Shown: positions 1 to 64,000 of the stretch, one piece after another
How the letters are laid out: every line of letters starts with the position of its first letter
Position numbering within the stretch: the first letter of the stretch is position 1
Assembly: GCA_040383885.1 (NCBI GenBank)
Contig: JBEICQ010000001.1
Location: 2,838-66,837, forward strand
DNA length: 64,000 bases
From: Flavobacteriales bacterium
GTDB taxonomy: Bacteria; Bacteroidota; Bacteroidia; UBA4408
Direction of reading: 5' to 3'
Notes under the pieces: model-generated
The model's input: the letters and a program-made list of their open reading frames with translations, nothing else
Database searches by the model: none
Told to the model about the DNA's origin: nothing
Position numbers and translations under genes: made by a program

Positions 1-3000
1 AGGAGTATTTAGATTAACGACAGCAGTATCGGTTGCGGTAATTCCACAGCCGTTTGTAACAATAACTGTATATGTTCCTGCCGCAGAAACCCAATTGGTT
101 TGGGTATTATTTAGTGTTTCCGGCCCTGTCCAGCTAAATGTCATCCCGGGATTTCCGGCATTGAGCAGCACAGAATCGGCGCAGTTGTTAAAGGGGCCTC
201 CCAGATCAACAACAGGGGCAATCGTATCAAGATTCACATTTATCTGGTCTGTGGAGGAACAACCAAGCACGTTTGTAACAGTTACAGAATAAGCTCCACT
301 TTCATCAACAACAACAGTATCTAGGTTGGAATTACCCACAATTCCGGGACCTGTCCACAAGAAGGCTGTACCTGCTGGAAAGGTGCCGGCTTCCAATGTT
401 AGAGTACCACCACATGCAGATGTATCTGAGGGCAAGTTGATAACCGGTAGTGGATTAATAGTAACTGAAACGGTATCGGATGTGGATGATCCACAAATAT
501 TTGTAAGTGTCACGGTATAGTTTCCACTACCCACATTGATGGTTTGGGTTGGAGGTAATCCGGGAGCTCCAGTCCATAAATAGGTTGTATTTGAGTCGCC
601 GGCTCCCGCGTCTAATAATACAGTTCCTCCGCATTGGGTGGTGTCTGTAAACTGGGGAGCAATTGGTAATTGATCGAAAGTACCAACAAAGATACTGTCA
701 GAGGATGTACATGCATTTTGAACAACAACAAGGGAGTAGATGCCGGAAGTGTCGGTAACTGCAACGGGAGAAGAAGTTCCGCTCACAAATCCCGGACCGG
801 TCCATGAATAGGTAGAACCGGCACTAAAGGTTCCTGCTGTTAATACCACATTGTTTCCACTCAAAACACATTGCAAGAGGGAATCAACACCGTTGTTGAT
901 ATTCACTGAGAATGGTGTCCCGATGGTGATGTTGATAGAATCCCGTGTGGTTCCACAAGCATTGGTTACATCCACAAAATACAAGCCTGTTTGGCTAAAA
1001 GTTCTTACCGCTTGTGCGGGACCGTTATCACTCCAGAGGTAGGTGAATCCCTGGTTTCCTGCATTTACTGTTACCGATGACTGGCAAACTGCCGTATCAG
1101 AACCAAGACTAACAGTAGGCAACTGAAGGGAAACTTGCACAGAAGCCGAGTCAGAAGCAGAACAACCGAATACATTGGTTACTGTTACATTGTAAGTATT
1201 CGTTCCAAGTTGAAATACAGAGATAATTTGTGTGGTATCTGCAGCCGTTAGGCCCTGTCCTGTCCAAACATAGCCTGATCCCGGATTACCTGCATCAAGC
1301 AAAACGGCAGCATTACAAGCTGAAGAATCACTGAGATTAACAACCGGTATTGGGTTCAGCGTAACCAGTGCGGGTGCACTTGTTGTTGTTCCGCATCCGT
1401 TAGTGGCCGCGGCTATGTAAGATCCGTTTTGGCTTACCGAAATCGTTCCGGTTGTATCCGTCAGTAATGTACCATTCCTTGTCCAGGTATAAGTGTTTTG
1501 TGGTCCTCCTGCTGTGAGCGAAATACTGCTGGCACAGGTGTCATAAGGGCCTCCAAGATTCACAACCGGAAGGGAACCATCCAGGTTAACGAGGATAGTA
1601 TCAGATGACTGACATCCTCCTTGAAGGGAGACCAGAAGAATATAAGTGCCGGTTTGTGTTACCGTCAGCGTCGGTTGATTGCCTCCGATGGATTGACCAT
1701 TCCTTGTCCACTGGTAAGAGTTTGCTCCGGTAATTCCGGAATTGAGTAATACGCTGCCGCCACATTGCTGAACATCCGGACCCAGATCAACATTGGGGTC
1801 AGAGAGGAACTCAACATTCACTGCGCTGCTTACTGTGCTTCCGCATCCATTGGTTACCGTCACAAAATAAGCGCCTGTTGCTGTTACATTGAGTGTTTGG
1901 TTGGTATCTGCAGCGGTAGTTGAAGTGCCGGACCAGTCATAGCTTGATCCCGGATTACCGGCGTCCAGTGTAACAGTGTCGGCACATGTTGAGATACTGC
2001 TACCGAGATTAACCACAGGTAATGTGTTGTCGAGGTTCACCGGTTTGGTGTCGCTGGCGGTACAATTGTTGACATCAGTAATGGTCAGGGAATATGTTCC
2101 TGTTACATTCACCAAAACAGTATCATTGCTATTGCTACCTAAGATGCCGGGACCTGACCATTCGTAGAGAGAAGCTTGAACAGGAGAGATCAGTTCAAGT
2201 GTTCCTCCACACTGGGCTACAGGCCCACCCAATTCAAGTGTAGGTAAGGTGTGGATAGTTAAGGTTGTTTGTCCGCTTGAAGAACCACAGGCGTTGGTAA
2301 CAGTCACGCTGAAAGTACCTGATTGATTTGCTGTGAAGAGCCTGTTTGTATCGGCCGGAGTTACACCCGGACCTGACCATTGGTATTGTAAGGCAGTGGG
2401 ATTACCGGCATCAAGAGTAATGCTGCCTCCGCATTGCGCAGGAGGATTACCCAAACTTACCACCGGAGAACCGGTGTTGATGGTTACTGCAATAGTTTTG
2501 CTTGCCGAGCAATTTTGGGCATTGGTTACCTGTACCGTGTAATTACCGGAGCTAAGAGCCAAAATCTGTTGGCTTGTACTTGCGTTGGACCACAGGTAGG
2601 TGGAGCCAACATTTCCTGCATCCAGGATGATTGGCGGATCACAAGAAGAAGTATCATTGAGAGAAATAACCGGTAAGGGGTTGATGGTAACAGCTGCAAT
2701 GTTGGATGTGGTAGATCCGCATACATTTGTTACTGTAACAGAATAGGTACCGCTTGCATTCACATTTAGCGTAGCTAAGGTATCGGCAGCGGTGGTATTG
2801 GTGCCAGACCATACATAGCTTGATCCCGGAGTAGTGGCATTAAGCACAACAGAGCCACCGCATTGAGTAGTGCTTGGTGGCAATGAAACCAATGGTGTAG
2901 TGAGGATAGAAACATTTACAGGGGCAGATTGTGAAGAGCACCCGTTAACATCTGTAACCGTAACAAAGTAGTTTCCGCCGGCAACAACAAGCAGGCTGTC

Positions 3001-6000
3001 GTTGGTGGAATTGTCATTCCATGTGTTTCCTGAAAGTGCACTTGAAACAAGAGTGAGTGAACTACCCTGACAGATAGCCGTATCCTGAGAGGGCGATATC
3101 ACAGGAACCACAGGATTGGGATTCACTGTAATAGTTACAGGATTTGAAGATTGATTACAAATGGTATTAAAAAGGGTATAGGTACCCGACTGCGTAACAG
3201 TAATACTAATTTCATTGGGGTTAACTGGTGGTGGTGTACCTTGCCAAGTGAATCCGGATGTAAGGTTGGAGGTTAATACAACCGAACCTCCCTGACAAAA
3301 AGAAGGACTTCCAAGTGTCGTGATAACCGGTTGTTGAGAGGATAGAACCTGTAAGTTAAATAAGCTCGGCAATGATGAACAACCTGTTGTCTGGTCGGTG
3401 AAGATTACTGAATGTACGCCATTCTGAGTTGCACTGATGGTGGGACTGGTAAGAGTGAAATTATCAGGCAATGTCCAGGCTAGACCTGTAGAATAATTGC
3501 TTGCAGAGAGCGTAGAAGATCCACCGGAACAGATGGTGTTTCCGTTTGATGAGACAATCAACGGACTTGCAGGCTGGGGACTGAATGTAACAGTTACATC
3601 CGAAGAGGTGCTACTGCAACCAAACCCGTTGAACACAGTTACATTATAGGCACCGGGGGTTTCAACATAAACAGAATCGTTGTTTGAGGAGATTCCCGGA
3701 TTCCACTGATATAGTGATGCAAGCGAAGAGGTAACGAGAAGCACTGAGTCACCGGCGCAATTTGTGAAATTGGAGGGTGAACTAACCTGCGGTTGATTGG
3801 GTAGAGGATTGATAGAAACTGGGAAGGGGGCTGACATGTTCGAGCAGCCATTTACGATTACAGTGTAGCTTCCTGAATCAGATACAACGATAGATCTGGT
3901 GCTCAGATTTAAAGAATCTCCGTCTTTAAACCACACATTGTTATTCAGAGAGGATGAGGTGAGGGTAAGAGAATCCCCTGCGCAGATTTGATTGGATCCA
4001 CTATTGGAGGTTATTACCGGAGTAATTATCTGGCTTGAGGTAACATTAACTGAGGGAGAGGTGGCTGAGCAATTGTTTGCATCTGTGATGGTTACCGTGA
4101 TACCTGATAGCGTACTGTCTACTGTAATTGCTGGAGTGGTTTGGTTACCCGGTGTCCAAAGGATGCTTACAAGAGGCTGAGGAGCAATGAACAGGTTTAC
4201 AGAGTCTCCTTCACAAAAAGAAAGTGGGCCGGAAGCTTGGATAATTGGCGCAATGGCGCTATTTACGGTTACTGTAATTGAATTGGACTGACCTGAAAGA
4301 CACTCATTGTCATCCTGAAAAACCACGAAATAAGTACCGGGTGTATCAAAGATACGGGTTGGTGAGTTTGAAATTGGGGAAGTGGGTGCAGAAGCTTCAA
4401 ACCAGGTTATTCCTGTGAGTTGGTTGGATGAGAGAACTACAGAATCGCCCTGACAGAAAGTGGTAGGGCCGCCGGCGGTAATCTGGGGCGAAAGGGGCGT
4501 AGGATGTACAATTACAGCAATGGGATTGGATGTGGAGGAACAGCTGTTGGCATCGGTTTCAGTAACAGTAACCACATAATTTCCCGGCTGGGAGATGGTC
4601 AGCTGAGTGCCTGTTGTAGCATTAGCGTCGTTCCATACAAGTGTTCCACCGGAAGTTGTTGAAGTAAATGTAACAGGATTTCCTTCGCAAAAGGAGGTAT
4701 CACCCGGATTAACAACAGGTTGAACAGGGAGTGGATTGACAAAAACAGTTACAGGGACAGACGGGGCAGAACAGCCGGGTATAGTAACGATATAGTTTCC
4801 GGCAGTTCCAACTGAAATAGTTTGGCTTGTGGCTCCGTTAGACCAGATATTTCCTGTATTGATACTTGAAGATAACTGTACTGTTTCTCCCTGACAAAGC
4901 GTAATGGGGCCGGCAGGAGAAATCACCGGAGTGATGATTGGATTGACAACAACCTGCACCACTGCAGAAGTATCAGAACAATTGTTGATGTCTGTGGTGA
5001 CAACAGAAACTGACTGAGAAGTTTTGATAACAATTGAATCATTGGTGTTTGATGTTGAAACGCCATTGAATAACCATTGATAGGAAGAGGCAGGAGAGGA
5101 AACTAGCAACACTGAGTCTCCGTCACAGAAAGTGATAGGCCCGGAAGCAGCTATGGTTGGAATTACCGGAACATGAACGACAATAGCTGTATCGGTGAAA
5201 GAGCTACAACCAAGACCATCAGTATGAGTCAGACGATAGGTTCCTGCCTGATAAATAGCGATAGAATTTTGGCTGCTGATTACATTTCCGGGGTTAGAGA
5301 GAAGCCTCCAGGTGTTGCCTGCAGGGTATGAGGATTGAAGGACCACGCTGTCTCCCAAACAGAAAGTAAGCGAGCCGGAAACAATACCCATTACCGGCGG
5401 AGCAGGCAATGGATTAAAGTTAAGCGTGAAGATTGAAGAGGTTGTACTGCAATTGATAGTAGAAGAAACTGTGAGCGTGTAATCTCCCGGGGTAATCACA
5501 CGGATACTGGTGCCAGTATCGCCCGGAAGGGGACTTCCATTAAAATTCCACTGGTAAAAGTTTTCCACTGCATTGGTGGAGAGTGTCACTGTGTCTCCGG
5601 AACATGGGCTACCCACAGCCGTTGACTGAATGGTGGGCACCGGAGGCGGGGGAAGAAAATTCAGCGTAAGGGGTGCAGATGTGCGGGAACAAGAACCGGC
5701 ACCGGGTGCCGTGGTGACGGTTACCGTATAATTACCTGCCTGAGTGGCATTTTGGATCACATTTGTACCCAGCACCGTAGACCCTACAGACCATTGATAG
5801 GTTACGGGTTGGGTCGCAGATACTGCTGTTAAATCTAGATTTCCACCACTACATACATTGGTGGGAAGTCCACTGGTAGAAATAGTTGGAATTGCTGGCA
5901 CGGGAAAAATGCTAACAATGGCACGATATCTACGAGGCGTGGTACAAGCAGCATTTTCTGCTACATAAAAGGTATCCGTAATTGCCTGATTGGTGAGCGT

Positions 6001-6270
6001 GAGGGTGTTTGAGTTGGTCAATATCACATTGCCACCTACAGGAGCATCAAACCAGGTATAAGCATTGGCACCGGAATTTCCGCCACTTACTGTAAGCGTT
6101 ACTGTAGCAGGGCCACAACTTTGGGCATTATTTACCGAAAGTGCATTGTATTCGTAAGCACCAATATCCGGATTGTTTACGCGAGCAACACCACGCTGGT
6201 CGTTGGCTGGAGCCGATGTTGAACCTGCATCTATGGCAGGACTACAGGCGGTGAGTGCCAGTGTTTGTGT
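1..6270 (-). repeat. Tandem array of diverged Ig-like domain-coding repeats (~230-250 nt period) inside the giant surface-protein gene
   Basis: Protein-level periodicity of the Cys…C-x-G-D/G-S-V-x-L motif every ~80 aa. The DNA copies have diverged and none are identical. Confidence 0.55.
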
Positions 6271-7263
6271 AGCCCCTCCGTTATCACTCAGAGCTGTGCT
6301 GATTAAATCCGTACCCGGAAGTGCAAAAATATTTCCGGAGGTGTTGGCTCCCGGAGCAAATTCAAATCCGGTAGAATCAGAGAAAAGGTTGTGTCCCTGA
6401 GCAGATAAAATTCTGGTGTCTGTACTGTCAGGATTCACCCTGATGTCATTACCGGTATCCTGTACATTCTGGGCATCGTTGTTGCCAACAAAACTATTAT
6501 TGAGGGTAATGAAACCTGCATTGAGATAGATACCCCCACCATTACCTTGTGAAATATTATTAGCGATGGTAGTACTGTTGATGGTGGTGTTACAAGGCGT
6601 AATGATATCGATGGCACCTCCTACCCCTGCTACATTATTAGAAAAAGTGCAATTGGTAATTGTAAGAGTGGAGTTTAATCCGGCAACGGCCAAGCCCCCG
6701 CCGATACCATTGCTATTGATGTTATTGTTGATGGTGGAATTTAAAATGGTAACATTCGCGTCATTGTTAATAAGAACTCCTGCTCCTGTATTTTGAGAAC
6801 CTAAGTTCTGGCTGATTTGACAATTGTTTAGAACGACTGTAGCATCTTCGATGAGCATCCCGCCGCCTGAGCCAAAACCATTCTGAACCTTTATGTTGGA
6901 AATAGTGACCACAAGATCATTTAAGGTATTGGGATCGGATATCTTGAGGATGGGGAAAAGGAAATTACCACTCAGCGTAAACATGGAGGCTGCCGGACCT
7001 TCCAACACTGTGTAGTTGAAAATGGTTGGTAATTGGGAGGTCAGATTTACCACTCCGGAAACCTGTATCAGAATCAGGTGTGGGTCTCCAGATGTTGTGC
7101 CTTCTGAATTGGCGTCAAGGATGGCCTGTCTGAATGACCCGGGACCGTTATCAAGGGTGTTGGTCACAGGAAATGTAGATGCCTTTGATACCATTGTCTG
7201 CAGCAGCAGAGCAAGTATCAAGAAGAGAACCGGCTTAATGGATTTGATCATACGCTCGCTCAT
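1..7263 (-). CDS. Giant secreted cell-surface protein, partial. N-terminus is in the window and the gene continues past position 1. Signal peptide, Pmp-like parallel beta-helix repeats, then ~25 tandem Ig-like (SprB/PKD-like) repeats. Probable T9SS cargo/adhesin
   Basis: The minus strand is one continuous open frame from the ATG at 7263 to the window edge. It is absent from the ORF track only because there is no stop codon in the window. Reverse translation starts MSERMIKSIKPVLFLILALLLQTMVSKAST, a signal peptide. GGxI/L motifs follow (GGGMLI, GGGLAV, GGAIDI, GGGIYL), typical of polymorphic-membrane-protein right-handed beta-helix. After that come repeating ~75-85 aa units with conserved Cys pairs (…FCQGDSVVLSS…, …ICAGDSLTLTS…, …CNGCS…). 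All plus-strand ORFs listed here are short antisense ORFs. Confidence 0.75.
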   Translation of the reverse strand, partial: MSERMIKSIKPVLFLILALLLQTMVSKASTFPVTNTLDNGPGSFRQAILDANSEGTTSGDPHLILIQVSGVVNLTSQLPTIFNYTVLEGPAASMFTLSGNFLFPILKISDPNTLNDLVVTISNIKVQNGFGSGGGMLIEDATVVLNNCQISQNLGSQNTGAGVLINNDANVTILNSTINNNINSNGIGGGLAVAGLNSTLTITNCTFSNNVAGVGGAIDIITPCNTTINSTTIANNISQGNGGGIYLNAGFITLNNSFVGNNDAQNVQDTGNDIRVNPDSTDTRILSAQGHNLFSDSTGFEFAPGANTSGNIFALPGTDLISTALSDNGGATQTLALTACSPAIDAGSTSAPANDQRGVARVNNPDIGAYEYNALSVNNAQSCGPATVTLTVSGGNSGANAYTWFDAPVGGNVILTNSNTLTLTNQAITDTFYVAENAACTTPRRYRAIVSIFPVPAIPTISTSGLPTNVCSGGNLDLTAVSATQPVTYQWSVGSTVLGTNVIQNATQAGNYTVTVTTAPGAGSCSRTSAPLTLNFLPPPPVPTIQSTAVGSPCSGDTVTLSTNAVENFYQWNFNGSPLPGDTGTSIRVITPGDYTLTVSSTINCSTTSSIFTLNFNPLPAPPVMGIVSGSLTFCLGDSVVLQSSYPAGNTWRLLSNPGNVISSQNSIAIYQAGTYRLTHTDGLGCSSFTDTAIVVHVPVIPTIAASGPITFCDGDSVLLVSSPASSYQWLFNGVSTSNTNDSIVIKTSQSVSVVTTDINNCSDTSAVVQVVVNPIITPVISPAGPITLCQGETVQLSSSINTGNIWSNGATSQTISVGTAGNYIVTIPGCSAPSVPVTVFVNPLPVQPVVNPGDTSFCEGNPVTFTSTTSGGTLVWNDANATTGTQLTISQPGNYVVTVTETDANSCSSTSNPIAVIVHPTPLSPQITAGGPTTFCQGDSVVLSSNQLTGITWFEASAPTSPISNSPTRIFDTPGTYFVVFQDDNECLSGQSNSITVTVNSAIAPIIQASGPLSFCEGDSVNLFIAPQPLVSILWTPGNQTTPAITVDSTLSGITVTITDANNCSATSPSVNVTSSQIITPVITSNSGSNQICAGDSLTLTSSSLNNNVWFKDGDSLNLSTRSIVVSDSGSYTVIVNGCSNMSAPFPVSINPLPNQPQVSSPSNFTNCAGDSVLLVTSSLASLYQWNPGISSNNDSVYVETPGAYNVTVFNGFGCSSTSSDVTVTFSPQPASPLIVSSNGNTICSGGSSTLSASNYSTGLAWTLPDNFTLTSPTISATQNGVHSVIFTDQTTGCSSLPSLFNLQVLSSQQPVITTLGSPSFCQGGSVVLTSNLTSGFTWQGTPPPVNPNEISITVTQSGTYTLFNTICNQSSNPVTITVNPNPVVPVISPSQDTAICQGSSLTLVSSALSGNTWNDNSTNDSLLVVAGGNYFVTVTDVNGCSSQSAPVNVSILTTPLVSLPPSTTQCGGSVVLNATTPGSSYVWSGTNTTAADTLATLNVNASGTYSVTVTNVCGSTTSNIAAVTINPLPVISLNDTSSCDPPIILDAGNVGSTYLWSNASTSQQILALSSGNYTVQVTNAQNCSASKTIAVTINTGSPVVSLGNPPAQCGGSITLDAGNPTALQYQWSGPGVTPADTNRLFTANQSGTFSVTVTNACGSSSGQTTLTIHTLPTLELGGPVAQCGGTLELISPVQASLYEWSGPGILGSNSNDTVLVNVTGTYSLTITDVNNCTASDTKPVNLDNTLPVVNLGSSISTCADTVTLDAGNPGSSYDWSGTSTTAADTNQTLNVTATGAYFVTVTNGCGSTVSSAVNVEFLSDPNVDLGPDVQQCGGSVLLNSGITGANSYQWTRNGQSIGGNQPTLTVTQTGTYILLVSLQGGCQSSDTILVNLDGSLPVVNLGGPYDTCASSISLTAGGPQNTYTWTRNGTLLTDTTGTISVSQNGSYIAAATNGCGTTTSAPALVTLNPIPVVNLSDSSACNAAVLLDAGNPGSGYVWTGQGLTAADTTQIISVFQLGTNTYNVTVTNVFGCSASDSASVQVSLQLPTVSLGSDTAVCQSSVTVNAGNQGFTYLWSDNGPAQAVRTFSQTGLYFVDVTNACGTTRDSINITIGTPFSVNINNGVDSLLQCVLSGNNVVLTAGTFSAGSTYSWTGPGFVSGTSSPVAVTDTSGIYSLVVVQNACTSSDSIFVGTFDQLPIAPQFTDTTQCGGTVLLDAGAGDSNTTYLWTGAPGLPPTQTINVGSGNYTVTLTNICGSSTSDTVSVTINPLPVINLPSDTSACGGTLTLEAGTFPAGTAFLWTGPGIVGNSNLDTVVVDESGAYSVTVTNVLGCSSTDQINVNLDTIAPVVDLGGPFNNCADSVLLNAGNPGMTFSWTGPETLNNTQTNWVSAAGTYTVIVTNGCGITATDTAVVNLNTP

Positions 7264-7304
7264 TTATTCAAGTTGAAAATTGCCATGGATTTTGTCAATC
7301 CCCG

Positions 7305-7312
7305 CAAAAGTA
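7305..7312 (-). promoter_or_regulatory. Candidate Bacteroidetes sigmaA -7 box (TACTTTTG on minus strand) about 40 nt upstream of the giant-protein ATG
   Basis: Plus-strand caaaagta at ~7305-7312 is TACTTTTG on the coding strand and matches the TAnnTTTG consensus. It lies in the 235-bp gap between the histidine kinase stop and the adhesin start. Confidence 0.2.
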
Positions 7313-7497
7313 ATGATTTACATGCTAAACCGTGCAAATTTTGATGTGTTTAAAAAAAAAAGCAATCTAATGTTTTTCTAATCTCATAACCCAATGTATC
7401 CGGAGTAAAAGCCTCAAACCATAGGGCAGTTAAAACAAAGGATTTGTCGTTCATTTTAACCAATTTGTCGGAAAATAATTACCCATAATATCTTACT

Positions 7498-8871
7498 TCA
7501 TGAAAAGTAAGACTCCGGAAAAACAAGTCTCACCCGGGTAATTGAGTCTTTGGTTGTTTCCAAGACAAGTCTGATGCTGTGAATTTCACAAATTTTATGC
7601 ACCAGACTGAGACCTATTCCGTGTCCCCTGGTGCCGGAACTTTGCCTGCCCCTGTAGAAAGGTGCAAAAATCAGTTCTTTTTCCTCCGGCATAAAGGTTA
7701 CGCCTTGATTTGAAAAATTCATTGAAACAAATCCCTGGGTGGACAACTCAGCGAGTACCCGATGATCGGAAGAAAATTTACAGGCGTTGTCAAGCAAATT
7801 GAAAATGGCTGTTTTAAGCAGTGCCTCATTGCCTTTTACGATGAGCTTGTTTTCATCCTCCGGCATGGTATCAACGGAAATACCTATTGAGTGATTAGGA
7901 TACTTTTGTTTATACGCTTCAAGGGTGGTCCAAAAAAGTTCGTCAATCCTGAGTTCGGTGTATTCGATCAAGTTGTCATTTCTGTTCAGGCGAGTAAGCT
8001 GAAGCAATTGGGAGGTGATGTTGTTTAGCTCAAGTATATCTTCATGAAGGCTCTTTAATACATCCTTGTAATCCTCATTTGTTCGTTCCTTGATCAGTGC
8101 TACTTCAATCTGAGAGGTGATAGCAGCCAGGGGGTTCTGTAATTCATGAGAGGCTGACGCTATAAAAATTCTTTGCAACTTGAATGATTCCTCTATGCGG
8201 TCGAGCATCATGTTAAAAGTGATAATCATTCTACCAATTTCATCGCTTGGATTTTGATTCACTATCCTTCGGTCAATTTGCTCAGCAGTGATATTGTTTA
8301 CCTGATCAATCACTTGGTTTATCGGAGCGAGCATTCTTCCTGAAAAAAGATAGCCTGCTGCAATTACGATGGTTATCGTTCCCAGGTACAAAAAGAGAAT
8401 ATTGTTCCTGAGATTTTGCAGCTTGCTATATCCCCAACGATCCCATGCTGCACAAACAATGAACAAATTTCTACCGGACTCAGGAATCAAAATTCCATAC
8501 ATTTCATATTTCCCTGTACTGAAAAACCCCTCTTTTTTCGTACGCATGAGATTAAAAAAAGAAGGAGAAAAACTCAGAATATTAGGATTTTTAAGTACAT
8601 ATATTGGATGTGCTTGCTCATCGAATATCATCAGGTGTTCATTCACAAGATTGTCTCTCTGGTTTCTTGAGAAAACCTTTAGCATTCCGGAATCTATGCG
8701 TTGGTTCAGAATGCCTATATCAGCTACTGAAAACACCTTTGCCTTTAATCTCTCTTTGTATTCATCCTCACGGTAAATGGAGGAGGAAATATAGATTAAC
8801 AGAAAAAAAATACCCACCAAAATGGTGACGATTGCAGAGAAAATAATCGCCAGTTTGGTTCTGATTTGCAT
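7498..8871 (-). CDS. Sensor histidine kinase. Two TM helices, periplasmic loop, HAMP, HisKA and HATPase_c domains
   Basis: The 457-aa product has an H-box SASHELQNPLAAI, N/G boxes (NLLDNACKF…GHGIGLSLV), and an N-terminal TM segment IIFSAIVTILVGIFFLLIYI. Confidence 0.9.
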   Translation of the reverse strand: MQIRTKLAIIFSAIVTILVGIFFLLIYISSSIYREDEYKERLKAKVFSVADIGILNQRIDSGMLKVFSRNQRDNLVNEHLMIFDEQAHPIYVLKNPNILSFSPSFFNLMRTKKEGFFSTGKYEMYGILIPESGRNLFIVCAAWDRWGYSKLQNLRNNILFLYLGTITIVIAAGYLFSGRMLAPINQVIDQVNNITAEQIDRRIVNQNPSDEIGRMIITFNMMLDRIEESFKLQRIFIASASHELQNPLAAITSQIEVALIKERTNEDYKDVLKSLHEDILELNNITSQLLQLTRLNRNDNLIEYTELRIDELFWTTLEAYKQKYPNHSIGISVDTMPEDENKLIVKGNEALLKTAIFNLLDNACKFSSDHRVLAELSTQGFVSMNFSNQGVTFMPEEKELIFAPFYRGRQSSGTRGHGIGLSLVHKICEIHSIRLVLETTKDSITRVRLVFPESYFS

Positions 8872-8873
8872 TT

Positions 8874-9551
8874 TTAAATATCAGCAAGATAATATCCTTT
8901 CCCAACTTTTGTTTGAATCAGCTTTTGCTCAAAGTCCTTGTCTATCTTTTTTCTAAGATAATTAACATATACCTCTACTATATTGGTACCAGTATCAAAA
9001 CTTATATTCCAAATTTTTTCAATGATTTCTTTGCGGCTAAGAATTTTGCCTTGTTTTTTAATCAACAGTTCCAGGAGGGCAAATTCCTTGGTTGTTAAAT
9101 CAATTTTTTGTCCCCTGCGATAAACTTCTCTCGAAAAAAGTTCAAGCGTTAAATCGCCATAAGAAAGAAGATGTGTGTCCTCTTCTGTTCGGCGGTATTT
9201 TTTATTTGCATTATGGATTCTTGCAATGAGCTCTTTGAAATCAAAAGGTTTTACCAAGTAATCGTCTGCACCTATTTCAAATCCTTTTAATTTATCTTCA
9301 ATCATTCCGAGTGCGGTGAGAAAAATGACAGGGACTTGTATGCCATTTTCACGAATGGTTTTACAAAATTCGAAACCATTGATCTCCGGCATCAGAACAT
9401 CGGAAACGATGACACTATAATTTTTGCCAAGAGCCATTTGTATTGCCGAACTTCCATCATTGCAAGTTTCTACAGAGAAGCCCGATTCTTCCAGTCCCTT
9501 GCGGAGGGTACTGAGTGTTTTGGGTTCATCTTCTACAACAAGTATTTTCAT
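8874..9551 (-). CDS. OmpR-family response regulator (receiver plus winged-helix DNA-binding domain)
   Basis: MKILVVEDEPK…DVLMP…, with a C-terminal trans_reg_C-like segment ending GKGYYL. It sits 3 nt upstream of the kinase on the same strand. Confidence 0.9.
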   Translation of the reverse strand: MKILVVEDEPKTLSTLRKGLEESGFSVETCNDGSSAIQMALGKNYSVIVSDVLMPEINGFEFCKTIRENGIQVPVIFLTALGMIEDKLKGFEIGADDYLVKPFDFKELIARIHNANKKYRRTEEDTHLLSYGDLTLELFSREVYRRGQKIDLTTKEFALLELLIKKQGKILSRKEIIEKIWNISFDTGTNIVEVYVNYLRKKIDKDFEQKLIQTKVGKGYYLADI

Positions 9552-9561
9552 GGATGAATAA

Positions 9562-10566
9562 TTAATGATTCATGTTGCCGAGTAATTGATTCATGGCTTG
9601 CAACTGTTTTTCACTTCCCATTGCAATAAGTTTATCCCCCTGTTCAATAAGTGTGTCGAGGGGTGGATTGAGGATATATTTTCCTTTTTGATTTTTGATG
9701 GCCAACACTGTGGATCCGGTCACTCGCCTGATGTTCATTGAATCAAGGCTTCGGGATACCGGACAAATAAATTCGCGGATGGCAAAAGAATCGCTATGCT
9801 GCACAGACATGATATCTAGCAGTTCCTTTATATCGGGACTCAATACCAGGGTGGCCATCTGAGCTCCGCCTAATTTATCTGGCATGATAATGTTGCTGGC
9901 ACCTGCCGTTTTCAGTTTATTAACAGACGAGTCCATACTTGCTCTGCTGATGATTGGCAAATCCGGACGCATTTCTCTTGCAGTGAGAACAACATACACA
10001 TTATCAGCATCATTCGGAAGGGTTGTTATCAATGCCCTTGCTTTGTCAATGCCTGCTTTTAACAGGGTATCTTCCCGTGTGGCATCAGCCTCTATCATAA
10101 GTATAAGAGGGCTCTCTTCAAAATACTTGTCATGCTTTTCTTCAATGGTTACTACCTGGATTTTTTTTTCCATCAAAACACTTGCGGCTTCCCGGCCATT
10201 GCGCCCATAGCCGCAAATAATAACATGATTTTGTATTTGTTCAAGCTTCTGATTCATGCGGTAAATCCGGTAATACTGAATAAAATCACCATCAAGTAAA
10301 AAACGGGATACCAAGGTAATAAAATATGTGATTACCGAGAGGCTCAGGAGGATGAGAGAAATGGTGAAAATTTTGCCCTCATCCGAAAGGGGTTTTACTT
10401 CTGAAAATCCCACCGTGCCCACAGTTATTACGGTCATATACAAGGCATCCAACAATTTGTAATGCTCCAGAAATACATAACCTACAACCCCATAAATGAA
10501 GATGGCAACCACCAGCAGAAATCCATATCTAACGGGTTTGAATGGATTGAGTGTTACAATTCTCAT
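9562..10566 (-). CDS. 2-TM pore-loop cation (K+-type) channel with cytoplasmic RCK/TrkA-N and TrkA-C domains. The selectivity filter is atypical
   Basis: Two N-terminal TM helices flank the pore sequence TVITVGTVGFSEV, which reads GFS where a K+ channel has GYG/GFG. A Rossmann motif VIICGYGRNGRE marks TrkA-N, and a C-terminal TrkA-C-like region follows. Confidence 0.75.
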   Translation of the reverse strand: MRIVTLNPFKPVRYGFLLVVAIFIYGVVGYVFLEHYKLLDALYMTVITVGTVGFSEVKPLSDEGKIFTISLILLSLSVITYFITLVSRFLLDGDFIQYYRIYRMNQKLEQIQNHVIICGYGRNGREAASVLMEKKIQVVTIEEKHDKYFEESPLILMIEADATREDTLLKAGIDKARALITTLPNDADNVYVVLTAREMRPDLPIISRASMDSSVNKLKTAGASNIIMPDKLGGAQMATLVLSPDIKELLDIMSVQHSDSFAIREFICPVSRSLDSMNIRRVTGSTVLAIKNQKGKYILNPPLDTLIEQGDKLIAMGSEKQLQAMNQLLGNMNH

Positions 10567-10604
10567 GGTGAATGGGCAAGTTAACTAAAATATCAAAATA
10601 TGAC

Positions 10605-11204
10605 CTAAGAGGTTTTTTTGAGACATACCGGAATATACCATTTCCCTTCGTACAGTTTCCTGTCAATTAAATTTCCCTTACAGTCCAGGTATTGTCCCTT
10701 TTTGTTTAGATGAAGCATGAAGGCCTTCCCTGATATAATCGCCTCCAGAGAGTGAAGCACAAGACTGTCGGGAGAGCTTGTTCTGCCAATTTCTATTCCC
10801 AATCGATTATTAAGCCTGTCCATAACACATTGCATGGAATCGGGTCTTGAACCATGTTCGTTTTTACCACGAAGAAAAAAGAGTTGATTGTCCTTCTCAT
10901 GTGCTTCAAGCAAGCGAGAAGCTTTTTTAGAACCAATGGTTGCAGTCAGTTTTGCACTCCAGTAGAGGTGTCGGAATGCATCATACAGACCTCCTGTCTC
11001 AAAAGTGTCAAGAGCTTGATGGGATTTATATGCCGAGAGATCTGAAAGAACCCTTCGGGTGGTTTTCATGGCCAATGAAACCTTACACGGATGGCCAAGT
11101 GCCCAAACACGCTGGTGATAGCCTGTTTGGCGAAGTACAGAGGGAATGCTACAGGCATGCAGCAAGGGTAAAATCAGAACCGGGAACAGTCTACGCCAGG
11201 GCAT
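10605..11204 (-). CDS. Hypothetical lipoprotein or secreted protein
   Basis: 199-aa ORF with signal peptide MPWRRLFPVLILPLLHAC. It overlaps the upstream rluB-like gene by 14 nt. I do not recognise the family. Confidence 0.45.
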   Translation of the reverse strand: MPWRRLFPVLILPLLHACSIPSVLRQTGYHQRVWALGHPCKVSLAMKTTRRVLSDLSAYKSHQALDTFETGGLYDAFRHLYWSAKLTATIGSKKASRLLEAHEKDNQLFFLRGKNEHGSRPDSMQCVMDRLNNRLGIEIGRTSSPDSLVLHSLEAIISGKAFMLHLNKKGQYLDCKGNLIDRKLYEGKWYIPVCLKKTS

Positions 11205-12648
11205 ATAACTTGGAAACTTCGGCTCCGCTTAAAAAGCGCCATCTCCCTCTGGCAAGATCTTTTTTTGTGAGTCCGGCAAATACTACCCTGTCGAGTTTCA
11301 ACACTTTATATCCCAGACTTTCAAAAATTCTTCTCACCACACGGTTTTTCCCTGAATGGAGTTTAATACCTACTTCTTTTTTGGTTGAGGCAAATTCCAC
11401 ATAATTGATTTCATCCACCTGTACCGGACCGTCCTCCAGATTAATTCCTTTTCGTATAGCATCCAAATCCATTTTGGCAAGAGGCATGCTCAATTCAACA
11501 TGGTAAATTTTTTCAATGCCATACCTCGGATGGGTTAACTTTTTTGCCAGCTCTCCATCATTTGTGAATAGCAATAAACCCGTAGTGTTTCTGTCGAGCC
11601 GACCCACCGGATAAATTCTTTCCCTACAGGCATCCGCAACGAGCTCCATAACAGTTTTGCGTTTGCCGGGATCCGTCACCGTTGTGATATAATCCTTGGG
11701 TTTATTTAGCAAGAGATACACTTTCTTTTCATTGGTAATCAGATCACCTCCGCAATGAACAATGTCATGAGGCTTGATTTTATGTCCGAGTTCGGTGATG
11801 ATTTTTCCGTTTACTGTTACCACGCCTGAGATAATAAGTGTGTCAGCCTCTCGCCTTGAGCATACGCCTGAATTGGAGATGTATTTATTGAGTCTGATCT
11901 CTTCAGAAATTGCTTTGGCAGGGGCATCTACAGTTCTCCTGCGGGGTCGCTTAACCCTTTCATTTCCTTGGTTTTCAATTGCCGGACGATCTGATTTGCG
12001 ACCCTTGTCCCATTTTGATTCTCCTGAAAATGCCCTGGATGGGCTTGTTCTTGAACGGGAAGTAGTGCCTGTAGTTTCAGGTGAGAAGTCATCGTCGAAT
12101 TTGCGCTGACGAGCCGGTCTGGCATTTGAGTCGGGCTTGTTACGATACTCGCGTTTGGGTTTATCTGAAAAAGCAGTTTTGTTTTTTTCCGGGTCAAACC
12201 GGTCTGCGAAATCATTCCTGCGATTTGGTCTGTTACCGGAAATAGACGTGCCGGTAGCTCCGGACGGGCGTTTTTTAAAGGCTCTTCCCTCCTCCTCTGT
12301 GCGTCGCTTAAAAGGTTTATCGAATGCCGAAGTAGTACGCGGACGAAAATCATTCCCCTCTTTTGGCGAGTCTTTTTTGTTGCCCGTGAATTTTTGTCGT
12401 GCATCAAATCTCTTGGTTCCGGCATTGCTTCGCTCGGTTCTTTCCTTGCCTCTGTAAGCAGCGGTGCCAGGTGATTTTCTTGGAAAATCACGGTCTGTAG
12501 AATCACTCCCTGTGCGGGTTGAACGCTTTTTGCCGAATGATTTTACCGGCTTTTCATCCGTTGATTTCTTTTTGCCCTTTGATGAGCTTCCCGAAAAAAA
12601 GGGAAGTGAATGTTTTGGTTTTTTTTGATTCATGTTATTCAAATTCAT
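11191..12648 (-). CDS. rluB: RluB/RsuA-family 23S rRNA pseudouridine synthase. An S4 domain sits behind a ~240-aa Arg/Lys/Ser-rich disordered N-terminal extension
   Basis: S4 motif LNKYISNSGVCSRREADTLI and catalytic motif PVGRLDRNTTGLLLFTNDGELAKKLTHP. The N-terminal 240 aa are low-complexity and basic. Confidence 0.85.
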   Translation of the reverse strand: MNLNNMNQKKPKHSLPFFSGSSSKGKKKSTDEKPVKSFGKKRSTRTGSDSTDRDFPRKSPGTAAYRGKERTERSNAGTKRFDARQKFTGNKKDSPKEGNDFRPRTTSAFDKPFKRRTEEEGRAFKKRPSGATGTSISGNRPNRRNDFADRFDPEKNKTAFSDKPKREYRNKPDSNARPARQRKFDDDFSPETTGTTSRSRTSPSRAFSGESKWDKGRKSDRPAIENQGNERVKRPRRRTVDAPAKAISEEIRLNKYISNSGVCSRREADTLIISGVVTVNGKIITELGHKIKPHDIVHCGGDLITNEKKVYLLLNKPKDYITTVTDPGKRKTVMELVADACRERIYPVGRLDRNTTGLLLFTNDGELAKKLTHPRYGIEKIYHVELSMPLAKMDLDAIRKGINLEDGPVQVDEINYVEFASTKKEVGIKLHSGKNRVVRRIFESLGYKVLKLDRVVFAGLTKKDLARGRWRFLSGAEVSKLYALA

Positions 12649-13012
12649 CCATGCCGTTACTTACATCAGGATAATGCATGATCGACGGGGAAGAGGTGTC
12701 AAAGGTAATGCTCACCACATCAAATCGGATGTCTCCGTTAAAATCAAGTGCTGCGGCAAAATTCTCGAGGGCCTCAGAAAGCAACTGCCATTTGCGTGAG
12801 GTGATAAACTCAGCGGGTTCTCCATGTATTGAATTGCTGCGGGTTTTTACCTCTATTCCCACCAAAAAACCTTCAAATAAGGCGATGATATCTACTTCTG
12901 CCTTACCAAATCGGTAATTGGTAGCCACTATTTCAAACCCTTTCTGCCTCAGATGATCGGCGGCAAGATGCTCTCCGGTGATTCCGGTATGAATGTGTGA
13001 ATGGCTTTTCAT
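12635..13012 (-). CDS. YraN-family (UPF0102) endonuclease-like protein
   Basis: GEHLAADHLRQKGFEIVATNYRFGKAEVDIIAL…GIEVKTR matches the YraN family. The start was moved to the internal ATG (MKSHS…), which makes an ATGA overlap with the upstream radical-SAM stop. Confidence 0.7.
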   Translation of the reverse strand: MKSHSHIHTGITGEHLAADHLRQKGFEIVATNYRFGKAEVDIIALFEGFLVGIEVKTRSNSIHGEPAEFITSRKWQLLSEALENFAAALDFNGDIRFDVVSITFDTSSPSIMHYPDVSNGMDEFE

Positions 13013-14031
13013 GTAAAGATTCGCGTTCCTTCTGAGCAATTTTTACAAATATCAAGCTCTGCCCTGCTCCTGAAAATTTTTTTTCGAAACTCCATATAAG
13101 GTTCAGAGAACCATATACTCCGAAAATCTGAGCGATTGATATTGCCAAACCGGTAACTTGCATCCTTGTCAAAACAGCAGGGTACTGCAAATCCATCCCA
13201 AGTGATTACAGGAGATTGCCACATTCTCCAACAGTGGTTATATAATTTATTTTTGATACGAAACTTTCCACTCTCCGTTTGGCTGTATCGTGTAAATGCA
13301 GGGTTTTGGGGGATAAGCGCATTCCCCTCCTGGAAATCATACACCTGAGCTGTTTTAAATCTTATTTCATCCACACCAATGCTGTTTGCAAATGCTTTGG
13401 CTTGATTTACTTCATGTTCGTTATGACTGGTAAGCAAAAACTGAAAAATAAGATATGGCGTTTTGCTGCGCATCTCTTTTTTCCACTTAACCAGCAATCG
13501 GGTTCCGCGAATCACTTTATCAAGCTCTCCTCCTATTCTGTAGCTACTGTAAGATTCCTGAGTCAGTCCGTCCAGAGAGATGATTAATCTGTCGAGACCG
13601 GAGAGGATGGTTTGCCTGGCGATATTGTCATCAATAAAATGTGCGTTGGTTGAAGTAGCAGTATATAGACCTGCCTGCTTTGCCATGGCCACCATTTTTA
13701 GAAAGTCTTTATGAATATAGGGTTCACCCTGGAAGTACAAATTGGCATACAAGGCTGTTTTCCCAATATCCTTCAATGCTTTTTCAATTGTTGCAGACTT
13801 GATATTTCCGGTATCGCGGGTAAAACTTCTTAATCCACTTGGGCATTGCGGACAGCGCAAGTTGCATGCAGTGGTTGGCTCCAAAGCGATACTTATTGGC
13901 ATTCCCCACACAATTGGTTTACGCATTATTCGCGACAGGTAATAGGAAACAATCACAAAAAGTGCATTCTTAAACCGTGCAGGCGTAAACTTACTAAGTA
14001 GGTTTATTGAATCGAGGATTTTCCTCATCAT
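13009..14031 (-). CDS. Radical SAM protein with a C-terminal SPASM-like Cys-rich domain
   Basis: CxxxCxxC motif TACNLRCPQCP and a GEP motif (YFQGEPYI). The C-terminal cysteines are WDGFAVPCCFD…CKNCSEG. Its start overlaps the upstream gene by 4 nt. Confidence 0.8.
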   Translation of the reverse strand: MMRKILDSINLLSKFTPARFKNALFVIVSYYLSRIMRKPIVWGMPISIALEPTTACNLRCPQCPSGLRSFTRDTGNIKSATIEKALKDIGKTALYANLYFQGEPYIHKDFLKMVAMAKQAGLYTATSTNAHFIDDNIARQTILSGLDRLIISLDGLTQESYSSYRIGGELDKVIRGTRLLVKWKKEMRSKTPYLIFQFLLTSHNEHEVNQAKAFANSIGVDEIRFKTAQVYDFQEGNALIPQNPAFTRYSQTESGKFRIKNKLYNHCWRMWQSPVITWDGFAVPCCFDKDASYRFGNINRSDFRSIWFSEPYMEFRKKIFRSRAELDICKNCSEGTRIFT

Positions 14032-17000
14032 ACCTTAATGCCTATGACCAAAACATCATCAATCTGTTCAAGCTTGCCCTGCCATCTTTCGAGAATTTCT
14101 TCGAGCTTTTGTAATTGCCTGTTCATGGGTTCAGACTGAAGTCCAAGCAAAACATTTTTAAGCTGGTTGTATTTGAATTTTTTTCCTTCGCTACCTCCAA
14201 ACTGATCGGCATACCCATCAGAAAAAATATACAACGAATCTCCGGGAATGAGTTCAAATGTATGCAGCGTAAACGGAGGCAAATCCTTGGTAAGAAAAAC
14301 CCCAACCGGGAACTTGTTCCCTTTGATTTCATATAGCTTACATCCGTTTGCGCTAAGCACGGGCATATGGCCGGCCAGGGGCTCAGCATTGGCAGCGCGA
14401 ATGATATACAGGGGATTGTTTGCACCTGCAAAATCAAGGGTGTATGTTGAGGGATTCCAACGAAGCAAGGCAATGTCCATCCCATCTTTTGAATCGCTTC
14501 CTGCCTCGTTTTGTTTCAGGTCTCTGATGATGTTGTCTCTCAGCTGGGTGAGCACTGCATCAGGCCTCGTGATGTCTTTTTCGTTTACAATCTCGTTCAG
14601 GTTCTCATTACCAAGTAAACTCATAAATGCTCCCGGCACTCCATGACCCGTGCAGTCAACAGCTGCAATCATGCGGTAATCGTCTCTTTGGGTAGCCCAG
14701 TAAAAATCTCCGCTTACTATATCTTTTGGCTTAAAAAAGATAAAACTTTGTTGAAAGGCACGCTGAATAAATTCCCTGCTTGGCATGATGGCATCCTGTA
14801 TCCGGCGGGCATAAAAAATGCTGTCTGTAATCTCCTTGTTTTTATTTTCAATCTGGGATTTCTGTTTTCTCAACTCACTCGTTTGGTTGTGAATAATTCT
14901 ATTGAGATTTTTGGTGTACAGTATGACTATCTGAACCACTAAGAACAGACCAAAAATTGAGTAAAGTAAATAGGCCCACCAGGTTCTGTACCATGGCGGC
15001 TTAATGGAGAAACGGAAGGTTTGGTTTATACTGAAATTGTGATAAATGTTCTTGCACTGTACTTTAAAAGTATAGGTGCCTTCACTGAGATTGGTGTAAA
15101 TGGCTTCCTTTCGGTTTGAGAATTCAGTCCAGCCTTTGTCATTTCCTTCAAGGATGTAACGGTATTGATTGTAATCCTCCCTGATGAAATAATTTGAACC
15201 CAACTTGAAGATGAGGTTATTGTTTTCGTAGGGAAGTTCGGGATAAGCTGTGGAGGGCTGACTAACAACCGGCGTTCTTACAGTTTCGGTAAGGAAAGGA
15301 TGTTGCACTTCCACGAAAAAATTACCGCTGAAAATTTCTCTTCCATTACTTACTATCCGTCTGATGAGACTTGAAAAGTTTTTCCGGACCTGAACATTTC
15401 CTTGTTTGTTGTTGTACACCACCGCACCAAAATTTCCTACAATCCAAAGATCTCCTGCCTTGCTGCAATAAAACTGTTTAACCTCAAATTCTGATGGAAA
15501 GATTCGAAAAGGATAAGACCTAAAACCCGAGAGCTTACCGTTAGCATACTCAAAAAAACCATGCTCCGGATATTCCTTTAAGCGGCCATTCACTTGGGTA
15601 TGTTTGATGGCTTCTACCCAATATCTGTTGCCTATGTATTCGCAGGATATGATTTGTCTCTTGTTTGCTGTTGAAAATTCCTTGCCAAAAAAATTGCTGA
15701 TTCTTGTGTATGCCTTGCCTCGCTTATCAACACCTGCGATGAGCGTATGGTAATCAGCGAAAACAAATACCTGTCCTTTGCCTCTCGAGAGCGTGATTTC
15801 TGATTCAGTTTCAGGTACAGGAAATTTTACGGTTTGCACCCTGTACTTCACAAATCTGAAACCAAGCGTGTTTTTAAGCAAGGGAGTAATACAGTAAAGT
15901 GCATTCTTAGAACACCAGAGATTCCCGTCTACATCTTCGTTTAATTGTCTGATTTCATCTTCCAACCCATCTACATATCCTCTTTTTATCCAGCTTCCGG
16001 AAACATATTCCATCACAGCCACTCCGGAACCAAGGCCCAGATAAACGATTCCGGGATATTTTTTTGAAGGTAAAATATTATACACCGCATCGTCTTCATC
16101 AAAAATTTTCACTGCATTTTGATCATTGATGGTGTAAAGTCCTTCTTTGTTTCCAAGGAGCAGGTGATTGCTTCCATCGGAGGATTCAAATACCGCAATC
16201 TTCCAGCATTCCGGCCCAACAGATGGCAAGGAATTCAGCTGGGGCTCACCCGGATTTTTATAAAAAAGACCAAGCGTGGTGGCAAAGTATAGCTTGTTTC
16301 TAAATTCAGTAACAGATTCTACTTTCCCTTTCAGGCCGTTGGTTTCATTGAAATACCTGAAAGGACTGTTTAATTCAATGGAAGTGATTCCATTTTCCAG
16401 GGCCAACCAAAGCAGATGATCCTCGTCCTCAAAAAGAAAATGGATTTTTTCGTTCTGGATTCCGCTTTTGGTATCAATGATTTCGAAGTGAGTGATGTCC
16501 TGGTCCACTATCATCAACCCTCCCAATAGCGTTCCAACAGCAATTTTACCATTCGATAGGCGAATGGCCTTGAATACTTTGTGTCGAATAAGCAAGGTTG
16601 AAATATCATTTTTAACTTTTTCAATTTTAATTTCTCTTCCCAGGCCCTCTTTATCTATGCTTCTGCTTCCTGCCGGCAAGGTAAATTTCAATAATCCCAA
16701 ATCCTGGCTGCCACCGTAGAGCGTATTTGGTCCATCAGAAAGTAAAAAATCGAGTCTGCTATCCTGCAGCAAATCGCTCCCTTTGATGGGAATCAGAGCC
16801 TCATTGCCCACCTCAACAAGTCCGATTCCTTTTTGCCGTATGTAGATATGGTTCCCGAACTGAAAAGCTGTGTGGAATTCTCCCTCTGATTGCCAAACCC
16901 TGAACTTCCCATTGCGTAGCCTGAGCACTTTTGTTTTTGAGATGAAGTACACTGCATCGGATGTAACAAAAGTAAAATACACATAACCGAGACTACGGTC

Positions 17001-17381
17001 GTTTGGATTTAACCTGTGTTTCAGACTGTGAAATTTCTGTTTGCCTTCGGCATTGATATCAATGTAACCGATATCATCTTGTAGTCCGGCAAAAACTAAT
17101 CCGGAGGATGAATCAAGAGCAAGAGAATTAAAAACCGTATTCCCCCAGTTCTCCCAGGTAACACCATCATATTGAAAAACACCTGTGTTGTAACCAAAGT
17201 ACAAAAGCCCTTTTTTGTCCTGTGTGATGGACCAGATTTGGGTAGGCGTTTCATATTCCTTGTCGGAATAATTTCTAATATGGTAAAGACCCTCTTCTTT
17301 GCAAACCCCGGAAGCAGGAAAAACAAGGGATAGTATAAAAAGTATGCCCGCAGGAAAAGGCAACCGCAATAGTAATTGCAT
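14028..17381 (-). CDS. Sensor PP2C (SpoIIE-family) protein phosphatase. Signal peptide, periplasmic beta-propeller/Y_Y_Y-type sensor region, single TM, coiled coil, C-terminal PP2C domain
   Basis: The 1117-aa product has an N-terminal signal sequence, repetitive propeller-like segments and a TM helix WWAYLLYSIFGLFLVVQIVILY. Coiled-coil segments follow. The PP2C motifs are AVDCTGHGVPGAFMSLLG and DGYADQFGG. Confidence 0.85.
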   Translation of the reverse strand: MQLLLRLPFPAGILFILSLVFPASGVCKEEGLYHIRNYSDKEYETPTQIWSITQDKKGLLYFGYNTGVFQYDGVTWENWGNTVFNSLALDSSSGLVFAGLQDDIGYIDINAEGKQKFHSLKHRLNPNDRSLGYVYFTFVTSDAVYFISKTKVLRLRNGKFRVWQSEGEFHTAFQFGNHIYIRQKGIGLVEVGNEALIPIKGSDLLQDSRLDFLLSDGPNTLYGGSQDLGLLKFTLPAGSRSIDKEGLGREIKIEKVKNDISTLLIRHKVFKAIRLSNGKIAVGTLLGGLMIVDQDITHFEIIDTKSGIQNEKIHFLFEDEDHLLWLALENGITSIELNSPFRYFNETNGLKGKVESVTEFRNKLYFATTLGLFYKNPGEPQLNSLPSVGPECWKIAVFESSDGSNHLLLGNKEGLYTINDQNAVKIFDEDDAVYNILPSKKYPGIVYLGLGSGVAVMEYVSGSWIKRGYVDGLEDEIRQLNEDVDGNLWCSKNALYCITPLLKNTLGFRFVKYRVQTVKFPVPETESEITLSRGKGQVFVFADYHTLIAGVDKRGKAYTRISNFFGKEFSTANKRQIISCEYIGNRYWVEAIKHTQVNGRLKEYPEHGFFEYANGKLSGFRSYPFRIFPSEFEVKQFYCSKAGDLWIVGNFGAVVYNNKQGNVQVRKNFSSLIRRIVSNGREIFSGNFFVEVQHPFLTETVRTPVVSQPSTAYPELPYENNNLIFKLGSNYFIREDYNQYRYILEGNDKGWTEFSNRKEAIYTNLSEGTYTFKVQCKNIYHNFSINQTFRFSIKPPWYRTWWAYLLYSIFGLFLVVQIVILYTKNLNRIIHNQTSELRKQKSQIENKNKEITDSIFYARRIQDAIMPSREFIQRAFQQSFIFFKPKDIVSGDFYWATQRDDYRMIAAVDCTGHGVPGAFMSLLGNENLNEIVNEKDITRPDAVLTQLRDNIIRDLKQNEAGSDSKDGMDIALLRWNPSTYTLDFAGANNPLYIIRAANAEPLAGHMPVLSANGCKLYEIKGNKFPVGVFLTKDLPPFTLHTFELIPGDSLYIFSDGYADQFGGSEGKKFKYNQLKNVLLGLQSEPMNRQLQKLEEILERWQGKLEQIDDVLVIGIKV

Positions 17382-17454
17382 GGGGTAAAGTTAGCATAAT
17401 ACAGGCAGAAAAAACAAATTCCGCCATTCGTAGCTAAGTGCACTCACCCGGTCA

Positions 17455-17868
17455 TCAGCAAAACTCATCAAAAGCCATCCTGAGATTGTCTGCTATCATC
17501 GCAGCAGAGCGACCCTCAATATGATGCCTCTCGATAAAATGCACCAACATCCCATCCTTAAAAAGTGCCATGCATGGAGAAGATGGAGGATAAGGCGCAA
17601 AATATTTACGGGCCTGGGCAGTGGCCTCTGTATCAAACCCGGCAAAAACAGTAGCAAGGTGTGCAGGTTTTTTTTCGTGGCTCATGGCCATTTTAACCGC
17701 AGGACGAGCAGCCCCGGCGGCACATCCACAAACAGAATTGACCACCACCAGCACGGTTCCTTTGGTGTCGCGGATGGCTGCGTCTACTTTTTCAGGGGTA
17801 GTTAAGTCTTCAAAACCAAGTGAAGTGAGCTCGGCTTTCATGGGTATTACCAATTGTTCAGGATACAT
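17455..17868 (-). CDS. Bacilliredoxin (YphP/YqiW, DUF1094) thiol-disulfide oxidoreductase
   Basis: VVVNSVCGCAAGAARP contains the CGC active site. The start was moved to the internal ATG (MYPEQLVIPMKAEL…). Confidence 0.7.
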   Translation of the reverse strand: MYPEQLVIPMKAELTSLGFEDLTTPEKVDAAIRDTKGTVLVVVNSVCGCAAGAARPAVKMAMSHEKKPAHLATVFAGFDTEATAQARKYFAPYPPSSPCMALFKDGMLVHFIERHHIEGRSAAMIADNLRMAFDEFC

Positions 17869-18163
17869 GGTATGTGTTTTGATTGTTTTGTTTTCTCTTT
17901 TGGACTCTTCCAAAAATAGGTCAGCAAAGATAATGCTTTGCTGCCTCTGGAGTTGGTTAAATGAATTTAAAGGCTTTTTAAAATCAATTCTCTCCCGTAT
18001 CAAAGACTTTCCCTAAACAGAAATCGGCCCCGGGCAAAAGCTTGTTCGAGGCTCATTGTTAGACAGGCAAAAACCCAATTCACAATATGTGGTTGAAAAA
18101 AGTGTTTTTACAACTGTAAGCGCAAGCTTGTAATTGCTCAACTTCACACAGAAATTTCAGCTT

Positions 18164-19471
18164 ATGGGTAAATTCCGAATCTCCGGTGGTCACCGCCTCA
18201 AAGGTGATATCACTCCTCAGGGTGCAAAAAATGAGGCGCTGCAGGTGCTTTGTGCTGTTTTGCTTACCCCGGAAAAAGTTACAATCTCCAATGTACCTGA
18301 TATTGTTGATGTCAATAAATTGATTGATCTGCTCAGAGAATTAGGGGTAAAAATTGAAAAATCAGGGCATGAAGAATATAGTTTTCAGGCGGATGCAGTA
18401 GACATCAATTACATGAACACCCCGGAGTTCCGTAAAAAAGCGGCTGCACTCAGAGGTTCCATCATGATTGTGGGCCCTCTGTTGTCAAGGTTCGGCAAAG
18501 GCTATATTCCTAAACCCGGAGGAGACAAAATTGGTCGCAGGCGACTGGACACCCACTTCATTGGATTCATGAACCTGGGTGCACGCTTTGACTATACCGA
18601 AGGCGAAGAGTTTTACCGTGTGGAAGCAGGCGAGCTCAAAGGGGCTTATATGCTTCTGGATGAAGCCTCTGTAACAGGCACAGCCAATATTGTAATGGCT
18701 GCAAGCATGGCCAAAGGAACCACCACCATTTACAATGCAGCCTGCGAGCCTTATGTGCAACAACTTTGCAAAATGCTCAACCGCATGGGTGCAGACATCT
18801 CGGGGATTGGAAGCAATTTACTTACCATCAAAGGGGTGGATAAACTCGGAGGAACCACACACCGGCTCTTGCCTGATATGATTGAAATTGGCTCCTTCAT
18901 TGGAATGGCCGCCATGACACAGTCTGAAATCACCATTAAAAATGTTTCCTATCCCGACCTGGGAATCATTCCGGATACCTTCCGTAAACTGGGCATCGAC
19001 ATGGAACTCAGAGGAGACGACCTCTTTATACCTGCGCAGGAAAATTATGAGATTGATACCTTTATCGACGGCTCCATCCTCACTGTGGCAGATGCCATCT
19101 GGCCGGGCTTTACCCCCGACCTGCTGAGCATTGTACTGGTGGTGGCCACACAGGCCAAAGGCAGCGTGCTCATTCACCAAAAAATGTTTGAAAGCCGCCT
19201 TTTCTTTGTAGACAAACTCATCGACATGGGCGCACAGATCATCCTTTGTGATCCGCACAGGGCCACCGTTATCGGACTTAACCGCCAACATCCTTTAAGA
19301 GGAATTAACATGACCTCGCCTGATATTCGTGCCGGCGTTTCTCTACTGATTGCAGCCATGAGTGCAAGCGGAACAAGCATCATTGACAACATCGAACAAA
19401 TTGATCGTGGATACCAGAACATTGATACCCGTTTGAATCGTTTGGGGGCGAAGATTGAGCGTATTGAATAA
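18164..19471 (+). CDS. murA: UDP-N-acetylglucosamine 1-carboxyvinyltransferase
   Basis: MGKFRISGGHRLKGDITPQGAKNEALQ… is the MurA N-terminus. The ORF-track start at 18134 is a TTG, and the ATG at 18164 is preferred. Confidence 0.9.
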   Translation: MGKFRISGGHRLKGDITPQGAKNEALQVLCAVLLTPEKVTISNVPDIVDVNKLIDLLRELGVKIEKSGHEEYSFQADAVDINYMNTPEFRKKAAALRGSIMIVGPLLSRFGKGYIPKPGGDKIGRRRLDTHFIGFMNLGARFDYTEGEEFYRVEAGELKGAYMLLDEASVTGTANIVMAASMAKGTTTIYNAACEPYVQQLCKMLNRMGADISGIGSNLLTIKGVDKLGGTTHRLLPDMIEIGSFIGMAAMTQSEITIKNVSYPDLGIIPDTFRKLGIDMELRGDDLFIPAQENYEIDTFIDGSILTVADAIWPGFTPDLLSIVLVVATQAKGSVLIHQKMFESRLFFVDKLIDMGAQIILCDPHRATVIGLNRQHPLRGINMTSPDIRAGVSLLIAAMSASGTSIIDNIEQIDRGYQNIDTRLNRLGAKIERIE

Positions 19472-19528
19472 AACCCGATATTTGAACTCATCCCCATAAA
19501 CCCATTCAAAAACAGAAGAATAAAACAC

Positions 19529-20071
19529 ATGAAAAAATACAACCTCATACTCGGAATGCTCGCTTTTACCGCGCTCTTTTGCGGATTTGCCATGACTAAA
19601 GAAGACAACACGCCCGTGGGTCTTAACATCGGAAACAAAGCCCCCGACATGGTCTATAAAAACCCCAAAGGAGAGGATGTAAGCCTGAGCAAAATCAACA
19701 AAGGAAAAATCGTGCTCATCGACTTTTGGGCATCCTGGTGCGGGCCTTGCCGCAGAGAAAATCCGAGTGTGGTAATGGCTTACAAAAAATATAAAAATGC
19801 CAAGTTCAAAGACGGGGCCAAATCCTTTACCATTTACAGCGTCTCGCTCGACAAAAGCAAAGAGGCATGGGTAAAAGCCATTCAACAAGACGGATTGGAA
19901 TGGGAATACCATGTGAGCGACCTGATGCATTGGAACAGTGCTGCTGCACAACAATACAATGTAAACTCTATTCCCATGAATTTTCTGCTTGACTCAAAGG
20001 GAATCATTGTTGCAAAAAATCTTAGAGGCAGCGACCTGGATGCAGAAATAGAAAAACTCATCGCCAAGTAA
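19529..20071 (+). CDS. TlpA-like periplasmic thiol:disulfide oxidoreductase (redoxin) with signal peptide
   Basis: Signal peptide followed by WASWCGPC (CxxC) in a thioredoxin fold. Confidence 0.8.
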   Translation: MKKYNLILGMLAFTALFCGFAMTKEDNTPVGLNIGNKAPDMVYKNPKGEDVSLSKINKGKIVLIDFWASWCGPCRRENPSVVMAYKKYKNAKFKDGAKSFTIYSVSLDKSKEAWVKAIQQDGLEWEYHVSDLMHWNSAAAQQYNVNSIPMNFLLDSKGIIVAKNLRGSDLDAEIEKLIAK

Positions 20072-20093
20072 TCCATCTTCAAAACATGCATCA

Positions 20094-20122
20094 GTCACAT
20101 CCCTTTAGGGTGTGACTTTTTT
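20094..20122 (+). terminator. Rho-independent terminator-like hairpin plus T-run downstream of the redoxin gene
   Basis: gtcacatccc-ttta-gggtgtgac is an imperfect 10-bp stem, followed by tttttt. Confidence 0.45.
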
Positions 20123-20126
20123 ATTC

Positions 20127-21194
20127 ATGAACAACACATACTTCGGAAATACACCTGAACAATACCTTTGGTTTGTGGGGATTTTGCTGGCAGGAATTCT
20201 ATCAAGAAAAATCTTTGCATGGTTGTTCTCCAATCTTTTTTACAGAATTCTCAACAAATACTCCAGGGAACTTGGCTTCAAAGCATTTCTCGATCTCTTG
20301 CGCAAACCCTTTGGAGGCTTTGTCCTGCTTTTTAGCATTTATCTTGCCTTTAGCCAGCTGAATTACCCTGAATCCTGGCACCTGGCACCTGGCAATATTT
20401 TTGGTGTGCGCATGGTCATTGCCCGCATTTTTCAGGTGGGTATAGTGATGTCACTTACCTGGATTGTACTTCGCATGGTGGATTTTGCTGCCATGGTGTA
20501 TCGTAAAAAAGCGGAAGAAAACGAATCCATGGGAAAGGTACAAATCATCCCGTTTGCCAAGGAGGCCATCAAAATAAGCATCGCCCTGCTCTCGCTGTTT
20601 TTTATCCTGGGAGTCATCTTCGAACTCAACATTGCTTCGCTTATTGCCGGTCTGGGTATCGGTGGTCTGGCCATTGCCCTTGCTGCCAAAGAATCACTGG
20701 AAAACCTTTTGGGCTCCTTCACGATTTTTTTTGATAAACCCTTTGCCGTGGGCGACCTGGTAGAGACCTCAGGGGTAAAAGGGCATGTAGAACGCATCGG
20801 TTTCAGAAGTACCCGCATACGCACCTTAGACAAAAGTTTTGTAACCGTACCCAACAAAAAACTCACCGATAGCGTACTGGAAAACATCAGCCTCAAAACC
20901 ATGCAGAGAATCCGCATCGTATTGCTGATTCCGAATGATGCAAGTGCAGAGAAAATTGTAACCCTCAAAACAGAATTGCTTGCTTATTTGCAGAACAATA
21001 AAAGGCTCACAGGCGAACGAAGCCTCCGTTTTGAATCCATCGATCCAAGAGGTGCTTTTGAATTACTGCTTATCTGTTTTGCAGCCACAAACAATGCAGA
21101 TGAGGCTGCAGACATCAAGGAAGAATTACAACTGGCCCTGCTCAACATCCTGCAGAATCACCAACTAAAACTTTTTGTGCCGGCCCATGGCTGA
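20127..21194 (+). CDS. MscS-family small-conductance mechanosensitive channel
   Basis: Three or four N-terminal TM helices and the MscS beta-domain region (…GDLVETSGVKGHVERIGFRSTRIRTLD…). The ATG at 20127 is preferred because the track's GTG at 20112 lies inside the terminator hairpin. Confidence 0.85.
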   Translation: MNNTYFGNTPEQYLWFVGILLAGILSRKIFAWLFSNLFYRILNKYSRELGFKAFLDLLRKPFGGFVLLFSIYLAFSQLNYPESWHLAPGNIFGVRMVIARIFQVGIVMSLTWIVLRMVDFAAMVYRKKAEENESMGKVQIIPFAKEAIKISIALLSLFFILGVIFELNIASLIAGLGIGGLAIALAAKESLENLLGSFTIFFDKPFAVGDLVETSGVKGHVERIGFRSTRIRTLDKSFVTVPNKKLTDSVLENISLKTMQRIRIVLLIPNDASAEKIVTLKTELLAYLQNNKRLTGERSLRFESIDPRGAFELLLICFAATNNADEAADIKEELQLALLNILQNHQLKLFVPAHG

Positions 21195-21813
21195 CAAGGT
21201 GAAATACTATGTGGTATGGGTAGGACGCAAGCCCGGTATTTACTCTACATGGGAAGCATGCAGCAAACAAATTCATGGTTTCCCGGGCGCCAAATACCGT
21301 TCGTTCCCGAGCATGGAACAGGCTAAAATTGCGTTTGCCTCCCCTCCTCTTCCGGCAATTAAAAAAACAGGATCGCTTCCCTCCGTTTCAAACCGTACAA
21401 AACTCCCTCGCCCCATCGGTACCTTTTTATGTGTAGATGCTTCCTGGATCACCACCACCGGTGCCTCAGAATACAGGGGCGTGATGATGCCTTCCGGGGA
21501 GGTCATTTTTTCGCGAGGCCCTTTCCAAAAAGGCACCAATAATGTGGTTGAGTTTATTGCCATTGTGCATGCGCTTGCCTGGTGCAAACAAAAAGATTCG
21601 GGTATGACCATTTACAGCGACAGCGCCACTGCCATTGCCTGGCTGCGCAAAAAAAAAGCAAACTCCAAACTAAACGGCGAGGGCAGCGACGAACTGCTGG
21701 AACTCCTGTACAGAGCTGAAAAATGGATCAGAGAAAATACCTGGAGCAATTCCGTGCTCAAATGGGAAACTGAGCAGTGGGGAGAAATACCTGCTGACTA
21801 CGGAAGGAAATAA
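21187..21813 (+). CDS. RNase H1-like ribonuclease with an N-terminal hybrid-binding (caulimovirus-viroplasmin-like) domain
   Basis: The N-terminal YYVVWVGRKPGIYSTWEACSKQIHGFPGAKYRSFPSMEQA matches the RNase H1 N-terminal domain. The C-terminal part contains …EFIAIVHALAW…SDSATAIAW…. The gene is convergent with the PP2C operon. Confidence 0.65.
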   Translation: MADKVKYYVVWVGRKPGIYSTWEACSKQIHGFPGAKYRSFPSMEQAKIAFASPPLPAIKKTGSLPSVSNRTKLPRPIGTFLCVDASWITTTGASEYRGVMMPSGEVIFSRGPFQKGTNNVVEFIAIVHALAWCKQKDSGMTIYSDSATAIAWLRKKKANSKLNGEGSDELLELLYRAEKWIRENTWSNSVLKWETEQWGEIPADYGRK

Positions 21814-21820
21814 TTGGTTT

Positions 21821-22879
21821 TCAGAAGCAGATTCCCGCAACACAAATATCATCTACCTGAGGCAGTTTAACCCTCCATGAAAGATGCTTTTGTAAAAGAT
21901 TTTCTTTCTGTTCTTCGGGGGAGAGATTTGCAATAGCTAAAACCAGTTTTTGCATGCTGCCTGTCATAAATTTCTTGCCTTTGTCTCCTCCAAACTGATC
22001 GGCATAGCCATCCGTATGCAAATACATCCTCAAACCATCCTTGATGGAAATAACATGCTCGGTAAAATTTTCCCTGTCTTCGAAAACCAAACCACCGATG
22101 GCGTGTTTGTTGGGTTTTATTTCTGTAAATACGGTTTCATCCACAAGCCAGCATGGCCTGTTGGCACCTGCATATCGTATTTCTTTTTGCAAAGTATCCA
22201 TGCTTACCAGGGCAATGTCCATTCCATCGCGTGAAGCATACTCACCCCGGTCCTGCTTGAGCGTAATCCTGATGTTGTGGTCGAGTTCATCCAGAATGGC
22301 TGCAGGAGAAGTTACCCCTTTTTCTTTTACAATCTGGTTGAGCAGGGTATTGCCAATCATGCTCATAAATGCACCCGGCACGCCGTGGCCCGTGCAATCT
22401 GCAATGGCAAGCAAACAGGAATGAGGACCTGTTGCATGAAACCAGTAAAAATCTCCACTCACAACATCCCTTGGCAAATACAACACAAATAATCCCGGCA
22501 GGTGCTGGCGCATTTCCTGCATTTCGGGCAAGATAGAATGCTGGATGATACGGGCATACTCGATGCTTTCGGTAACCGAGCGGTGCTCTTCCTCAACCAC
22601 CATACGCAACTGATCAATTCTTTCTTTTTCCTGATGGATGCTTAAGCTTTGCTGCCAGAGTTTTTTTATCCTTTCATCGAGCCTGGATTTTTCCTGCTCG
22701 AGTTTTTGTTTTTCGGAAGCAAGTACCGCATTGGCTTCTTCAATTTTTTTACGCTCATTGTGCACTGCCTCACTCATCTGCCAGAGCTTGCGGTTTTTTT
22801 CGGCAACGGTCTCCCTCTCTGCTTCCAGCTTTGCAATGCGCTGCAATAAATCATTTATTTCTGAAGCAGAATCGGGCAT
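21821..22879 (-). CDS. Coiled-coil PP2C (SpoIIE-family) protein phosphatase, last gene of the DUF1987-TIR-STAND operon
   Basis: The N-terminal ~130 aa have heptad repeats (LLQRIAKLEAERETVAEKNRKLWQ…). The PP2C domain carries IADCTGHGVPGAFMSMIG and DGYADQFGG. Confidence 0.85.
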   Translation of the reverse strand: MPDSASEINDLLQRIAKLEAERETVAEKNRKLWQMSEAVHNERKKIEEANAVLASEKQKLEQEKSRLDERIKKLWQQSLSIHQEKERIDQLRMVVEEEHRSVTESIEYARIIQHSILPEMQEMRQHLPGLFVLYLPRDVVSGDFYWFHATGPHSCLLAIADCTGHGVPGAFMSMIGNTLLNQIVKEKGVTSPAAILDELDHNIRITLKQDRGEYASRDGMDIALVSMDTLQKEIRYAGANRPCWLVDETVFTEIKPNKHAIGGLVFEDRENFTEHVISIKDGLRMYLHTDGYADQFGGDKGKKFMTGSMQKLVLAIANLSPEEQKENLLQKHLSWRVKLPQVDDICVAGICF

Positions 22880-22906
22880 ATTTTACTTGGCATTTCTTTT
22901 TTTTAA

Positions 22907-23866
22907 TTATTCTTTCTCAATTTCTTCAACAAAGGCATTCAGGTTTTTTTCATAGGTTTTGTGCCTTGCCTTTATCTCCAGGCCTTTTTGGGTAAAGTGA
23001 TCCTGGTCGGCCATATACTCTTCCATTTTAGGAGGAATGGTATTGCTGTATAAGCCGGGAGCCCAATGCAATTGTCTGCCCAAAAACCAAATGGCCAATA
23101 CGGAAATACATACAAATGTTTGCCTGTGCAGGGGTTGAAAAACCGGAAGATTATCAGGGGAAATTTGCTTTTTCAAATACATCAAAAACAAAGAAAGGCT
23201 GCAAACAAAAAACAATATCAATGCAAGAAAAGATATTGGATTTCCTCCGGGCCAGTGTTGTGTTTTAAACATGATTCCCATAAAACTGATTGCCATAAAC
23301 AAGTTAGCGGTAACATGAAATACACCCGGCAAAAAACCCTTCATGGATTTGTGTAACCGAAAAGAAAAGGCACGGAAGAATAAATAGAAAAAAACACAAC
23401 ACCCTAAAACAAAAACAAGGGAGGCACCCGGAACATGTTGAAACTTGGAAGCCATCCCCACCAAGAGCATGGACATAAGCAAGGGAAAGACAAATTTCTG
23501 TTGCTTTTTGGCAGCTATCATCAATGTAAGTAAGGATAATAAAGGCAGGAAAGCTGCAGCGGCAAAAACCCATTCATTTTGGATGACAAATGAAAATTGG
23601 GGAAACACGAAAAGAAAATGAAATATCCACCAGGGGAAGAGAAGCCACTTGATTTTTTTACTTCCCGGATGCAGTTCAAAAGCCTCCAGCAACAGGAGGA
23701 ATGAGAGGATTCGATAACACCAGGCCACCAATTGCAAACCCCAGGCGTTTTGAGCCATGTTGGAAAAAAAGCCCAGCAAGACCAAGAACAGAAGGGCGGT
23801 CATCTGGGTATATCTGGTTTGGGAGTTTTTCATGGTTTCTTCAATAACATCCTTACTTATTGCCAA
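22907..23866 (-). CDS. Polytopic membrane protein (~8 TM) with four internal 2-TM repeats, each ending in a (K/R)xQHWPG-like motif. No recognised family
   Basis: Repeated motifs are EAFELHPGSKK, ASKFQHVPGAS, MFKTQHWPGGNP and GRQLHWAPGLY, each following a pair of hydrophobic helices. The cytoplasmic C-tail is charged. The start overlaps the STAND gene stop by 10 nt. Alternative ATGs exist at 23833 and 23803. Confidence 0.6.
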   Translation of the reverse strand: MAISKDVIEETMKNSQTRYTQMTALLFLVLLGFFSNMAQNAWGLQLVAWCYRILSFLLLLEAFELHPGSKKIKWLLFPWWIFHFLFVFPQFSFVIQNEWVFAAAAFLPLLSLLTLMIAAKKQQKFVFPLLMSMLLVGMASKFQHVPGASLVFVLGCCVFFYLFFRAFSFRLHKSMKGFLPGVFHVTANLFMAISFMGIMFKTQHWPGGNPISFLALILFFVCSLSLFLMYLKKQISPDNLPVFQPLHRQTFVCISVLAIWFLGRQLHWAPGLYSNTIPPKMEEYMADQDHFTQKGLEIKARHKTYEKNLNAFVEEIEKE

Positions 23867-26800
23867 TTGTTTATTACGGAATTGTATCTGTCAATAGAAA
23901 AGTTCTTCAGATTGGGTGTGTACAATTGGTTTCTCTTGTTGTAATGCATGATCATCCAGGTATTCAACCAAAAACGCATGCCTGATATTTCCTTATCAGC
24001 AATTAGTTGCTCTGCATCATAGAGCACACCCCTGTCAACGAGCCCCGAAAAATAACTGTACCTGTGCCTATCGTTTCTGCCTTCGGTATTAAAGGCAATG
24101 CGCCTGGCAAAACCCTCACAATCCTCTCCTCCTATTTGTGCCAGCATCCTCATGTACTTCTGTGGCATTTTGTTGAGCCGGTGTTTTTCCTTGGCAAACA
24201 GGTGTTGCATCAGGGGCAGGGCATTTTCTTCGTATCCCTTGTCTATAAAAGTTTGGGCCAACATCAGTACATCATCCTGCCTTATCAGGTGTAAGCGGCT
24301 ACTGTCGAGGAAAGTGGCCACTTCTTTTGCGCGCCCTCTTAGAATCAATGTTCTGCAAAGCCCGGGTATGTTAAACACATCAAAATACCTGTTTTCTGCT
24401 GGTATGCTGATTTCCTTTTTTTGGGGCAAGGCTTTTTTTCCGTACAACATGGTTACCCAATCAAAATAATTGGTGCGCGCAATTTCACTTGTTGCAAATG
24501 TTTTCTTAAGCAGTTTATGATAAAAAGATGCCAACTCCGGTTTGGTTTCAAAAAAGTTTTCATCAAGCGCTTGTCCTTGTATGGCTTTAAGCACATCCCC
24601 AGTCAAATACATGGTATCAGCAAGTCCAGACATCGCATAAAACTGTTCATTGTTGTTGTACACTTCACTTTGGGGCCAAGGAATTTCATCAGGATTATTT
24701 TCGTTCCAGTAAGACACATAAAATCGTCCATCAAAAGGATTTGCAGAGGACTCATAAAACGCCAAAAAAATACCTGCAAAGGTTCCTGGTATGGAATAAA
24801 TAAAATCACCCCCTGACATATCAATGGATGTATTGGATGCTTTACCTATGGGGCTGTTTTTGTTTTCTATTAGATTAAATTGCTGCCATGAGGTAAGTAT
24901 GGCTGCTTGTTCACCTGCCGTGTCGCCTGCATGCTTCAAATAAGCAGCGTATTTTTTGTGGTACAACGCCAGCAAAAGTTTTTGCTGGTTTGTATTCAAT
25001 CCTCTTTTCGTTATTGAGGCCATCAGGTATTCATGGGCAGCGTCTACTGCTTCTTTCGGCCAAAAATACTGGCACATGGGAGGGAATCTTTTTTCAATAT
25101 CCTGTCCACTTAAAAGATCCTGTACTGAGTAATACAACATTTTTACTGAGAGTTTCCGTATCCTTTCCTCCTTTCCGCAGATGCGTTCAATGGTCTTAAA
25201 GGTTTCGGAGGCCGTGTGTTTTTTGTTGGAAAGAAGTGTCCCGAACAAGAGCAGGTCGTCAATGGTTTTTAGCTTGCCTTCCCGGTTAAAACCCTGTTCG
25301 TTTTGAAAGGTATTGACAAAATCATTCCTTGAGGCGTATTCCTGTCTGTGGAAGAACAAAATTTGTGGGACAAATAAGCCGTTGTTTACATAGCCCAGCG
25401 GAGCAGCTTCGGTTTTTTCTGCATCAAATAACTTTCTGCATTTTTCCTGCAGGGCTGACACATCTCCATGGGTATCGAAGTAAGCAGACAACAAAGGATG
25501 CTCATGCCTCAGCATACAGTTGGCAGCAAACAGGGGATTGAAAGAAATTTTTTCTAGAAATACTTTTTTTGGATTTTTTTCCTTGTATCGAATCACTGCC
25601 AGCATCAGTTGTTCGTTTATGGCATGCGTCTTTTCTTTTAGCTCTTCTATGTCCGGTACACCGGCAATGCTTAACCATAAGAGCAGTTTCGTCCATACAT
25701 GTGCCGTCAGGATATTTACCTTCCCGATTTTTTGCTTGTTCAGTTGTATTGTCTGCTCTTCTGCAATTTTTTGAAAGGAGGAAAAACCATGGCCGGCGAG
25801 CTTGCTCAGAAACTGCAAGTCCCTGCTGTAAGAGGCAGTATCGATATCCTTCCTTAAAGACCAAACAATGGCTTCCTTGATGAGCGTAAACTGCGTAGAG
25901 TCTTCCATGTTGCGGATGGCCTCCATAAACACTTCTGCATCTGCCGAGTCGCGGTTGTAGCGGCTGTATTCTATCAAAAAGGCGGCTTTCTTTTTTTCGG
26001 AGATGTAGGGGTTATTGATGTTCTCCAGGTTAAATGCCATGACCCTGTCTATGACCTGGTCATTTTGTTTGGAGTACCAGTCGAAATAAAAATACATGCA
26101 GGAACAAAGCACCAGGACGACGCCGGCATGCATAAGCAGGCGGTTGGCGCCATAGGCCAGCACAAAGCGGCTGAGCATCAGGTTGCGGGCACTGGCTTTG
26201 ATAAACACCCCGGCTTCCTGCAATTCTTTTTTAAAATGTATTTTTCTTGCTTGCTTTTCCTCTCCTGACTCATCGTACTTCAACAACCACCCTGCCGAAG
26301 GTCTTTTTTGGGCAAACCAGTGCTCAAAATAATTCAGTGAGCCAATCGGCAAGAGGTAGCCTCTTTCTTTTTTGTTGGTATACCAACGCTGCATCTGCAC
26401 CAAAAAATCGGCATACACCATGCGGTCGTCGTATTCCTGCCGGGACAATTCCTGCAAAAGTTCCCAGTTACGAATCAGGCTCTCGTGGCTGATGTCGAGC
26501 AGGCTGTCGGGAGAAAGAACCGGCTGTTCATTGTCATAGGGCTTGATGAGGGTATTTCCCTGCTTTCGGAAATGAGAAACAAACACCGCCACATGTTCAG
26601 GGGTAAAATCCTGTTCAGCGATTATTTCCGCTATCTCAGCTACTGTCATGCGGTTGCGCACATACCTTCCGGCATCTGCTTTTACCAGGCACTGCAAAAG
26701 GGTATTTAAGATATAAGCGCTTCTGGAAACCCAGGGCATCTCTGAATACTTGCTTTTTACCTCTTCCAGTGTTTTTTCATATAACTCGCCTGCATGTGCA

Positions 26801-27837
26801 TTCAGCACATTCTCCAGAGAGGGACGGTCAAAATATTTTCTTTTCTGATCGCTTTGTTGTTCCAACCATGTGTCAAATTCCTTTCGCTCGTTCTCATCTA
26901 AAAAATCCGGTGGCACTCCTGCCAGTTTCACCAGGGAAGGAATGTCCATGGGTTTTTGTGTTTCTCCCTCTCCATAGGACAAGTGCCACAATTGGTTGAG
27001 TGCATGCTGCAAAACCGGCAACTGATCAAAGCCGCTGCCAATGGCATTTACAAGGGTTTCTGTAAGCCTGGGCGTAATGGCACCCCCGGCAAGTTTTGCC
27101 GGCTCTGCAATCACTTGCTGCAACTCTTTGCGCTTGAGTCGTGGAACAAAAAACTGTGAAAAGCCAATCATCTCGGGCAGGCCGCGGAAAGCCGCACATT
27201 GTCCGATATAATCGCTGCGCATGGTGCATACCACATAGACAGGCAGCGATTGTGCATGAGCAATCTTTGCTGTTTCAATCAGCAGGTTTAATACGAGTTG
27301 TGCTTCATCGCTCGGAACTCCGTGGCTAAAGTTTTCGGGATTGGTAAAGAACTCTTCAAACTGGTCGGCAAGGATAATGAGATTGGCACCTTTTTTTTCG
27401 AGATTTTTTTTGCCTTCCTCATCCGTGTTCTGGTATGCTGAACTTTGGGGATCCACAAAAAACCCTGAGGATGCATACAATTGCAGAAGGGCCGAGAATC
27501 CATGCTGCAACTTTTCTTTTACCTGTTTCTCCTCCATCTTTAGTGCAGAAGCTACAGCCTTTGCAAGCATTTGTAGCGGAGAACGCGAAGGCGTGAAATC
27601 AGCCAGAAGCCATGAATTGAAGCGTGCTTTAAAAAATCCTGCCCTGGCCCTTGGAATCAAACCGGCATAGGTGAGTGAAGATTTTCCGTCGCCACTGGCA
27701 CCGGTGATCATCAAAAACCTGTTCTGTTCGAGCAGTGTTACAGCTTTGGCAGTATGGGCATCTCTGCCTTTAAAAAAGATGGATTCGTCCTCGGTAAACG
27801 GGCGCAATCCGGGATATGGACAAATGAGTGGTTCCAT
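23857..27837 (-). CDS. nSTAND-type (STAND-superfamily) P-loop NTPase, 1326 aa, with a mid-protein TM helix and a long alpha-helical C-terminal region
   Basis: The N-terminus MEPLICPYPGLRPFTEDESIFFKGRD matches the conserved nSTAND lead-in. Walker A is FLMITGASGDGKSSLTY and a Walker B-like motif is LIILADQFEEFF. A predicted TM segment is LLMHAGVVLVLCSCMYFYF. About 800 aa of helical repeat-like sequence follows. Confidence 0.75.
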   Translation of the reverse strand: MEPLICPYPGLRPFTEDESIFFKGRDAHTAKAVTLLEQNRFLMITGASGDGKSSLTYAGLIPRARAGFFKARFNSWLLADFTPSRSPLQMLAKAVASALKMEEKQVKEKLQHGFSALLQLYASSGFFVDPQSSAYQNTDEEGKKNLEKKGANLIILADQFEEFFTNPENFSHGVPSDEAQLVLNLLIETAKIAHAQSLPVYVVCTMRSDYIGQCAAFRGLPEMIGFSQFFVPRLKRKELQQVIAEPAKLAGGAITPRLTETLVNAIGSGFDQLPVLQHALNQLWHLSYGEGETQKPMDIPSLVKLAGVPPDFLDENERKEFDTWLEQQSDQKRKYFDRPSLENVLNAHAGELYEKTLEEVKSKYSEMPWVSRSAYILNTLLQCLVKADAGRYVRNRMTVAEIAEIIAEQDFTPEHVAVFVSHFRKQGNTLIKPYDNEQPVLSPDSLLDISHESLIRNWELLQELSRQEYDDRMVYADFLVQMQRWYTNKKERGYLLPIGSLNYFEHWFAQKRPSAGWLLKYDESGEEKQARKIHFKKELQEAGVFIKASARNLMLSRFVLAYGANRLLMHAGVVLVLCSCMYFYFDWYSKQNDQVIDRVMAFNLENINNPYISEKKKAAFLIEYSRYNRDSADAEVFMEAIRNMEDSTQFTLIKEAIVWSLRKDIDTASYSRDLQFLSKLAGHGFSSFQKIAEEQTIQLNKQKIGKVNILTAHVWTKLLLWLSIAGVPDIEELKEKTHAINEQLMLAVIRYKEKNPKKVFLEKISFNPLFAANCMLRHEHPLLSAYFDTHGDVSALQEKCRKLFDAEKTEAAPLGYVNNGLFVPQILFFHRQEYASRNDFVNTFQNEQGFNREGKLKTIDDLLLFGTLLSNKKHTASETFKTIERICGKEERIRKLSVKMLYYSVQDLLSGQDIEKRFPPMCQYFWPKEAVDAAHEYLMASITKRGLNTNQQKLLLALYHKKYAAYLKHAGDTAGEQAAILTSWQQFNLIENKNSPIGKASNTSIDMSGGDFIYSIPGTFAGIFLAFYESSANPFDGRFYVSYWNENNPDEIPWPQSEVYNNNEQFYAMSGLADTMYLTGDVLKAIQGQALDENFFETKPELASFYHKLLKKTFATSEIARTNYFDWVTMLYGKKALPQKKEISIPAENRYFDVFNIPGLCRTLILRGRAKEVATFLDSSRLHLIRQDDVLMLAQTFIDKGYEENALPLMQHLFAKEKHRLNKMPQKYMRMLAQIGGEDCEGFARRIAFNTEGRNDRHRYSYFSGLVDRGVLYDAEQLIADKEISGMRFWLNTWMIMHYNKRNQLYTPNLKNFSIDRYNSVINNWQ

Positions 27838-27838
27838 G

Positions 27839-28726
27839 CTATGCAGCGCTGCCCTCCTTTGCTTTTTCGTATTGCACTTTTATTTCAAGTGGAATTAAAA
27901 TACCATCAATAATCATACACAATACCCTGGGGGCTTTTAATTGAACATTCCGGTTGTTTTCCGGGTTGGTATCTCCAATCAAAAGGATGGGTGTTTTCAT
28001 GGAGGCTCCACCTGCGCGTTTCCATATTTCCTGGGTAAAAGGAAGGGCCCAGTCCGAGGAGGTTTTGAAGTACACGACTGCCAGGCGGCTTTTAGAAATT
28101 TGTTGTGTGCAATAGGCTGCATAATCGGTATCGCTGTTTTGCACAATACTGATATTATGTGTTTTTACCACATCTCCCAGCATGTCGAGCACATCGGCTG
28201 CATCAACTTCATCAAGGTGGTTAGATATAAAAAACACCTCCGTTTCGCTGAGGTCATAGTGGATTTGTTTTTCTTCGGAGAACTCCTGCCTCACATCATC
28301 TGCAAACTCAATAGGTGATGACACATTGCTAAAGGTCATCTGCTCGGAGAGCGCATTCCTAACCAGGCTAATGAAAGCCGATTGTTTGGGCTCGGGGATA
28401 AAGCTCCCCACATTGGGTGGATACCAGATAAAAAGTTTGAAGCCGGGTTTGTTTTGTATATAATCCAACAGGATGCGAAACTGAAACTCCGGCAGAGAAA
28501 AACTGCCTTGTAAAAAATGATGAACCGGGCCATATTCGCTGCTGAGCATGCAAACTGCTCCGCTGCATTGCTCAAGTGTTGTGAGTACCTCCTGCGGAAA
28601 TGCAGAAAGGTTGGCAGCATCAAAAACAGGACTCAGAGAGGAGATGCCTGCATTGCTAAAAACCTGGCCAAGGCTTTGTAAGTGTTGATGTCGTTGTGCG
28701 GAATCATCCGCAAAAAAGCAGAGCAT
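27839..28726 (-). CDS. Protein with two tandem TIR-like (flavodoxin-fold) modules
   Basis: Module 1 has MLCFFADDS…LGQVF…AVCMLSSEYGPVHHFLQ. Module 2 has VFFISNHLDEVDAADVLDMLGDV…AVVYFKTSSDWALPFTQEIW. Both follow the TIR strand/helix pattern (hydrophobic-FISYS-like strand, …L…L..G…F.D, …hhhS..Y..S.WC..E). There is a 1-nt gap to the STAND start and a 3-nt gap after the DUF1987 stop. Confidence 0.45.
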   Translation of the reverse strand: MLCFFADDSAQRHQHLQSLGQVFSNAGISSLSPVFDAANLSAFPQEVLTTLEQCSGAVCMLSSEYGPVHHFLQGSFSLPEFQFRILLDYIQNKPGFKLFIWYPPNVGSFIPEPKQSAFISLVRNALSEQMTFSNVSSPIEFADDVRQEFSEEKQIHYDLSETEVFFISNHLDEVDAADVLDMLGDVVKTHNISIVQNSDTDYAAYCTQQISKSRLAVVYFKTSSDWALPFTQEIWKRAGGASMKTPILLIGDTNPENNRNVQLKAPRVLCMIIDGILIPLEIKVQYEKAKEGSAA

Positions 28727-28729
28727 AGA

Positions 28730-29113
28730 TTAGTCTTCCACCGATTCCAGTGTAAAGGGATGTTTAACCAGGTTGGACATGTCCTCACCGGCTTCAAGCA
28801 TATCCGTATCGTTGGCATCATAGCGCCAGGTTACCTGTAATTTGGTTTTGCCGTCATTGTTGAGGGCCACCATTTTTTTGAGCATTTCTATGATGATTTT
28901 TGCGCTGCTTGTATTAAAGTACTCCAGGTAAATGATCAGGTGAGTGGCCGGATGGGGGGAACCTGAGTAAGTTTCAATCCAATGCTTTACGGGACCGTAA
29001 AACTTGATGGTATTTTCAGGGATTGATTTGCCTTTGAATTCAAGTGTTCCGGATGCATGATTCAGTGATACATAGGGGGTGTTCACTGTTTCAGTAATTT
29101 CGAGTGTTTCCAT
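28730..29113 (-). CDS. DUF1987 (SiaC-like) protein, probable partner-switch phospho-target
   Basis: METLEITETVNTPYVSLNHASGTLEFKGKSIPENTIKFYGPVKHWIETY has the DUF1987/SiaC signature. The internal ATG was chosen as start. The longer track ORF adds a hydrophobic leader translated from the divergent promoter region. Confidence 0.65.
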   Translation of the reverse strand: METLEITETVNTPYVSLNHASGTLEFKGKSIPENTIKFYGPVKHWIETYSGSPHPATHLIIYLEYFNTSSAKIIIEMLKKMVALNNDGKTKLQVTWRYDANDTDMLEAGEDMSNLVKHPFTLESVED

Positions 29114-29209
29114 TTTAGCCAGAAGTTTGGGTAAATATATTAAAATCTGTTTTACATTTAGGAGGAAATACACCAGGTGGAGATAAAAAAAAGAAAGCAA
29201 GGTTTTCTG

Positions 29210-30262
29210 ATGCTGGGCATCATGTCGGGCACTTCATTGGATGGCTTAGACCTTGCCTTGTGCAGATTTGATAAAGCAGGCAAAAAATGGCAGTATCATA
29301 TTGAAAAAGCACATACCGTGCCTTACAAAAAAACCTTGCAGAAAACGCTTTCCGGCATCCATTTACTGAGTGGAGAAGCGCTTATTGAACTGCATGTTCG
29401 TATGGGTACCTACATGTCTGATGCCGTTCTTTCCTTTTTAAAAGATTGTCCGGAAAAACCCATGGCCATTGCCAGCCATGGCCACACGGTGTATCACCAA
29501 CCCCATAAGGGATTTACCTTTCAGGCGGGCAGCGGGGCAGTGCTTGCTGCAAACACAGGCATTCCTGTGGTTTGTGATTTTCGAAGCACGGATGTGGCAC
29601 TTGGCGGACAGGGAGCGCCACTGGTACCTATGGGTGACAAGCTTCTTTTTCCTGATTATGATGTGTGTGTAAACCTGGGTGGAATCGTAAACCTGTCGTA
29701 TGCACTTCCGGGTGGAAAATGTATGGCATTTGATGTATGTGCCGGAAACCAGCTTCTCAATCTCCTTGCCTTAAGGGAAGGGAAAACATTTGATAAAAAC
29801 GGCAGGATTGCACGGAACGGAAAAATCATTCCGGACTTGATTAAAAAATTAAATGCACATCCTTTTTACACCAAAAGGCAAGCCAAGAGCCTGGGAAGAG
29901 AGTGGCTGGAAAAAAATGTGTTTCCTCATGTATCAAACGCTGAGCAGTCTGGTGCAGATTTGCTTCACACTTCCTGTCATCATATTGGCATGCAACTTGC
30001 CAAAGCCATGCCGCCACATGTAAAAAAAGCAAAGGTGTTGCTCACAGGTGGTGGAGCCATGAACTCGTTTCTGGTTGAAACCATACAACAATACTGTGGT
30101 GCTGCAAAGATTGTTGTACCCGATACTCCAACAATTTGCTTTAAGGAAGCGCTTGTATTTGCATTTCTGGGATTACTCAGAATGCGTAGTGAAGAAAATG
30201 TGGACTGCACCTACACCGGTGCTTTGCGCAATACGATTTCGGGAGCCGTTTACCTTCCCTGA
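29210..30262 (+). CDS. anmK: Anhydro-N-acetylmuramic acid kinase
   Basis: MLGIMSGTSLDGLDLAL matches the AnmK N-terminus, and the length is right. The track start at 29177 is a GTG, and the ATG at 29210 is preferred. Confidence 0.85.
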   Translation: MLGIMSGTSLDGLDLALCRFDKAGKKWQYHIEKAHTVPYKKTLQKTLSGIHLLSGEALIELHVRMGTYMSDAVLSFLKDCPEKPMAIASHGHTVYHQPHKGFTFQAGSGAVLAANTGIPVVCDFRSTDVALGGQGAPLVPMGDKLLFPDYDVCVNLGGIVNLSYALPGGKCMAFDVCAGNQLLNLLALREGKTFDKNGRIARNGKIIPDLIKKLNAHPFYTKRQAKSLGREWLEKNVFPHVSNAEQSGADLLHTSCHHIGMQLAKAMPPHVKKAKVLLTGGGAMNSFLVETIQQYCGAAKIVVPDTPTICFKEALVFAFLGLLRMRSEENVDCTYTGALRNTISGAVYLP

Positions 30263-30493
30263 TCAGAAATCATCATCGTCGTCGTCGTCGTACGAACCCG
30301 CGTTGTTGTCAAAGGAATCGAAATCAAGATTTTCTTCTTCAAGAAATTCATCCGGATCATCGTCCTGAGGTTTCGGTTTGGGTGCAGTTGCGTTTTTTAC
30401 CGGCGCTTTGGATTTGGCGGGTGCCGCTTTTTTCTTTACGGCCGTTGTTTTTGCCGTGCCGGCGGACTTCGTTTTTCCGGAGGTTTTTTTCAT
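30263..30493 (-). CDS. Small bipolar protein. Lys/Ala/Pro-rich histone-H1-like basic N-half, poly-acidic C-terminal tail ending DDDDDDDF
   Basis: 76-aa ORF with an ATG start. The sequence is MKKTSGKTKSAGTAKTTAVKKKAAPAKSKAPVKNATAPKPKPQDDDPDEFLEEENLDFDSFDNNAGSYDDDDDDDF. It is convergent with anmK, and the stop codons abut. Confidence 0.45.
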   Translation of the reverse strand: MKKTSGKTKSAGTAKTTAVKKKAAPAKSKAPVKNATAPKPKPQDDDPDEFLEEENLDFDSFDNNAGSYDDDDDDDF

Positions 30494-30609
30494 GACCTGG
30501 GGATCAGATGCTCTTTTGTTTTTTTTTGTAAATCACACAAAAGTATGAATCCAAATTTTACAATGGCAAATCTGAACAAACTATTTTTTTAAGCTACTTT
30601 TGAGACCCT

Positions 30610-31842
30610 ATGAAAAACCTGCTTGAAAAATATGAAAATAAGAGACCGGAAATTGTGTTTGAATGGAAAGATTCCGAGACCGAGGCTGAGGGTTGGGTGG
30701 TCATCCATTCTCTGAGGGGCGGCGCTGCCGGCGGAGGCACACGCATGCGTAAGGGGCTTGACAAGCGTGAGGTAGAGAGTCTGGCAAAAACCATGGAAGT
30801 GAAATTTACAGTATCCGGTCCACCCATTGGCGGAGCAAAATCGGGTATCAACTTTGATCCTTCCGATCCTCGTAAGTCAGGTGTTTTACAAAGGTGGTAC
30901 AAAGCGGTTTCCCCATTGTTAAAACAATATTACGGAACCGGAGGCGACCTCAATGTGGATGAAATTCATGAAGTGATTCCTTACACAGAGAATGTGGGCA
31001 TCTGGCATCCACAGGAGGGTGTTCTGAACGGACATTTTTCACCCGATGAAAGCAGGCGTATTCATGCCATTGGCAGGTTGCGGCAAGGGGTCTCAAAGAT
31101 TCTTGAAGACAAGCGCTTTACGCCGGATGCGAAAAGTCCTTATACCGTTGCAGACATGATTACAGGTTATGGTGTGGCCATGTCTGTGATGCATCATTAC
31201 CATTTGTTGGGACAGGATGTAAAAGGAAAAAAAACCATTGTTCAGGGATGGGGCAATGTAGCGGCTGCAGCGGGATATTACCTCAGCAAGATGGGGGCAA
31301 GCATCGTTGGAATACTCGACAGGACTCATGGCTTACTGGCTCCCGGGGGATTGTCGGAGGAAGAGGTGGGTAAACTTTTTATGCAGCGTAAAAGCAATAC
31401 ACTTCAGGCTTCAGACATGGTTCCGGCAGCAGAAGCAGCCGAGAAATTCTGGTGCTCGGGTGCCGAGATTTTAATTCCGGCTGCTGCCTCCCGCCTGGTG
31501 AACATGGAGCAGGTTGGCCAACTGATTGAAGGAGGGCTGGAGCTCATCAGCTGCGGAGCCAATGTGCCATTTGCGGATAAGGAAATTTTCTTTGGACCGG
31601 TGGCTGCCTTCGCTGACCAAAAGGTAAGTGTGATTCCTGATTTCATTGCCAATTGCGGCATGGCCCGTGTATTTGCCTATTTGATGCAGGAAGACGCGGA
31701 GGTAACAGATGAGGCTATTTTTGAAGATGTATCAGCAACCATCCTTGCTGCCCTCAGAAGAGTAAATGGTGCCGCCAAAAGTTCTACCGGCCTCTCCGGC
31801 ACGGCACTTGAACTGGCGCTCAAACAATTGGTACAAGAATAG
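30610..31842 (+). CDS. Glu/Leu/Phe/Val dehydrogenase family protein (GDH-like, 410 aa)
   Basis: GGTRMRKG…GPPIGGAKSGINFDP is the family's Lys/Gly-rich active-site region. A Rossmann motif VQGWGNVAAAAG follows. Confidence 0.8.
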   Translation: MKNLLEKYENKRPEIVFEWKDSETEAEGWVVIHSLRGGAAGGGTRMRKGLDKREVESLAKTMEVKFTVSGPPIGGAKSGINFDPSDPRKSGVLQRWYKAVSPLLKQYYGTGGDLNVDEIHEVIPYTENVGIWHPQEGVLNGHFSPDESRRIHAIGRLRQGVSKILEDKRFTPDAKSPYTVADMITGYGVAMSVMHHYHLLGQDVKGKKTIVQGWGNVAAAAGYYLSKMGASIVGILDRTHGLLAPGGLSEEEVGKLFMQRKSNTLQASDMVPAAEAAEKFWCSGAEILIPAAASRLVNMEQVGQLIEGGLELISCGANVPFADKEIFFGPVAAFADQKVSVIPDFIANCGMARVFAYLMQEDAEVTDEAIFEDVSATILAALRRVNGAAKSSTGLSGTALELALKQLVQE

Positions 31843-31903
31843 ACATTCCTCCTTCCCGAGCACTTGCAATCCATTATCTTTGCACGCTTTGTAAAAAAAA
31901 TTC

Positions 31904-33004
31904 ATGGGACTAACATGCGGAATTGTAGGATTACCCAATGTAGGCAAATCCACCCTCTTTAACTGCTTATCCAATGCCCGGGCGCAGGCTGCAAACTTTC
32001 CGTTTTGCACCATTGAGCCCAACCTGGGGGTAATCACGGTTCCCGACGCCAGGCTCAACCAATTGTCTGACCTGGTTAAACCGCAAAAAATCATTCCGGC
32101 AACCATCGAAATTGTAGACATTGCAGGGCTTGTAAAAGGTGCCAGCAAAGGCGAGGGCTTAGGCAATAAGTTCCTCGCAAATATTCGCGAAACCCAAGCC
32201 ATCATTCATGTATTAAGATGTTTTGATGACGGCAATATTGTGCATGTTGACGGAAGTGTAAACCCGCTACGCGACAAAGAGACCATCGATTTTGAATTGC
32301 AGCTAAAGGACCTGGAAAGTGTGGAAAAAAAGATGCAGCGCTATGAAAAAATGGCCAAGGTTGGGAGTGACAAAGAGGCAAAAAAAACTTTTGATGTCCT
32401 CACCATTTTTAAGAAGCACCTCGAAGAAGGAAAATCTGCCAGAAGTGCACCCGTTTTACCCGAAGATTTTAAATACATAGAGGATCTGTGTTTGCTCACA
32501 GTGAAACCTGTATTATATGTTTGTAATGTGGATGCCGATTCGGTGAACACCGGAAATGCCTATGTAGAACAGGTAAAACAGGCCATTGCCGGAGAAAATG
32601 CCGAGGTATTGCTGATCACTGCTGCCCTTGAGGCTGAAATTGCATCCCTTGAAAATCCGGATGACAGGGCCATGTTTCTGAGTGATGTAGGCCTGAGTGA
32701 GCCGGGGGTAAATAAACTCATCAGGGCTGCTTACCGCTTGCTCAATCTTGAAACATATTTTACTGCCGGAGAAAAAGAAGTGAGGGCATGGACCATTTCA
32801 AAGGGAATGACGGCTCCACAAGCGGCAGGTATTATTCACAGCGACTTTGAGAGAGGTTTTATCAGGGCAGAAGTCATCGCTTTCGAAAACTTTCTCAAAT
32901 ATGGATCCGAAGCTGCATGCCGTGAATCCGGAAAATTGCAGGTAGAAGGCAAGGAGTATATTGTGCAAGACGGAGATGTGATGCACTTCCGCTTTAATGT
33001 TTAG
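31904..33004 (+). CDS. ychF: Redox-regulated ribosome-binding ATPase YchF
   Basis: GIVGLPNVGKSTLFN P-loop, and a C-terminal TGS domain (…VQDGDVMHFRFNV). Confidence 0.9.
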   Translation: MGLTCGIVGLPNVGKSTLFNCLSNARAQAANFPFCTIEPNLGVITVPDARLNQLSDLVKPQKIIPATIEIVDIAGLVKGASKGEGLGNKFLANIRETQAIIHVLRCFDDGNIVHVDGSVNPLRDKETIDFELQLKDLESVEKKMQRYEKMAKVGSDKEAKKTFDVLTIFKKHLEEGKSARSAPVLPEDFKYIEDLCLLTVKPVLYVCNVDADSVNTGNAYVEQVKQAIAGENAEVLLITAALEAEIASLENPDDRAMFLSDVGLSEPGVNKLIRAAYRLLNLETYFTAGEKEVRAWTISKGMTAPQAAGIIHSDFERGFIRAEVIAFENFLKYGSEAACRESGKLQVEGKEYIVQDGDVMHFRFNV

Positions 33005-33677
33005 GAGCCGGATTATTCGTTTTTTCCATCACAGTAACCACGCCCAGCATCAGCACCAAAGAATACACAGTATCTTCTACCGGCACAGTGCCAATGCGCA
33101 TTCCCATGATATGTTCCGGAGCATATATCACCACAGGTAAAGCTGTGAGTACACCGTTTACTAAAAAAAAAGGGATGAGATGCAGGAGATAAGCCACCAT
33201 AAATTTTCCGAGCCAGGGCTTTTTTAGCAGGTATACATGCAGAAGCAAGAAAACCGCTCCGATCGAAAAATTAACGAGGGTGTAAAGGTGCGCATGATAA
33301 TAAACCGCGAGCGAGAAAATGATGACTACGAGGGCAGGAAGCAGTTTGTAGAGCATCGGAAGTGAAAACGAGTAGGAAAAATAAACCTTATAACAAGCAT
33401 AAATAAAAACACTCGCATAAGGCACGCAGATAAAAAACAACACTTCCTCGAGGGGAAGGTTAAAAATATAAATGCCACATATATAGTCAGGATTGAAACT
33501 CCAAATACCATTGGCTGTGAACCAGATGTCCCATAGGATGAAAAAGGTGCCTGTGATGCCTATGCCTGCAAAAAGACCTTTCCACTGCTTAAAGAATGCC
33601 ACCTTTTTGTCGAAACTCAACAAGAAGGGAAAGAGCACCGATGCCAGATCGAGAAAAAGGTAGGTATACTTGCCCAT
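32994..33677 (-). CDS. Lycopene cyclase domain-containing membrane protein (CrtYcd-like)
   Basis: Two repeated hydrophobic halves with the PLEEVLFF motif typical of heterodimeric-type lycopene cyclase domains. The start was moved to the internal ATG (MGKYTYLFL…). Confidence 0.6.
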   Translation of the reverse strand: MGKYTYLFLDLASVLFPFLLSFDKKVAFFKQWKGLFAGIGITGTFFILWDIWFTANGIWSFNPDYICGIYIFNLPLEEVLFFICVPYASVFIYACYKVYFSYSFSLPMLYKLLPALVVIIFSLAVYYHAHLYTLVNFSIGAVFLLLHVYLLKKPWLGKFMVAYLLHLIPFFLVNGVLTALPVVIYAPEHIMGMRIGTVPVEDTVYSLVLMLGVVTVMEKTNNPAPKH

Positions 33678-33733
33678 GCCTTGAATTAGAACCAAACTGT
33701 GTTGCGAATGTTCGGCAAGGCCTTAATGGAAAA

Positions 33734-34945
33734 TCAGGAGAGCAGTTTCTTAACAAGGTCGGCGGCTTCCTGCAATTCAATCGCAGAATATACCTGAAGG
33801 CCTGACTCATCAATGATTTTCTTCGCTTCCACAGCGTTGGTACCTTGCAATCGCACGATGATGGGCACTTTAATTGAACCCATGTTGTTGTAAGCTTCAA
33901 CAATTCCCTGTGCCACTCGGTCGCAACGAACAATTCCTCCAAATATATTTACGAGGATGGCCTTTACATTGGGATCTTTGAGGATAATCCGAAAAGCCTG
34001 TTCCACCCTTTGCGCATTTGCTGTGCCGCCTACATCAAGAAAATTGGCGGGTTCGCCACCGGAGAGTTTGATAATATCCATGGTAGCCATGGCAAGACCT
34101 GCACCATTTACCATACAACCAACATTGCCATCGAGCTTTACATAATTGAGGTTGTGTTCGCCGGCTTCCACTTCGGTAGGATCTTCTTCTGAAATGTCGC
34201 GCAAGGCTTCGTAATCTTTATGACGGTAAAGTGCATTTTCGTCAAAAGAGAGCTTGGTATCTACCGCCAGGATGTGGTTGTCGGAGGTTTTAAGTACCGG
34301 GTTTATTTCAAGCAATGAGGCATCAATGGAATCATAGGCCTTGTAGAGAGCGCTTACAAATTTTACCATGTGTTTGAATGCATCTCCCTCGAGTCCAAGA
34401 TTAAAGGCAATCTTTCTGGCCTGAAAAGGAAGAAGTCCGGTTTTGGGATCAATCTCTTCTTTGTGAATCAGGTGAGGGGTATGATGGGCCACATCCTCTA
34501 TATTCATTCCACCTTCTGTGGAATACATGATGATGTTGCGCCCCTTGGCACGGTCGAGCAGTACGCTCATGTAGTATTCTTTGGTTGGGGATTCGCCCGG
34601 GTAGTATACATCTGCTGCTACCAGTACTTTGTTTACCTGTTTGCCGGCGGGACCGGTTTGCAGGGTTACCAGGGTTTTCCCCAGAATGTTACCCGAAATG
34701 GTTTCCACATCCTGAATGGTCTTTGCCAGGGCAACTCCTCTTTGTTCAGACCCTATGATGGTTCCTTTGCCCCTTCCGCCGGCATGAATCTGTGCTTTGA
34801 TGACCCAAAGCTTGGTGCCGGTGAGTTTGCTCAATTCATTTGCAGCCTCTACGGCCTGTTTTGGCGTTTCGGCTACGATGCCTTCGGCAATGGGAACACC
34901 GAAACTTTTAAGGATGTCTTTGCCCTGATATTCGTGGATATTCAT
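33734..34945 (-). CDS. sucC: Succinate--CoA ligase (ADP-forming) beta subunit
   Basis: MNIHEYQGKDILKSFGVPI…ATP-grasp domain, plus the C-terminal CoA-ligase domain. Confidence 0.9.
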   Translation of the reverse strand: MNIHEYQGKDILKSFGVPIAEGIVAETPKQAVEAANELSKLTGTKLWVIKAQIHAGGRGKGTIIGSEQRGVALAKTIQDVETISGNILGKTLVTLQTGPAGKQVNKVLVAADVYYPGESPTKEYYMSVLLDRAKGRNIIMYSTEGGMNIEDVAHHTPHLIHKEEIDPKTGLLPFQARKIAFNLGLEGDAFKHMVKFVSALYKAYDSIDASLLEINPVLKTSDNHILAVDTKLSFDENALYRHKDYEALRDISEEDPTEVEAGEHNLNYVKLDGNVGCMVNGAGLAMATMDIIKLSGGEPANFLDVGGTANAQRVEQAFRIILKDPNVKAILVNIFGGIVRCDRVAQGIVEAYNNMGSIKVPIIVRLQGTNAVEAKKIIDESGLQVYSAIELQEAADLVKKLLS

Positions 34946-35054
34946 TGTTAAAACAAAATCTGCGGGCTAAATTAGGCAAAAGAAATTTAAGAAATTGTAA
35001 CCTTTTGAGGTTGGTTTCGCGTAATACCCCCCACATTTCAAATCAATACTCAAC

Positions 35055-36980
35055 ATGAACACACTGTTACACAAGGTTCCCGAGTCACAGGCTATCGAAC
35101 TTCCGGCCCTGGAAACTTCAAGGATGCTGACCGGTTTTGCATCCCTGATTTCTGCAGGAAAACTTCCTGAGAAAAAGGATGTTTTGTTCGCGTTGGCACT
35201 TAGCAGGGAATTGCGTAACCAGGCATACATCGGTCAAAGTCTATACTACTTGGCGCAGGTCTTCTTAGCCGATGAAAATCCACGCCAGTCACTTATTATT
35301 CTTGACGAAGCAAAAAAATTGCTTGCAGGTGAAGACAAGCCCCTTGTGATGCTGCAATGCCTCGAACTCACAGGCAAAGTGTATCAATCCCTGGAGGATT
35401 GTGAGATGGCGCTCGGCGAATACTTCTCAGCACTCGAAATCATCAATGAAAATCTTTCCCTTGAATACTGCAAGGGTTCCCTTCACCACAAAATTGGAAT
35501 GGCGTTTAAATCAACCCGTGATTTTGACAATGCCGTTTCACATTTCCGTAAATACCTTCATTTATCAGAAAAATACAAGCAGAGCAATGACATTGCCCAG
35601 GCCTGTTTTGAATTGGGCAACATGCTTACCCTGAGTGATGAGTATGCAGAAGCTGCTGTTTATCTGCGCAAATCACAGGAGATGGCTTTTGTCATGGGCA
35701 ATAAACATCTTGAATTGTTTGCTCTTGTTACCCGTGCCATTCTGAAAACCCGTTTGCGTCAGTTCAAAAAAGCCATGGCCTTGTTCGAAGAAGCAGAAAC
35801 TGGAATCCTGGCCAATGGTAATGAGGAAATAAAAGCCCACCTGCTGAGAAGCAAAGCCAAGTTGTTCATCGACATGGAACTCTATCCTGAAGCACTTCAA
35901 TTGCTGGATGAAGCTAGGATGTTGGCCGAAAAACTAAAATTAAACCAGGTGTTGCTGATGGTGTATAAATTTTACACCGTAGCCCATGAAGCCATGGGAA
36001 AATTTCAGTCGGCGCTGGAATTCAACAAACTTCATTTCAACCTTGAAAAGAAAATCCTTGAGGACCGTTCCAAAACCAGGGTGCATGGTCTTCAAATGAA
36101 GTTTCAGATGGAAGAAGTTCTGAAAGAAAATGAAATATTTAAATTAAAGAATGTGGTTCTGCAGCAGGCCAACGACAAGATCTTGCAACAGAAAAATAAA
36201 ATCGAGGCTTTTCATACCGAGCTTACTTCAAGTCTCACATATGCCAGCAAGATTCAGCGAGCTATTTTGCCACTGAAAGAAGAAATTTCCGAAACTTTGC
36301 CCGGACATTTTGTGTTCTGGAAGCCGCGTGATGTGGTGAGTGGCGACTTCTACTGGCATTTCAATGCAAAAACCCATACCTATATTGCTGCAGCCGATTG
36401 CACAGGTCATGGTGTACCGGGAGCCTTTATGAGCATGATCAGCAACACCATTCTCAACGAAGTGGTAGGCTCTAATCCGAATCTTTCTCCGGCTGAAATT
36501 CTCACCATGCTCAACCTGGAAATTAAAAAAGCACTGAAACAGGATTTGGGTGAAAAAGAAAGTCATGATGGTCTTGACATTGCCCTTTGTAAAATCGATA
36601 ATACCAGTGGTGTAATCACCTTTAGCGGAGCAAACAGACCTCTTTATTTGGTAAAAAAGGGAGCTGATGAAATTACAGAAATCAAATCAGACAAAGGTTC
36701 TATCGGCGGAATGCATTCTCATAATGACAGGTTTTTTGCGCAACATTCCATACAACTGGAAAAAGGAGACAGGGTGTATCTTTTTACAGATGGCATCACC
36801 GATCAGTTTGGTGAAGACACGAACAAAAAATTGCGCCCTGTTAATTTCCGAACCTGGGTGATGGAAAGTGCGGGTATCCCCTTTGATGAATTGGAACATT
36901 ACTATGCCGGAAAACTGGCTGAATGGCAAAAAGAGGAAAACCAAACAGACGACATTCTGGTGATGGGGTTTGGTTTGTGA
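35055..36980 (+). CDS. TPR-repeat PP2C (SpoIIE-family) protein phosphatase
   Basis: The N-terminal ~330 aa are TPR-like helical repeats. Coiled-coil sequence follows. The PP2C domain carries AADCTGHGVPGAFMSMIS and DGITDQFGE. Confidence 0.85.
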   Translation: MNTLLHKVPESQAIELPALETSRMLTGFASLISAGKLPEKKDVLFALALSRELRNQAYIGQSLYYLAQVFLADENPRQSLIILDEAKKLLAGEDKPLVMLQCLELTGKVYQSLEDCEMALGEYFSALEIINENLSLEYCKGSLHHKIGMAFKSTRDFDNAVSHFRKYLHLSEKYKQSNDIAQACFELGNMLTLSDEYAEAAVYLRKSQEMAFVMGNKHLELFALVTRAILKTRLRQFKKAMALFEEAETGILANGNEEIKAHLLRSKAKLFIDMELYPEALQLLDEARMLAEKLKLNQVLLMVYKFYTVAHEAMGKFQSALEFNKLHFNLEKKILEDRSKTRVHGLQMKFQMEEVLKENEIFKLKNVVLQQANDKILQQKNKIEAFHTELTSSLTYASKIQRAILPLKEEISETLPGHFVFWKPRDVVSGDFYWHFNAKTHTYIAAADCTGHGVPGAFMSMISNTILNEVVGSNPNLSPAEILTMLNLEIKKALKQDLGEKESHDGLDIALCKIDNTSGVITFSGANRPLYLVKKGADEITEIKSDKGSIGGMHSHNDRFFAQHSIQLEKGDRVYLFTDGITDQFGEDTNKKLRPVNFRTWVMESAGIPFDELEHYYAGKLAEWQKEENQTDDILVMGFGL

Positions 36981-37004
36981 ACAACTTTGTGAATTTGTCC
37001 TTAG

Positions 37005-37031
37005 GCCCCATCAATTGACGGGGCTTTTTTC
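37005..37031 (+). terminator. Rho-independent terminator-like hairpin downstream of the TPR-PP2C gene
   Basis: ggcccc-atcaattgac-ggggc followed by tttttt. Coordinates are ±1. Confidence 0.45.
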
Positions 37032-37048
37032 ATATTAGTATTGTGCTG

Positions 37049-38410
37049 ATGAAACGCGTTCATTTTATTGCCATTGGCGGAGCGGCCATGCACAGCCTGG
37101 CCCTTGCACTTAAAGGTGCCGGATATGAAGTAAGCGGCTCGGATGACGAAATCAACGAGCCTTCCAAGAGTCGTTTGAAGTTGGCAGGTTTACTGCCGGA
37201 AAAAATTGGTTGGTATCCGGAGCATATTCACCCGGGTATCGATGGAATAATCCTGGGTATGCATGCCCGAAAAGACAATCCTGAACTGCTCCGGGCACAG
37301 GAACTTGGTATCAGGGTGATGTCTTATCCTGAGTTTGTATACGAGGCTACTAAAAACAAACAGCGCGTGGTGATTGGTGGCAGTCATGGCAAAACAAGCA
37401 TCACTTCCATGATTCTGCATATCCTGAAAAAGTCAGAAAAAAAATTCGATTATTTGGCAGGTGCGCAAATCAGAGGATTCAACAACATGGTAGGCATTTC
37501 CAATGACTCGGAGATTGCCGTTATCGAAGGAGATGAATACCTGGCATCGCCCATTGACCCCAGGCCGAAATTTCACCTGTATCGCCCACATATAGCTGTA
37601 ATAAGCGGGATTGCATGGGATCACATCAATGTGTTTCCAACATTCGAATCCTATGTTGAACAGTTTAAAATATTTACAGAATGTATTTCACAGGACGGTT
37701 CCTTAATCTATTCTGAAGAAGATTCTGAGGTAGTAAGAATTGCAGAAACGAGCCCTGCACAGATTCATAAAATTCCTTATCGCGCCTATCCATCAGAAAT
37801 CAATGATGGGATTACTTCTCTCATTTATGATGGAAAAAAATATCCCATCAGGGTATTCGGGAAACACAATCTTCAGAACATTTCTGCTGCATTTGAAGTG
37901 TGTAAGCAACTTGGAATAACAGAGCAAGCCTGTTTGGAATCCATCGGAGATTTTGAGGGAGCGGCCCGAAGGTTGGAAAAAATATATGATACCGTGGAGA
38001 GAACCGTATTCAGAGATTTTGCCCACAGTCCTTCAAAATTAAAAGCCACGATTGAGGCTGTGAAGGAGCAGTTCATCAACAGACCTTTGATCGCCTGCAT
38101 GGAGTTACATACTTTCAGTAGTTTAAATAAGCATTTTTTAACAGAGTACAAGGGCTGCATGGAAATGGCTGACAAGGCGGTGGTGTATTTCAATCCGAAA
38201 ACCATCGAACATAAAAAATTACCATCTGTAAATGCCTCTGAAGTACATGCTGCTTTTGGTTCTGAAAAGCTTGTGGTTACTGATAATTCTCCTGATTTTT
38301 CTGCCTTGGTAAAAGACATGTTAGCCAAGTCAAGGCATCCTGTTTTGTTGTTGATGAGTTCGGGAACATATGATGGTGTGAACCTGGAAGACCTCTACAA
38401 AGAGGCTTAA
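37049..38410 (+). CDS. Mur ligase family protein, Mpl-like (UDP-N-acetylmuramate:L-Ala-gamma-D-Glu-meso-DAP ligase) or MurC-like
   Basis: MKRVHFIAIGGAAMHSLALALKGAGYEVSGSD… and the Walker-type motif VIGGSHGKTSITSMI match the Mpl N-terminus. The ~455-aa size fits Mpl better than MurC. Confidence 0.75.
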   Translation: MKRVHFIAIGGAAMHSLALALKGAGYEVSGSDDEINEPSKSRLKLAGLLPEKIGWYPEHIHPGIDGIILGMHARKDNPELLRAQELGIRVMSYPEFVYEATKNKQRVVIGGSHGKTSITSMILHILKKSEKKFDYLAGAQIRGFNNMVGISNDSEIAVIEGDEYLASPIDPRPKFHLYRPHIAVISGIAWDHINVFPTFESYVEQFKIFTECISQDGSLIYSEEDSEVVRIAETSPAQIHKIPYRAYPSEINDGITSLIYDGKKYPIRVFGKHNLQNISAAFEVCKQLGITEQACLESIGDFEGAARRLEKIYDTVERTVFRDFAHSPSKLKATIEAVKEQFINRPLIACMELHTFSSLNKHFLTEYKGCMEMADKAVVYFNPKTIEHKKLPSVNASEVHAAFGSEKLVVTDNSPDFSALVKDMLAKSRHPVLLLMSSGTYDGVNLEDLYKEA

Positions 38411-38469
38411 TTACCAAAGAAAATAACAGAATACTATTTTTTAGGACCAGCTTTTTGATGCATTCAAAT

Positions 38470-39894
38470 TCAGCTAAATATTTTTCCAGGATTTAAAATC
38501 TCCTTGGGGTCGAAAACTTTTTTGATTGCTTTCATGAGCTGCAACTGAGCAGGTGTTTGCACCAGGTGCATATATCTTTTTTGCACATATCCGATGCCAT
38601 GTTCACCGCTAATGGTTCCTCCCAGATTTTTACACAGGATAAATATTTCTGAAATGGCAGCATGAATGTCATGCTCCCAAAAATTGTCGCTTAAACTTCC
38701 TTTTAGAATGTTGATATGGAGATTTCCATCACCTGCATGTCCATAGCAGATAGAGCGAAAACCATATTTAAGTCCAATCTCTTTCACGCCTTCTATAAGT
38801 TCGGGGAGTTGTGCCCTCGGTACAACGGTATCTTCTTCTTTATAAACAGAACTGGCCCTTACTGCTTCAGCAACGGAGCGGCGAAGTTTCCATAAGCGAT
38901 TTTTATCTGCTTCATCCTGGGCAAGAAGTATTTCTCCGGTTTCAAAAGTTGTAAGCAATTCATAAGTTTTCTCAAGTTCTTCGCGGATGTGTTCCGTGTT
39001 GTTTCCATCAAATTCAATCAAGAGTTGTGCCTCTGCTTCGGCATCAGGTGCAAATCCTTCTACCCCCAAAAATGCACAGGTTAAATCAATGGCGTCCTTC
39101 TCCATGAATTCGAGTGCAGAAGGATTCAGTCCTTTGCTAAATAGCAGTGAAACAGCTTCACATGCCTGCCGAATTTTTTTAAACGGAACCAACATCACCT
39201 GTCTGTACATGGGATATGGAATGAGCTTGACCCTGATTTGTGTAACTACCGCAAGGGTTCCCTCACTGCCAATCATCAGGTGGGTGAGGTTGTATCCCGT
39301 TGAGTACTTTAAGGTGTTTGCGCCTGTCCAAAAAATTTCACCATCAGGTAGAACTACTTTCAGATTGAGAATATAATCCCTGGTTGTACCATATTTGAGT
39401 GCCCTTGGTCCTCCGGAACTCAGCGCCACATTTCCGCCCAGGAAGCACGAACCTTTGCTGGCAGGATCGGGCGGATAAAAAAGTCCCAATTCCTGAACGG
39501 TCTGTTGCAACACTTCATTAATCACACCGGGCTCTACAGTTGCCTGAAGGTTGTTGGTATCTATTTCAAGAATTCGGTTAAATTTTTCCATGGAGAGGAT
39601 GACGCCTCCCCACACAGGCAATGCTCCACCACTAAGGCCCGTTCCTGCACCTCTCACCGTTAAGGGAATACTCCTTTGGTTGCAATGCTTTAAAACAACA
39701 GCAATCTGAGACTCATCTGCAGGAATGAGAACTACTTCAGGCACAAACACGAAATCCTCGGTAGCATCGGATGCATAAGCAAGCTTCTCTTCATGATTCA
39801 CCCGGATTCCTCCTTCACCCAAATACTCCCTGAATAAATTGAGATCGTGAGCTTGTACCTGATTGTATGTGTTCATGTTGCAAATTAAATGCAA
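38470..39894 (-). CDS. FAD-linked oxidase (GlcD / D-lactate dehydrogenase family)
   Basis: FAD-binding PCMH domain motifs (…RGAGTGLSGGALP…), and a C-terminal FAD-oxidase_C domain. Confidence 0.85.
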   Translation of the reverse strand: MHLICNMNTYNQVQAHDLNLFREYLGEGGIRVNHEEKLAYASDATEDFVFVPEVVLIPADESQIAVVLKHCNQRSIPLTVRGAGTGLSGGALPVWGGVILSMEKFNRILEIDTNNLQATVEPGVINEVLQQTVQELGLFYPPDPASKGSCFLGGNVALSSGGPRALKYGTTRDYILNLKVVLPDGEIFWTGANTLKYSTGYNLTHLMIGSEGTLAVVTQIRVKLIPYPMYRQVMLVPFKKIRQACEAVSLLFSKGLNPSALEFMEKDAIDLTCAFLGVEGFAPDAEAEAQLLIEFDGNNTEHIREELEKTYELLTTFETGEILLAQDEADKNRLWKLRRSVAEAVRASSVYKEEDTVVPRAQLPELIEGVKEIGLKYGFRSICYGHAGDGNLHINILKGSLSDNFWEHDIHAAISEIFILCKNLGGTISGEHGIGYVQKRYMHLVQTPAQLQLMKAIKKVFDPKEILNPGKIFS

Positions 39895-39981
39895 TTGTAT
39901 GCAAAAGAAAATATCACTGTCTTTGTTAGCTGCGATTTTCCCATTAGTTTCACTTTATTTGCATTTGATAAAACCAACACC

Positions 39982-42201
39982 ATGGATGCGTTGATCAAAT
40001 TTTACCCGCGAATCATCTGTTTTCTTTTTTTCATCTGCCCTACCTGTTCTGTCATACAGGGAGAAACAGCAGAAAAGTGGAAACTGCAAGATATTTTTTT
40101 AGGGCAGAAATTCAGCGTTCAGACGGGGTCTGCTTCAGTACCTTCAGTGAATCCTCAGAAATACCTTTTCCTGCAGGAGGGTGATCAATTCCGGGGAATC
40201 CTTGCTGCTTCCTATCTTTCCGGGGAAATAACCGATACTGTGATTGATGGAAACACCATCCGATGCAAGGATACCGCTGTTTCATTTTCTTCATTTATTG
40301 CTTCGCCAGATGAACGCCATTTTTTACTGCAAGGCAAGCTTTTCCCTATCTACCGCCATTCCTTCTCCGCCTTATATTACCTTGTTGAAAAAGGCAACAA
40401 ATCCGCTGTTGATTTTGCATCAGGCAAAAGTATTTCCTCTGTTTCTTTTTCACCGGACTCAAAGAGAATCGCCTATGTATTTGAAAGGAACCTATATGTG
40501 TATGACATCGCTTCTAAAAAAACACATCCCCTTACCACTGACGGAAAGGAAAATAAGATCATTAACGGAGGAAGTGATTGGGTATATGAAGAGGAGTTTG
40601 GATTAACTGAAGCGTATTGCTGGAGCGCGGATGCAGGGCATGTGGCATTTTACCGATTTGATGAGTCAGCCGTGAAAGAATTCAGCTTTACTTCCTATAA
40701 AAATCAGCTTTATCCGACAGCAGTTACCTGGAAATATCCAAAGGCGGGAGAAGATAATTCCAAAGTAGAAATATGGGTCTACGACCTCGAAAAAAAATCT
40801 TCTTCTTGCGCCTTTAAAACAGGACAGGACATGGAGTATGTTCCGCACATACAATGGGCAGGAAAAAAGAATAAACTACTGATCCATGCCATGAACAGAC
40901 TTCAGAACCGGATTGAATTTCAGTTATATGCTATATCGGACAAAAGCTGCAAGAATATATACACCGAGTCTTCTCCGGAAAATTATATTGATGCACCCGG
41001 TACATGTATTTTCGACAGCAATGGCAAGCTCTATTTTCTATCTGAACACCAAGGCTGGAAACATCTCTACAGCCTCCCTCAGGACGGCGGAAAACTACAG
41101 CAGCTTACCAAAGGCAACTGGGAAATTGATGCGATAATTGCTTATGATGCTGCTTCAGGGTACATCTATTTTAGAGCGAACAAAGACCATGTGCTTTCCC
41201 ATCAGATTTACAGAACAGATTTAAACGGAAAAAAGATCCAAAAAATATTTGATTCAGAAGGAACGCAATCTGTCGTTTTTAATGCCGACTTCACCCTGGC
41301 GATGCTTACCCATTCTTCGGCCAATAAGCCCCCGCAAAAAGTGCTGACCAATACTCAAACAGGAAAAAAAATACGGATGATCTCTTCTAACGACAGTGTT
41401 CTTGCCCGCTTAAACCGAGTGCCTTTCTCGCCTAAAAAATTTATTCGTATTCCCGCTTCGGCGGGTGATTCCATGAATGGATCGGTGATTTATCCCCAAA
41501 ACTTCAATCCTTCTTTGAAATATCCTGCCATTATTCATATCTACGGTGGGCCTGGCCGTAATATGGTGGTTGATCAATGGTCGAATAGCGAAATGCTTTG
41601 GCATCAATACATGAGCGCCAGGGGATACTTTATCTTTTCTTTCGATGGACATGGCACCCAGATGAGAGGTAAGAAATTCAGAGCATCTACTTATGGTCAA
41701 CTTGGTAATCTTGAGGCACAAGATATGCTGATGGCCTCCCGTTACCTCAAATCTCTCGGATACATCGACTCTCTGAAAATTGGTATTCAAGGATGGAGTT
41801 TTGGCGGATTTCTCAGTCTTCTGACGCTAGCCAAAGGCCCTTCTCATTTTGCTGCGGCTATTTCGGTTGCCCCTGTTACACATTGGAAGTACTATGACAA
41901 TATCTATACCGAGAGATACATGGGTTTACCGGATAAAAACCCTCTCGGGTATAACCAAAACTCTCCGCTTGAATATGCTTCTTCCATCAAAGGAAAATTA
42001 TTTCTTATTCATGGCACGGCAGACGACAATGTGCACTTTCAGAATTCGGTAGAAATGATTCGGCGATTACAGGAATCCGGAATCCCTTTTGATTTGATGA
42101 TTTACCCTGATAAAAACCATGGCATCAGTGGTGGAAAAACCAGGCTGGATGTATATTCCAGGATTTCTGAATGGTGGGATGATGTCTTTGGAATGGATTA
42201 G
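39982..42201 (+). CDS. S9-family serine peptidase, dipeptidyl-peptidase IV-like
   Basis: N-terminal DPP-IV beta-propeller region and a C-terminal alpha/beta hydrolase with the nucleophile motif GWSFGG. The signal peptide starts at the internal ATG (MDALIKFYPRIICFLFF…). The track start at 39889 would overlap the divergent gene. Confidence 0.85.
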   Translation: MDALIKFYPRIICFLFFICPTCSVIQGETAEKWKLQDIFLGQKFSVQTGSASVPSVNPQKYLFLQEGDQFRGILAASYLSGEITDTVIDGNTIRCKDTAVSFSSFIASPDERHFLLQGKLFPIYRHSFSALYYLVEKGNKSAVDFASGKSISSVSFSPDSKRIAYVFERNLYVYDIASKKTHPLTTDGKENKIINGGSDWVYEEEFGLTEAYCWSADAGHVAFYRFDESAVKEFSFTSYKNQLYPTAVTWKYPKAGEDNSKVEIWVYDLEKKSSSCAFKTGQDMEYVPHIQWAGKKNKLLIHAMNRLQNRIEFQLYAISDKSCKNIYTESSPENYIDAPGTCIFDSNGKLYFLSEHQGWKHLYSLPQDGGKLQQLTKGNWEIDAIIAYDAASGYIYFRANKDHVLSHQIYRTDLNGKKIQKIFDSEGTQSVVFNADFTLAMLTHSSANKPPQKVLTNTQTGKKIRMISSNDSVLARLNRVPFSPKKFIRIPASAGDSMNGSVIYPQNFNPSLKYPAIIHIYGGPGRNMVVDQWSNSEMLWHQYMSARGYFIFSFDGHGTQMRGKKFRASTYGQLGNLEAQDMLMASRYLKSLGYIDSLKIGIQGWSFGGFLSLLTLAKGPSHFAAAISVAPVTHWKYYDNIYTERYMGLPDKNPLGYNQNSPLEYASSIKGKLFLIHGTADDNVHFQNSVEMIRRLQESGIPFDLMIYPDKNHGISGGKTRLDVYSRISEWWDDVFGMD

Positions 42202-44105
42202 GAGTGCTTCCAATGAAACGAAAGAATAAGTCTTTCTATGTCCTTTCTGATAAACCGCGTGGCCGGTGCCAGCGAGTCGGTATTAACAGGCACATTGAAG
42301 TAAAGTGCGCCGCGCACAAAATGATGGACACTGTCTGTGAGATAAAACTGAGTGGAACTGGCAGCATCTCCGCCTAGCTCATACAAAAGACCAAACACCC
42401 TTTCCTCCTTTTTTTCAATTTTCAGTTCCTCAATGGAAGATGCTTTCACCGTGTGTTTATAAGCCAGGGTACGGGCATCCTCGATGTGTTTTGCGAGGTC
42501 GTTGCTCAGGGAAAAATAGCTGATGAACAAGGTAGCTTTCTGTTGATCAAATTGCAGGTTCATCCAATACTTGCCTTCCTGTATTCCTTTGTATGCTTCT
42601 GGTCTTGCATAAACCGGATAATCAAAACCATAAGGATATTCAGCAGACAACCCGGTGTATTTTTTTTCGGGAAAATCAATTCTCATATACCCTCTGGGCT
42701 TGGGTGGAAATTCGGGCTGGCAGGAGCTTATCAACAAAGTAGCACAGAGGAGGAGAGCAAGTGGCAGGACAGGTTTGCTTTTTGATTCCTCCTCAATCAT
42801 CAGTTTCACTCTTTTAATTCTTTTGCGATCAACTGACTCAACTAAAAATGCATAATTTTTAAAAGTAATTTTTTGGTTTTTTACAGGTATTGAGCCTGTA
42901 ATCTCAAGGATAAAACCGGCTAGTGTATCGGCTTCTCCACGGTTTTTTTCAAACACCTCTCCATCAATGTGAAGCACTTTGTAAAAATCATTAAGCATGA
43001 TTCTGGCTTCAAAGATATAAGTATGGTCATCCAGCTTGCTGTACACCAATTCATCATCATCGAACTCATCATTGATATCGCCAAGAATTTCTTCTATGAT
43101 GTCTTCGAGTGTGACCAAACCGTTAGTTGCACCGTATTCATCCACCACAATTGCCATGTGCATTTTCTGGTGCTGAAACTCTTTAAGCAAATCATCAATT
43201 TTTTTGTTCATTGGAACATAGTAGGGTTTTTGCATAAGGTTGTTCCATGCAAAATCGTCTTCTTTTTCCAGATGAGGGAGCAAATCTTTTGTGTAGATGA
43301 TTCCCACAATGTGATCATCGTTTAGTTCATACACGGGTATTCTCGAGAACCCTGCTTCTACAATAGATGAGAGGGCTTTTCTGAAAGGAAGATCTTTACT
43401 GATGGAAAACATCTGCAGCCTGGGGCGCATGATTTCTCTTGCCTCTGTGTTGCCGAATTCCACAATTCCTTTCAGGATTTTTTGTTCTTCTTCCGGCGAG
43501 TGCTCATTGCTGGTTAATTCAAGTGCTGTTGAAAGATCATCAACAGAAAGCCGGGTTTTGGAATCTTTAAAGTATCTGTCGAAAAGAGAGGTAGACCGGA
43601 TGAGCAAATAACTGAAGGGACGAAAAAACCGCTCTGCAATATCCAACGGAAACACCAGTATCAGAGCGGCCCTTTTGGCGTGTCGACGGGTATATATTTT
43701 GGGGATGATTTCTCCAATTAGAAGAATGAGGAAAGTAACCAGGATTACCCTGAGCAGAAACTCAAGATCAGGAGAAAAGCCGTGAAAAATCTCTTTGGAA
43801 ACGGACTCAGAAAGGATAATTACAAAAATATTGACCAGGTTGTGAAGAAGTACTACAGTAGCAATCAATTTTTTCTGCTTACCCAAGAGCTCGATAATCT
43901 TGCGTGAGGCGTAGGATTCCGACTGGCTTAACTCATCAAGATCGGAAGGAGACAATGAAAAAAAAGAAACTTCTGCTGCTGCTACCAGGGCTGAAAGTGC
44001 AAGAAAAAAAACAATCCCGGGGATACTCATCCACAGCATGGGATTCCATTGAAGGAGAATAAATGCAAAGATGCTACTGACCGGGTCGTCCATATAAAAT
44101 TTCAA
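42198..44105 (-). CDS. gldE: GldE (DUF21-CBS pair-CorC_HlyC) fused in-frame to GldD-like gliding-motility lipoprotein
   Basis: The first ~430 aa are a CNNM/TlyC-type module (4-TM DUF21, two CBS domains, CorC C-domain). With no intervening stop, the frame continues into MIEEESKSKPVLPLALLLCATLLISSCQ…, a lipoprotein-type signal/anchor, and a ~190-aa GldD-like domain. ssb lies immediately upstream with a 4-nt overlap. Confidence 0.75.
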   Translation of the reverse strand: MKFYMDDPVSSIFAFILLQWNPMLWMSIPGIVFFLALSALVAAAEVSFFSLSPSDLDELSQSESYASRKIIELLGKQKKLIATVVLLHNLVNIFVIILSESVSKEIFHGFSPDLEFLLRVILVTFLILLIGEIIPKIYTRRHAKRAALILVFPLDIAERFFRPFSYLLIRSTSLFDRYFKDSKTRLSVDDLSTALELTSNEHSPEEEQKILKGIVEFGNTEAREIMRPRLQMFSISKDLPFRKALSSIVEAGFSRIPVYELNDDHIVGIIYTKDLLPHLEKEDDFAWNNLMQKPYYVPMNKKIDDLLKEFQHQKMHMAIVVDEYGATNGLVTLEDIIEEILGDINDEFDDDELVYSKLDDHTYIFEARIMLNDFYKVLHIDGEVFEKNRGEADTLAGFILEITGSIPVKNQKITFKNYAFLVESVDRKRIKRVKLMIEEESKSKPVLPLALLLCATLLISSCQPEFPPKPRGYMRIDFPEKKYTGLSAEYPYGFDYPVYARPEAYKGIQEGKYWMNLQFDQQKATLFISYFSLSNDLAKHIEDARTLAYKHTVKASSIEELKIEKKEERVFGLLYELGGDAASSTQFYLTDSVHHFVRGALYFNVPVNTDSLAPATRFIRKDIERLILSFHWKHS

Positions 44106-44530
44106 AAGGGTAATCCGTCCATATCGGATAGATCGGCATGGGAACCCTGTTCTTCCTCTCCGGGAGTATGGGATTCATGACCCTGGTATTCTTTGCGGTT
44201 TCCCAGTATAAGCAAATTGTCTACAACCACCTCGGTCCTGTATTGCTTCACTTTGTTTTGGTCTTCCCAATTGCGGGTATGCAGTTTCCCTTCAAGGTAC
44301 ACTGTGGAACCTTTTTTGAGGTTCCGTTCGCAGTAATCTGCATGGTTTCTCCACGCTACCACATTGTGCCATTCAGTTTGTTCTTTGCGGCTTCCGTCTT
44401 TGTCGCGGTATACTTCAGTGGTGGCAAGTGAAAACTTGGCAATGCGTATTCCCTGCTCAGTAGTTTTTACCTCTGGGTCGCGGCCAAGATTGCCAACTAG
44501 GATAACTTTGTTGATTCCGGTGGAGGCCAT
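44102..44530 (-). CDS. ssb: Single-stranded DNA-binding protein
   Basis: OB-fold N-terminus (KVILVGNLGRDPEVK…WHNVVAWR), a Gly/Glu-rich linker, and the canonical acidic tip …DMDGLPF. Confidence 0.9.
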   Translation of the reverse strand: MASTGINKVILVGNLGRDPEVKTTEQGIRIAKFSLATTEVYRDKDGSRKEQTEWHNVVAWRNHADYCERNLKKGSTVYLEGKLHTRNWEDQNKVKQYRTEVVVDNLLILGNRKEYQGHESHTPGEEEQGSHADLSDMDGLPF

Positions 44531-44571
44531 AACATAACAAGTTCATCAACAAAGATAAGACATTTAGCTTA

Positions 44572-45183
44572 TCACAAGGGGGGATTTTTAAGGCCTCTTT
44601 TGGATTTGTAAAAATTCATTTCATCCAGGTATTCAAATGCCTTGTGCGGCATGAAGTAGCGGATGTTTCTTCCCTCGGCAATTGCTTTTCTGATAAAGGA
44701 TGCGGAGATTTCAATGAGTGGTGCTTCCCTGCAAATGAGGATATTGGGATGCACAGGGAAAGAATTGTATGTATCTGAAAACCCCGGCCGTGGATATATA
44801 AGCAGGCGGAAATGTTGAAGTATAAAATCGTGATTTTTCCATTTGTGAAATGATAGCAGGTTGTCAGATCCAAGGATAAGCGAGAACTGATGTCCGGGAT
44901 ATTTTTCACAAAGATAGACCAGGGTATGGCTGGTGTAGGAGGGCAAATCCAGCTTTGACTCCACATCACAAGGTTTGATAAACGGAACATCTTCACAGGC
45001 TTTTTGCAAGAGCTGAAAGCGATGGTGGAAGGCCAATAGCTGAGATTGCGATTTAAAAGGGTTCTGTGGAGAAAGCACCATCCATACCTCATCCAGTTCA
45101 GTGAAACAAGCGAAATAATTGGCCAGCATCATGTGGCCATTGTGCACAGGATTGAATGATCCGAATAAAAGTCCTACCCGCAT
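44572..45183 (-). CDS. nadD: Nicotinate-nucleotide adenylyltransferase
   Basis: MRVGLLFGSFNPVHNGHM (HxGH motif) and …SASFIR…. Confidence 0.85.
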   Translation of the reverse strand: MRVGLLFGSFNPVHNGHMMLANYFACFTELDEVWMVLSPQNPFKSQSQLLAFHHRFQLLQKACEDVPFIKPCDVESKLDLPSYTSHTLVYLCEKYPGHQFSLILGSDNLLSFHKWKNHDFILQHFRLLIYPRPGFSDTYNSFPVHPNILICREAPLIEISASFIRKAIAEGRNIRYFMPHKAFEYLDEMNFYKSKRGLKNPPL

Positions 45184-45307
45184 GAGTTACAGTTGTATCG
45201 ACATGTCTCAAAGATAACAGCTATCCTACAGATTTTATAATTTCGTTAGATGGTAAAGTTTTGGGTCGGGCAAATGTTACATTTGCATTTCTAAAAAAGA
45301 GCCTACT

Positions 45308-46360
45308 ATGGAAATGGCCTTTATTGCTTTTGTAATTGCTTTTTGTGTGGTTGTTTTTTTTACACCATCACTCATAAAGGTCTCCATCCTTAAACACTTG
45401 ATGGACAAACCCGATGGGGAGCGGAAATTTCATGAAAGAGATATTCCTACCATTGGTGGCATCATGATTTTTGCAGGCACCCTTTTTGCGTATTCCATCT
45501 GTTTTCCTTCCCCGTACATAGAAAAATTCAACTATGTGCTAGCTGCTGTTTTTATCACTTTTTTTGTAGGTATCAAGGATGATATCATCGGTACTGCGCC
45601 CCTGAAAAAATTGGGTGCAAACCTGCTTGTTGCATTTATCATGGTTTTTGTTGGCGGCATTAAAATCAAAGGTCTGCATGGTATTTTCGGAATGAATGAA
45701 TCTTTTGGAGGATTTTCTGAAGCATTTTCTGTCTTTACCATTATTGTGGTGATGAATGCTTTTAATCTGGTCGATGGTGTTGACGGTCTTGCCGCTGGCC
45801 TTGGATTTATCTCCAGCATGGTATTCGGCTGCTGGTTTCTTTTTGCGGGCAATTCCGTAGAAAGCAGCTTATGTTTTTCGCTGGCCGGTGCCCTGCTCGG
45901 ATTTTTGGGATATAATTACTCTCCGGCTCGCATTTTTATGGGCGACTCAGGTTCTCTTACCATTGGTATTGTTATGGCTTTTTTAAGTATTCAGCTTGTT
46001 GAGTATGAAAAAAGTTACTACCTCACCACACCTCTCAATACCATTTCAAAACCTGCACTCGCTGTGGCCAGCCTGTTTTACCCCTTAACCGATACGCTGA
46101 GGGTTTTTATCCTCAGAGTGGCGCGGGGAAAATCCCCCCTTAGTGCTGACCGAAGTCACATTCATCACAGGTTACTCGACCTGGGTTTTACCCACCGCGG
46201 CACCGTAAACATCATTTATCTTCTCACTTTTTGTTCCGTTTTTACCTGCTTTATCACCCGGTCACTTACACCCGAGTTGTCCCTGTTCTGCACCATTGCC
46301 GTACCTTACCTTTTGCTTCAGATTCCCGCTCTGCTTAAGTCCAAACAATGTATCTGGTAA
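45308..46360 (+). CDS. Glycosyltransferase family 4 (MraY/WecA-like) undecaprenyl-phosphate sugar-1-phosphate transferase
   Basis: IPTIGGIMIF and NLVDGVDGLAAG motifs in a multi-TM protein. Confidence 0.85.
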   Translation: MEMAFIAFVIAFCVVVFFTPSLIKVSILKHLMDKPDGERKFHERDIPTIGGIMIFAGTLFAYSICFPSPYIEKFNYVLAAVFITFFVGIKDDIIGTAPLKKLGANLLVAFIMVFVGGIKIKGLHGIFGMNESFGGFSEAFSVFTIIVVMNAFNLVDGVDGLAAGLGFISSMVFGCWFLFAGNSVESSLCFSLAGALLGFLGYNYSPARIFMGDSGSLTIGIVMAFLSIQLVEYEKSYYLTTPLNTISKPALAVASLFYPLTDTLRVFILRVARGKSPLSADRSHIHHRLLDLGFTHRGTVNIIYLLTFCSVFTCFITRSLTPELSLFCTIAVPYLLLQIPALLKSKQCIW

Positions 46361-47895
46361 AGTGGTTTTTTGGAATACTCTTTCTGTTGCTGCCTGCCAT
46401 CAGTGTGTGTGGTCAAGATACGCTTTTACCAATTACTTATAGCCACATTGATGATTGTGTAATGCAGTATCCCAAAGGCTTTGCCCTGCCTGATAACCAT
46501 GTGCGCCCTTCGGATTCTCTCCCCTCAAAATGGATGCTTTCTCATAAGCCTTTGCGCCTGTCAGGAAACAAGACACCGGAGAAATTACTGATAGACTTTT
46601 TTCCCGTGATGGAGATATGGGGAGGATATGATTCACAAACGAGTAAGTTAATCAAACAAGGATTTATGGGTGCCGGCGTGAATCTTCTCTGGAAAAACAG
46701 TTTGCATTTTTTCGCATTTGCCGGTGCGGGTATGAGCGCTCAACCTGCATATATTGATAGCATAACTTCTCTTTGGGGGATTATCCCGGGCACGGCCACT
46801 GCCAAACCAATTACAAACGGTACCTATCAGTTCAGGCACGCAAAAGTAAGTCTGGCTTATCGTTTACATAAATATGTGACAGCAGAATTAGGCTATGGTA
46901 AAAATCGCTTTGGAAACGGTATCAGAAGCTTGTATCTGGATGATGTTGCTTCACCCTATCCCTATTTGCGCATCAACTCACACCTGGGAAAAATCCGCTA
47001 CACCAACTTGTTTTGTAACTTTTATGATATCCGGGGAAGTCAAGGCCAGCGCGATAACTTTGTAAACAAGTATGCTGCCATGCATTACCTATCCTGGGAC
47101 ATCATCCCTTGGTTGCAATTCAATGCTTTTGAAGCCATTGTATTTCCAAACAGAAACCAAAATGGAAGCGGACATTTCTTTGAACCCAACTACCTGAATC
47201 CAGTTATCTTCTTGCGACCGGTGGAGTATGCAGTGGGCTCTCCGGACAACTCACTTCTTGGTGGCGGATTGTCTGTTCGGCTTTTAAAACATTACAGAAT
47301 CTATGCAAATGTGATCCTTGATGAATTCTTATTAAGCCGCATCCGGGAGCGTAAAGGATGGGTAGACAACAAGCAGGGCTTGCAGGCAGGCATTGTGGTT
47401 CAGCAGCCCATGAACATAAAGCATTTGCAGATACAGGCTGAAATCAATTGGGTAAGACCCTATACCTATTACCACAGGAACTCACTTCAGAATTTTGCCC
47501 ACATGAACCAGCCGCTTGCACATGCCCTGGGGGCAAACTTTATAGAATATTTTGTGCGGGCAGATTATTTTTTTTTCCGGAATATCCGCTTGCAGGCAAA
47601 TCTGATGTATGCTAAAATTGGATATGATTCCCGTGGATTGAGTTACGGCCAGAATGTGTATCAGCCGATGCATTTGAGACCGAGTGAATTCGGCAATGTG
47701 GTAGGCCAGGGATTATTCACCCGGGTATTGCTGTTGAGTACCACCCTGAACTGGAACCCTGATCAGCTTTCAGGCTTGAGTTTCTTTGCCTCCTTTATCT
47801 ATCGTCAATCTGTCAATGTTGAATCACAGAACAAATCATTTATTCCTACACTTGGTATTCGTTCTCAGTTCATGCCTTTTAACAGATTCTTCTGA
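46348..47895 (+). CDS. Outer-membrane beta-barrel protein, possibly capsule-assembly Wzi-like
   Basis: Signal peptide, and alternating aromatic/hydrophobic beta-strand character ending in …F. It sits directly downstream of the GT4 gene. It shares the motif Q-N-F/Y-x-H-x-N-Q-x-L-A-H-x-x-G-A-N-F with the partial ORF at 63180-64000. Confidence 0.4.
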   Translation: MYLVKWFFGILFLLLPAISVCGQDTLLPITYSHIDDCVMQYPKGFALPDNHVRPSDSLPSKWMLSHKPLRLSGNKTPEKLLIDFFPVMEIWGGYDSQTSKLIKQGFMGAGVNLLWKNSLHFFAFAGAGMSAQPAYIDSITSLWGIIPGTATAKPITNGTYQFRHAKVSLAYRLHKYVTAELGYGKNRFGNGIRSLYLDDVASPYPYLRINSHLGKIRYTNLFCNFYDIRGSQGQRDNFVNKYAAMHYLSWDIIPWLQFNAFEAIVFPNRNQNGSGHFFEPNYLNPVIFLRPVEYAVGSPDNSLLGGGLSVRLLKHYRIYANVILDEFLLSRIRERKGWVDNKQGLQAGIVVQQPMNIKHLQIQAEINWVRPYTYYHRNSLQNFAHMNQPLAHALGANFIEYFVRADYFFFRNIRLQANLMYAKIGYDSRGLSYGQNVYQPMHLRPSEFGNVVGQGLFTRVLLLSTTLNWNPDQLSGLSFFASFIYRQSVNVESQNKSFIPTLGIRSQFMPFNRFF

Positions 47896-47948
47896 GCAAT
47901 TGAGGGTCTTATATACCTGATATTTACTACTTTCGCAAGGAGTTTGCA

Positions 47949-50609
47949 TTGAAGTACCCTGCGATAAACACCGGCCTTATTTTTTTTGTCATCTCGCTGA
48001 CACTTCCTTTCCATGCATGCAAAACCAGCAAATCATCTTCCCGACAGCCTGAAAAAAAGTTCGAATTAAATCTCAGCCAAAGTGAACCACTAACAGAATC
48101 TCCTCCTGAATATCACGCATCAGTAAAGCGCGTAAATGACATCCAGCATATGCGACTGGAGATAGATTTTGACTGGCAAAGAATAAGTCTCAATGGGAAA
48201 GCTACGCTATTGGTAAAGCCTTGCTTTAAACCCGTTTCGGTACTCAACCTGCAGGCCAGAAATTTTGAGATCAGGGAAGTGGCCATGTTGTCCGGAAATT
48301 TAAAGACCAAACTCAAATATCTCTACGACAACAAGCAACTGAGCATTGATCTTGGTCGTAACTTTAAGTCAACAGAAAGCTACACCATTTACATTGATTA
48401 TGTGGCGCATCCTCATCCTGTACAAGGGCGTGGAAATGAGGTACAAGTGAATAAGGGAATGTATTTTATCATCCCGGAAAAAGGTAGTCCATCCAACCAG
48501 AGGCAAATTTGGACTGAAGGCGAAACATCCTATAATTCCTGTTGGTTTCCCACGATTGATGCCCCAAATGAAAGATTTACGCAGGAAATAGCCATTACCA
48601 TTGACAGGGAACTTACCACCCTGTCCAACGGAATTTTGGTATGGCAGCAAATGAATGCCGACAGCACGCGAACCGATATCTGGAAACAAAATATTCCATC
48701 ACCCCCTTATCTCACCATGGTGGCGGCAGGAAATTTTAGCATCACTTACGACAAATGGAGGGACAAAGAGGTGAGTTATTACACCGATCTTTCTTATGCG
48801 CCCTATGCCAAAGATATTTTTGGAAAAACGCCTGAAATGATTGATTTTTTTTCAAAGAAAACCGGTGTTGATTACCCATGGGAGAAATATTCCCAGGTGG
48901 TGGTACAGGGTCACCTGGTTGGTGCGATGGAAAATACTTCAGCTACTCTGTTTGGAGATTTTATCCAACAGTTGCCGCGAGAGCTCACTGATGAAAACAA
49001 TGAAGAATATATTGCCCATGAATTGTTTCACCAGTGGTTTGGCAATCTGGTAACCTGCGAGTCCTGGGCAAATTTAACCCTCAATGAAGGCTTTGCTTCC
49101 TATGGAGAATATCTGTGGTATGAGCATAAATACGGCAGGCAGAAAGCGGATGAGCATCTTCGGAAGTTTCAGAATGATTACCTGGACGAACTAAGGTATA
49201 AAAATGAAAAACTCATTCGTTATCAGTATGCGGAAGAGGAAGATGTATTCGACGCCCATTCCTATCAAAAGGGTGCGCTGGTCATTCATATGCTGCGTAC
49301 TTACCTGGGAGATGATGTTTTCTTTGCCGGGATTACTCAGTATCTGGAAAAAAACAAATTCTCTCCCGTTGAGTTACAGCATCTCAGGTTAGCCATGGAA
49401 GAAGTTTCAGGGGAAGATTTGCATTGGTTTTTTAACCAATGGTTCTTAACACCCGGATTGCCTGAGGTAAATTTCTCCTACAACTACAATGATAGTTTGC
49501 AGAAACTGACCATACATGCCGATCAGACTTGCGCATCCGATGCAGATGCATTCATCTTGCCACTGAAAATTGATATTCACACCAAGGGAAAAAAAGAATC
49601 TTCTCTCTATTTATTGAAGAAAAGAAATGAGACTTTGCAGATTCCGCTAACTGAAAAACCCGAGTGGGTGGATATTGATCCGGAAAAAAGTTTGCTGATC
49701 AAAAAAACCGAAGAGAAGCCTCTTGCAGAGTGGATATTCCAATACAACAAGTCACCCTGGTATAATGGTCGTCTGGAAGCGCTAAACAGTCTTACAGGCT
49801 GGATGGATGAATCCATGGTAACAGAGACCTTTATGAAAGCTTTTTCTGATCCCGCACCCGGTATCAGGGAGTTTTGTATTACACAGGTTCCTGCCTTGTC
49901 AAGGTATGCCGACAACCGGGTGAAGCAACAACTGCTCAGATTGGCACTCAAGGATGCATCTAACCACATACGCGGAAAAGCGCTCGAAAGCCTTGGAGAA
50001 AATTACAACTCCGACGACCTGCTGGATACCTACCAGAACCTCCTTGATGATGCTTCGCCATTGGTTGTCTCAAAATCCCTTTTGAACATTTATTATGTTG
50101 ACAAGAAAATGGGCCTTGCTTTCGCAAGGACATTTTTAACGGACAGCAGTCTTCAAGTGATTAAATCGGTAGCAAGCGTATTATCTCATACCGGAGAAGA
50201 CTCCGATAACGAGTACTTCTTAAAAAACTACAAACGGTTTTCGGGTAAAGACAAATACGCTTTTGCGGGTATGTATTCTACCTTTTTGTTACACCGGCAC
50301 GACAGCATCATCAACAGAGCCATCCCGCTTTTTGAAGACATAGCAGTATCGCAAAACCTCTGGTACATAAGACTTGCAGGCACCAATGCATTGCACCAGC
50401 TTGCCGAGATGTACAGCAGCAGACAAAAGGAAACCCGCGATAAAATTGCCATGCTGAAAAACGCCAACACTTCTTCGAGTCAATTGGTACAGCTGGAAAA
50501 ACTGGCCATTCAGGCAGATGAGCAGATGAGCAGAATCACGGCCATCATCCATGAGATCAAGTCGCGGGAGAAAGATGAAAATCTCATTGAGATTTATAAA
50601 CAAAATTAA
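47949..50609 (+). CDS. M1-family aminopeptidase (aminopeptidase N-like) lipoprotein with C-terminal HEAT/ARM-like repeats
   Basis: GAMEN motif (HLVGAMENTSA) and a zincin motif HELFHQWFGNLVT-x18-E. Signal peptide ends in a Cys (…LPFHACKTS). Confidence 0.9.
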   Translation: MKYPAINTGLIFFVISLTLPFHACKTSKSSSRQPEKKFELNLSQSEPLTESPPEYHASVKRVNDIQHMRLEIDFDWQRISLNGKATLLVKPCFKPVSVLNLQARNFEIREVAMLSGNLKTKLKYLYDNKQLSIDLGRNFKSTESYTIYIDYVAHPHPVQGRGNEVQVNKGMYFIIPEKGSPSNQRQIWTEGETSYNSCWFPTIDAPNERFTQEIAITIDRELTTLSNGILVWQQMNADSTRTDIWKQNIPSPPYLTMVAAGNFSITYDKWRDKEVSYYTDLSYAPYAKDIFGKTPEMIDFFSKKTGVDYPWEKYSQVVVQGHLVGAMENTSATLFGDFIQQLPRELTDENNEEYIAHELFHQWFGNLVTCESWANLTLNEGFASYGEYLWYEHKYGRQKADEHLRKFQNDYLDELRYKNEKLIRYQYAEEEDVFDAHSYQKGALVIHMLRTYLGDDVFFAGITQYLEKNKFSPVELQHLRLAMEEVSGEDLHWFFNQWFLTPGLPEVNFSYNYNDSLQKLTIHADQTCASDADAFILPLKIDIHTKGKKESSLYLLKKRNETLQIPLTEKPEWVDIDPEKSLLIKKTEEKPLAEWIFQYNKSPWYNGRLEALNSLTGWMDESMVTETFMKAFSDPAPGIREFCITQVPALSRYADNRVKQQLLRLALKDASNHIRGKALESLGENYNSDDLLDTYQNLLDDASPLVVSKSLLNIYYVDKKMGLAFARTFLTDSSLQVIKSVASVLSHTGEDSDNEYFLKNYKRFSGKDKYAFAGMYSTFLLHRHDSIINRAIPLFEDIAVSQNLWYIRLAGTNALHQLAEMYSSRQKETRDKIAMLKNANTSSSQLVQLEKLAIQADEQMSRITAIIHEIKSREKDENLIEIYKQN

Positions 50610-50776
50610 AACCCCTTGATGTAAACAGAAGAGTATGCTGTTATACACAAGATAAGTTCTATTGCTAAAGTTACCCGGCCAAAGAGGCCAGGCCCTGATA
50701 AAAAGACAAGGCGCAGAAAATCACCTTGTGTAAAACATCAGGAAAAAACGCTGAAAAGCTTACCTTAGCGGGACTT

Positions 50777-52018
50777 ATGATTCAGTTTCAAAAATTTACG
50801 CTGTCAAACGGACTCACGGTAATCCATCATCCTGATGATGCGACCCAATTGGTTTGTGTCAACATTTTATACGATGTGGGAGCAAGAGATGAGCGTCCGG
50901 AGAAAACAGGATTTGCCCATCTTTTCGAGCATTTGATGTTCAGCGGTTCGGTGAACATAGAAAACTATGACGAGCACCTTGAGAAAGCAGGCGGCGAGAA
51001 CAATGCATTCACCACTAATGATATTACCAATTACTATCTCACCATTCCGAGAAACAATGTAGAAACTGCATTTTGGCTTGAATCCGATAGGATGTTGTCC
51101 CTTGCCTTTTCGGAAAAGGGACTCGAAGTGCAACGAAATGTAGTGATGGAGGAATTTAAACAGCGTTACCTCAATCAACCCTATGGCGATGTATGGTTGT
51201 TACTGAAACCGCTGGCATACAGGGTGCATCCCTACCGTTGGAATACCATTGGCATGGAGTTGTCGCATATAGAAAAGGCATCCATGGAGGATGTTAAAAG
51301 TTTTTTCTTTACGCATTATGTTCCATCCAATGCCATTCTGGTGGTTGCCGGTAACATCACCCTTGAAAAAGCAAAAGAATTGTCGGAGAAATGGTTTGGC
51401 GGAATTTCCTCGCCACCTAAACCTTTGAGGCAACTACCTGCTGAGCCCACTCAAACAGAGAAAAGAACGCTGAGGGTTGAAAGAGAAGTTCCCCAGGATG
51501 CCATCTACAAATGCTATCATATATGCGACAGAAACCATCCGGATTATGTGGTACTCGACATGATTACCGATGCCCTGTCCAACGGACAATCATCCAGGTT
51601 TCATGAACATCTGATCAAGAAAAAACAACTTTTTTCAGAAGTTCAGGCGTATGTTTCCGGCGACCGCGATCCCGGGCTCCTTGTGCTCAGCGGAAAACTG
51701 AACCCTGAAGTAAGCTTTGAACAGGCAGAGGCTGCCTTGGATGAAGAATTGCGCGGCATTATTGAAAATCCGCCGCAAGGCAGAGAGTTAGAAAAAATGA
51801 AAAACAAAACTGAAAGTATGCACGCCTTCACAGAAATTAATTTAATGAACAGGGCGCTTGGGTTGGCCACTTATGAATGGCTGGGAGATGCAAACAGAAT
51901 CAATACAGAGATTGAACAATACAGAAAGCTGGGAGCTGCTGATTTCTCCCGTTGTGCAGCTAAATATTTTAGCGAAAACAATGCTTCCGTTCTCTACTAC
52001 GCAAAAAAATCATCATGA
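50777..52018 (+). CDS. M16-family (pitrilysin-like) zinc peptidase, catalytic subunit
   Basis: Inverted zincin motif HLFEHLMFSG (HxxEH), plus a downstream Glu. Confidence 0.85.
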   Translation: MIQFQKFTLSNGLTVIHHPDDATQLVCVNILYDVGARDERPEKTGFAHLFEHLMFSGSVNIENYDEHLEKAGGENNAFTTNDITNYYLTIPRNNVETAFWLESDRMLSLAFSEKGLEVQRNVVMEEFKQRYLNQPYGDVWLLLKPLAYRVHPYRWNTIGMELSHIEKASMEDVKSFFFTHYVPSNAILVVAGNITLEKAKELSEKWFGGISSPPKPLRQLPAEPTQTEKRTLRVEREVPQDAIYKCYHICDRNHPDYVVLDMITDALSNGQSSRFHEHLIKKKQLFSEVQAYVSGDRDPGLLVLSGKLNPEVSFEQAEAALDEELRGIIENPPQGRELEKMKNKTESMHAFTEINLMNRALGLATYEWLGDANRINTEIEQYRKLGAADFSRCAAKYFSENNASVLYYAKKSS

Positions 52019-53307
52019 GTAATCCCGAAATAAACAGATTAATAGAGCCGGCAGTAGAAAAAGTTTCCTCTGTTTCACTGCTTGAACCAACACACTTCAG
52101 CCTCTCTAACGGCATCCCGGTTTATGCCATTGCAGGGGGGCGACAAGAGGTGATTAAAACCGAAGTGATTTTCCCTGCAGGAAGCCGTTATCAGCAAGTA
52201 CCCTTACAGGCCATCTCATGTAATAAACTGATGTGCGAGGGAACCCAAAAACATGACGCTGCATCACTTGCCGAGGCCCTTGATTTTTATGGTGCCTACC
52301 TTGAAAACGAATGCAATACCGATACGGCAGCTTATTCACTATACAGCCTCAGTAAACATATTGAGCCTACCCTTTCATTGTTAACTGAAATTTTATGTGA
52401 ACCGGTATTCCCCGAGGAAGAGTTTGAAATTTACCGACACAATGCTTTACAGAATTTTAAAACCCGCAACAAAAAAGTAAGTGAAATTGCCTCTGCCGAA
52501 TTTCACAGGATGCTTTTTGGCAACAAGCATTTTTACGGTTATCGTATTGTGGAAGAGGATTATGATCAACTAAACAATGATGTGGTAAAAAACTTTTTCG
52601 GCAACACTTACAGGGCAAACATGCCTTTTGTAGTAGTTGCAGGAAAGCCGGATTCGGGTTGGGAAAAAACTTTAGACAATATCCTGGGCAAGCTCCCTTT
52701 CGGTAAAAATGCAAGTCCTAACACTTCTGAACCTGAAGATTCAGAAAAAACAAAACATAAAATTCATGTGGATGGGGCCCTTCAATGTGCCATCCGTGTT
52801 GGCAAACGACTGTTCTCAAAAAATCATCCTGATTACCTGCCTCTCACGATAGTAAACACAATTTTGGGCGGGTATTTTGGTTCGAGACTGATGAAGAACA
52901 TCCGTGAAGACAAAGGGTATACCTATGGAATCGGTTCAGGGCTTGTTTCCCGTCAGCTCGGTGGATTTTTTTATATCTCTTCAGAGGTGGGTGCCGATGT
53001 AACCCAAAATGCATTGGATGAGGTATACAAGGAGTTGCATAAAATGTGCACCGAGCCTGTACCTGCAGAGGAACTCAATCTTGTTAAAAATTACTTAATG
53101 GGACAGTTTCTCAGGGGAGCAGACGGCGTATTCTCTCAGGCTGAGCGATTTTTGTCGGTACATTTGTATGGCCTTGATTACTCCTATTACCGCAGGTATT
53201 TGGATACGCTCGAAAGCATCCATCCGGAACAAATCATGGAACTATCGGCCAAATATCTTTCTCCTGATAGCATGAGTGAATTGGTTGTGGGAAAAACACA
53301 TGTATAA
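52015..53307 (+). CDS. M16-family peptidase homologue lacking HxxEH, probably the non-catalytic partner subunit
   Basis: Same fold signature and length. The position equivalent to HxxEH has no His pair. It makes a 4-nt overlap with the upstream M16 gene. Confidence 0.75.
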   Translation: MSNPEINRLIEPAVEKVSSVSLLEPTHFSLSNGIPVYAIAGGRQEVIKTEVIFPAGSRYQQVPLQAISCNKLMCEGTQKHDAASLAEALDFYGAYLENECNTDTAAYSLYSLSKHIEPTLSLLTEILCEPVFPEEEFEIYRHNALQNFKTRNKKVSEIASAEFHRMLFGNKHFYGYRIVEEDYDQLNNDVVKNFFGNTYRANMPFVVVAGKPDSGWEKTLDNILGKLPFGKNASPNTSEPEDSEKTKHKIHVDGALQCAIRVGKRLFSKNHPDYLPLTIVNTILGGYFGSRLMKNIREDKGYTYGIGSGLVSRQLGGFFYISSEVGADVTQNALDEVYKELHKMCTEPVPAEELNLVKNYLMGQFLRGADGVFSQAERFLSVHLYGLDYSYYRRYLDTLESIHPEQIMELSAKYLSPDSMSELVVGKTHV

Positions 53308-53364
53308 AAACATCTTTTCTGGCAGCTTGCTTATTGCCAAGAAGGATGTTTATCATATGACAAG

Positions 53365-55426
53365 TTGAAACAGTTTGCATTCATATTTTTTTGTGTGGCT
53401 CTGAAGTTCGCAACTTTACATGCTCAGCCGGTGATGCCCGTGCTTACATGCACAGAGGTACTCTCCGGCGGAGATGTAAAACTTACTTTTGACTACACGG
53501 CTCCTACTCCACCGGATGTGATTGATTCCGTGGTAGTAGAATTTACCAACAACCTTGGCGGAACATTTTTCAGAAGTCAGGTGCTGCTCCCTCCCTATCT
53601 GAATCCATTGGTGTGTACGGTTGCCATTCCATCGCCCGATGCCAATGCACAGGTCTTTTATTTTTTTGCCAAAGTGTATACAAATGGTCAAGCGAATCCG
53701 GACAGTTCAAATGTAATGGCAAGTATCCTGCTGAGTGTTTCCAATGCCACCGCAGGAATTGCTGCACTCTCATGGAATGCGGCATCAGATCCACTGCTGA
53801 CAACAGCCTCAGGAATGTACAAAATTCACAGGCAATATCTTTCTCCTCCCAACAATTCCTGGTTCCTCTCCGACTCTGTAACAGGTCTTGTGCATAATGA
53901 GAACATCATTCAATGTGATGACTCGCTGAGGTATTATGTTGAGATGAACGATTCACTGAGTTGTGCAACTCGCTCAGGTACCATCACCCGGTATTTTCTA
54001 AACGCCAAACCCAATACACCAACACTGCAATATGTTACCTGGAATCCGCTCACATCAAGCATCGATATTGTATGGTCTCCCAGCCTCTCTTCAGATGTAA
54101 CGGGATACCAGGTGTATACCATTACCGGTGGAACGCCTTTGCTGATTGGAAGCACCGGCAACATCAACGATACCACCTTTACTTATAGTGGCGGAAGTCC
54201 ACAGAACCAGCCGGAAGAATTCAGGATTGCAGCGATCGACTCATGCAACAAAATCAGTAATCCCGGACTTACCCACAATACCATCAGACTGGATTATTCA
54301 CTTGACCGATGCAGCCGGATAGCCACCTTTTCCTGGAATGCCTATCTGAACTGGGACAATGGAGTGCATGCGTATTTGGTTTATCTGAAGAAGGACAATT
54401 TTCCTTATGCACTGCTCGGAAGTACTCAAGGAAATTCATTTGATTACACGGTTGAGAGTGGTGTTCAGCAACTGAGCGTATATGTGGTTGCCAGAGATAC
54501 CATCGATTCGCTTGAGAGCGTATCCCCCGAAATCTCCTTCATCCCCGTCCTTGCCGCGACAGCCGGATGCCTTTCTGCTCAGGCATGCCACAGTGCTCTC
54601 CGACTCCCTGGTTGAACTGAAACTGTATCATGACACCCTTGCCGCAATAAAGGAATACAGGGTGATGCGGGCAGACGCTCCCGGTGGAGACATGCAACAA
54701 ATAGGCATTCTGCCCTTTAGTGCACTTTCCCGTACCCTCTATTTTTACGATTCCCTCGCTTTTACGGATGAACAGAGTTATTACTATCAGATTCAATGTA
54801 TTGATTCCTGTGGCAATCTGATCATCACTTCCAATCCGGGCAGTAGTATTTTTATCAGGGGAGAAGTGCTGGCCAATTACCTGAATGTTGTTTCGTGGAA
54901 TCCCTACCTGGAATGGCCTCAGGGAACACGCCATGATGCATTGTACTCGCTCAGGGATTCATTGGATGCCAATGTGATTCCATTCAGGCTTCAGCCGGGC
55001 TTAAATGAATACACAGAAGACATCATTGAAAAGATAACTGCAGATGGCAAGTACTGTTACTATCTGGAAGCCATAAGCAATACCCATCCCCTCTTGTTTT
55101 TTAATGATACGAGCCGGTCTAATATCATCTGCATCAAACAGGAACCAAAAATATTTATTCCTAATGCTTTCTCTCCCAACAATGATGACCTGAATGACAT
55201 CTTTATACCCACAGTTATTTTTGCCAATGATGAAAATTACAGGCTCAGAATCTTTAACCGGTTTGGGGGATTGATATTTGAGAGCAGCGATACCAAACAA
55301 GGCTGGGATGGCAATTACCAGGGAAGTTTCCCCTGTCAGATAGGTGTATACGCCTACACACTTACCTACACCAACACCCTTAACAAAATTGTTTTTAGGA
55401 GCGGCACCCTTCACTTGTTGAGGTAA
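53365..55426 (+). pseudogene. T9SS type-B CTD (gliding motility-associated C-terminal domain) surface protein with Ig-like repeats, split by an apparent +1 frameshift near 54570-54600
   Basis: Two ORFs (53365-54615 and 54482-55426) overlap by 134 nt in adjacent frames. The upstream part has a signal peptide and Ig-like repeats. The downstream part continues the same repeat type and ends with the CHU_C/T9SS-B domain …IFIPNAFSPNNDDLNDIFIP…FNRFGGLIFESSDTKQGWDGNYQG…GVYAYTLTYT…. Confidence 0.5.
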
Positions 55427-55801
55427 CATACCGGAAGAGAAAACGGAGGAGTTACCTTGCCGCCATCATTACCTGAGCGGGATACTGTGAACAAGCAAAC
55501 GAAAACGAAAATACAGCGTTGGTTGTCCGTTAGCGATTGCAACGGTTACTTTTTTGCTTGCAAAAAAGTTTGAGTGGAAAGCGCGCCCCTTTAGGGGAAC
55601 GGCAAAAAAAAAACTGCCCCGTCAGCGAATGGCGTTTTATCAAAGAACGAGATCCTATCGGATTCATGTCCCGGTTTTAAAAAATGATTTTGAAGGATGC
55701 TTGCCTGTATGAACCGCAAGCAGATGCTGCTGATGTGTCTTTTGGGTTTGCACTTATGAAAGTGGCTTGTAACTTTGCCACAGGCACAAAAAGCTTTTAC
55801 A

Positions 55802-56365
55802 ATGACCGACGAACTTAAAAAAGTAATCCAGTCAACCGAGGAACAGATGAAACAAAGCATCAGTCACCTTGAAGCAGAACTTTCTAAAATCAGGGCAGGC
55901 AAGGCCAATCCTTCCATGCTGGATGCGGTGATGGTAGAGTATTACGGCAACCGTGTTCCGCTATCGAATGTGGGCAACATTTCCTCTCCCGATCCGCGTA
56001 CCCTGTTGATACAACCCTGGGAAAAAGGCATGATCACGCCAATTGAAAAAGCCATACAAGTAGCCAATTTGGGCTTCAATCCTCAGAATGATGGTACGCT
56101 GATTCGCATCTCCATTCCACCGCTTACAGAGGAACGCCGTAAAGACCTTGTGAAAAAAGCCAAATCTGAAGCAGAACATGCAAAGGTTTCACTGCGCACC
56201 ATACGCAAACAATCGAATGAAGAAATAAAAAAGTTGCAAAAGGCAGGTACCCCAGAGGACATGACCAAGCAATGTGAGCAAAAGGTGCAGGAACTTACGG
56301 ATGCCTATTCGTCCAAAGCCGATAAACACATTGAAGTGAAGGAAAAAGAAATTATGACAGTTTGA
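55802..56365 (+). CDS. frr: Ribosome recycling factor
   Basis: …LSKIRAGKANPSMLDAVMVEYYG…LIRISIPPLTEERRKDLVKKAK…, starting at the internal ATG (MTDELKK…). Confidence 0.9.
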   Translation: MTDELKKVIQSTEEQMKQSISHLEAELSKIRAGKANPSMLDAVMVEYYGNRVPLSNVGNISSPDPRTLLIQPWEKGMITPIEKAIQVANLGFNPQNDGTLIRISIPPLTEERRKDLVKKAKSEAEHAKVSLRTIRKQSNEEIKKLQKAGTPEDMTKQCEQKVQELTDAYSSKADKHIEVKEKEIMTV

Positions 56366-56372
56366 TAAGCAT

Positions 56373-56855
56373 ATGTTGCAGCGCATTCAGTCTGTGTATC
56401 TTTTGCTGGGATTCCTGGTCTTACTTGCATCCCTTCTTTCTGCCAATGCTGTTTTTACTGCCGGTAACAGCACGGTTAACTTCTCTGCCTTTGGTCTTCT
56501 GAGCGAACAAAACACATCAGTATCTATCCGATTTCCGTTTGTACTGATGCTGATAAGCACAGGCCTGCCGATGCTGGGTTTTTTGGGATGCATTTTTTTG
56601 TTCAATAACCGGAAGTTTCAAATGAAGATGGTGAGGTTATGCTCCCTGCTTGTGCTTGTGCATGTGGCAGCAGAAGCAGTTTTATATAAACATGCTGTTA
56701 AAACACTTGAGGTTTTGTTTCCGGGAACAGCGCTTACCACACACTGGGGGCTTGGTACCGTGTTGCCATTGGTGGCCATTGTTTTAAGCATGCTTGCACT
56801 TGCCCGGATCAAGCACGACGAGGAATTGGTCCGCAGCGCAGACCGCATTCGCTGA
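56373..56855 (+). CDS. Hypothetical 4-TM membrane protein
   Basis: 160-aa ORF, 8 nt after frr, with four hydrophobic helices. I do not recognise the family. Confidence 0.5.
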   Translation: MLQRIQSVYLLLGFLVLLASLLSANAVFTAGNSTVNFSAFGLLSEQNTSVSIRFPFVLMLISTGLPMLGFLGCIFLFNNRKFQMKMVRLCSLLVLVHVAAEAVLYKHAVKTLEVLFPGTALTTHWGLGTVLPLVAIVLSMLALARIKHDEELVRSADRIR

Positions 56856-56917
56856 TATCGCAGTAAAGCCCTATTTCTTATCTTTGCGGACTTTGCTGAA
56901 AGCACTGTCGTCTATTC

Positions 56918-58705
56918 ATGAAAAACATCCGCAATTTTTGCATCATTGCACATATCGACCACGGCAAAAGCACCCTGGCCGACCGCTTGCTTGAGATTAC
57001 CAAAACCGTGAGTCAAAGGGAGTTGCAGGCGCAGGTGCTGGACGATATGGACCTGGAGCGCGAGCGGGGCATCACTATCAAGAGCCACGCCATTCAGATG
57101 AATTATGAGTACAAAGGCGAAAAATACATCCTCAACCTGATTGATACCCCCGGGCATGTGGACTTCTCCTATGAAGTGTCTCGCTCCATTGCTGCCTGCG
57201 AAGGAGCATTGCTCGTGGTGGATGCGGCTCAGGGCATTCAGGCGCAAACCATTTCCAATCTCTACCTGGCTTTGGGCAATGACCTGGAGATTATTCCGGT
57301 ATTAAATAAAATTGACCTGCCTGCGGCAAACCCGGAGGAAGTGAAAGACCAGATTGTGGAACTGTTGGGTTGCAAGAGAGAGGAGATCATGGCTGCTTCC
57401 GGAAAAACGGGTATGGGTGTAGACAAAGTACTCGAGGCTATTGTAGAGAGAATACCTGCTCCGCATGGAGACCCGGCAGCGCCTTTGCAGGCACTCATCT
57501 TTGATTCTGTTTTCAATCCCTTTAGGGGAATCATTGCTTATTTTAAGATTGTCAACGGGGTCATCCGTAAAAACGACAAAGTAAAATTTGTGGCAACAGG
57601 CTGGGAATACATGGCGGATGAAGTGGGTGTGCTCAAGTTGAAACAGGAGCCCCGCGAAACCATCAGCACAGGAGATGTAGGTTACATTATTTCCGGAATC
57701 AAAGATGCCCGTGAAGTAAAGGTGGGCGACACCATTACCACCATTGAAAATCCTTGTAAGAATGCCATTCAGGGTTTTGAAGATGTTAAACCCATGGTAT
57801 TTGCAGGTATATATCCTGTGGATACTGAAGACTATGAAGAACTGCGTTTTTCCATGGAAAAACTGCAGCTGAACGACGCTTCCCTTACCTGGGAACCGGA
57901 GGCTTCTGCTGCCCTTGGGTTCGGATTCCGATGCGGATTCCTGGGTATGCTTCACATGGAAATTATCCAGGAGCGACTGGAAAGGGAGTTCGGCATGACG
58001 GTAATCACCACCGTACCGAATGTATCTTACAAGGCCTATACCACCAAGGAAGACCTGATCATCGTAAACAATCCTTCTGATTTGCCGGATGTATCCAAAC
58101 TCGAATTTGTTGAAGAGCCTTTTATCAAAGCACAGATCATTACAAAAGCCGAATATATTGGTTCCATCATGACCCTTTGTATCAACAAACGGGGGATTCT
58201 CAAAAATCAGGTATACCTCACACAAGACAGGGTTGAACTGAATTTTGAAATGCCGCTGGCAGAAGTGGTTTTTGATTTTTATGACAGGCTCAAAACCCTC
58301 TCACGGGGCTATGCCTCCTTTGATTACTCACCGATTGGATACCGCCGCAGTGACCTGATAAAACTGGACATCCTCCTCAACAGCGAACAGGTGGATGCCC
58401 TTTCGGCACTCATCCACAGAGACCATGCCTATGATTTTGGGAAAAAGATTTGTGAGAAACTGAAAGAATTGATTCCACGCCAACAGTTTGAAATCCCTAT
58501 ACAGGCAGCCATTGGTGCCAAGATCATTGCCCGCGAAACCATCAAAGCTCTTCGAAAAGATGTAACCGCCAAATGTTACGGGGGTGACATCTCCAGAAAA
58601 CGCAAACTGCTCGAGAAACAGAAAGAAGGAAAAAAGAGAATGCGTCAGGTAGGCAGTGTGGAAATTCCACAATCGGCTTTTATGGCGGTGCTCAAATTGG
58701 ATTGA
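56918..58705 (+). CDS. lepA: Elongation factor 4 (translational GTPase LepA)
   Basis: [25 protein letters not shown]…DTPGHVDF…NKIDLP G-domain motifs, and the LepA-specific C-terminal domain. Confidence 0.95.
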
Positions 58706-58711
58706 TTTATC

Positions 58712-58783
58712 GGTCCCGTAGTACAACGGATAGTACGGAGGTCTCCGGAACCTCAGATTTGCGTTCGATTCGCAACGGGACCA
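58712..58783 (+). tRNA. tRNA-Arg (anticodon CCG), 72 nt, CCA not encoded
   Basis: Acceptor GGTCCCG/CGGGACC. D arm GTAC-AACGGATA-GTAC. Anticodon arm GAGGT-CTCCGGA-ACCTC with anticodon CCG. T arm TTGCG-TTCGATT-CGCAA. Discriminator A. Confidence 0.8.
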
Positions 58784-58847
58784 CTACCACCTGCATGGAT
58801 GGCGGTGAAAATTACTTTTACCTCTCCAATAAAAAATACCAAGCGGT

Positions 58848-59636
58848 CTAATCAACGAGCATGGGCGTTTTTCCATCGGTGATTACAATTTTACTATTGG
58901 CAGACTTACTCAATTCCTCAAAGGCCTCAATGCTTCTTATCTTGATGATTTGTTCGGTAAGTCCCTCCGAGAGAATCTTTTGTGCGTCTCTGGTACCTTT
59001 GGCTTCAATCACTTTGCGATCGGCTTCCAGGCGTTCCTGCTGAAGCACAAACTCCATGCGCATGGCATCCTGTTCTGCTTGCAGCTTTTGCTCAATACTG
59101 CGGGCAAGACCTTCCGGAAGCTGAATGCTCTTCATGAGCACAGATTCAATAATGATTCCTTGTCCCGACAGTGTTTCCGCCATCTTTTTGGAGATTGATT
59201 TTTCAATATCTGCACGCATCCCGCTATGCATGTCTTTCGCATAAAACTGTGCGCAAACATCTGCAGCAGCAGACCGAAAAACATTGGCGATGATATTCTC
59301 ATAAGACAATCCGATATTTTTAATCACATCCTGTATTTTTTTTACATCCGTTTTGTAAAGAATGGAAATCTGAGAAGTAATACTCAGTCCCTCTTTGCTC
59401 GGAAGACTCAGTGAAAGTTCAAGATTGGTGGTTTGAACGGAAGCCCTTACCACACGGGTGGTGAAAGGATTGTAGAAAACAGCACCATGTGTGTGTACCA
59501 CATCAGAGAGTTTTCCGAGTCTTTGTTTAACACCGGCCTGACCGGGTCTGATGATAGCGCATCCTTGCACAAGCAGAAAAAATAAAACTAGAGGAGCAGT
59601 GAAACTGATGCGGAAAAAAAATTGGGATGATTTCAT
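58848..59636 (-). CDS. SPFH/band-7 (prohibitin/HflC-like) domain lipoprotein
   Basis: Signal peptide ending LLVQGC, and an SPFH domain (…VQTTNLELSLSLPSKEGLSITSQISILYK…) with a coiled-coil tail. The start was moved to the internal ATG. Confidence 0.75.
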   Translation of the reverse strand: MKSSQFFFRISFTAPLVLFFLLVQGCAIIRPGQAGVKQRLGKLSDVVHTHGAVFYNPFTTRVVRASVQTTNLELSLSLPSKEGLSITSQISILYKTDVKKIQDVIKNIGLSYENIIANVFRSAAADVCAQFYAKDMHSGMRADIEKSISKKMAETLSGQGIIIESVLMKSIQLPEGLARSIEQKLQAEQDAMRMEFVLQQERLEADRKVIEAKGTRDAQKILSEGLTEQIIKIRSIEAFEELSKSANSKIVITDGKTPMLVD

Positions 59637-59878
59637 AACGATTGTTTTTACTAAAATACAACCCATGTAAAAGCGTTAAGTTTTAAAAGTAGATGGCAAG
59701 CAGCCATTTTGTAAATTATTAACAGAAACCATCATGATTCAAACCGAAGGTAGTTAACAGTTTTGCCCGACAAAAAAATGTCGTTTAGCCGGCATATGCC
59801 TATTGGCATTGGCATTATAAAACTATTAGAGATTGTTTTACAGCAGAAGCCATGCAGGAATTTTTTTAAAAATTTCTT

Positions 59879-60919
59879 TCATGGAATTTTATATTTGCGA
59901 ATACTATCTGACGATTGTTCTTTAAAAACGGAACCGGTTTTTACAAGGTATTCATATTGTTCAATAGCCTGCACAAGGTTACCCATACGAAGCAAAGAAT
60001 TGGCGAGCATCCAGCGATTGTTGTCATCAAATTTTTCAGCTCCCGTTTTTGAAAGTACCTTTTGAAGACAGCGGGCTGCCTTACTCCATTCAGCTTGATT
60101 ATAAAACTCCTTTGCACTCTTCAGGAGCCGGTCTGCCATCGAGGCATCTGAGAGAGGCTTGTCTAATTCTTTCAAACTTTTACTCTCTTGCTTGTCCTCA
60201 ACAGTGGAGATTGATTCACTCGGGGAGAGTGGGCTTCCATTCACCGGCGTTTTCATTTGCGCACGGGCTGCTGCAGACTGAGGAATGTCTTGTTGCACCA
60301 CATCCATTTCTGCAGTTTTTCCTGTGAAGTCAGTTTTTGGAACAGCATCTATCTCATTCTTTTTAAACATATTTTCCTCACGAGATGCTTCATATATAAT
60401 ATTTTCCTCGGAAAATTGTGTGACGGCTTCGCTCAGAGATTGAACCGGATTGGGTGTTTTTTTCTGAGGGGAAGGTATGGAGCCGGGCTGCTGCTCGCCT
60501 TTGTCCTCCAACGGGCTCAAGACTTCAGTCTGTGTGAATGGCACAGAATGGGGATTGATTTGCTGCCTTGACAAGTTGGCAGAAGATTGCTGCTGCATCG
60601 CCTGCTGAGCGCTTTTTTCATCCGCACGCCTGATCCAGAGCCTGGTGCTGAAAAGCACAACAAAGACGCTTGCGGCCGCAGAAACAAGGTAAAGCCATCT
60701 CCTTCTGTTATTTTTTTCGGGTGATGAAAACTTGAGAGTATTGGAGAAATCATTTTTTTGCATGGCTTCCATCCCTTCTGCATAGTCGGAGCACATTTCG
60801 CAAAACAACATATGCTTTTCTATCCGGTGCATCATGTCTTGTGTCATGCCGGAACGGACATAGGCATCCATTTGTGCATGGTCCGGGCAGGATGATATGT
60901 CATTATAGGGTTTATACAT
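59879..60919 (-). CDS. Anti-sigma factor (zinc-finger ZAS-like N-domain, single TM, periplasmic TPR-like C-domain)
   Basis: H-x3-C-x2-C (HMLFCEMCSDY), a TM helix WLYLVSAAASVFVVLF, and TPR-like helices at the C-terminus. It overlaps the upstream ECF sigma gene by 8 nt. Confidence 0.6.
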   Translation of the reverse strand: MYKPYNDISSCPDHAQMDAYVRSGMTQDMMHRIEKHMLFCEMCSDYAEGMEAMQKNDFSNTLKFSSPEKNNRRRWLYLVSAAASVFVVLFSTRLWIRRADEKSAQQAMQQQSSANLSRQQINPHSVPFTQTEVLSPLEDKGEQQPGSIPSPQKKTPNPVQSLSEAVTQFSEENIIYEASREENMFKKNEIDAVPKTDFTGKTAEMDVVQQDIPQSAAARAQMKTPVNGSPLSPSESISTVEDKQESKSLKELDKPLSDASMADRLLKSAKEFYNQAEWSKAARCLQKVLSKTGAEKFDDNNRWMLANSLLRMGNLVQAIEQYEYLVKTGSVFKEQSSDSIRKYKIP

Positions 60920-61436
60920 CCGCTTTTATTAACTGCAGAAGCATCCGCTTTCCATTCTGGATGTGGCTTTTCACTTTTCCGGTATCCCATCCCTTGCTTT
61001 GAGCAATTCCTGCATAGCTCTTGCCTTCCAGGAAAAACATGCGCAGCGCAGTTTGTTGTTCTTTATTCAATTGATGTAGATAATTTTCCATTTTCTGAAG
61101 AAGTAGTTCGAGCTGGTCTTCCTCGAAAGGATGCACCGAAACACTAAATTCCATATCATGGAATGAAATTTTTTTTGTTTGTTCTTTTCGCAACTGCATC
61201 AGACAATGGTTTCTTGAAAAGACATACAACCAGGGCCGGAAGTTTTCTATCTTATGTGCGCAGATGTTTTGCCATAACCTGGTAAAGATTTCCATGCAGG
61301 CATCCCGGCTGTTTTCAGTATCCTTGAGATACTTCAGGCAAACGGCAGACACAAATTGTTTATGCTGATGAAAAAGTTGGTCAAAAGCCTGGCCGGAGCC
61401 CTTGCAATATGCTTCTATAAGCGTACTATCTTCCAA
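60912..61436 (-). CDS. ECF-subfamily RNA polymerase sigma-70 factor
   Basis: Region 2 (…FDQLFHQHKQFVSAVCLKYLKD…) and region 4 (…ALRMFFLEGKSYAGIAQSKGWDTGKVKSHIQNGKRML…). Confidence 0.85.
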   Translation of the reverse strand: MEDSTLIEAYCKGSGQAFDQLFHQHKQFVSAVCLKYLKDTENSRDACMEIFTRLWQNICAHKIENFRPWLYVFSRNHCLMQLRKEQTKKISFHDMEFSVSVHPFEEDQLELLLQKMENYLHQLNKEQQTALRMFFLEGKSYAGIAQSKGWDTGKVKSHIQNGKRMLLQLIKADV

Positions 61437-61535
61437 TTATTTTACCTGAACATGAGCAAGTTAGTTTTTTTTCATGAATTTCGTGTGGAATTTCCTCGTA
61501 GGAAACATCCTTAAGGAAAACCAATAGAAAAGCGT

Positions 61536-63179
61536 ATGAAACGGAATCTTTTTTTCATTTGTCTGTGTGCAACACAGCTTTTGATGGCACAAACCAAAGG
61601 CACCAGGGTGCTACCCGAAAAAGCCATTGTTTATCTGAATGGCGCACAGTTGTACTACAACCAGCCCATCAATTTCCGGGAAGGAACACAGGAGTTCATT
61701 TTTGAGGGCGTGGCAGCGGGACTTGATCCCATGTCAATCAATACCTCCGGGAAAGGAAATTTTACGATCCTGGAATCAAGATTTAATGTTGTTTACCCTG
61801 ACCAGGATGCGCTGCAAAAAATACCCGGAAAGTATGCCGGGAAAATAAAAGCACTGAAAGATTCTCTGGAAGAAATAACTTATCAGCTTACCGCATTGCA
61901 TGACAAGAAAACGGTGCTTGAATCGGAGAAAATACTGTTGAATGGTCATCGGATCATCAAGGGCGAAACCCGCAAAGACTCGCTGAGTTTACTCAGGGAT
62001 GCCATGCAGTATTACCGTGACAGGATGTATAACATCAATGCTGAATTGCTGAAGACGGCAAGAGAAAATACTGCTCTCACCCGCAGCAAAGAACGCATGA
62101 ACCTGAGGTTGGCAGATTTGCAAAGATTGGAAAATGAGGTTGGTGGCAACCAGGGTGAACAGATCCTCAAGCCCCTGTACCAGGTAATTGTTAACATCAA
62201 TGCGGAAGCGGCCGGTGCCGGATCTGTACAGTTTGATTATTATGTGCAGGGTGCTTTCTGGGAACCTATTTACGATGTAAAAGCAAATGCAGGTGAAGGA
62301 AAAGTAAGTATTCAGATGAATGCAAACATTACACAGAATACCGGTTTGGACTGGAAACAGATTAAGCTCACCCTGTCAACCGGCAATCCTTCGATTGGTC
62401 AGACAAAGCCCGTGATCGGACCTTATGTGCTCGATTTTCTGAGACCAATGTATGAGCATAAACGCCTGAGGGGTGCCATGGAAGGAGATGTTCCTCAGGC
62501 CATGTCGGTTGAAACACTCAAAATGCCTTCGGTAACGGGAAGCAGCACCTTTAATCCGGTGGCAGTAAACGAAGGCGCCAACAATGTTGAGTATGACATC
62601 CAGACTCCGGCGAACATCGCCTCAGATAATAAACCTCACTTGGTGAACATCAGACAGAACCAGCTTGCGGCTGAATATCGCTATTTCGGCATTCCTCTGA
62701 GCGACCAGGATGCCTTTTTAACAGCGCGTATTACCCAATGGGAAGACCTGAATCTATTACCCGGAAATGCACGCTTGTATGTGGATGGTTCATATGGAGG
62801 AACCGCTTATATCAATCCACAGGAAACAGAGGATACCCTGAGCCTGGATTTGGGCAGAGACAAAAGCCTTGTGGTAAAAAGAAAAAAGTTCACAAAGACA
62901 CGCAAAACACTTACCGGTTCAAAAATTGTAACGGTTACCTGTGACATACAGGTGAGGAACACAAAAAATGGTCCTATTATTTTTGACCTGTTCGACAGGG
63001 TGCCACTTTCATCTAACAAAGAAATTGAGATTAAGACACTCGAAAAGACGGGCGGAAACATCGAAGAATCTACCGGCATCATTTCCTGGAAACTGAACAT
63101 CAAGCCCAAAGAAACAGCAGTTATTAAACTGGTGTATGAAGTGAAATATCCCTCCGGAAAAAATATTCCAACACCCTGA
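61536..63179 (+). CDS. DUF4139/DUF4140 (mucoidy-inhibitor MuiA-like) family protein with signal peptide
   Basis: Signal peptide, an N-terminal beta-rich domain, a central coiled coil, and a C-terminal beta domain. The length and layout match the DUF4139 family common in Bacteroidota. It is divergent from the ECF sigma operon. Confidence 0.55.
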   Translation: MKRNLFFICLCATQLLMAQTKGTRVLPEKAIVYLNGAQLYYNQPINFREGTQEFIFEGVAAGLDPMSINTSGKGNFTILESRFNVVYPDQDALQKIPGKYAGKIKALKDSLEEITYQLTALHDKKTVLESEKILLNGHRIIKGETRKDSLSLLRDAMQYYRDRMYNINAELLKTARENTALTRSKERMNLRLADLQRLENEVGGNQGEQILKPLYQVIVNINAEAAGAGSVQFDYYVQGAFWEPIYDVKANAGEGKVSIQMNANITQNTGLDWKQIKLTLSTGNPSIGQTKPVIGPYVLDFLRPMYEHKRLRGAMEGDVPQAMSVETLKMPSVTGSSTFNPVAVNEGANNVEYDIQTPANIASDNKPHLVNIRQNQLAAEYRYFGIPLSDQDAFLTARITQWEDLNLLPGNARLYVDGSYGGTAYINPQETEDTLSLDLGRDKSLVVKRKKFTKTRKTLTGSKIVTVTCDIQVRNTKNGPIIFDLFDRVPLSSNKEIEIKTLEKTGGNIEESTGIISWKLNIKPKETAVIKLVYEVKYPSGKNIPTP

Positions 63180-64000
63180 TCAGAAATCGGTATAAGTATT
63201 GAAAAGTGCGGTGCGCAAACCCAGAGAAAAAACAGTTTCGCTGTTGCGCACCCCACTTACAAAAGTGGTGTGCATAAAGTGCGACAAGAAAAACTGCAGA
63301 TTATAGGCAGGATTAATCACATAGCCAAGTTCAAACAAAGTAGTTGTGGTACGCACTTTTTTACCATTGAGAAATTCGGTTGAAAAGCGTGAAGCAGAAA
63401 TGTCTGAGAACAGCACATTACTCCCGGATAAATAGCCTGTGGAATCTCTTCCGGAAAGAAGCTCTGTGAACTTACACTGGGCGAAAAAATTTCCATATTG
63501 ATAGGATAAAATCAGAATCCTTTCGCGGAAATTTGCTCCGGCAGGATGAGCCAGGGATTGGTTATAATGCACATAATTTTGCTGATGGTTTGCTGTGGTA
63601 TAGGTGTATGCACCTGCCTGGTTCTCCTCCAGGTTCAGCATCAATCCTTTTAATCCAAACAACCTGAATATTTTCAGTCCTGCCTGCCATCCGTTTTTAG
63701 AGAATGAGCGCGAGTTTTTTTTCTTGTATTCATCCAGCAGCACCTGTCCATAGAGCAGGTATTTTTTCTTTAGACGATAATTCAGGTTAATGCCTGCAAG
63801 GGCATTGTCTGTTCCATCGAGACCATATGCCACAGCATTAAAAAAAGGCAAGGGATTAAGAATAGAGAAATTAAAAAAGGGATTTGCCGGAGAAGTTGCT
63901 CTCCAGATGATGCCATTGAATAAACCAATTTCGATGTTCTTGCCCGGGTGGAAGGTGAGATACTGAAAAGAGGCGGTTTTTTTACGAAAGGTAGGTTCGC
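63180..64000 (-). CDS. Partial outer-membrane beta-barrel protein, paralogue of 46348-47895 (Wzi-like). N-terminus lies beyond the window end
   Basis: The C-terminus ends …TYTDF. It shares …QNYVHYNQSLAHPAGANFRE… with the other copy. The open frame continues to position 64000. Confidence 0.4.
   Translation of the reverse strand, partial: EPTFRKKTASFQYLTFHPGKNIEIGLFNGIIWRATSPANPFFNFSILNPLPFFNAVAYGLDGTDNALAGINLNYRLKKKYLLYGQVLLDEYKKKNSRSFSKNGWQAGLKIFRLFGLKGLMLNLEENQAGAYTYTTANHQQNYVHYNQSLAHPAGANFRERILILSYQYGNFFAQCKFTELLSGRDSTGYLSGSNVLFSDISASRFSTEFLNGKKVRTTTTLFELGYVINPAYNLQFFLSHFMHTTFVSGVRNSETVFSLGLRTALFNTYTDF

Follow-up and report, generated by a model that had tools for sequence, protein, structure and literature searches.

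The locus lies within a 64,000-nucleotide stretch of DNA from a Flavobacteriales bacterium (hereafter the window) and consists of five tightly packed minus-strand genes, which encode from upstream to downstream a SiaC-family phosphoprotein, a TIR-like protein, an nSTAND1 NTPase, a polytopic membrane protein, and a PP2C phosphatase (Table 1). The initial annotation had described a compact operon with gaps of 3, 1, -10, and 27 nt, and all five open reading frames and their spacing were confirmed, with the -10 nt overlap holding if the 319-aa gene begins at its TTG. Initiation from the ATG at 23833 (308 aa, 23-nt gap) is at least as likely; the orthologue at the related locus L001 starts at the residue matching Met12 of the 319-aa protein. 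For the SiaC gene, the mechanical reading frame extends to a TTG at 29200. The intergenic region between the divergent SiaC and AnmK genes is the sole plausible candidate for the operon's promoter. Reading the sequence about 25 nt upstream of the SiaC ATG gives TAATATATTTAC, which by eye we liken to the Bacteroidota -7 element TAnnTTTG and take as putative; a sigma-70 scan of the region returned the same counts as in shuffled sequence. Housekeeping genes flank the operon (AnmK, RNase H, MscS, MurA, GDH, and YchF) in a context syntenic with L001, and its gene neighbours in the window do not form a defence island.

Table 1. Features of the operon and its upstream region (window positions).
Feature	Position	Strand	Details
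Short divergent intergenic region, SiaC/AnmK genes	29114-29209	(-)	Candidate operon promoter region
SiaC-family (DUF1987) phosphoprotein	28730-29113	(-)	127 aa from ATG; Pfam SiaC 1.4e-34
Two-domain alpha/beta TIR-like protein	27839-28726	(-)	295 aa; family without annotation
TIR/DUF4062-like N-terminal domain of 295-aa protein	28262-28726	(-)	Residues 1-155
C-terminal domain of 295-aa protein	27842-28261	(-)	Residues 156-295; very strongly conserved
Single-pass membrane nSTAND1 NTPase	23857-27837	(-)	1326 aa; Pfam nSTAND1 3.5e-63
Cytoplasmic nSTAND1 NTPase module	26362-27819	(-)	Residues 7-492 (span of the Pfam match)
Transmembrane helix LLMHAGVVLVLCSCMYFYF	26083-26139	(-)	Residues 567-585 of STAND protein
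C-terminal domain of STAND protein, predicted extracytoplasmic	23860-26070	(-)	Residues 590-1326, 737 aa; mostly helical prediction
Polytopic GldL-type-hairpin membrane protein	22907-23866	(-)	319 aa from TTG start
Coiled-coil PP2C (SpoIIE/SiaA-type) phosphatase	21821-22879	(-)	352 aa
PP2C domain	21833-22627	(-)	Residues 85-349

The NTPase module of the STAND protein displays a readable lead-in (PYPGLRPF...FFKGRD), Walker A (GASGDGKSS), and Walker B (LIILADQFEE). Beyond it, the conserved juxtamembrane sequence SRxVLxYGAx[RK] leads into a transmembrane (TM) helix, after which comes KQNDxV. Of 60 full-length homologues, 58 have a hydrophobic segment at this position, and a separate scan of those of at least 1000 aa gave 50 of 52; residue 566 is Arg or Lys in 41 of 44. 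Identity of the C-terminal domain to that of L001 is 62%, falling to about 19-26% for other type-A homologues; for the NTPase module the corresponding values are 87% and about 50% (45-54% to distant homologues). With median identities of 23% for the sensor region and 52% for the NTPase module, the former evolves much faster. Only two matches to the C-terminal domain were found among 1.8 billion representative proteins, and the window protein has no Pfam match there; one divergent putative member of 31 showed weak WD40 matches. Paralogues carry at this position either a WD40 propeller (L083, L084) or GldM_2nd/3rd/4th and TonB_C domains (L081), and both GldM and TonB_C are periplasmic families. 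The hydropathy segment and these domain families suggest that the protein crosses the inner membrane, and because the conserved helix precedes the variable domain, we predict the latter to be extracytoplasmic, probably periplasmic. This region had first been described as about 800 aa and helical. Its largely helical character stands as a low-confidence prediction (AlphaFold pLDDT 47.8), although it spans 737 aa and sits behind a TM helix that had been overlooked.

The TIR-like fold proposed for the 295-aa protein holds, as do the SiaC, PP2C, and nSTAND1 calls. Matches to the DUF4062 and TIR_2 profiles are weak across the TIR-like family and fall under Pfam's cut-off. Position 82, the canonical catalytic Glu of TIR/DUF4062 NADases, is Gln in 60 of 78 homologues, including the window protein, and Ala in 14; only one has Glu. 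The corresponding position in the C-terminal domain is an invariant Phe. With the catalytic Glu replaced in 74 of 78 homologues, the initial argument that a TIR domain marks NAD+ consumption is weak. Catalysis is still conceivable, since E80 in the window clade, or E85 in 43 of 78 homologues, places an acidic side chain one helical turn away from position 82. Conservation of the protein is unusually high for a defence component and extends to a C-terminal tail modelled with low confidence. The nearest counterparts are Swarozyc and Evangelion, DUF4062/TIR-like proteins proven to be NADase defence proteins (bioRxiv 2026), which share the TIR-like fold and an S-x4-[E->Q/A]-[Y/F] helix motif at the same place. 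The protein described here differs from them in the substitution of the Glu of the 'E-Y' motif, its sub-threshold profile matches, a second and more conserved alpha/beta domain, and a membrane STAND partner.

Hydropathy gives eight to nine TM segments for the polytopic protein, in keeping with the eight proposed initially. Four motif-like sites are readable as had been noted (ELHPG 63-67, KFQHVPG 141-147, KTQHWPG 201-207, and RQLHWAPG 264-271), but only the second and third, at 23426-23446 and 23246-23266, are kept family-wide as KxxH(W)PG. Far from being unique to this protein, the motif is that of the GldL N-terminal hairpin. Pfam GldL_N matches the window protein under its cut-off (2e-4) and 5 of 14 positional homologues (best 5.8e-9); in two relatives GldL hairpins are fused to GldM_1st (1.3e-26), and in L004 and L010 a fusion of this kind lies between the TIR-like and STAND genes. 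The protein is composed of GldL-type TM hairpins. It also evolves fast: a search among 5.8 billion proteins gave two matches, and the gene is confined to one subtype of related loci.

These features invite comparison with the proton-driven GldLM/PorLM motor of the type 9 secretion and gliding machinery, with which the locus shares the hairpins and their turn, the fusion of hairpins to GldM_1st or of the STAND protein to GldM_2nd-4th in relatives, and a single-pass partner helix that starts with a basic residue (compare GldM Arg9). In contrast to the motor, hairpins are repeated within one polypeptide whereas GldL forms a pentamer, no GldM domain is detectable in the window STAND protein, and a STAND NTPase stands on the cytoplasmic side. 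The family alignment contains no conserved acidic residue at the position equivalent to GldL Glu49, a register that we assume from the F. johnsoniae GldL sequence, and therefore a GldLM-like ion-coupled mechanism is not indicated.

The phosphatase combines a coiled coil (residues 1 to about 110) with a PP2C domain that matches SpoIIE (5e-17), the SiaA PP2C structure 6k4e (2.5e-36), and, over the PP2C part only, NCBIfam SiaA (1e-58; model positions 394-653 of 658, score far under the equivalog cut-off). Its Asp-bearing motifs RDVVSGDFY, DCTGHG, TDGYADQ, and DDI are retained. Most orthologues begin with a TM helix followed by basic residues; the window copy has no TM helix. The same genome encodes at least two further sensor-SpoIIE phosphatases. 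SiaC matches its NCBIfam model under the equivalog cut-off (1.4e-21), aligns to the P. aeruginosa SiaC structures 6kko and 6k4f at 1e-12, and retains the phospho-acceptor Thr68 in YFNTSS, where the aligned motif is YLNTSS. In the SiaABCD system of Pseudomonas aeruginosa, the PP2C SiaA and the kinase SiaB act with the phosphoprotein SiaC and the diguanylate cyclase SiaD. The present operon shares homologues of SiaA and SiaC with that system but replaces the N-terminal part of SiaA with a coiled coil. As the initial annotation had stated, neither a SiaB-type kinase nor a GGDEF protein is encoded in the operon, and a Pfam scan that covered the window open reading frames from about 7.5 to 61 kb, except for a few of at least 140 aa, detected none.

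Comparison of related loci defines a conserved core formed by the TIR-like and TM-nSTAND1 genes. The second lies directly downstream of the first in 59 of 66 informative loci at a median gap of 8 nt (1 nt in the window), and the two share a strand in 46 of 52 non-Hymenobacter loci, almost all from uncultured Bacteroidia/Bacteroidota MAGs, and in 13 of 14 Hymenobacter loci. The full five-gene order, initially expected to be conserved, is kept in close relatives only. A coiled-coil PP2C gene follows downstream in 25 of 28 loci from uncultured Bacteroidia/Bacteroidota MAGs, its products sharing the coiled-coil motif EKNKKxWxMSETVYxEKKKVDE, and in none of 12 Hymenobacter loci. Of 57 informative loci, 4 have SiaC next to the TIR-like gene, and the Hymenobacter loci lack it; SiaC lies 5 nt upstream in L002 and L003 and 146 nt upstream in L037, whose TIR-like proteins are 52-53% and 44% identical to the window's, respectively. 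Rather than a SiaC/PP2C pair bracketing the operon, the loci show an integral, dedicated PP2C subfamily and a SiaC that is a lineage-specific add-on. In five Hymenobacter loci a CBASS-type patatin gene (PADLOC 8e-43) follows the STAND gene, at 31-181 nt in the three measured, and TPR-S, SLOG-TIR, and ThsB-like TIR genes occur nearby.

PADLOC (2023 library) matched none of the five window proteins, and, in line with the initial annotation, we found no description of this gene set in the literature consulted. Nor did we find one of the underlying arrangement, a membrane-spanning STAND protein with a TIR-like partner and usually a dedicated phosphatase. Its closest relatives are the nSTAND1-based, NLR-like conflict systems, nSTAND1 having been defined within counter-invader systems (Kaur, Burroughs, Iyer & Aravind 2021, PMC8195603), together with the Avs/bNACHT antiphage NLRs. 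Common to all are the NTPase clade, a switch module joined to a highly variable sensor, WD40 domains (here in paralogues), a TIR-type partner, and paralogue expansion. What sets this locus apart is the conserved TM helix between NTPase and predicted extracytoplasmic sensor, a separately encoded TIR-like partner with Gln or Ala at the catalytic position, the dedicated PP2C, and the GldL-type membrane partner.

From the genes, their domains, the TM helix, the co-conserved core, and sensor variability, we infer topology, protein contacts, signal direction, and biological role as follows. We see about an even chance that the operon encodes a trans-membrane, NLR-like STAND sensor equipped with a phospho-switch, which would probably serve to survey the envelope or act in conflict. 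The STAND protein would sit in the inner membrane with its NTPase in the cytoplasm and its helical domain in the periplasm, where the latter would sense a periplasmic or envelope cue. This cue may pass through the TM helix, with the GldL-hairpin protein partnering the helix as GldL does GldM, a step drawn from domain homology and the GldL/GldM fusions in relatives. The STAND module would then undergo the NTP-dependent switching or oligomerisation that characterises its class. The translationally coupled TIR-like protein would be its obligate cytoplasmic partner; because Gln occupies the catalytic Glu position, NADase activity is less likely than a function as regulator or assembly adaptor. Finally, the PP2C, membrane-anchored in most relatives, may supply a phospho-dependent output or reset, here with a SiaC-type substrate whose kinase would be encoded elsewhere; the place of SiaC is uncertain because most related loci do not have it. 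The role is most likely envelope surveillance in conflict, that is, phage or competitor attack, as suggested by the exchange of PP2C for defence-type effectors in Hymenobacter.

We counted in favor of this mechanism the core linkage, the TM helix position and the domains behind it in paralogues, the Por_Secre_tail and OMP-type operon partners of the WD40 subtype, sensor variability, the GldL/GldM link, the conserved PP2C with its Asp motifs, SiaC Thr68, the TIR fold with Gln or Ala at position 82, the Hymenobacter patatin and its TPR-S and SLOG-TIR neighbours, and tandem paralogues. Against it we counted the housekeeping flanks, PADLOC silence, high TIR-like conservation, the unanchored window PP2C, the lack of a SiaC kinase among scanned window frames, the low pLDDT of the outer domain, hairpins without the acidic residue, and E80/E85. 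In broad terms, the initial view of the locus as a phospho-regulated STAND module coupled to the membrane holds.

A non-immune reading is possible but rather unlikely. Under it, the TM-STAND protein would be a receptor for envelope or surface state, for example in type 9 secretion or gliding, that controls a SiaA/SiaC-type partner switch with the TIR-like protein as scaffold. Its links to GldL_N, GldM, and TonB_C are joined by a WD40 subtype whose operon partners include proteins with a Por_Secre_tail and a protein that weakly matches an OMP beta-barrel, and which in several MAGs occupies one conserved position beside the genes for POR and MutY. The intact phospho-site in a set of signalling parts, the conserved TIR-like protein, the syntenic housekeeping context, and the further sensor-SpoIIE phosphatases agree with it, and STAND NTPases such as MalT and AfsR are ordinary regulators. 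However, this reading must accommodate the nSTAND1 clade, hypervariable sensors, tandem paralogous modules (L084, L058, L079), and the Hymenobacter effectors, and none of the operon's products carries a DGC, sigma-factor, or DNA-binding output domain.

A classical abortive-infection system, whose hallmark pairing of TIR and STAND NTPase the initial annotation had recognised, would have a cytosolic STAND sensor triggered by a phage protein, a TIR NADase depleting NAD+, and SiaC/PP2C as a safety switch. The counter-invader origin of nSTAND1, the TIR fold shared with proven NADase effectors, the Hymenobacter patatin and ThsB-like neighbours, and a plasmid-borne copy in Hymenobacter tibetensis with a DUF4231 gene in its vicinity all accord with this scheme. 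We nevertheless consider it improbable: the variable domain behind the conserved TM helix and the periplasmic families in paralogues argue against cytosolic sensing, the canonical catalytic Glu position is Gln or Ala in 74 of 78 N-terminal domains and an invariant Phe in the C-terminal domain, and the locus has housekeeping flanks, no PADLOC matches, and no phage-borne copies found.

That an orphan SiaC/PP2C pair and an unrelated TIR-like/STAND/membrane trio lie side by side by chance is very improbable even though SiaC is rarely adjacent and Pseudomonas SiaA/SiaC pairs operate independently, given the conserved downstream PP2C subfamily, gaps of 1-27 nt that are too small for separate regulation, and the recurrence of SiaC upstream in L002, L003, and L037.

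The five genes are packed on the minus strand at the positions read in the initial annotation (coordinates are collected in the table), and its spacing of 3, 1, −10 and 27 nt in 5'->3' order was recovered. The −10 nt overlap exists because a TTG start is taken for the 319-aa gene. Since the orthologue in L001, the closest orthologous locus, starts at the residue equivalent to Met12 of the window protein, an ATG start at 23833 with a 23-nt gap appears at least as likely. Downstream, 7 nt separate the PP2C stop from the end of a convergent RNase H gene, and the AnmK gene diverges on the upstream side with ~60-100 nt between. Two look-ups with flanking window proteins returned no record. Our scan for sigma-70 promoters and terminators, which is ill-suited to Bacteroidota, returned sites no more numerous than in shuffled sequence. 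As a Pfam scan of the window ORFs placed the operon among housekeeping genes (AnmK, glutamate dehydrogenase, YchF, SucC, RNase H, MscS, and MurA), we rejected a defence-island setting for this locus. The whole evidence base for the operon is computational.

Features of the operon and of the remainder of the window
Feature	Position	Strand	Size or detail
PP2C	21821-22879	minus	352 aa
Multi-TM protein	22907-23866	minus	319 aa counted from TTG start
STAND protein	23857-27837	minus	1326 aa
Predicted TM helix of STAND protein	residues 567-585		LLMHAGVVLVLCSCMYFYF
Two-domain (TIR-like) protein	27839-28726	minus	295 aa
SiaC	28730-29113	minus	127 aa counted from ATG
Giant ORF running off window start	1-7263	minus	at least 2421 aa
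Reg_prop/Y_Y_Y + SpoIIE phosphatase	14028-17381	minus	1117 aa
TPR + SpoIIE phosphatase	35055-36980	plus	641 aa
CNNM/CBS/CorC_HlyC + GldD ORF	42198-44105	minus	635 aa
tRNA gene	58712-58783	plus	sole Rfam match in window

At the centre of the operon is the STAND protein, whose assignment as an nSTAND NTPase holds: nSTAND1 (PF20703) covers residues 7-492 at 215 bits against the curated Pfam cut-off of 27.1 (E = 3.5e-63), and Walker A (GASGDGKSS) and Walker B (ADQFEE) both read as intact. A hydrophobic segment occupies one shared position in 58 of 60 full-length homologues and corresponds to the predicted TM helix of the window protein, which opens with a conserved Arg/Lys in 41 of 44 homologues. 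Three types can be told apart by what stands behind this helix. Type A, comprising the window protein and also Hymenobacter, carries ~730-960 aa that open with a conserved KQNDxV. Pfam returned no match to this outer region in the window protein, nor in all but one of 31 members, and found no GldM periplasmic domains in the window outer domain or in 31 type-A homologues. Type B has a WD40 propeller (related loci L083 and L084), its operon partners being a PKD/Kelch protein, two Por_Secre_tail proteins, and one of 358 aa that weakly matches an OMP beta-barrel. Type C, from Aurantibacillus circumpalustris (locus L081 of CP121197, 10907-13981), joins nSTAND1 through the TM helix to GldM_2nd/3rd/4th and TonB_C. 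Next after this fusion comes a DUF4154 + SpoIIE phosphatase, with a HamA_HO-like gene nearby.

Because the N-terminal NTPase module is without a signal peptide and needs NTP, and a single TM helix follows it, the C-terminal region would lie outside the cytoplasm, across the inner membrane. This placement agrees with the paralogues, as GldM and TonB_C are periplasmic domain families. Pairwise identity points to much faster evolution in the outer domain than in the NTPase module, with 62% versus 87% identity between the window and L001, and a median of 23% versus 52% over 66 type-A pairs. Among 1.8 billion representative proteins, a full HMMER scan yielded only two relatives of the window outer domain, and a word-indexed homologue search with this domain recovered no sequence, the query protein included. 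Its AlphaFold model, built from three sequences, is mostly helical at a pLDDT of 47.8, which is too low for a fold search. The earlier description of a helical, sensor-like C-region thus agrees with a model of low confidence, and is revised as to location: the region stands behind a TM helix and would be extracytoplasmic.

Conservation was assessed with two peptide patterns drawn from the 295-aa family, which were run against a single genome of each species; genes were then called in the resulting loci and searched with the window proteins. The 80 related loci come nearly all from freshwater or groundwater Bacteroidia MAGs, together with Hymenobacter. Directly 3' of the TIR-like gene and on the same strand, an nSTAND1 gene was present in 46 of 52 non-Hymenobacter and 13 of 14 Hymenobacter loci, and the median gap across related loci was 8 nt. 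On the same strand, PP2C was present no more than 10 kb downstream in 25 of 28 non-Hymenobacter loci, versus 0 of 12 in Hymenobacter. SiaC was directly upstream in 4 of 57 loci (within 5 kb in 5 of 57) and absent from 13 Hymenobacter loci. What is conserved is therefore the pair of TIR-like and nSTAND1 genes, which PP2C joins as third member in non-Hymenobacter loci. These counts make the five-gene order a trait of the window's close relatives, namely L001 (91% identity, same flanking genes), and it is not co-conserved as a family-wide feature. Paralogous modules occur in tandem at three related loci (L084, L058, and L079). At L084 (GCA_016721765.1, 2406-17145), the first module encodes a 296-aa protein, GIY-YIG (111 aa), nSTAND1-WD40 (1114 aa), and proteins of 371 aa and 411 aa, while the second encodes TIR-like (295 aa), nSTAND1 (1355 aa), multi-TM (324 aa), and SpoIIE (399 aa) proteins. 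In several further loci, PP2C is followed by a second nSTAND1 gene.

The 319-aa protein has 8-9 hydrophobic segments and only two relatives among 5.8 billion proteins. GldL_N matches it with E = 2e-4 (21.8 bits versus a cut-off of 24), centred on KTQHWPG, and 5 of the 14 multi-TM proteins that take its place in other type-A loci also match GldL_N (best 5.8e-9). In two of these 14, GldL hairpins are joined to GldM_1st (1.3e-26). Their genes lie between those of the TIR-like and STAND proteins (L004, 1725-2975; L010, 10879-12156), and each product combines three GldL-type hairpins with the GldM first domain, a covalent chimera of GldL and GldM away from the gldKLMN context. The four-fold HWPG repeat reported previously was retained in part: the KxxH(W)PG turn does recur with a ~60-aa period, and family-wide conservation is confined to the second and third motifs. 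We read the 319-aa protein as a putative GldL-derived transmembrane partner of the single-pass helix. We do not read it as a functional proton channel of the GldL kind, because the Glu49 equivalent is missing: neither conserved motif is followed by a conserved acidic residue at this position in 12 type-A homologues, in a register that we take from the F. johnsoniae GldL sequence. Within the motor, membrane-embedded Glu49 of GldL pairs with GldM Arg9 (10.1101/2022.01.28.478170).

The 295-aa protein exceeded no family cut-off in Pfam, NCBIfam, or PADLOC. Its Pfam match to DUF4062 reached 13.5 bits (E = 0.087, cut-off 24.7), and its best relative scored 27.2 bits with TIR_2 against a cut-off of 28. 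All 304 homologues of ~290 aa are named 'hypothetical', with weak PF13271 in some and PF13676 in one. An AlphaFold model from a 36-sequence alignment (pLDDT 77, above 90 in the N-terminal domain) consists of two alpha/beta domains, and the family profile matched many TIR sequences in the PDB across strands bA-bC of the N-terminal domain (E = 0.02-0.3). The model and these profile matches, at E = 0.02 or weaker, bear out the TIR-like flavodoxin fold proposed in the initial annotation. Its tandem-TIR reading held for the N-terminal domain and was not borne out for the C-terminal half: comparing the two halves with hhalign was not significant (E = 0.05, probability 1%), on which ground we set aside a tandem duplication, and a Foldseek search of the two-domain model against the PDB gave weak matches to a mixture of TIR domains, PRTases, and Rossmann folds. 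Conservation in the family is nevertheless highest in the C-terminal domain, where most of the 45 invariant columns fall. Neither the 295-aa family nor the 737-aa outer domain of the STAND protein is annotated in Pfam or NCBIfam.

The catalytic Glu of DUF4062 domains, which are TIR-like NADases, belongs to an 'acidic-SYT ... E-Y' motif (KpSwz E97, TEP1 E1008, Eva01 E87-Y88; two 2026 preprints). In 78 members of the 295-aa family the equivalent helix opens with S77-x4-[Q/A]82-[F/Y]83, and position 82 is occupied by Q (60 members), A (14), H (2), or E (1), its register against the catalytic Glu being derived from motif descriptions, spacing, and the model. The C-terminal domain counterpart (SxDWALPF) has an invariant Phe230 in the same 78 members, among which the canonical catalytic Glu that opens helix alphaC (in the 'E-Y' of DUF4062 and the SxWCxxE of TIR) is conserved in neither domain. 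NAD+ catalysis consequently seems unlikely from the alignment and model, with some chance left to it by the indirect register and by an acidic residue one helical turn from position 82: E80 in the window's clade (11 of 78) or E85 in 43 of 78. These two alternative positions on the same helix (residues 80-85) correspond to window 28472-28489, and their alternation may be a compensatory shift beside the Gln replacing the catalytic Glu. The last 35 residues (261-295, window 27842-27946), with the pattern APxV...GxLIPLEIKV, are almost invariant across 36 homologues yet modelled with a pLDDT below 50. This tail is a candidate docking segment, as its behaviour in the model fits folding onto a partner. 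A conserved, unannotated N-terminal extension of ~270 aa is present in Hymenobacter-type and related TIR-like proteins (17 loci).

Both flanking signalling proteins carry the domains recognised at the outset. The 127-aa protein is a DUF1987/SiaC protein (Pfam SiaC, 118.8 bits, E = 1.4e-34) that aligns to P. aeruginosa SiaC structures (6kko) at 1e-12, with YLNTSS matching YFNTSS and the phospho-acceptor Thr68 kept; it misses the NCBIfam SiaC equivalog cut-off (76.8 versus 150). The phosphatase begins with a coiled coil (residues 1-110) and matches SpoIIE at 5e-17 and the SiaA PP2C structure 6k4e at 2.5e-36, with Asp-bearing motifs intact. NCBIfam SiaA aligns at 1e-58 over model positions 394-653 only, which is the catalytic part, giving 199 bits versus a cut-off of 700. 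PP2C orthologues form their own subfamily, in which an N-terminal TM helix and basic residues precede a coiled coil (EKNKKxWxMSETVYxEKKKVDE) and the phosphatase domain; the window and L001 proteins are without the TM helix and keep the coiled coil. The SiaB kinase and diguanylate cyclase noted as missing are indeed so, as neither a small HATPase (SiaB-type) kinase nor a GGDEF protein was found among Pfam-scanned window ORFs, and the operon has five genes only. Two further SpoIIE phosphatases, one with Reg_prop/Y_Y_Y and one with TPR domains, make the window rich in sensor phosphatases, and no partner kinase was seen in it.

Set against known systems, the locus would work like STAND/NLR systems, having an nSTAND1 NTPase, but it passes as none of the catalogued defence systems. 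In PADLOC-DB v2.0.0 the STAND, TIR-like, membrane, and SiaC proteins matched no family, and PP2C gave coiled-coil noise only; Hymenobacter homologues of the operon proteins were likewise without a match. The locus differs from SiaABCD in being without SiaB and SiaD and in its partial SiaA match, and from TIR/DUF4062 NADases in its sub-threshold scores and missing canonical Glu. From the GldL/GldM motor it borrows GldL and GldM parts without the motor's key residue. Neither PADLOC-DB nor the open-access literature on nSTAND1, DUF4062, SiaC/DUF1987, and STAND with PP2C describes this gene combination, in line with the initial annotation, which was aware of no described system of this kind.

Whether such loci serve in biological conflict or in ordinary signalling was weighed from several sides. 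nSTAND1 was defined within counter-invader systems (PMC8195603), and this origin would favour a conflict role, as would the hypervariable sensor, the tandem paralogues, the Hymenobacter patatin, and a plasmid copy. Against a conflict role stand the lack of PADLOC matches, the housekeeping flanks, the very well conserved TIR-like protein, the signalling parts (PP2C and SiaC), and the lack of phage copies, there being no phage record that carries the 295-aa family. On this evidence, we commit at the level of architecture and give about an even chance to a trans-membrane STAND sensor with a phospho-switch. Within that mechanism, we slightly favour envelope surveillance in a conflict context over ordinary envelope signalling.

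Behind the STAND gene, five Hymenobacter loci have a patatin that matches the PADLOC model of the CBASS phospholipase effector at 8e-43 and is adjoined by TPR-S and SLOG-TIR (ThsB-like, 7e-17) genes. No CD-NTase was seen at three such loci (L063, 15350-18132; L077, 15285-19020; L069, 6854-7990). A TPR-S/MAP3K_TRAF_bd protein comes after patatin in L063 and L077, the latter also having the SLOG-TIR protein. The plasmid copy of the core pair (L085, 11802-13811) is on Hymenobacter tibetensis NZ_CP094670.1, with a DUF4231 (SLATT-type) gene of 670 aa and a GH108 gene in its vicinity, and both its proteins are named 'hypothetical' in RefSeq.

A wider proposal, which we offer tentatively and with more doubt than belief, is that inner-membrane-spanning, NLR-like STAND receptors of Bacteroidota survey the periplasm or envelope rather than the cytoplasm in outside-in, innate-immune-type sensing. 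Their outer domains would be interchangeable (unknown helical, WD40, or GldM-TonB_C), and their membrane partner would be descended from GldL, the stator of the type 9 secretion motor. On the inside, the signal would be carried by a TIR-like adaptor, whose canonical catalytic Glu position holds Gln/Ala, and a dedicated PP2C/SiaC phospho-switch, replaced by a patatin lipase in Hymenobacter. To our knowledge, bacterial STAND/NLR-like systems sense their ligands in the cytoplasm. If true, the proposal would extend the NLR principle to extracytoplasmic surveillance by a family with a variable sensor beyond the inner membrane, a logic nearer to that of animal Toll-like receptors. It would also join STAND switches, TIR-like domains with Gln/Ala at the catalytic Glu position, and SiaA/SiaC-type phospho-switches, so far studied apart, and provide the first non-motor setting for GldL- and GldM-derived modules. 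The idea is open to testing because cultivable Hymenobacter species have the core pair.

Elsewhere in the window, no ORFs had been listed in the first 7.5 kb because a single giant ORF, with a signal-peptide-like N-terminus (MSERMIKSIKPVLFLILALLLQ...), runs off the window start. An rRNA operon suspected there from the missing ORFs and strong GC skew was rejected, as Rfam found only one tRNA; the strong positive skew is a strand effect. Finally, the 635-aa ORF carries CNNM/CBS/CorC_HlyC transporter domains and, at its C-terminus, the domain of the gliding-motility lipoprotein GldD (4.5e-61); it represents a fusion or else two genes that mechanical ORF calling ran together.

Follow-up and report, generated by a model that had tools for sequence, protein, structure and literature searches.

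Two GldL-like transmembrane hairpins in a predicted polytopic membrane protein encoded next to a STAND NTPase in Bacteroidota

What could be the role of a membrane protein that is encoded directly after a large STAND NTPase, is labeled 'hypothetical protein' in all public sources, and yet displays a set of loops with a common His-Pro-Gly pattern? This question is raised by an open reading frame in a 64,000-nucleotide stretch (hereafter, the window) of contig JBEICQ010000001.1 from a Flavobacteriales bacterium (GCA_040383885.1). The earlier note on this DNA, made from the letters alone, described a polytopic membrane protein of no recognizable family, with four internal two-helix repeats. The frame is indeed present at 22907..23866; it lies on the minus strand, which that note had left unstated. 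All four strings that were quoted as repeat motifs are found in the translation, namely EAFELHPGSKK (aa 50-60), SKFQHVPGAS (aa 129-138), FKTQHWPGGNP (aa 189-199) and RQLHWAPGLY (aa 253-262), and four occurrences of H-x(0-2)-P-G were reached in 0 of 20,000 shuffles that preserved the composition (a single shuffle gave three, and none gave more). The numbering used here is that of the most likely start, the ATG at 23833, which gives a coding sequence of 308 aa (22907..23833, minus strand). This choice follows from a 71%-identical homologue (P0002) that is also 308 aa long, from the gene call of a second protein of the same cluster (P0157, locus L020), which begins at the equivalent Met, and from the 41-member family alignment, which begins there as well. 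The alternative start, a TTG at 23866, would add 11 aa, and it is only with this start that the proposed 10-nt overlap with the STAND stop codon is obtained; the ATG leaves a 23-nt gap. Promoter and terminator scans, with models that do not cover Bacteroidota promoters, gave results at chance level.

The family of this protein is confined to Bacteroidota among the sequences searched here. A word-indexed homology search returned a single non-self relative, and the remaining family was reached by an exhaustive profile search; the counts given below refer to 41 full-length members, with 109 partial hits kept as a separate set. Hydropathy and an AF2 model agree on nine TM helices followed by a 45-aa C-terminal helical tail, so that the description as a polytopic inner-membrane protein stands. 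The model reaches a pLDDT of 90.5 from the 41-sequence alignment (47 from a 2-sequence alignment), and the predicted topology is N-in, C-out, with 2, 3, 3, 4 and 3 Lys or Arg residues in the inside loops vs 0, 0, 1, 1 and 1 in the outside loops; almost no mass is left on the cytoplasmic side. It had been considered that the protein might belong to a known transporter family in which the loops are incidental, but no solved fold resembles the AF2 model, and no whole-chain match to a transporter, a channel or any other fold was found among solved structures.

The most conserved stretch of the family lies outside of the loops that drew attention originally. It is a signature with the consensus GFFANFAQNDYG, located where TM1 reaches the periplasm (aa 21-32, GFFSNMAQNAWG; 23738..23773, minus strand), in which G21, F23, A27 and N29 are present in 41 of the 41 members, and A24, N25 and Q28 in 38 each. 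At the other end of the protein (22910..23134, minus strand), TM9 (aa 234-254) is followed by a periplasmic motif, A-P259-x-x-Y262-S-N-x-x-P267, and by a tail that consists of two helices in the AF2 model (aa 268-307); P259 is conserved in 40/41 members, Y262 in 38/41 and P267 in all 41. The string RQLHWAPG, which had been taken for the fourth motif, sits in this region, and its His and Trp are not conserved in the family. We also asked whether TM9 and the tail could represent a GldM-like TM helix fused to the chain together with its first domain, and rejected this interpretation for lack of evidence: alignment with the part that follows the hairpins in 52 long fusion-type proteins gives an HHalign probability of 0.8%.

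So how many repeats are there? The duplication of a two-helix unit is real, although it is two-fold rather than four-fold. In pairwise shuffle tests, the similarity of the second and third units, R2 and R3, is significant (z = 6.2), that of R3 and R4 is marginal (z = 3.2), and R1 yields nothing; family-profile HHalign aligns R2 with R3 at 98.3% (E 2e-14), whereas every pair that includes R1 or R4 stays at or below 5%. A marginal similarity between TM1 and R4 (48%) was not accepted. R2 occupies aa 109-162 (23348..23509, minus strand), with the turn K130-F-Q-H133-V-P-G-A, and R3 occupies aa 163-224 (23162..23347, minus strand), with the turn F189-K190-T-Q-H193-W-P-G. The motifs, thus, are located not at the end of a hairpin, as originally proposed, but at the turn inside it, between the two TM helices. 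The expected retention of the His-Trp-Pro-Gly loop in homologues is borne out for R3 (K in 33/41 members, H and W in 39/41 each, P in 36/41); of the R2 turn, K and G are retained by 38 members each, H by 23 and P by 16. Three of the four loops lie on one face of the membrane, the periplasmic one, whereas the R1 'HPG' (aa 55-57; 23663..23671, minus strand) is placed on the cytoplasmic face by the positive-inside rule, given the three Lys/Arg residues of the loop LHPGSKKIK. This is a look-alike rather than the conserved motif (H in 3/41 members, P in 4/41), and the His residues of R1 and R4 are, by the family alignment, lineage-specific.

The core unit shared by R2 and R3 consists of two helices joined by the periplasmic turn F-K-x-[QM]-H-W-P-G-A, and it does belong to a family. 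Profile-level evidence identifies it as the N-terminal TM hairpin of GldL (PF22827), and we are confident of the homology of R2 and R3 to this hairpin at the level of sequence profiles. Taken alone, the 308-aa protein scores 22.0 bits against PF22827 (E 1.9e-4; aa 181-206, the R3 turn), below the gathering threshold of 24 bits, and the precomputed match to this family in a close homologue is marked 'faint'. The comparison becomes much stronger when families are aligned: HHalign against 156 GldL_N-type hairpins gives 98.8% for R2 (E 8e-17) and 99.4% for R3 (E 3e-21), vs 1.3% for R1 and 1.2% for R4, which show no homology. These reference hairpins were drawn from the set of partial hits, where 91 of the 109 proteins match PF22827; among the full-length members 12 of 41 do, and the best E-value is 7.6e-20. 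The top PDB matches of the family profile are GldL (7sau_C, E 8.7e-4), PorL (7sat_C) and again GldL (7sax_C), with the alignment to the GldL/PorL chains centered on FKxxHW.GA in the R3 region, and a two-hairpin relative matches 7sau_C at E 2e-5. In GldL, the periplasmic loop meets the periplasmic domain of GldM through two invariant residues, K27 and H30, and gliding is impaired when either of them is replaced by Ala (K27A, H30A; 10.1101/2020.05.11.089193). The Lys and the His of the GldL_N turn are present in both hairpins, and K190/H193 of R3 and K130/H133 of R2 appear to correspond to K27/H30 of Flavobacterium johnsoniae, an equivalence established via the 7sau alignment and residue spacing rather than by direct alignment to the F. 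johnsoniae chain. A protein that had only been called hypothetical is thus given a domain identity and specific residues, K190, H193 and the GFFANFAQNDYG motif, to which a function might be attached.

These assignments bear on the idea that the protein itself is the sensor and binds a metal, a lipid or a small ligand at a site formed by its His-Trp-Pro-Gly loops on one side of the membrane. The near-invariance of the R3 His (39/41) is compatible with such a site, as is the clustering of Lys, His and Trp at the periplasmic interface in two adjacent hairpins (the third His being confined to the lineage), and interface Trp and His residues could touch lipid head groups. Nothing specific was found in its favor, however: in GldL, the one homologue that has been studied, this pair of residues contacts another protein, GldM; no multi-His site is conserved in the family, given that the R2 His is retained by 23 of the 41 members and those of R1 and R4 are not conserved; and the same turn recurs in hundreds of architecturally different proteins, including fusions with the GldM_1st domain, which suggests a structural or docking role. 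We consider a ligand site quite improbable.

Could the 308-aa protein then be a motor component? To our knowledge, the only documented role of the GldL hairpin is in the ring of the type IX secretion/gliding motor, and an ion-driven stator of the GldL/ExbB/MotA kind, or a sensor of the protonmotive force, is one alternative to consider. In this case, one chain would form a pseudo-ring that conducts protons and mechanically displaces the TM helix and the periplasmic domain of the STAND protein. The hairpin is homologous to the part of GldL that builds the ring of a proton-driven motor with 5:2 stoichiometry, the nine TM helices come near the ten of a GldL pentamer, and the STAND partner, with one TM helix and a large predicted periplasmic region, is laid out like GldM. 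What speaks against proton conduction is the fate of the proton-coupling Glu of GldL (E49 in F. johnsoniae), which aligns to Ala. There is no acidic residue in the second helix (TMH2) of either R2 or R3, the D/E frequency does not exceed 0.01 at any TMH2 position among 183 paralogous hairpins, so that the Glu is missing in essentially all of them, and the family consensus contains no other conserved intramembrane acidic residue. Moreover, there are only two GldL-like helix pairs, and the STAND TM helix shows, on inspection, no GldM-like sequence. An NCBIfam search, where the GldL/PorL motor proteins are represented by TIGR03513, returned no match for the protein, and gldK, gldM and gldN are encoded neither near it nor in any of 19 related loci. 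Given the lack of the proton-coupling Glu, of the cytoplasmic domain and of a gldM partner, we have to conclude that it is not a GldL motor subunit, and a stator or a protonmotive-force sensor of this type appears highly improbable.

Other considerations, in particular the genomic context, might help in understanding what the hairpins do instead. The gene directly upstream (23857..27837, minus strand) encodes a 1326-aa nSTAND1 NTPase (PF20703, E 3.5e-63). Its NTPase domain spans aa 7-492; a single conserved hydrophobic helix comes next, and the remaining ~740 aa at the C-terminus are helical. The helix, a predicted single TM segment (aa 567-585, LLMHAGVVLVLCSCMYFYF; 26083..26139, minus strand; Kyte-Doolittle 1.95), has a basic N-flank and a conserved C-flank, YFYFD..KQN, and aligns with an equivalent helix in 6 orthologues (KD 1.8-2.6), with no second conserved hydrophobic segment in the orthologue alignment. 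The C-terminal ~740 aa are, accordingly, predicted to be periplasmic, a placement derived from hydropathy and the charge rule only. Directly downstream of the hairpin protein (21821..22879, minus strand) lies the gene for a 352-aa SiaA-like PP2C/SpoIIE phosphatase with an N-terminal coiled coil (PF07228, E 5e-17). Upstream of the STAND gene, in the same operon, a conserved 295-aa protein is encoded (27839..28726, minus strand), with no relative in the PDB and no matched family except for a weak hint of DUF4062 (E 0.087); its orthologues are located upstream of STAND in L001, L006, L008, L013 and L019 (E ~1e-71). The first gene of the operon (28730..29113, minus strand, ATG 29113) codes for a 127-aa SiaC-like (DUF1987) phosphoprotein (PF09345, E 3e-34) that keeps the phospho-acceptor context FNT68SSAK, to be compared with the SiaC phosphopeptide LLYLNT68SSIK of Pseudomonas aeruginosa (PMC7647112), and that has a 96.9%-identical counterpart in L020 with a gene call of the same 127 aa.

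Gene order was compared in 19 Bacteroidota loci. The STAND gene is found directly upstream of the hairpin protein in 12 independent loci and no locus clearly contradicts this arrangement: the upstream open reading frames in L005 and L014 are STAND genes cut by contig ends rather than exceptions. The earlier suggestion of a functional link to the STAND NTPase is therefore sustained by conserved gene order. The PP2C gene is directly downstream in 14 loci, is displaced in L009, and is not adjacent in three (L005, L007 and L014). The SiaC-like gene is adjacent only in the lineage of the window; in L001 and L013, it is on the opposite strand at a distance of 4-5 kb, and no copy was detected in L006 or L008. 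The conserved place beside STAND and PP2C suggests that a hairpin protein has been reused in a signaling module.

Such a module might operate as follows. In the motor, the GldL hairpins pack around the TM helices of GldM. By analogy, the K-x-x-H-W-P-G turns and the hairpin helices of the 308-aa protein would bind the single TM helix and the periplasmic region of the STAND protein; where the neighboring PP2C has a TM anchor, as in most lineages, this would be bound as well. An N-terminal TM helix is indeed present in all 15 PP2C orthologues elsewhere (KD 2.4-3.6); in the lineage of the window the anchor is lacking (the copy in a close relative is also 352 aa long), so that docking of the PP2C cannot be intramembrane there. 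As regards the protein-protein contacts, the direction of signaling and the output of the system, we infer that the periplasmic domain of STAND would sense an envelope signal, which would be coupled to the switching of the cytoplasmic NTPase and to the action of the PP2C on the SiaC-like phosphoprotein (Thr68). Other proteins carry the same hairpins, a TM helix and a GldM_1st domain in one chain, which indicates that the hairpin goes together with a single-pass partner that has a periplasmic domain. The reading that we tentatively adopt, with a likelihood that we would place a little short of even, is that the 308-aa protein serves, within the membrane and the periplasm, as the subunit that docks or couples the components of a STAND-PP2C-SiaC-like signaling module. 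Counting against it are the missing TM anchor of the PP2C in the lineage of the window, the lack of a SiaB-like kinase in the operon and the fact that the adjacency of the PP2C and SiaC-like genes is not universal.

A bolder version of this scenario, which we regard as rather unlikely, would make the protein a single-chain derivative of the GldL ring, devoid of proton coupling and wrapped around the STAND TM helix (in most lineages, also around the PP2C anchor), with its turns clasping the periplasmic part of STAND in the way that GldL holds GldM. If true, the protein and the fusions of three GldL_N hairpins with GldM_1st would form a Bacteroidota-wide class of GldLM-derived transmembrane signaling devices, and this would be the first STAND/NLR-like NTPase that reads a periplasmic signal via a dedicated polytopic co-receptor. 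At the other extreme, the protein might be a passive membrane chaperone or anchor that stabilizes or localizes the single-pass STAND and PP2C proteins and passes on no signal. The same synteny and the same TM-anchor evidence fit this alternative, as does the near absence of cytoplasmic mass, and the sequence data hardly separate it from a docking or coupling role. The conservation of the periplasmic motifs (GFFANFAQNDYG, FKxQHWPGA and AP..YSN..P) combined with rapid change in the protein and in the STAND C-terminus nevertheless argues for a specific functional interface. Compared with a close relative, the hairpin protein is 69.5% identical and the C-terminal part of STAND (aa 901-1326) 57.9%, vs 87.6% for the STAND NTPase domain; these two are the fastest-evolving parts of the operon, the other proteins of which are 82-97% identical. 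We consider a purely passive role unlikely.

Fast evolution and the position directly after the STAND gene would also be expected of an effector. Under this alternative, the operon would be a STAND-type conflict system, for defense or abortive infection, in which the STAND protein would oligomerize on sensing an invader, and the hairpin protein would form a pore or otherwise disrupt the membrane, causing depolarization. DUF4062 often accompanies STAND NTPases, and the weak hint of this domain in the 295-aa partner adds to the case. Moreover, nSTAND1 NTPases are reported to take part in conflict systems whose effectors vary (10.1101/2023.09.22.558884). However, in a search of PADLOC-DB 2.0 with the five operon proteins, no model matched four of them and nothing relevant was found for the fifth: the coiled coil of the PP2C weakly matches JetC (E 1.8e-4 to 5e-3), which we dismiss as coiled-coil noise, and with it the assignment to a known defense system. 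The operon has housekeeping genes around it and is found at the same site in two related genomes; the pairing of a PP2C with a SiaC-like protein suggests reversible regulation rather than killing; the hairpins are tightly hydrophobic, without a polar lining, and no pore-like or transporter fold was matched; and the STAND sensor region appears to be periplasmic, whereas phage components would be cytoplasmic. An effector of this kind is, in our assessment, as unlikely as a passive anchor.

If coupling by the docking subunit is real, a motor module would seem to have been reused in signal transduction, STAND switches would be linked to Ser/Thr partner-switch signaling, and there would be a testable mechanism for envelope sensing by a STAND/NLR-like ATPase. 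Apart from this functional interpretation, the GldL hairpin, with its signature turn and without its Glu, is present in a large set of unannotated membrane proteins of Bacteroidota.

How does this module compare with known systems? With the nSTAND1 (PF20703) systems, which have been described as serving in conflict or in antigen sensing, it shares a full-length nSTAND1 domain and a presumed sensor region that is C-terminal and fast-evolving. The STAND protein of the operon differs by its conserved single TM helix and by its pairing with a polytopic protein and PP2C/SiaC instead of a peptidase or TIR-type effector, and neither it nor the hairpin protein has a PADLOC match. The cytoplasmic arm of the operon is reminiscent of SiaABCD of P. 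aeruginosa, which consists of the PP2C SiaA, the kinase SiaB, the phosphoprotein SiaC and the diguanylate cyclase SiaD (PMC7647112, PMC8457831). Both have a SiaA-like PP2C domain and a SiaC/DUF1987 protein with the N-T68-S-S context, that is, a phosphatase and a phosphoprotein with a Thr68 acceptor, as judged from sequence; SiaA is membrane-anchored, as is the operon-type PP2C in most lineages. The NCBIfam scores, though, are far below the SiaABCD equivalog cut-offs (199 vs 700 bits for the PP2C against NF038263 SiaA, and 76 vs 150), and no SiaB-type kinase or GGDEF/SiaD family member was found among the five operon proteins or ten flanking genes, so that the operon differs from SiaABCD in having neither the kinase nor the cyclase. 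Sensing would differ as well: SiaA relies on its own N-terminal region, and here the TM-anchored STAND together with the GldL-hairpin protein is proposed to take this role.

On the membrane side, the closest characterized relatives are GldL and PorL (PF22827; TIGR03513; 7sau, 7sat, 7sax), the inner-membrane ring subunits of the proton-driven GldLM/PorLM motors. Common to both are the 2-TM hairpin and its topology, the periplasmic turn F-K-x-x-H-(W)-x-G-A, the Lys of which is preceded at a distance of four residues by a conserved Gly, and the restriction to Bacteroidota. GldL and PorL contribute one hairpin per subunit, whereas the 308-aa protein has two in tandem within a nine-TM chain; GldL has a C-terminal cytoplasmic domain and Glu49, and our protein lacks both, ending in a 45-aa tail that is predicted to be periplasmic; and its neighbors are STAND and PP2C where those of GldL are gldK, gldM and gldN. 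A further related group is that of multi-hairpin GldL_N proteins and fusions of three GldL_N hairpins with GldM_1st (P0061, P0116, P0044, P0119 and P0149 among others), which the profile search of the present family reaches at E 1e-4 to 1e-12; literature searches on the turn motif and on GldL paralogues brought up no published description of either this multi-hairpin/fusion group or our family. The two groups share the consensus K-[IVL]-[QM]-H-W-P-G-A, an F-L-P element in TMH2, the absence of the Glu and a periodicity of about 60 aa. The multi-hairpin proteins consist of 2-4 regular hairpins, often with a GldM-like TM helix and D1 and, in some cases, with an N-terminal cytoplasmic domain, whereas the family described here is set apart by the GFFANFAQNDYG signature of TM1, by its extra non-hairpin helices and by its short periplasmic tail.

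The four motif strings from which the earlier note started are all found in the translation of an open reading frame on the minus strand, at 22907..23866, across which the plus-strand frame is stop-rich; the product, hereafter the target, is named 'hypothetical protein' in all sources. As listed from TTG 23866, this frame and the stop of the preceding gene, which encodes an nSTAND1 NTPase of 1326 aa (STAND), overlap by 10 nt, as the note remarked. The in-frame ATG at 23833 is, however, the more likely start because the homologue P0002 (71% identical) is a protein of 308 aa with the same initial Met, because the gene call of P0157, a relative of the same cluster (69.5% identical), begins at the equivalent Met, which in its own locus lies 32 nt past the STAND stop, and because the family alignment begins there as well. 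With this start, the overlap gives way to a 23-nt gap.

Is the four-fold internal duplication deduced from these motifs genuine? The pattern H-x(0-2)-P-G, present four times in 308 residues, was reached at that number in none of 20,000 shuffles and so is not due to chance. Among repeat units cut around the motifs (R1, aa 28-85; R2, aa 109-162; R3, aa 163-224; R4, aa 230-268), pairwise tests revealed clear similarity between R2 and R3 (z = 6.2), marginal similarity between R3 and R4 (z = 3.2) and no match of R1 to the other units of the target. An exhaustive profile search yielded 166 relatives; 41 full-length members, 16-36% identical to the target except for P0002, were aligned, and sub-profiles for R1-R4 were derived from this alignment. 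HHalign comparison of these sub-profiles connected R2 with R3 (probability 98.3%, E 2e-14), whereas neither R1 nor R4 exceeded a probability of 5% against any other repeat. Across the 41 members, the R3 motif is highly conserved (F in 38, K in 33, H in 39, W in 39, P in 36) and that of R2 is partially so (K in 38, H in 23, P in 16, G in 38); the R1 His is found in only 3, and in R4 His and Trp are not conserved, the conserved residues being instead P259 (40), Y262 (38) and P267 (41). It is against this pattern, with the His nearly universal in one unit and rare in another, that a ligand or metal site at these loops has to be judged, and we regard such a site as quite improbable. Conservation within the family peaks not at any of the His motifs but in the stretch GFFANFAQNDYG where TM1 ends, with G21, F23, A27 and N29 invariant. 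The profile comparisons and column counts thus indicate two real repeats, R2 and R3, and two units that, judging from the alignment, are look-alikes restricted to the lineage of the target; the duplication stands, but the four-fold symmetry does not. A short family form, P0023 (260 aa, 7 TM helices), retains the TM1 motif FANFAQNDYG, TM2, two hairpins, the last TM helix and the YS..PPKMEEL tail and is devoid of the TM3-TM4 pair, which therefore looks like a topology-preserving insertion.

Hydropathy and a confident AF2 model built from the 41-sequence alignment (pLDDT 90.5, pTM 0.85) concur on nine TM helices, followed by a tail of two helices, and the motifs occupy not the ends of the hairpins, where the note placed them, but the turn that joins the paired helices of each. 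The counts of K/R in alternate loops (2, 3, 3, 4, 3 vs 0, 0, 1, 1, 1) imply an N-in, C-out topology, in which the R2, R3 and R4 turns are predicted to be periplasmic and HPGSKKIK of R1 cytoplasmic. A Foldseek search of the PDB with the whole-chain model returned no specific match (best E 1.1, TM-score 0.32, to designed helical repeats), so the target has no known transporter fold, the possibility that the note had named against its own reading.

The note recognised no family, yet the R2/R3 unit is very probably a GldL-type hairpin, a domain already known (Pfam GldL_N, PF22827) from the ring subunit, GldL or PorL, of the type IX secretion/gliding motor. Against 156 independent GldL_N-type hairpins, HHalign probabilities were 99.4% for R3 (E 3e-21) and 98.8% for R2 (E 8e-17), compared with 1.3% for R1 and 1.2% for R4. 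The GldL_N match of the target falls exactly on the R3 turn, at 22.0 bits, just below the cut-off of 24; GldL_N is matched by 12 of the 41 family members and by 91 of 109 partial hits (best E 7.6e-20), and 71 of the partial hits also match NCBIfam GldL. The best PDB matches of the family profile are GldL 7sau_C (E 8.7e-4), PorL 7sat_C and GldL 7sax_C, with the family 'FKiqHWPGa' aligned to 'FKILHWTGA', and the clean two-hairpin relative P0149 matches 7sau_C with E 2e-5. Cryo-EM and mutagenesis of F. johnsoniae GldLM place the Lys/His loop of GldL in the periplasm, in agreement with the R2/R3/R4 turns of the target; the two invariant loop residues (K17/H20 in the text of that paper, K27A/H30A in its strains and figures) appear to contact the periplasmic domain of GldM, the partner of GldL, and their substitution strongly impairs gliding (10.1101/2020.05.11.089193). 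The spacing Y-x13-K-x-x-H in 7sau fits Y13/K27/H30, and hence K190/H193 in R3 and K130/H133 in R2 would correspond to K27/H30.

The consensus of 183 hairpins in the retrieved proteins, G-x-L-F-K-[IVL]-[QM]-H-W-P-G-A ... G ... F-L-P, includes essentially no acidic residues in the second helix, and the proton-coupling Glu of GldL aligns to Ala; these hairpins, often in tandem at an exact 60-residue spacing, therefore form a Glu-less paralogous branch. The missing Glu disfavours a proton-driven stator, a role that, the GldL-type hairpin notwithstanding, we consider highly unlikely. In 27 of the 109 partial-hit proteins, Glu-less hairpins are fused to a GldM_1st domain. Five of the retrieved proteins (P0044, P0061, P0069, P0116 and P0119) combine in a single chain three GldL_N hairpins (KIMHWPGA) exactly 60 aa apart, one more TM helix and a GldM_1st domain matched with confidence (at up to 99 bits); an N-terminal cytoplasmic 'DHICC' domain is also seen in some such proteins, and 2 match NCBIfam perm_prefix_1. 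Such proteins resemble GldL-GldM fusions that lack the proton-coupling Glu, and they seem not to have been described so far. Our literature search found no paper on Glu-less GldL hairpin repeats or on a STAND-hairpin-PP2C module.

The target is the fourth of five closely spaced minus-strand genes, flanked by housekeeping genes: a SiaC-like DUF1987 protein (28730-29113), a conserved 295-aa protein with no assigned family (27839-28726), STAND (23857-27837), the target and a coiled-coil PP2C most similar to SiaA (21821-22879). The SiaC-like frame is listed from TTG 29200 (28730-29200), but ATG 29113 (127 aa) is the start indicated by the gene call of a homologue and by the Pfam match. In a related genome, whose neighbouring proteins are 83-97% identical, this operon is found at the corresponding position. 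Across 19 additional loci, taken from genomes and metagenomes of Bacteroidota, STAND lies directly upstream in 12, the upstream gene is ambiguous in one and the upstream sequence is too short in six, which supports the partnership that the note proposed; PP2C lies directly downstream in 14, is displaced by ~4 kb in one and absent from the available downstream sequence (at least 2 kb) in three, and one locus is uninformative. The 295-aa gene precedes STAND in every contig extending that far. It is strongly conserved (E ~1e-71 against orthologues) but has no PDB relative, only a weak hint of DUF4062 (E 0.087). The operon encodes neither a SiaB-like kinase nor a GGDEF protein, and no SiaB-type kinase gene lies near the SiaC-like gene in the window; in two loci (L001 and L013) the SiaC-like gene is on the opposite strand, 4-5 kb away. 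Two metagenomic loci (L016, 309-2583; L019, 5688-7768) have two tandem target-family genes between STAND and PP2C, with a short PP2C-like fragment between the copies in L016. The independent contigs of L005 and L014 (nt 1-20) end within ~6 nt of one and the same position inside STAND, at ...TRTVMKYGA, shortly before its TM-coding segment, which could be fortuitous or reflect an assembly break that recurs, for example at an upstream variable or repeated region. The window also encodes a second, unrelated PP2C signalling protein (14028-17381, minus; 1117 aa; Reg_prop, Y_Y_Y and SpoIIE domains), followed, with a 4-nt overlap, by a radical-SAM/SPASM gene (13009-14031, minus).

Both neighbours of the target are membrane proteins in most lineages. 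STAND carries a single strongly hydrophobic helix (aa 567-585; 26083-26139, minus); its position is the same in six orthologues, its N-side flank is basic, C.Y[FY]YFD...KQN is conserved on its C-side, and no second hydrophobic segment is conserved. This implies a membrane-spanning protein, with the NTPase probably cytoplasmic and the helical C-terminal region of ~740 aa periplasmic. An N-terminal TM anchor is present in 15/15 PP2C orthologues adjoining family members; the PP2C of the window and that of its close relative (both 352 aa) are coiled coil from the start and have no TM segment. Between the window and this relative, divergence is fastest in the target (69.5% identity) and STAND aa 901-1326 (57.9%), in contrast to the SiaC-like protein (96.9%), the 295-aa protein (91.2%) and the NTPase domain (87.6%).

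The GldL hairpin packs around the single TM helix of its partner, and the Lys/His turn touches the partner's periplasmic domain. The GldM_1st fusions pair the same hairpin with a single-TM partner in cis within the Glu-less branch. Given, in addition, a STAND neighbour with one TM helix and a large extracytoplasmic region, we propose, at somewhat less than even confidence, that the target is an intramembrane and periplasmic docking or coupling subunit of a TM-STAND sensor, linked to a PP2C/SiaC-like switch. The same neighbourhood could be read as that of a membrane effector triggered by STAND, or the target could be a passive anchor; we deem the one unlikely and the other equally so. The observation of the earlier note is confirmed in part and its interpretation supported in part. 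Under the docking proposal, the hairpins would engage the sensor in the membrane and periplasm, in most lineages the TM anchor of PP2C would be docked too, and envelope sensing would be coupled to the phospho-switch. The SiaC-like protein of this switch shares with Pseudomonas aeruginosa SiaC the phospho-acceptor context N-T68-S-S (FNT68SSAK here; PMC7647112).

Follow-up and report, generated by a model that had tools for sequence, protein, structure and literature searches.

A conserved two-domain protein of Bacteroidota, encoded with nSTAND1 NTPases, has glutamine at the catalytic-glutamate position of a DUF4062/TIR-like domain

The operon and its surroundings

The 64,000-nucleotide stretch of Flavobacteriales DNA analyzed here (hereafter, the window) holds an operon of five genes on the minus strand, in the order SiaC-like protein, a 295-aa two-domain protein (hereafter, X), nSTAND1 NTPase, GldL-like membrane protein and PP2C phosphatase. 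The genes, and the parts of X discussed below, are listed here by their positions in the window.

28730-29107, minus strand: SiaC-like (DUF1987) phosphoprotein gene (Pfam SiaC, E 3.2e-34; PDB SiaC 6kko, E 2e-12)
27839-28726, minus strand: X, 295-aa two-domain protein, soluble (ORF call, homologues and AlphaFold2 model)
28277-28726, minus strand: N-terminal domain of X, aa 1-150, DUF4062/TIR-like (beta-alpha)5
28481-28483, minus strand: codon of Q82, Gln at the DUF4062/TIR catalytic-Glu position
27842-28255, minus strand: C-terminal domain of X, aa 158-295, family-specific, flavodoxin-like
23857-27837, minus strand: nSTAND1 STAND NTPase, 1326 aa (PF20703, E 3.5e-63, aa 7-492)
22907-23866, minus strand: multi-pass membrane protein with GldL_N-like TM hairpins (at least four hydrophobic segments; GldL_N E 2e-4, subthreshold)
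21821-22879, minus strand: PP2C/SpoIIE phosphatase, coiled coil at the N-terminus, SiaA-like catalytic domain (SpoIIE, E 5.3e-17)

The preliminary description of this DNA had read X as two tandem TIR-like modules encoded one nucleotide before a STAND NTPase. The 295-aa ORF lies on the minus strand where it had been placed, and the four strings quoted from it are all found in X (MLCFFADDS at 1-9, AVCMLSSEYGPVHHF at 57-71, EVFFISNHLDE at 163-173 and AVVYFKTSSDWALPF at 216-230). The single-nucleotide gap is confirmed by the junction between the X stop and the NTPase start, TAG-c-ATG, and the identity of the next gene by its Pfam nSTAND1 match. On the other side, 3 nt separate the stop codon of the SiaC-like gene from the X start (TAA-tct-ATG).

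The SiaC-like protein keeps the N-T-S phospho-site motif, which is N67-T68-S69 in PaSiaC (PMC8457831). The PP2C protein is soluble, and its catalytic part matches the NCBIfam SiaA model at 1.1e-58; no SiaB-type kinase is encoded in the operon. Orthologues of the membrane protein scored 5.8e-9 (36.4 bits, above the cut-off), 4.9e-5 and 4.7e-3 against GldL_N. When the five operon proteins were run through PADLOC, no known anti-phage system was recognized: X, the nSTAND1 NTPase, the SiaC-like protein and the membrane protein had no match, and the PP2C protein gave coiled-coil noise only. The flanking genes, read from their ORF translations, we take to be housekeeping (AnmK-like, glutamate dehydrogenase-like, YchF-like, SucC-like and RNase H-like).

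Two more PP2C/SpoIIE-type phosphatases are encoded in the window, at 14028-17381 (minus strand) and 35055-36980 (plus strand), with phmmer values of 6.5e-58 and 4.7e-67 to the operon PP2C. One of these paralogues, of 1117 aa, has an extended N-terminal part and, by reading, an apparent TM helix; in the other, of 641 aa, the long N-terminal part is helical. The genome has an expanded set of SiaA-like phosphatase modules. At the edge of the window, an ORF of more than 2421 aa with a signal-peptide-like N-terminus (1-7263, minus strand) starts at about 7263 and runs off the first base, which explains why no ORFs had been listed for the first 7 kb. A tRNA gene at 58712-58783 (plus strand) is the sole Rfam match at the gathering threshold in the window.

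The X family and its two domains

A search for homologues of X returned 304 proteins at E<=1e-3, mostly of about 290 aa and with 'hypothetical protein' as their sole annotation, and a scan in which each species was represented by one genome gave 268 relatives. The X gene is real and conserved. Neither NCBIfam nor PADLOC had a match for X, and no description of the family or the operon was found in the literature searched on nSTAND1, EACC1, DUF4062 and SiaC. The 80 loci kept for the neighborhood counts come nearly all from Bacteroidota MAGs, together with Balneolaceae and a single Ignavibacteriales MAG, and the family is restricted to Bacteroidota and allied lineages. In the closest relative (L004), X is 91-92% identical to the window protein, compared with 74% for the whole NTPase. 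A second, paralogous X copy of 296 aa is found in the same MAG as the window (L002:2406-7480), where a small GIY-YIG gene stands between this copy and an nSTAND1-WD40 gene; two X loci from one MAG were also seen elsewhere (L045/L059 and L034/L061).

X has 0 predicted TM helices and no hydrophobic segment. In the AlphaFold2 model, calculated from a 62-sequence alignment (mean pLDDT 83.8), it folds into two (beta-alpha)5 alpha/beta domains in succession, which span residues ~1-150 and ~160-295. Both the strand-helix pattern that had been noticed in the two halves and the flavodoxin-like fold expected of them are present in this model. When the full model was compared with the PDB by Foldseek, the top matches were unrelated two-domain alpha/beta proteins with high rmsd, and TIR, CheY, DNPH1 and Ras structures all came at about E 1e-2, with no discrimination among them.

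Profile searches were informative for the N-terminal half. X alone scored 13.5 bits (E 0.087) against Pfam DUF4062 (PF13271), below the cut-off of 24.7; among the 62 family members, 44 matched DUF4062 (best 3.4e-10) and 27 matched TIR_2 (best 1.8e-5). The single X sequence had no matches among PDB sequences, and with the family profile the top 11 PDB matches were all TIR-domain chains, weak (E 0.05-0.3) and in the N-terminal half. The modeled N-domain has the (beta-alpha)5 flavodoxin-like fold of TIR domains. Judged by these family matches and the model, the N-terminal half of X probably belongs to the TIR/DUF4062 superfamily.

DUF4062 proteins act as NADases in anti-phage defense (bioRxiv 10.64898/2026.05.01.722283; 10.64898/2026.06.25.731849). 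The catalytic Glu is E97 in KpSwz and E1008 in TEP1 (bioRxiv 10.64898/2026.05.01.722283), and in Eva01 it is E87 within an 'acidic-SYT ... E87-Y88' motif (bioRxiv 10.64898/2026.06.25.731849). The corresponding position in X was mapped by probing PF13271 with point mutants of one family member and by the published motif description, rather than by structural superposition. From a baseline of 24.2 bits for the member with 'S-F-P-Q-H-Q-F', the score rose by 2.8 bits with Q changed to E, by 6.0 bits with FP changed to YT, by 1.1 bits with F changed to Y and by 0.8 bits with the downstream E changed to Y, and fell by 3.7 bits with S changed to A. These scores place S-Y-T-x-x-E-Y-x-y-A at the end of the model and the Gln of the family on its catalytic Glu. 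The equivalent residue in X is Q82, with S77 before it and F83 after it, so that S-x4-Q-F stands against the S-Y-T-x-x-E-Y of DUF4062.

A catalytic Glu in helix C, as in S-Y-T-x-x-E-Y of DUF4062 or W-x-x-x-E of TIR domains, is absent from X and rare at this position in the family, so that the conserved catalytic Glu that the preliminary description had proposed to look for was not found. Of the 62 close relatives, 57 have Q at position 82. In the broader set of 142 relatives, 108 have Q, 10 have H, 6 have E and 4 have D. The same 142 relatives keep S77 (119/142), an aromatic residue at 83 (F/Y, 115/142) and the beta-A aromatic at position 4 (F/Y, 122/142). At position 85, three residues after 82 and on the same helix face, Glu is found in 46% of the broader family; it might rescue catalysis in the members that have it, and the window protein has Ile. 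A kept pocket combined with the replacement of Glu by Gln is the pattern expected of a ligand-binding pseudoenzyme, and we infer that the N-domain of X is a DUF4062/TIR-like pseudoenzyme.

The C-terminal half is the most conserved region of X, with 75% mean column identity. This domain is 55-80% identical across the phylum, and W226, G239-G240, E281 and K283 are near-invariant in the 142 relatives. An exhaustive HMM search of 1.84 billion representative proteins with a C-half profile returned 90 proteins, all of the X family, and 29 C-halves scanned alone against Pfam gave no consistent family match. The C-half is a family-specific, generic flavodoxin-like domain, in which we found no TIR-specific similarity beyond the generic fold; it defines a new conserved domain without relatives elsewhere. 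When this domain was modeled in isolation, its tail was of low confidence.

Two other origins of the C-domain were considered and rejected. An internal duplication of a TIR domain is unsupported: BLASTP between the halves gave E=40, and hhalign gave E 0.068 with a score of 16.2 that 17% of column-shuffled nulls reached, a weak negative given that the method is insensitive with small alignments. With the same insensitivity, the TIR_2 domain of the long forms described below aligned to either half of X at E 0.3-0.6. A CheY-like receiver, for which 'DWALP' was the candidate motif, gave no Response_reg match in 62 full-length members or 29 C-halves, and in the model D225 opens helix C, four residues past the strand, and does not lie at a strand end. 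Of the two TIR-like modules originally described, then, the N-terminal one is supported by the DUF4062 and TIR_2 matches of its family and by its fold, and the C-terminal one is not. The proposed tandem pair with an NADase-competent dimer is supported by neither half, as the second lacks TIR-specific evidence and the first has Q82 instead of Glu.

Linkage of X to nSTAND1 NTPases

X is encoded directly upstream of nSTAND1 and on the same strand in 74 pairs from the 80 loci. The gap between the two genes has a median of 12 nt and is 30 nt or less in 49 of the 74 pairs. In the NTPase of the window, a cytoplasmic NTPase part is followed by a single TM helix (aa 567-585), and the C-terminal region, about 740 aa long, varies among lineages. 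The N-terminus of the protein (ICPYPGLRPF...) is strongly conserved, and the stand-alone form lacks an effector domain there, with the Pfam match beginning at residue 7. In five proteins of 1418-1605 aa (P0176, P0187, P0200, P0207 and P0208), X is fused to the N-terminus of nSTAND1, after which come a TM helix, a coiled coil and WD40 repeats. nSTAND1 begins at aa 301-335 of these fusions, 20-30 residues past the C-domain. As Rosetta-stone evidence, the fusions indicate that X is a detached N-terminal module of the NTPase, and a functional coupling of the two proteins is supported by the conserved adjacency, the short gaps and the fusions.

The NTPase itself is unevenly conserved. Residues 1 to about 630 are 43-51% identical across lineages; the C-terminal ~700 extracytoplasmic residues (~630-1326) have no BLAST similarity between lineages and no Pfam match, as expected of a diversifying sensor. 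The nSTAND1 family was defined in predicted conflict systems (PMC8195603).

The wider neighborhood varies among loci. Where the flanking sequence is long enough, most loci have the PP2C gene downstream of nSTAND1, and the membrane protein recurs in what we call 'type A' loci; adjacency to a SiaC-like gene is limited to the clade of the window and a few other loci. In a second locus subtype, X is found with nSTAND1-WD40 and with PKD/Kelch and T9SS-tailed proteins.

Long forms of X were also detected. Those of 533-545 aa have an added N-terminal TIR_2 domain with a conserved 'W..EF' Glu, and those of 699-758 aa carry both TIR_2 and a class III nucleotide cyclase (Guanylate_cyc) with intact-looking motifs. 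Examples with a cyclase and/or TIR_2 before the Gln-bearing domain are L065:8759-10858, L082:8708-10870 and L076:1313-3589 in Chitinophagaceae/Saprospiraceae, and the same class is seen at L064:6800-8407 and L083:4360-5961 in Balneolaceae/Cytophagales. In some loci (L064, L065, L070, L072, L073, L077, L079-L081 and L083), one X copy precedes a tandem pair of nSTAND1 paralogues, each about 1345 aa long, an arrangement that resembles paired NLR receptors with a common adaptor.

Possible roles of X and comparison with known systems

We consider it about an even chance that X, as the detached N-terminal module of a membrane-anchored nSTAND1 NTPase, serves as an adaptor or regulatory subunit and not as an NADase. 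The C-domain probably docks on the N-terminus of nSTAND1, as suggested by its conservation and its abutting position in the fusions. The Gln-bearing N-domain, with its kept pocket, may bind an NAD+/ADP-ribose-type nucleotide without cleaving it, and/or may mediate homotypic assembly of the TIR type when the NTPase oligomerizes. The hypervariable part of the NTPase outside the cytoplasm and the GldL-like membrane partner would provide the input. In the lineage of the window, the gene linkage suggests that the output could be passed to a partner switch of PP2C and the SiaC-like protein; in other lineages, the same core would be equipped with the Glu-bearing TIR_2 and the class III nucleotide cyclase as enzymatic heads.

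The preliminary description pointed instead to a tandem TIR pair competent for NADase activity; on such a reading, X would be the effector of a STAND (Avs/NLR-like) anti-phage system and, once activated, deplete NAD+ or generate a TIR-derived signal. Several findings are in line with such a role, namely the placement of the N-half in a superfamily whose DUF4062 NADases are known in anti-phage defense, the definition of nSTAND1 in predicted conflict systems (PMC8195603), the paralogous X-nSTAND1 systems (several in some genomes) and the long forms with a Glu-bearing TIR_2 and a cyclase. Combinations of TIR, STAND and cyclase domains with hypervariable sensors, like the extracytoplasmic region of this NTPase, are hallmarks of conflict and defense systems, so that some role in defense is conceivable. 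We nevertheless regard this reading as very unlikely, as X has Gln at the catalytic position and Ile at the alternative position 85, its second half lacks TIR-specific support, the operon proteins had no meaningful PADLOC match, and the flanks are housekeeping by reading. The conservation of the C-domain across the phylum is also unlike that of fast-evolving defense effectors. The coupling to a STAND NTPase is supported. The PADLOC result, the flanking genes and the SiaC, PP2C and GldL-like partners suggest a role in signaling more than that of a classical NAD-depleting defense effector.

The adaptor reading was also weighed against two readings that assign the ligand or the activity differently. 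In the first, the conserved C-domain would itself be the effector or enzyme, perhaps a domain that binds a small molecule or a phospho-accepting pseudo-receiver under the control of PP2C, with the degenerate TIR-like domain left as an evolutionary remnant. This is unlikely given that 29 C-halves gave no match to Response_reg or another Pfam family, that D225 does not lie at a strand end in the model, that the tail of the isolated domain was of low confidence and that the pocket residues of the N-half are under selection. PP2C phosphatases act on pSer/pThr and not on acyl-phosphates, a specificity that argues against the pseudo-receiver. Somewhat less improbable, though still a minor option, is that both halves are pure protein-protein scaffolds without a ligand, and that X bridges nSTAND1 oligomers to the PP2C/SiaC switch in the manner of the MyD88 and MAL TIR adaptors. 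For such a scaffold, the strict retention of S77, Q82 and the aromatic residue 83 at the former active site is unexpected, and SiaC and PP2C are not universally adjacent.

A bolder extension of the adaptor reading, with only a small chance of being correct, is that the pseudo-NADase with its kept pocket acts as a sensor of a cyclic or NAD-derived nucleotide, or as the seed of an assembly, on a STAND NTPase that spans the membrane and is wired both to a GldL/GldM-type envelope device and to the PP2C/SiaC switch. The X loci would then encode a housekeeping envelope-to-cytoplasm pathway built from 'immune' parts with a new docking domain.

Among the TIR-like/DUF4062 N-terminal modules of STAND proteins, X is distinguished by the systematic change of Glu to Gln, the undescribed second domain and the unusual set of partners. 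With the DUF4062 NADases (KpSwz of Swarozyc, Eva01 of Evangelion and the TIR-like domain of human TEP1), it shares the beta-A aromatic, 'YG' after beta-C, the Ser of the SYT motif and the (beta-alpha)5 fold. It differs from them in having Gln for the catalytic Glu and a degenerate 'SYT' (S-L-P in the window), in carrying the extra family-specific flavodoxin-like domain, and in being encoded by a chromosomal, phylum-restricted gene and not on plasmids or defense islands. DUF4062 domains were shown in 2026 to be TIR-like NADases in phage defense and in the human vault protein TEP1, and the X family adds a phylum-wide branch in which Glu is replaced by Gln and the rest of the pocket is kept. The family is therefore a natural setting in which to ask whether bacteria can use TIR-like domains as ligand sensors or scaffolds, the roles that such domains have in animal Toll signaling. 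With the non-catalytic adaptor TIR domains of animal innate immunity themselves (IL-1RAcP, MyD88, MAL and TRIF), X has no detectable sequence relationship beyond the superfamily.

TEP1 and NWD1 have the architecture DUF4062-NACHT-WD40. Like these two proteins and the TIR-STAND proteins of the NLR-like/Avs type, the X fusions combine an N-terminal TIR-like domain, a STAND NTPase and C-terminal repeats. In the window, by contrast, the module has a gene of its own, the NTPase is of the nSTAND1 and not the NACHT type, its TM helix puts the C-terminal region outside the cytoplasm, and the TIR-like domain is without the catalytic Glu.

The operon has in common with SiaABCD of Pseudomonas aeruginosa a SiaC/DUF1987 protein with the N-T-S motif and a PP2C whose catalytic domain resembles that of SiaA. 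Unlike SiaABCD, it has neither the SiaB kinase nor the SiaD diguanylate cyclase, its PP2C lacks the membrane/sensor region of SiaA, and X, nSTAND1 and the GldL-like protein stand between the SiaC-like protein and PP2C. The X loci link STAND NTPases to PP2C/SiaC switches and to GldL/GldM-like membrane components, a combination that was not found described in the literature searched.

The GldL_N-like TM hairpins are a feature shared with the GldL/GldM (PorL/PorM) and ExbB/ExbD/TonB motors, as are the GldM_2nd-4th and TonB_C domains that follow the TM helix in the NTPase of Aurantibacillus. The window proteins differ from these motors in that the C-terminal region of the NTPase has no GldM match and the GldL_N similarity is subthreshold. 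In Aurantibacillus circumpalustris (CP121197, L001:10907-13981), the nSTAND1 orthologue is fused to GldM_2nd, GldM_3rd, GldM_4th and TonB_C, and a HamA_HO-like gene (L001:16343-17125) is located just downstream of PP2C.

Follow-up and report, generated by a model that had tools for sequence, protein, structure and literature searches.

The genes gldE and gldD, which encode a transporter-like inner-membrane protein of the CNNM/CorC type and a lipoprotein and are separate in model bacteria, are joined into one gene in the window analysed here, a stretch of 64,000 nucleotides from an uncultured Flavobacteriales bacterium, as they are in many uncultured Bacteroidota. This GldE-GldD fusion is a real, heritable translational fusion and not an error. 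With a probability of roughly 0.55, it is best explained as a fusion with an internal lipoprotein signal, through which the GldD part would be exported and then processed by Lgt and LspA at C458. Few accessory proteins of gliding and type IX secretion are, to our knowledge, as poorly understood as GldD and GldE, and neither the location nor the partners nor the fold of GldD had been defined before. According to the literature on Flavobacterium johnsoniae, GldD has a role in gliding and in type IX secretion and is needed for the stability of GldJ and GldK. Literature searches returned no earlier description of a GldE-GldD fusion.

As the first-pass annotation had stated, both genes share one reading frame: the ORF listing contains a single ORF on the minus strand (42198..44105, 635 aa), in which GldE and GldD are both complete and no stop separates them. 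The minus strand reads AAA AGA GTG AAA CTG ATG ATT GAG GAG GAA across the junction (...KRVKL-MIEEESKSKPVLPLALLLCATLLISSCQPEF...) and is stop-free. A reassignment of stop codons was considered and rejected, as none of the stop codons occurs at this site. The same chain matches the NCBIfam model of GldE (TIGR03520, 517.1 bits, cutoff 376.05, covering positions 3-407 of the 408 in the profile), the NCBIfam equivalog model of GldD (TIGR03512, 212 bits, cutoff 120, positions 2-182 of 182) and the Pfam model of the GldD lipoprotein (PF25593, 206 bits, cutoff 27), and in the numbering of the 635-aa ORF the Pfam domains are CNNM/DUF21 (aa 31-202), CBS, CorC_HlyC (aa 357-436) and GldD_lipo (aa 465-632). 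Rfam and tRNA scans gave no match at the locus. The 635-aa version, which mechanically reaches a TTG at 44105, is probably too long, and the start codon is probably the ATG at 44093 (MDDPVSS...), which gives a fused gene of 631 aa plus stop (42198..44093, minus strand). This ATG is called as the start in a 94% identical relative, P0001, and is conserved in the homologues P0003 and P0005, and the TTG overlaps the stop codon of ssb, which lies directly upstream of the fused gene (44102..44530, minus strand). An SSB gene (PF00436) also adjoins gldE upstream in loci L081-L091, which shows that the adjacency of ssb and gldE is conserved, and the order ssb-gldE-gldD, present here with gldD fused downstream, is the same in split loci.

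Among the 120 best database matches (homologue clusters) 108 are fused, at 42-94% identity to the window protein. A comparison of orthologous loci, as it had been proposed with the first annotation, revealed fused as well as split arrangements, with 42 out of 80 retrieved GTDB species-representative loci, all of them MAGs, being fused and stop-free at the junction. Since the exact window protein is absent from the database records, its relative P0001 was used, and the corresponding 631-aa product occurs in identical copies on at least 21 independent contigs (JGI, ENA, Logan, NCBI), which come from different samples and have the same synteny. That one genome carries an error of sequencing or assembly, or a recent stop loss with inactivating effect, could be argued from the general prior of errors in MAG-derived sequence and from nothing else. 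These contigs, the 108 fused clusters together with the 42 fused species representatives among the retrieved loci, and the fact that both halves exceed the curated family cutoffs speak against it, and the conserved fused homologues have already refuted it. A stop codon appearing at the junction upon re-sequencing, which had been named among the observations that would overturn the fusion, is likewise contradicted by the at least 21 contigs. The fused proteins are now annotated merely as 'GldD', 'GldE' or 'putative hemolysin'. GldD has a further fusion partner in another lineage, a PnuC-like transporter.

A lost stop codon, one of the three explanations offered at first, thus fails as an artefact but holds as the evolutionary origin. 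In 31 of 38 split loci, a sample that is biased towards same-frame arrangements, the stop codon and the ATG of gldD are in frame and only 0-9 nt apart. Given this single in-frame stop and short gap, one point mutation is enough for a fusion, and the fused gene would have arisen by loss of the lone in-frame stop codon that divides gldE from gldD in split lineages. On the tree, fused and split loci are intermingled, with six or more changes of state, and switches also occur between close relatives (L072/L075, and L033/L041 within a fused clade), which suggests that the products of both states are equivalent. P0110 and P0115, which among unfused GldE proteins come closest to the window protein (62-63% identical over the GldE part), were considered as a nearby split state and rejected, because they have no downstream gldD and represent an 'unlinked' state. 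Reversal of the fusion requires a new stop as well as a new start, possibly a ratchet, so conservation is no proof of benefit, and the persistence of the fusion may be due to such a ratchet.

The following parts, all on the minus strand and given in the numbering of the 631-aa protein, can be distinguished. The CNNM/DUF21 transmembrane domain of GldE (aa 27-198, 43500..44015; PF01595, E 2.5e-32) lies in a region with hydropathy peaks at aa 17-48, 75-98 and 106-135 and AF2 helices with a pLDDT of about 90. It is followed by the cytoplasmic CBS-pair region (approximately aa 214-336, 43086..43454; two Pfam CBS stretches, E 2e-16, inside the TIGR03520 match) and by the CorC_HlyC domain (aa 353-431, 42801..43037; PF03471, E 4.8e-17), which ends in the basic motif DRKRIKRVKL. 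A polar linker, MIEEESKSKP (aa 432-441, 42771..42800), leads into the hydrophobic helix VLPLALLLCATLLISS (aa 442-457, 42723..42770; KD hydropathy peak 2.35, AF2 helix 443-456), which, judged by its sequence, is the former h-region of the GldD signal peptide plus the lipobox positions -3 to -1 (I-S-S). The hydrophobic segment therefore does not stand at the N-terminus of the product but begins at aa 442 of 631, after the whole of GldE. It had been counted as a fifth transmembrane helix; it is the fourth strong hydropathy peak, and 'fifth' depends on how the DUF21 helices are counted. Based on conservation, the lipobox cysteine C458 (42720..42722) is predicted to be lipidated and to become the first residue of mature GldD. 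The GldD domain (aa 459-631, 42201..42719) is predicted to be periplasmic and to adopt a Mog1/PsbP-like alpha/beta fold; it is structurally similar to structures of the Mog1/PsbP family and has no sequence-level match to any PDB chain. The full-length AF2 model has a pTM of 0.34, with low confidence for the helix and the linker (pLDDT <50 at aa 437-444), and hence is silent on the packing of the helix and GldD against GldE.

The first codon of the linker is an in-frame ATG, M432, which does exist as had been noted, although at 42798..42800 instead of about 42801. GldD could be translated separately from this codon in the present genome, so that the ORF would functionally be two cistrons. In the window protein and its 94% identical relative the ATG coincides precisely with the junction, the upstream sequence AAAAGAATTAAAAGAGTGAAACTG is A-rich, as start contexts in Bacteroidota often are, and a TAnnTTTG motif is found at 43017. 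However, the A-rich context is dictated by the KRIKRVK codons, and TAnnTTTG occurs by count at 0.44 per kb, which makes its presence at 43017 uninformative; matches to the Bacteroidota -7 promoter motif within gldE are no more frequent than expected by chance. Furthermore, the junction Met is restricted to the window protein and P0001. The 75% identical relative P0002 (KLTILPQT...) lacks it, as do nearly all other fused proteins, and a Met of any kind upstream of the hydrophobic run is present in only 23 of 132 unique fused junctions. The junction Met takes the place of a conserved Thr in the GldE tail (K-L/V-T-I/L) and does not correspond to the start of split gldD, and the resulting n-region MIEEESKSKP is net acidic compared to the MKK or MFKK of split GldD. 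As the Met is confined to one lineage and relatives have Thr in its place, internal initiation is not the general mechanism, and for this genome it stays a candidate, albeit an improbable one. The remaining initial explanation, a real fusion whose former signal peptide spans the membrane, is strongly supported: over 100 homologues, with identities as low as 42%, are fused, and the majority have no Met at the junction.

The junction of these homologues is conserved in a way that points to lipoprotein processing. The sequence L-I-S-S-C458 is the sole match to the lipobox core pattern in the window protein. C458 is invariant in 73 aligned fused proteins, where it is the only invariant residue within aa 423-465, and in A1 as well, and the Cys is present in 108/108 fused matches. 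Position -1 is S, G or A in 131 of 132 unique fused junctions, position -3 is L, F or I in about 94% of these, and the core pattern surrounds this Cys in 105/109 fused proteins. The hydrophobic run is flanked on its cytoplasmic side by K or R in 77 of 97 junctions, and the residues past the Cys are acidic (E/D-rich) in the fused forms and resemble a lipoprotein sorting or export signal. The full conservation of the lipobox in the fused proteins is absent from the first-pass annotation.

CNNM/CorC proteins have their CBS and CorC domains in the cytoplasm, as seen in the solved structures of CorB and CorC. With these domains cytoplasmic, a helix running from inside to outside is topologically required, and the internal helix (aa 442-457) would leave the cytoplasm just past the basic CorC tail and deliver the GldD domain to the periplasm, an export step that we regard as very probable. 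Lgt would then add diacylglycerol to C458, which is probable, and LspA would cut between S457 and C458, for which the chances are even or slightly better. One gene would in this way give rise to two inner-membrane-born products at a ratio of 1:1, a GldE with an additional C-terminal transmembrane helix and a normal mature lipoprotein GldD. The conserved lipobox argues for lipidation and probably also for LspA cleavage, as opposed to a plain extra transmembrane anchor. It is nevertheless conceivable, though distinctly less probable than processing, that the fusion is never cleaved and that the helix is a stable additional transmembrane segment, which holds the GldD domain at the periplasmic face of GldE with the Cys lipidated or not, similar to ABC transporter membrane domains that are fused to substrate-binding domains. 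The uncharged run, short in both states, is slightly longer in fused proteins (median 19 residues, up to 30) than in split signal peptides (median 16), which counts against cleavage and could reflect a drift to a stable anchor. Moreover, fused clades persist to about 42% identity, and the literature searched on internal lipoboxes, internal signal peptides and lipobox polyproteins yielded no example of an internal lipobox processed by LspA. Earlier work reportedly placed GldE in the inner membrane and found GldD associated with membranes, which would also fit a tether. However, a plain anchor would not require that about 130 diverged junctions keep an invariant Cys, S/G/A at -1 and L/F/I at -3, the repeated switching between fused and split states in close relatives is simpler if the mature products are the same, and the acidic residues past the Cys look like a lipoprotein sorting or export signal.

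If processing at C458 takes place, one gene may yield two membrane proteins via a retained lipoprotein processing site. Going one step further, GldE-GldD might represent a natural bacterial 'lipo-polyprotein', one chain that is split by Lgt and LspA at an internal lipobox, an idea we put forward tentatively and give slightly less than even odds. As such a junction resolves itself, the loss of a stop codon that fuses an inner-membrane protein, its C-terminus in the cytoplasm, to a lipoprotein encoded downstream would be almost neutral and would arise repeatedly. The PnuC-GldD fusion would then be a second example, and these proteins would be the first internal substrates of signal peptidase II to be described as a class. 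In any case, the internal lipobox offers a simple test case for Lgt and LspA at non-N-terminal sites, with a bearing on lipoprotein prediction and gene annotation. For GldD itself, a natural and conserved fusion would fix the topology, with GldD on the periplasmic side and emerging beside GldE, and it enforces 1:1 synthesis of both proteins. That the fusion is informative about the association of GldD and GldE, as suggested at first, is accepted only with the caveat that a PnuC-GldD fusion exists too: it gives independent, but not conclusive, support for GldD and GldE being a working pair.

Among known systems, the ssb-gldE-gldD operon of Flavobacterium is the closest, with the same families (TIGR03520 and TIGR03512), gene order and ssb neighbour, and with a GldD that also carries a signal peptide and a lipobox. 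In the loci of 12 Flavobacterium species, gldE and gldD are in the same frame and mostly separated by TAA and at most 6 nt, whereas the fused gene lacks the stop codon and encodes one polypeptide of 631 aa, in which the signal peptide is internal and follows a polar linker of roughly 10-25 aa; the residues past the Cys are E/D-rich in the fused proteins and K-D-D in Flavobacterium. The predicted Mog1/PsbP-like fold groups GldD with accessory envelope lipoproteins like DcrB of Salmonella and LpqN of M. tuberculosis, which serve membrane complexes from their periplasmic or extracytoplasmic face, but the sequence identity is only 6-11%, and function is not transferable from the fold alone. In the ABC importers OpuA and GlnPQ, a substrate-binding domain is fused to the membrane domain, uncleaved and with the lipobox lost. 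What is a lipoprotein in other lineages is there tethered to its membrane partner via an extra transmembrane or signal-anchor segment, which is similar to GldE-GldD, but the lipobox is kept in essentially all GldE-GldD fusions. FbcH of Bradyrhizobium japonicum, the precursor of cytochromes b and c1, is reportedly cleaved at an internal signal peptide by signal peptidase I, as demonstrated experimentally. Like GldE-GldD, it has a polytopic inner-membrane protein upstream of a periplasm-facing partner that retains its own signal sequence, so that one gene leads to two membrane proteins; the difference is that cleavage of FbcH belongs to signal peptidase I and was shown, whereas GldE-GldD carries a lipobox and would be cleaved via the Lgt/LspA route.

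The gldE and gldD coding regions lie in one open reading frame on the minus strand (42198..44105 in the ORF listing of the window, 635 aa from a TTG start), in which the end of the CorC domain (...SVDRKRIKRVKL) runs stop-free into MIEEESKSKPVLPLALLLCATLLISSCQPEFPPKPRGY..., and the presence of both full family profiles in this one chain confirms what the first-pass annotation had read there. The chain carries the Pfam domains CNNM/DUF21, CBS, CorC_HlyC and GldD_lipo, and in NCBIfam it matches full-length GldE (TIGR03520, 517 bits with a cutoff of 376) as well as full-length GldD (TIGR03512, 212 bits with a cutoff of 120, profile positions 2-182 of 182). Both components have the features expected of their families and are standard GldE and GldD members, except for the GldD signal peptide, which is not N-terminal. 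Since the TTG at 44105 overlaps the stop codon of the upstream ssb, and the 94% identical homologue P0001 starts with the counterpart of the ATG at 44093 (MDDPVSS...), which other homologues keep as well, the fused gene most likely spans 42198..44093 and encodes 631 aa, which is the numbering used here. Its 3' end overlaps a convergent S9/DPP-IV-type peptidase gene (39889..42201, plus strand) by 4 nt, stop codons included (window 42198-42201), so that no terminator fits between the two genes; the ssb-gldE loci L081-L088 show the overlap as well.

The window's exact protein was not found in the sequence collection. At least 21 contigs, drawn from separate samples of JGI, ENA, Logan and NCBI, encode the identical 631-aa product of P0001, which refutes a reading of the fusion as an artefact. 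Common neighbours on these contigs are Glycos_transf_4, a nadD-like gene, ssb, the fused gene, the convergent S9/DPP-IV peptidase and an FAD oxidase. In the window, the end of the Glycos_transf_4 gene (45308..46360) is overlapped by 13 nt by a 515-aa ORF without Pfam match (46348-47895, plus strand), whose position is conserved in L081-L085. Fused proteins account for 108 of the 120 best database matches (42-94% identity), all 558-805 aa long and with all four Pfam domains, save one 483-aa fragment that lacks only CNNM. One of them, P0064 (805 aa, on a 1.07-Mb JGI contig), has a second GldD-like domain in tandem after the first (…FEWKN-RIIFPQKEF…SFSWQ). Scanning GTDB species representatives with the CorC-to-GldD region yielded 80 loci, and the comparison of fused and split orthologous loci proposed in the first-pass annotation gave 42 without a junction stop and 38 with one or more. 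A real fusion, one of the three explanations offered in that annotation, is the right one. Overall the fusion is a minority architecture, since only 7 of the best 150 among the 920 GldD-family representatives in the non-redundant library (E <= 1e-3) reach at least 600 aa. All fused loci come from MAGs, most of them sampled in lakes and activated sludge and all recorded as Bacteroidota, Bacteroidia or Flavobacteriales bacterium. That no cultured isolate among the loci retrieved carries the fusion probably explains why literature searches found no described GldE-GldD fusion; as far as could be found, it is already visible in databases, as "gliding motility lipoprotein GldD", "GldE" or "putative hemolysin", yet undescribed.

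Internal initiation of GldD at the junction ATG (M432, 42798..42800, minus strand), also considered in the first reading, is unlikely as a general mechanism, because this Met is lineage-specific: in the alignment of all matches no protein other than P0001 and that of the window has it. P0002, a 75% relative, reads KLTILPQTNGSK... at the junction, and the family consensus there is K-[LV]-T-[IL]. Given this restriction and the consensus Thr, M432 is a Thr-to-Met substitution in the GldE tail and not a relic of a gldD start codon. Any Met upstream of the hydrophobic run is present in only 23 of 132 unique fused junctions. For this particular genome, the A-rich sequence upstream of M432 could speak for initiation, but the A-richness is forced by the KRIKRVK codons and an acidic n-region would result, which makes such a start improbable here as well.

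The lipobox is conserved. Its Cys, C458 (42720..42722, minus strand), does not vary among 73 aligned fused proteins, and no other residue in aa 423-465 is invariant. Of the 132 unique fused junctions, 131 have S, G or A at position -1 and about 94% have L, F or I at -3. The core pattern {DERK}(6)-[LIVMFWSTAG](2)-[LIVMFYSTAGCQ]-[AGS]-C, which we take to be PROSITE PS51257, matches at exactly the lipobox Cys in 105 of 109 fused proteins, and the match at C458 is the only one in the window protein. Of 97 junctions, 77 have K or R as the residue bordering the hydrophobic run N-terminally. Hydropathy peaks comprise three strong ones in DUF21 (aa 17-48, 75-98 and 106-135) and a fourth at aa 439-460. 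Solved CorB/CorC structures place both the CBS pair and the C-terminal domain in the cytoplasm, so the junction helix has to cross the membrane outwards, as a signal peptide does, and the basic DRKRIKRVK tail agrees with the positive-inside rule. With a 73-sequence alignment, AlphaFold2 predicted GldE and GldD confidently (pLDDT mostly 85-93), with a single helix 443-456 between low-confidence linkers; at a pTM of 0.34 the model is uninformative on domain packing. No matching PDB chain was found by sequence.

The locus holds a real fusion with a conserved lipobox, a consistent topology and no conserved internal start. We infer that the junction helix would act as an internal signal exporting GldD, that C458 would be lipidated by Lgt, and that LspA would cut before C458, so that GldE with one extra C-terminal TM helix and an ordinary mature GldD would be made side by side in a 1:1 ratio. 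Cleavage by LspA is favoured with a probability of about 0.5-0.55. The main rival, in which the fusion stays uncleaved as a permanent tether, draws on the slightly longer uncharged run before the Cys (median 19 residues in fused proteins versus 16 in split GldD signal peptides) and on literature searches, in which no internal LspA substrate was found. However, a mere TM anchor would not be expected to keep an invariant Cys and small -1 residues over ~130 diverged junctions, lipidated precursors are LspA substrates as a rule, and the fact that close relatives have switched repeatedly between the fused and the split state is easiest to account for if both yield identical products, so that a tether is possible but the less probable outcome. 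The fusion would gain in interest if the internal lipobox were shown to be processed.

With regard to its origin, in 31 of the 38 split loci, a sample biased to same-frame arrangements as loci were ranked with a junction-spanning query, the gldD ATG follows the gldE stop in frame at a distance of 0-9 nt. Several Flavobacterium species read GTA ACG ATT GAA TAA TTA AAA ATG TTT AAA at the split junction. With this spacing, a single base change in the stop codon would create the fusion. On a neighbour-joining tree built for 80 species with their GldE and GldD segments concatenated (43 fused, the window counted in, and 38 split), both states interleave: the split locus L072 is sister to the fused L075, and the split loci L033 and L041, with the stop directly followed by ATG, are nested inside a large fused clade. 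Fitch parsimony counts at least six changes, which is only rough because deep nodes are unsupported. The fused state may work like a ratchet, since going back takes a start that can be used as well as a new stop, and its persistence need not equal advantage. A third state is found in the unfused GldE proteins that come closest to the window protein, with 62-63% identity over the GldE part (L089, 2501-3814; L090 and L091, 2501-3760): they keep ssb-gldE with no gldD downstream. The gene following them is a 143-aa ORF without Pfam match on record or an opposite-strand Rce1-like gene, and gldD must be elsewhere or absent in these lineages.

Fused proteins mostly have E, D or S at positions +2 to +4 after the Cys; Flavobacterium has K-D-D there. 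The acidic stretch (aa 459-462 in the window, at 42708-42719, and the corresponding residues of L001-L080) reads C-[E/D]-[E/S]-[E/D]-[Y/F] in fused proteins and C-K-D-D-V in Flavobacterium. These acidic residues resemble the Bacteroidota lipoprotein export signal (C-X-K-(D/E)2-X, SDDDD, SDDFE; PMC5080379) and hint at a possible destination of GldD beyond the inner membrane, which is a lead rather than a result and fits poorly with the reported membrane location of GldD. If GldD truly leaves the inner membrane, cleavage would be obligatory.

Elsewhere in the window, a 1326-aa protein (23857-27837, minus strand) has an N-terminal nSTAND1 NTPase domain (PF20703, E 3.5e-63) followed by ~830 C-terminal residues without Pfam match at E <= 1e-5. 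Two large PP2C/SpoIIE-type phosphatases have sensor-like N-termini, one with Reg_prop and Y_Y_Y domains (1117 aa; 14028-17381, minus strand), the other with TPR repeats (641 aa; 35055-36980, plus strand). A pseudouridine synthase (11191-12648, minus strand; S4 and PseudoU_synth_2, aa 252-443) has an N-terminal extension of ~250 aa without Pfam match at the same threshold.

GldD is reported to be a lipoprotein required for gliding and for GldJ and GldK stability (PMC9127263). A second fusion, in P0310/P0318 (436 aa; L092, 4001-5311), has a PnuC-like nicotinamide riboside/NMN transporter in front of GldD: PF04973 (aa 51-240) continues in frame into the hydrophobic stretch and lipobox (...KKNMGWLKPFLGCGLLLLLPLLCSC), both again retained, and into GldD_lipo (aa 272-434). 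It forms a 22-member cluster, all of 436 aa and on many independent contigs, and no gldE is found near the gene at this locus. The PnuC-GldD fusion weakens the GldE-GldD fusion as "Rosetta stone" proof of GldD-GldE contact, and fits the idea that a self-resolving lipoprotein signal renders stop-loss fusions harmless; the GldD-GldE partnership finds its support more in conserved adjacency and in the number and age of the GldE-GldD fusions. For a cleaved GldE-GldD, the closest functional analogue known to us is FbcH of Bradyrhizobium, a cytochrome b-c1 precursor that is cut by signal peptidase I at an internal signal peptide, whereas ABC transporter membrane domains fused to substrate-binding domains would be the analogue of an uncleaved one.
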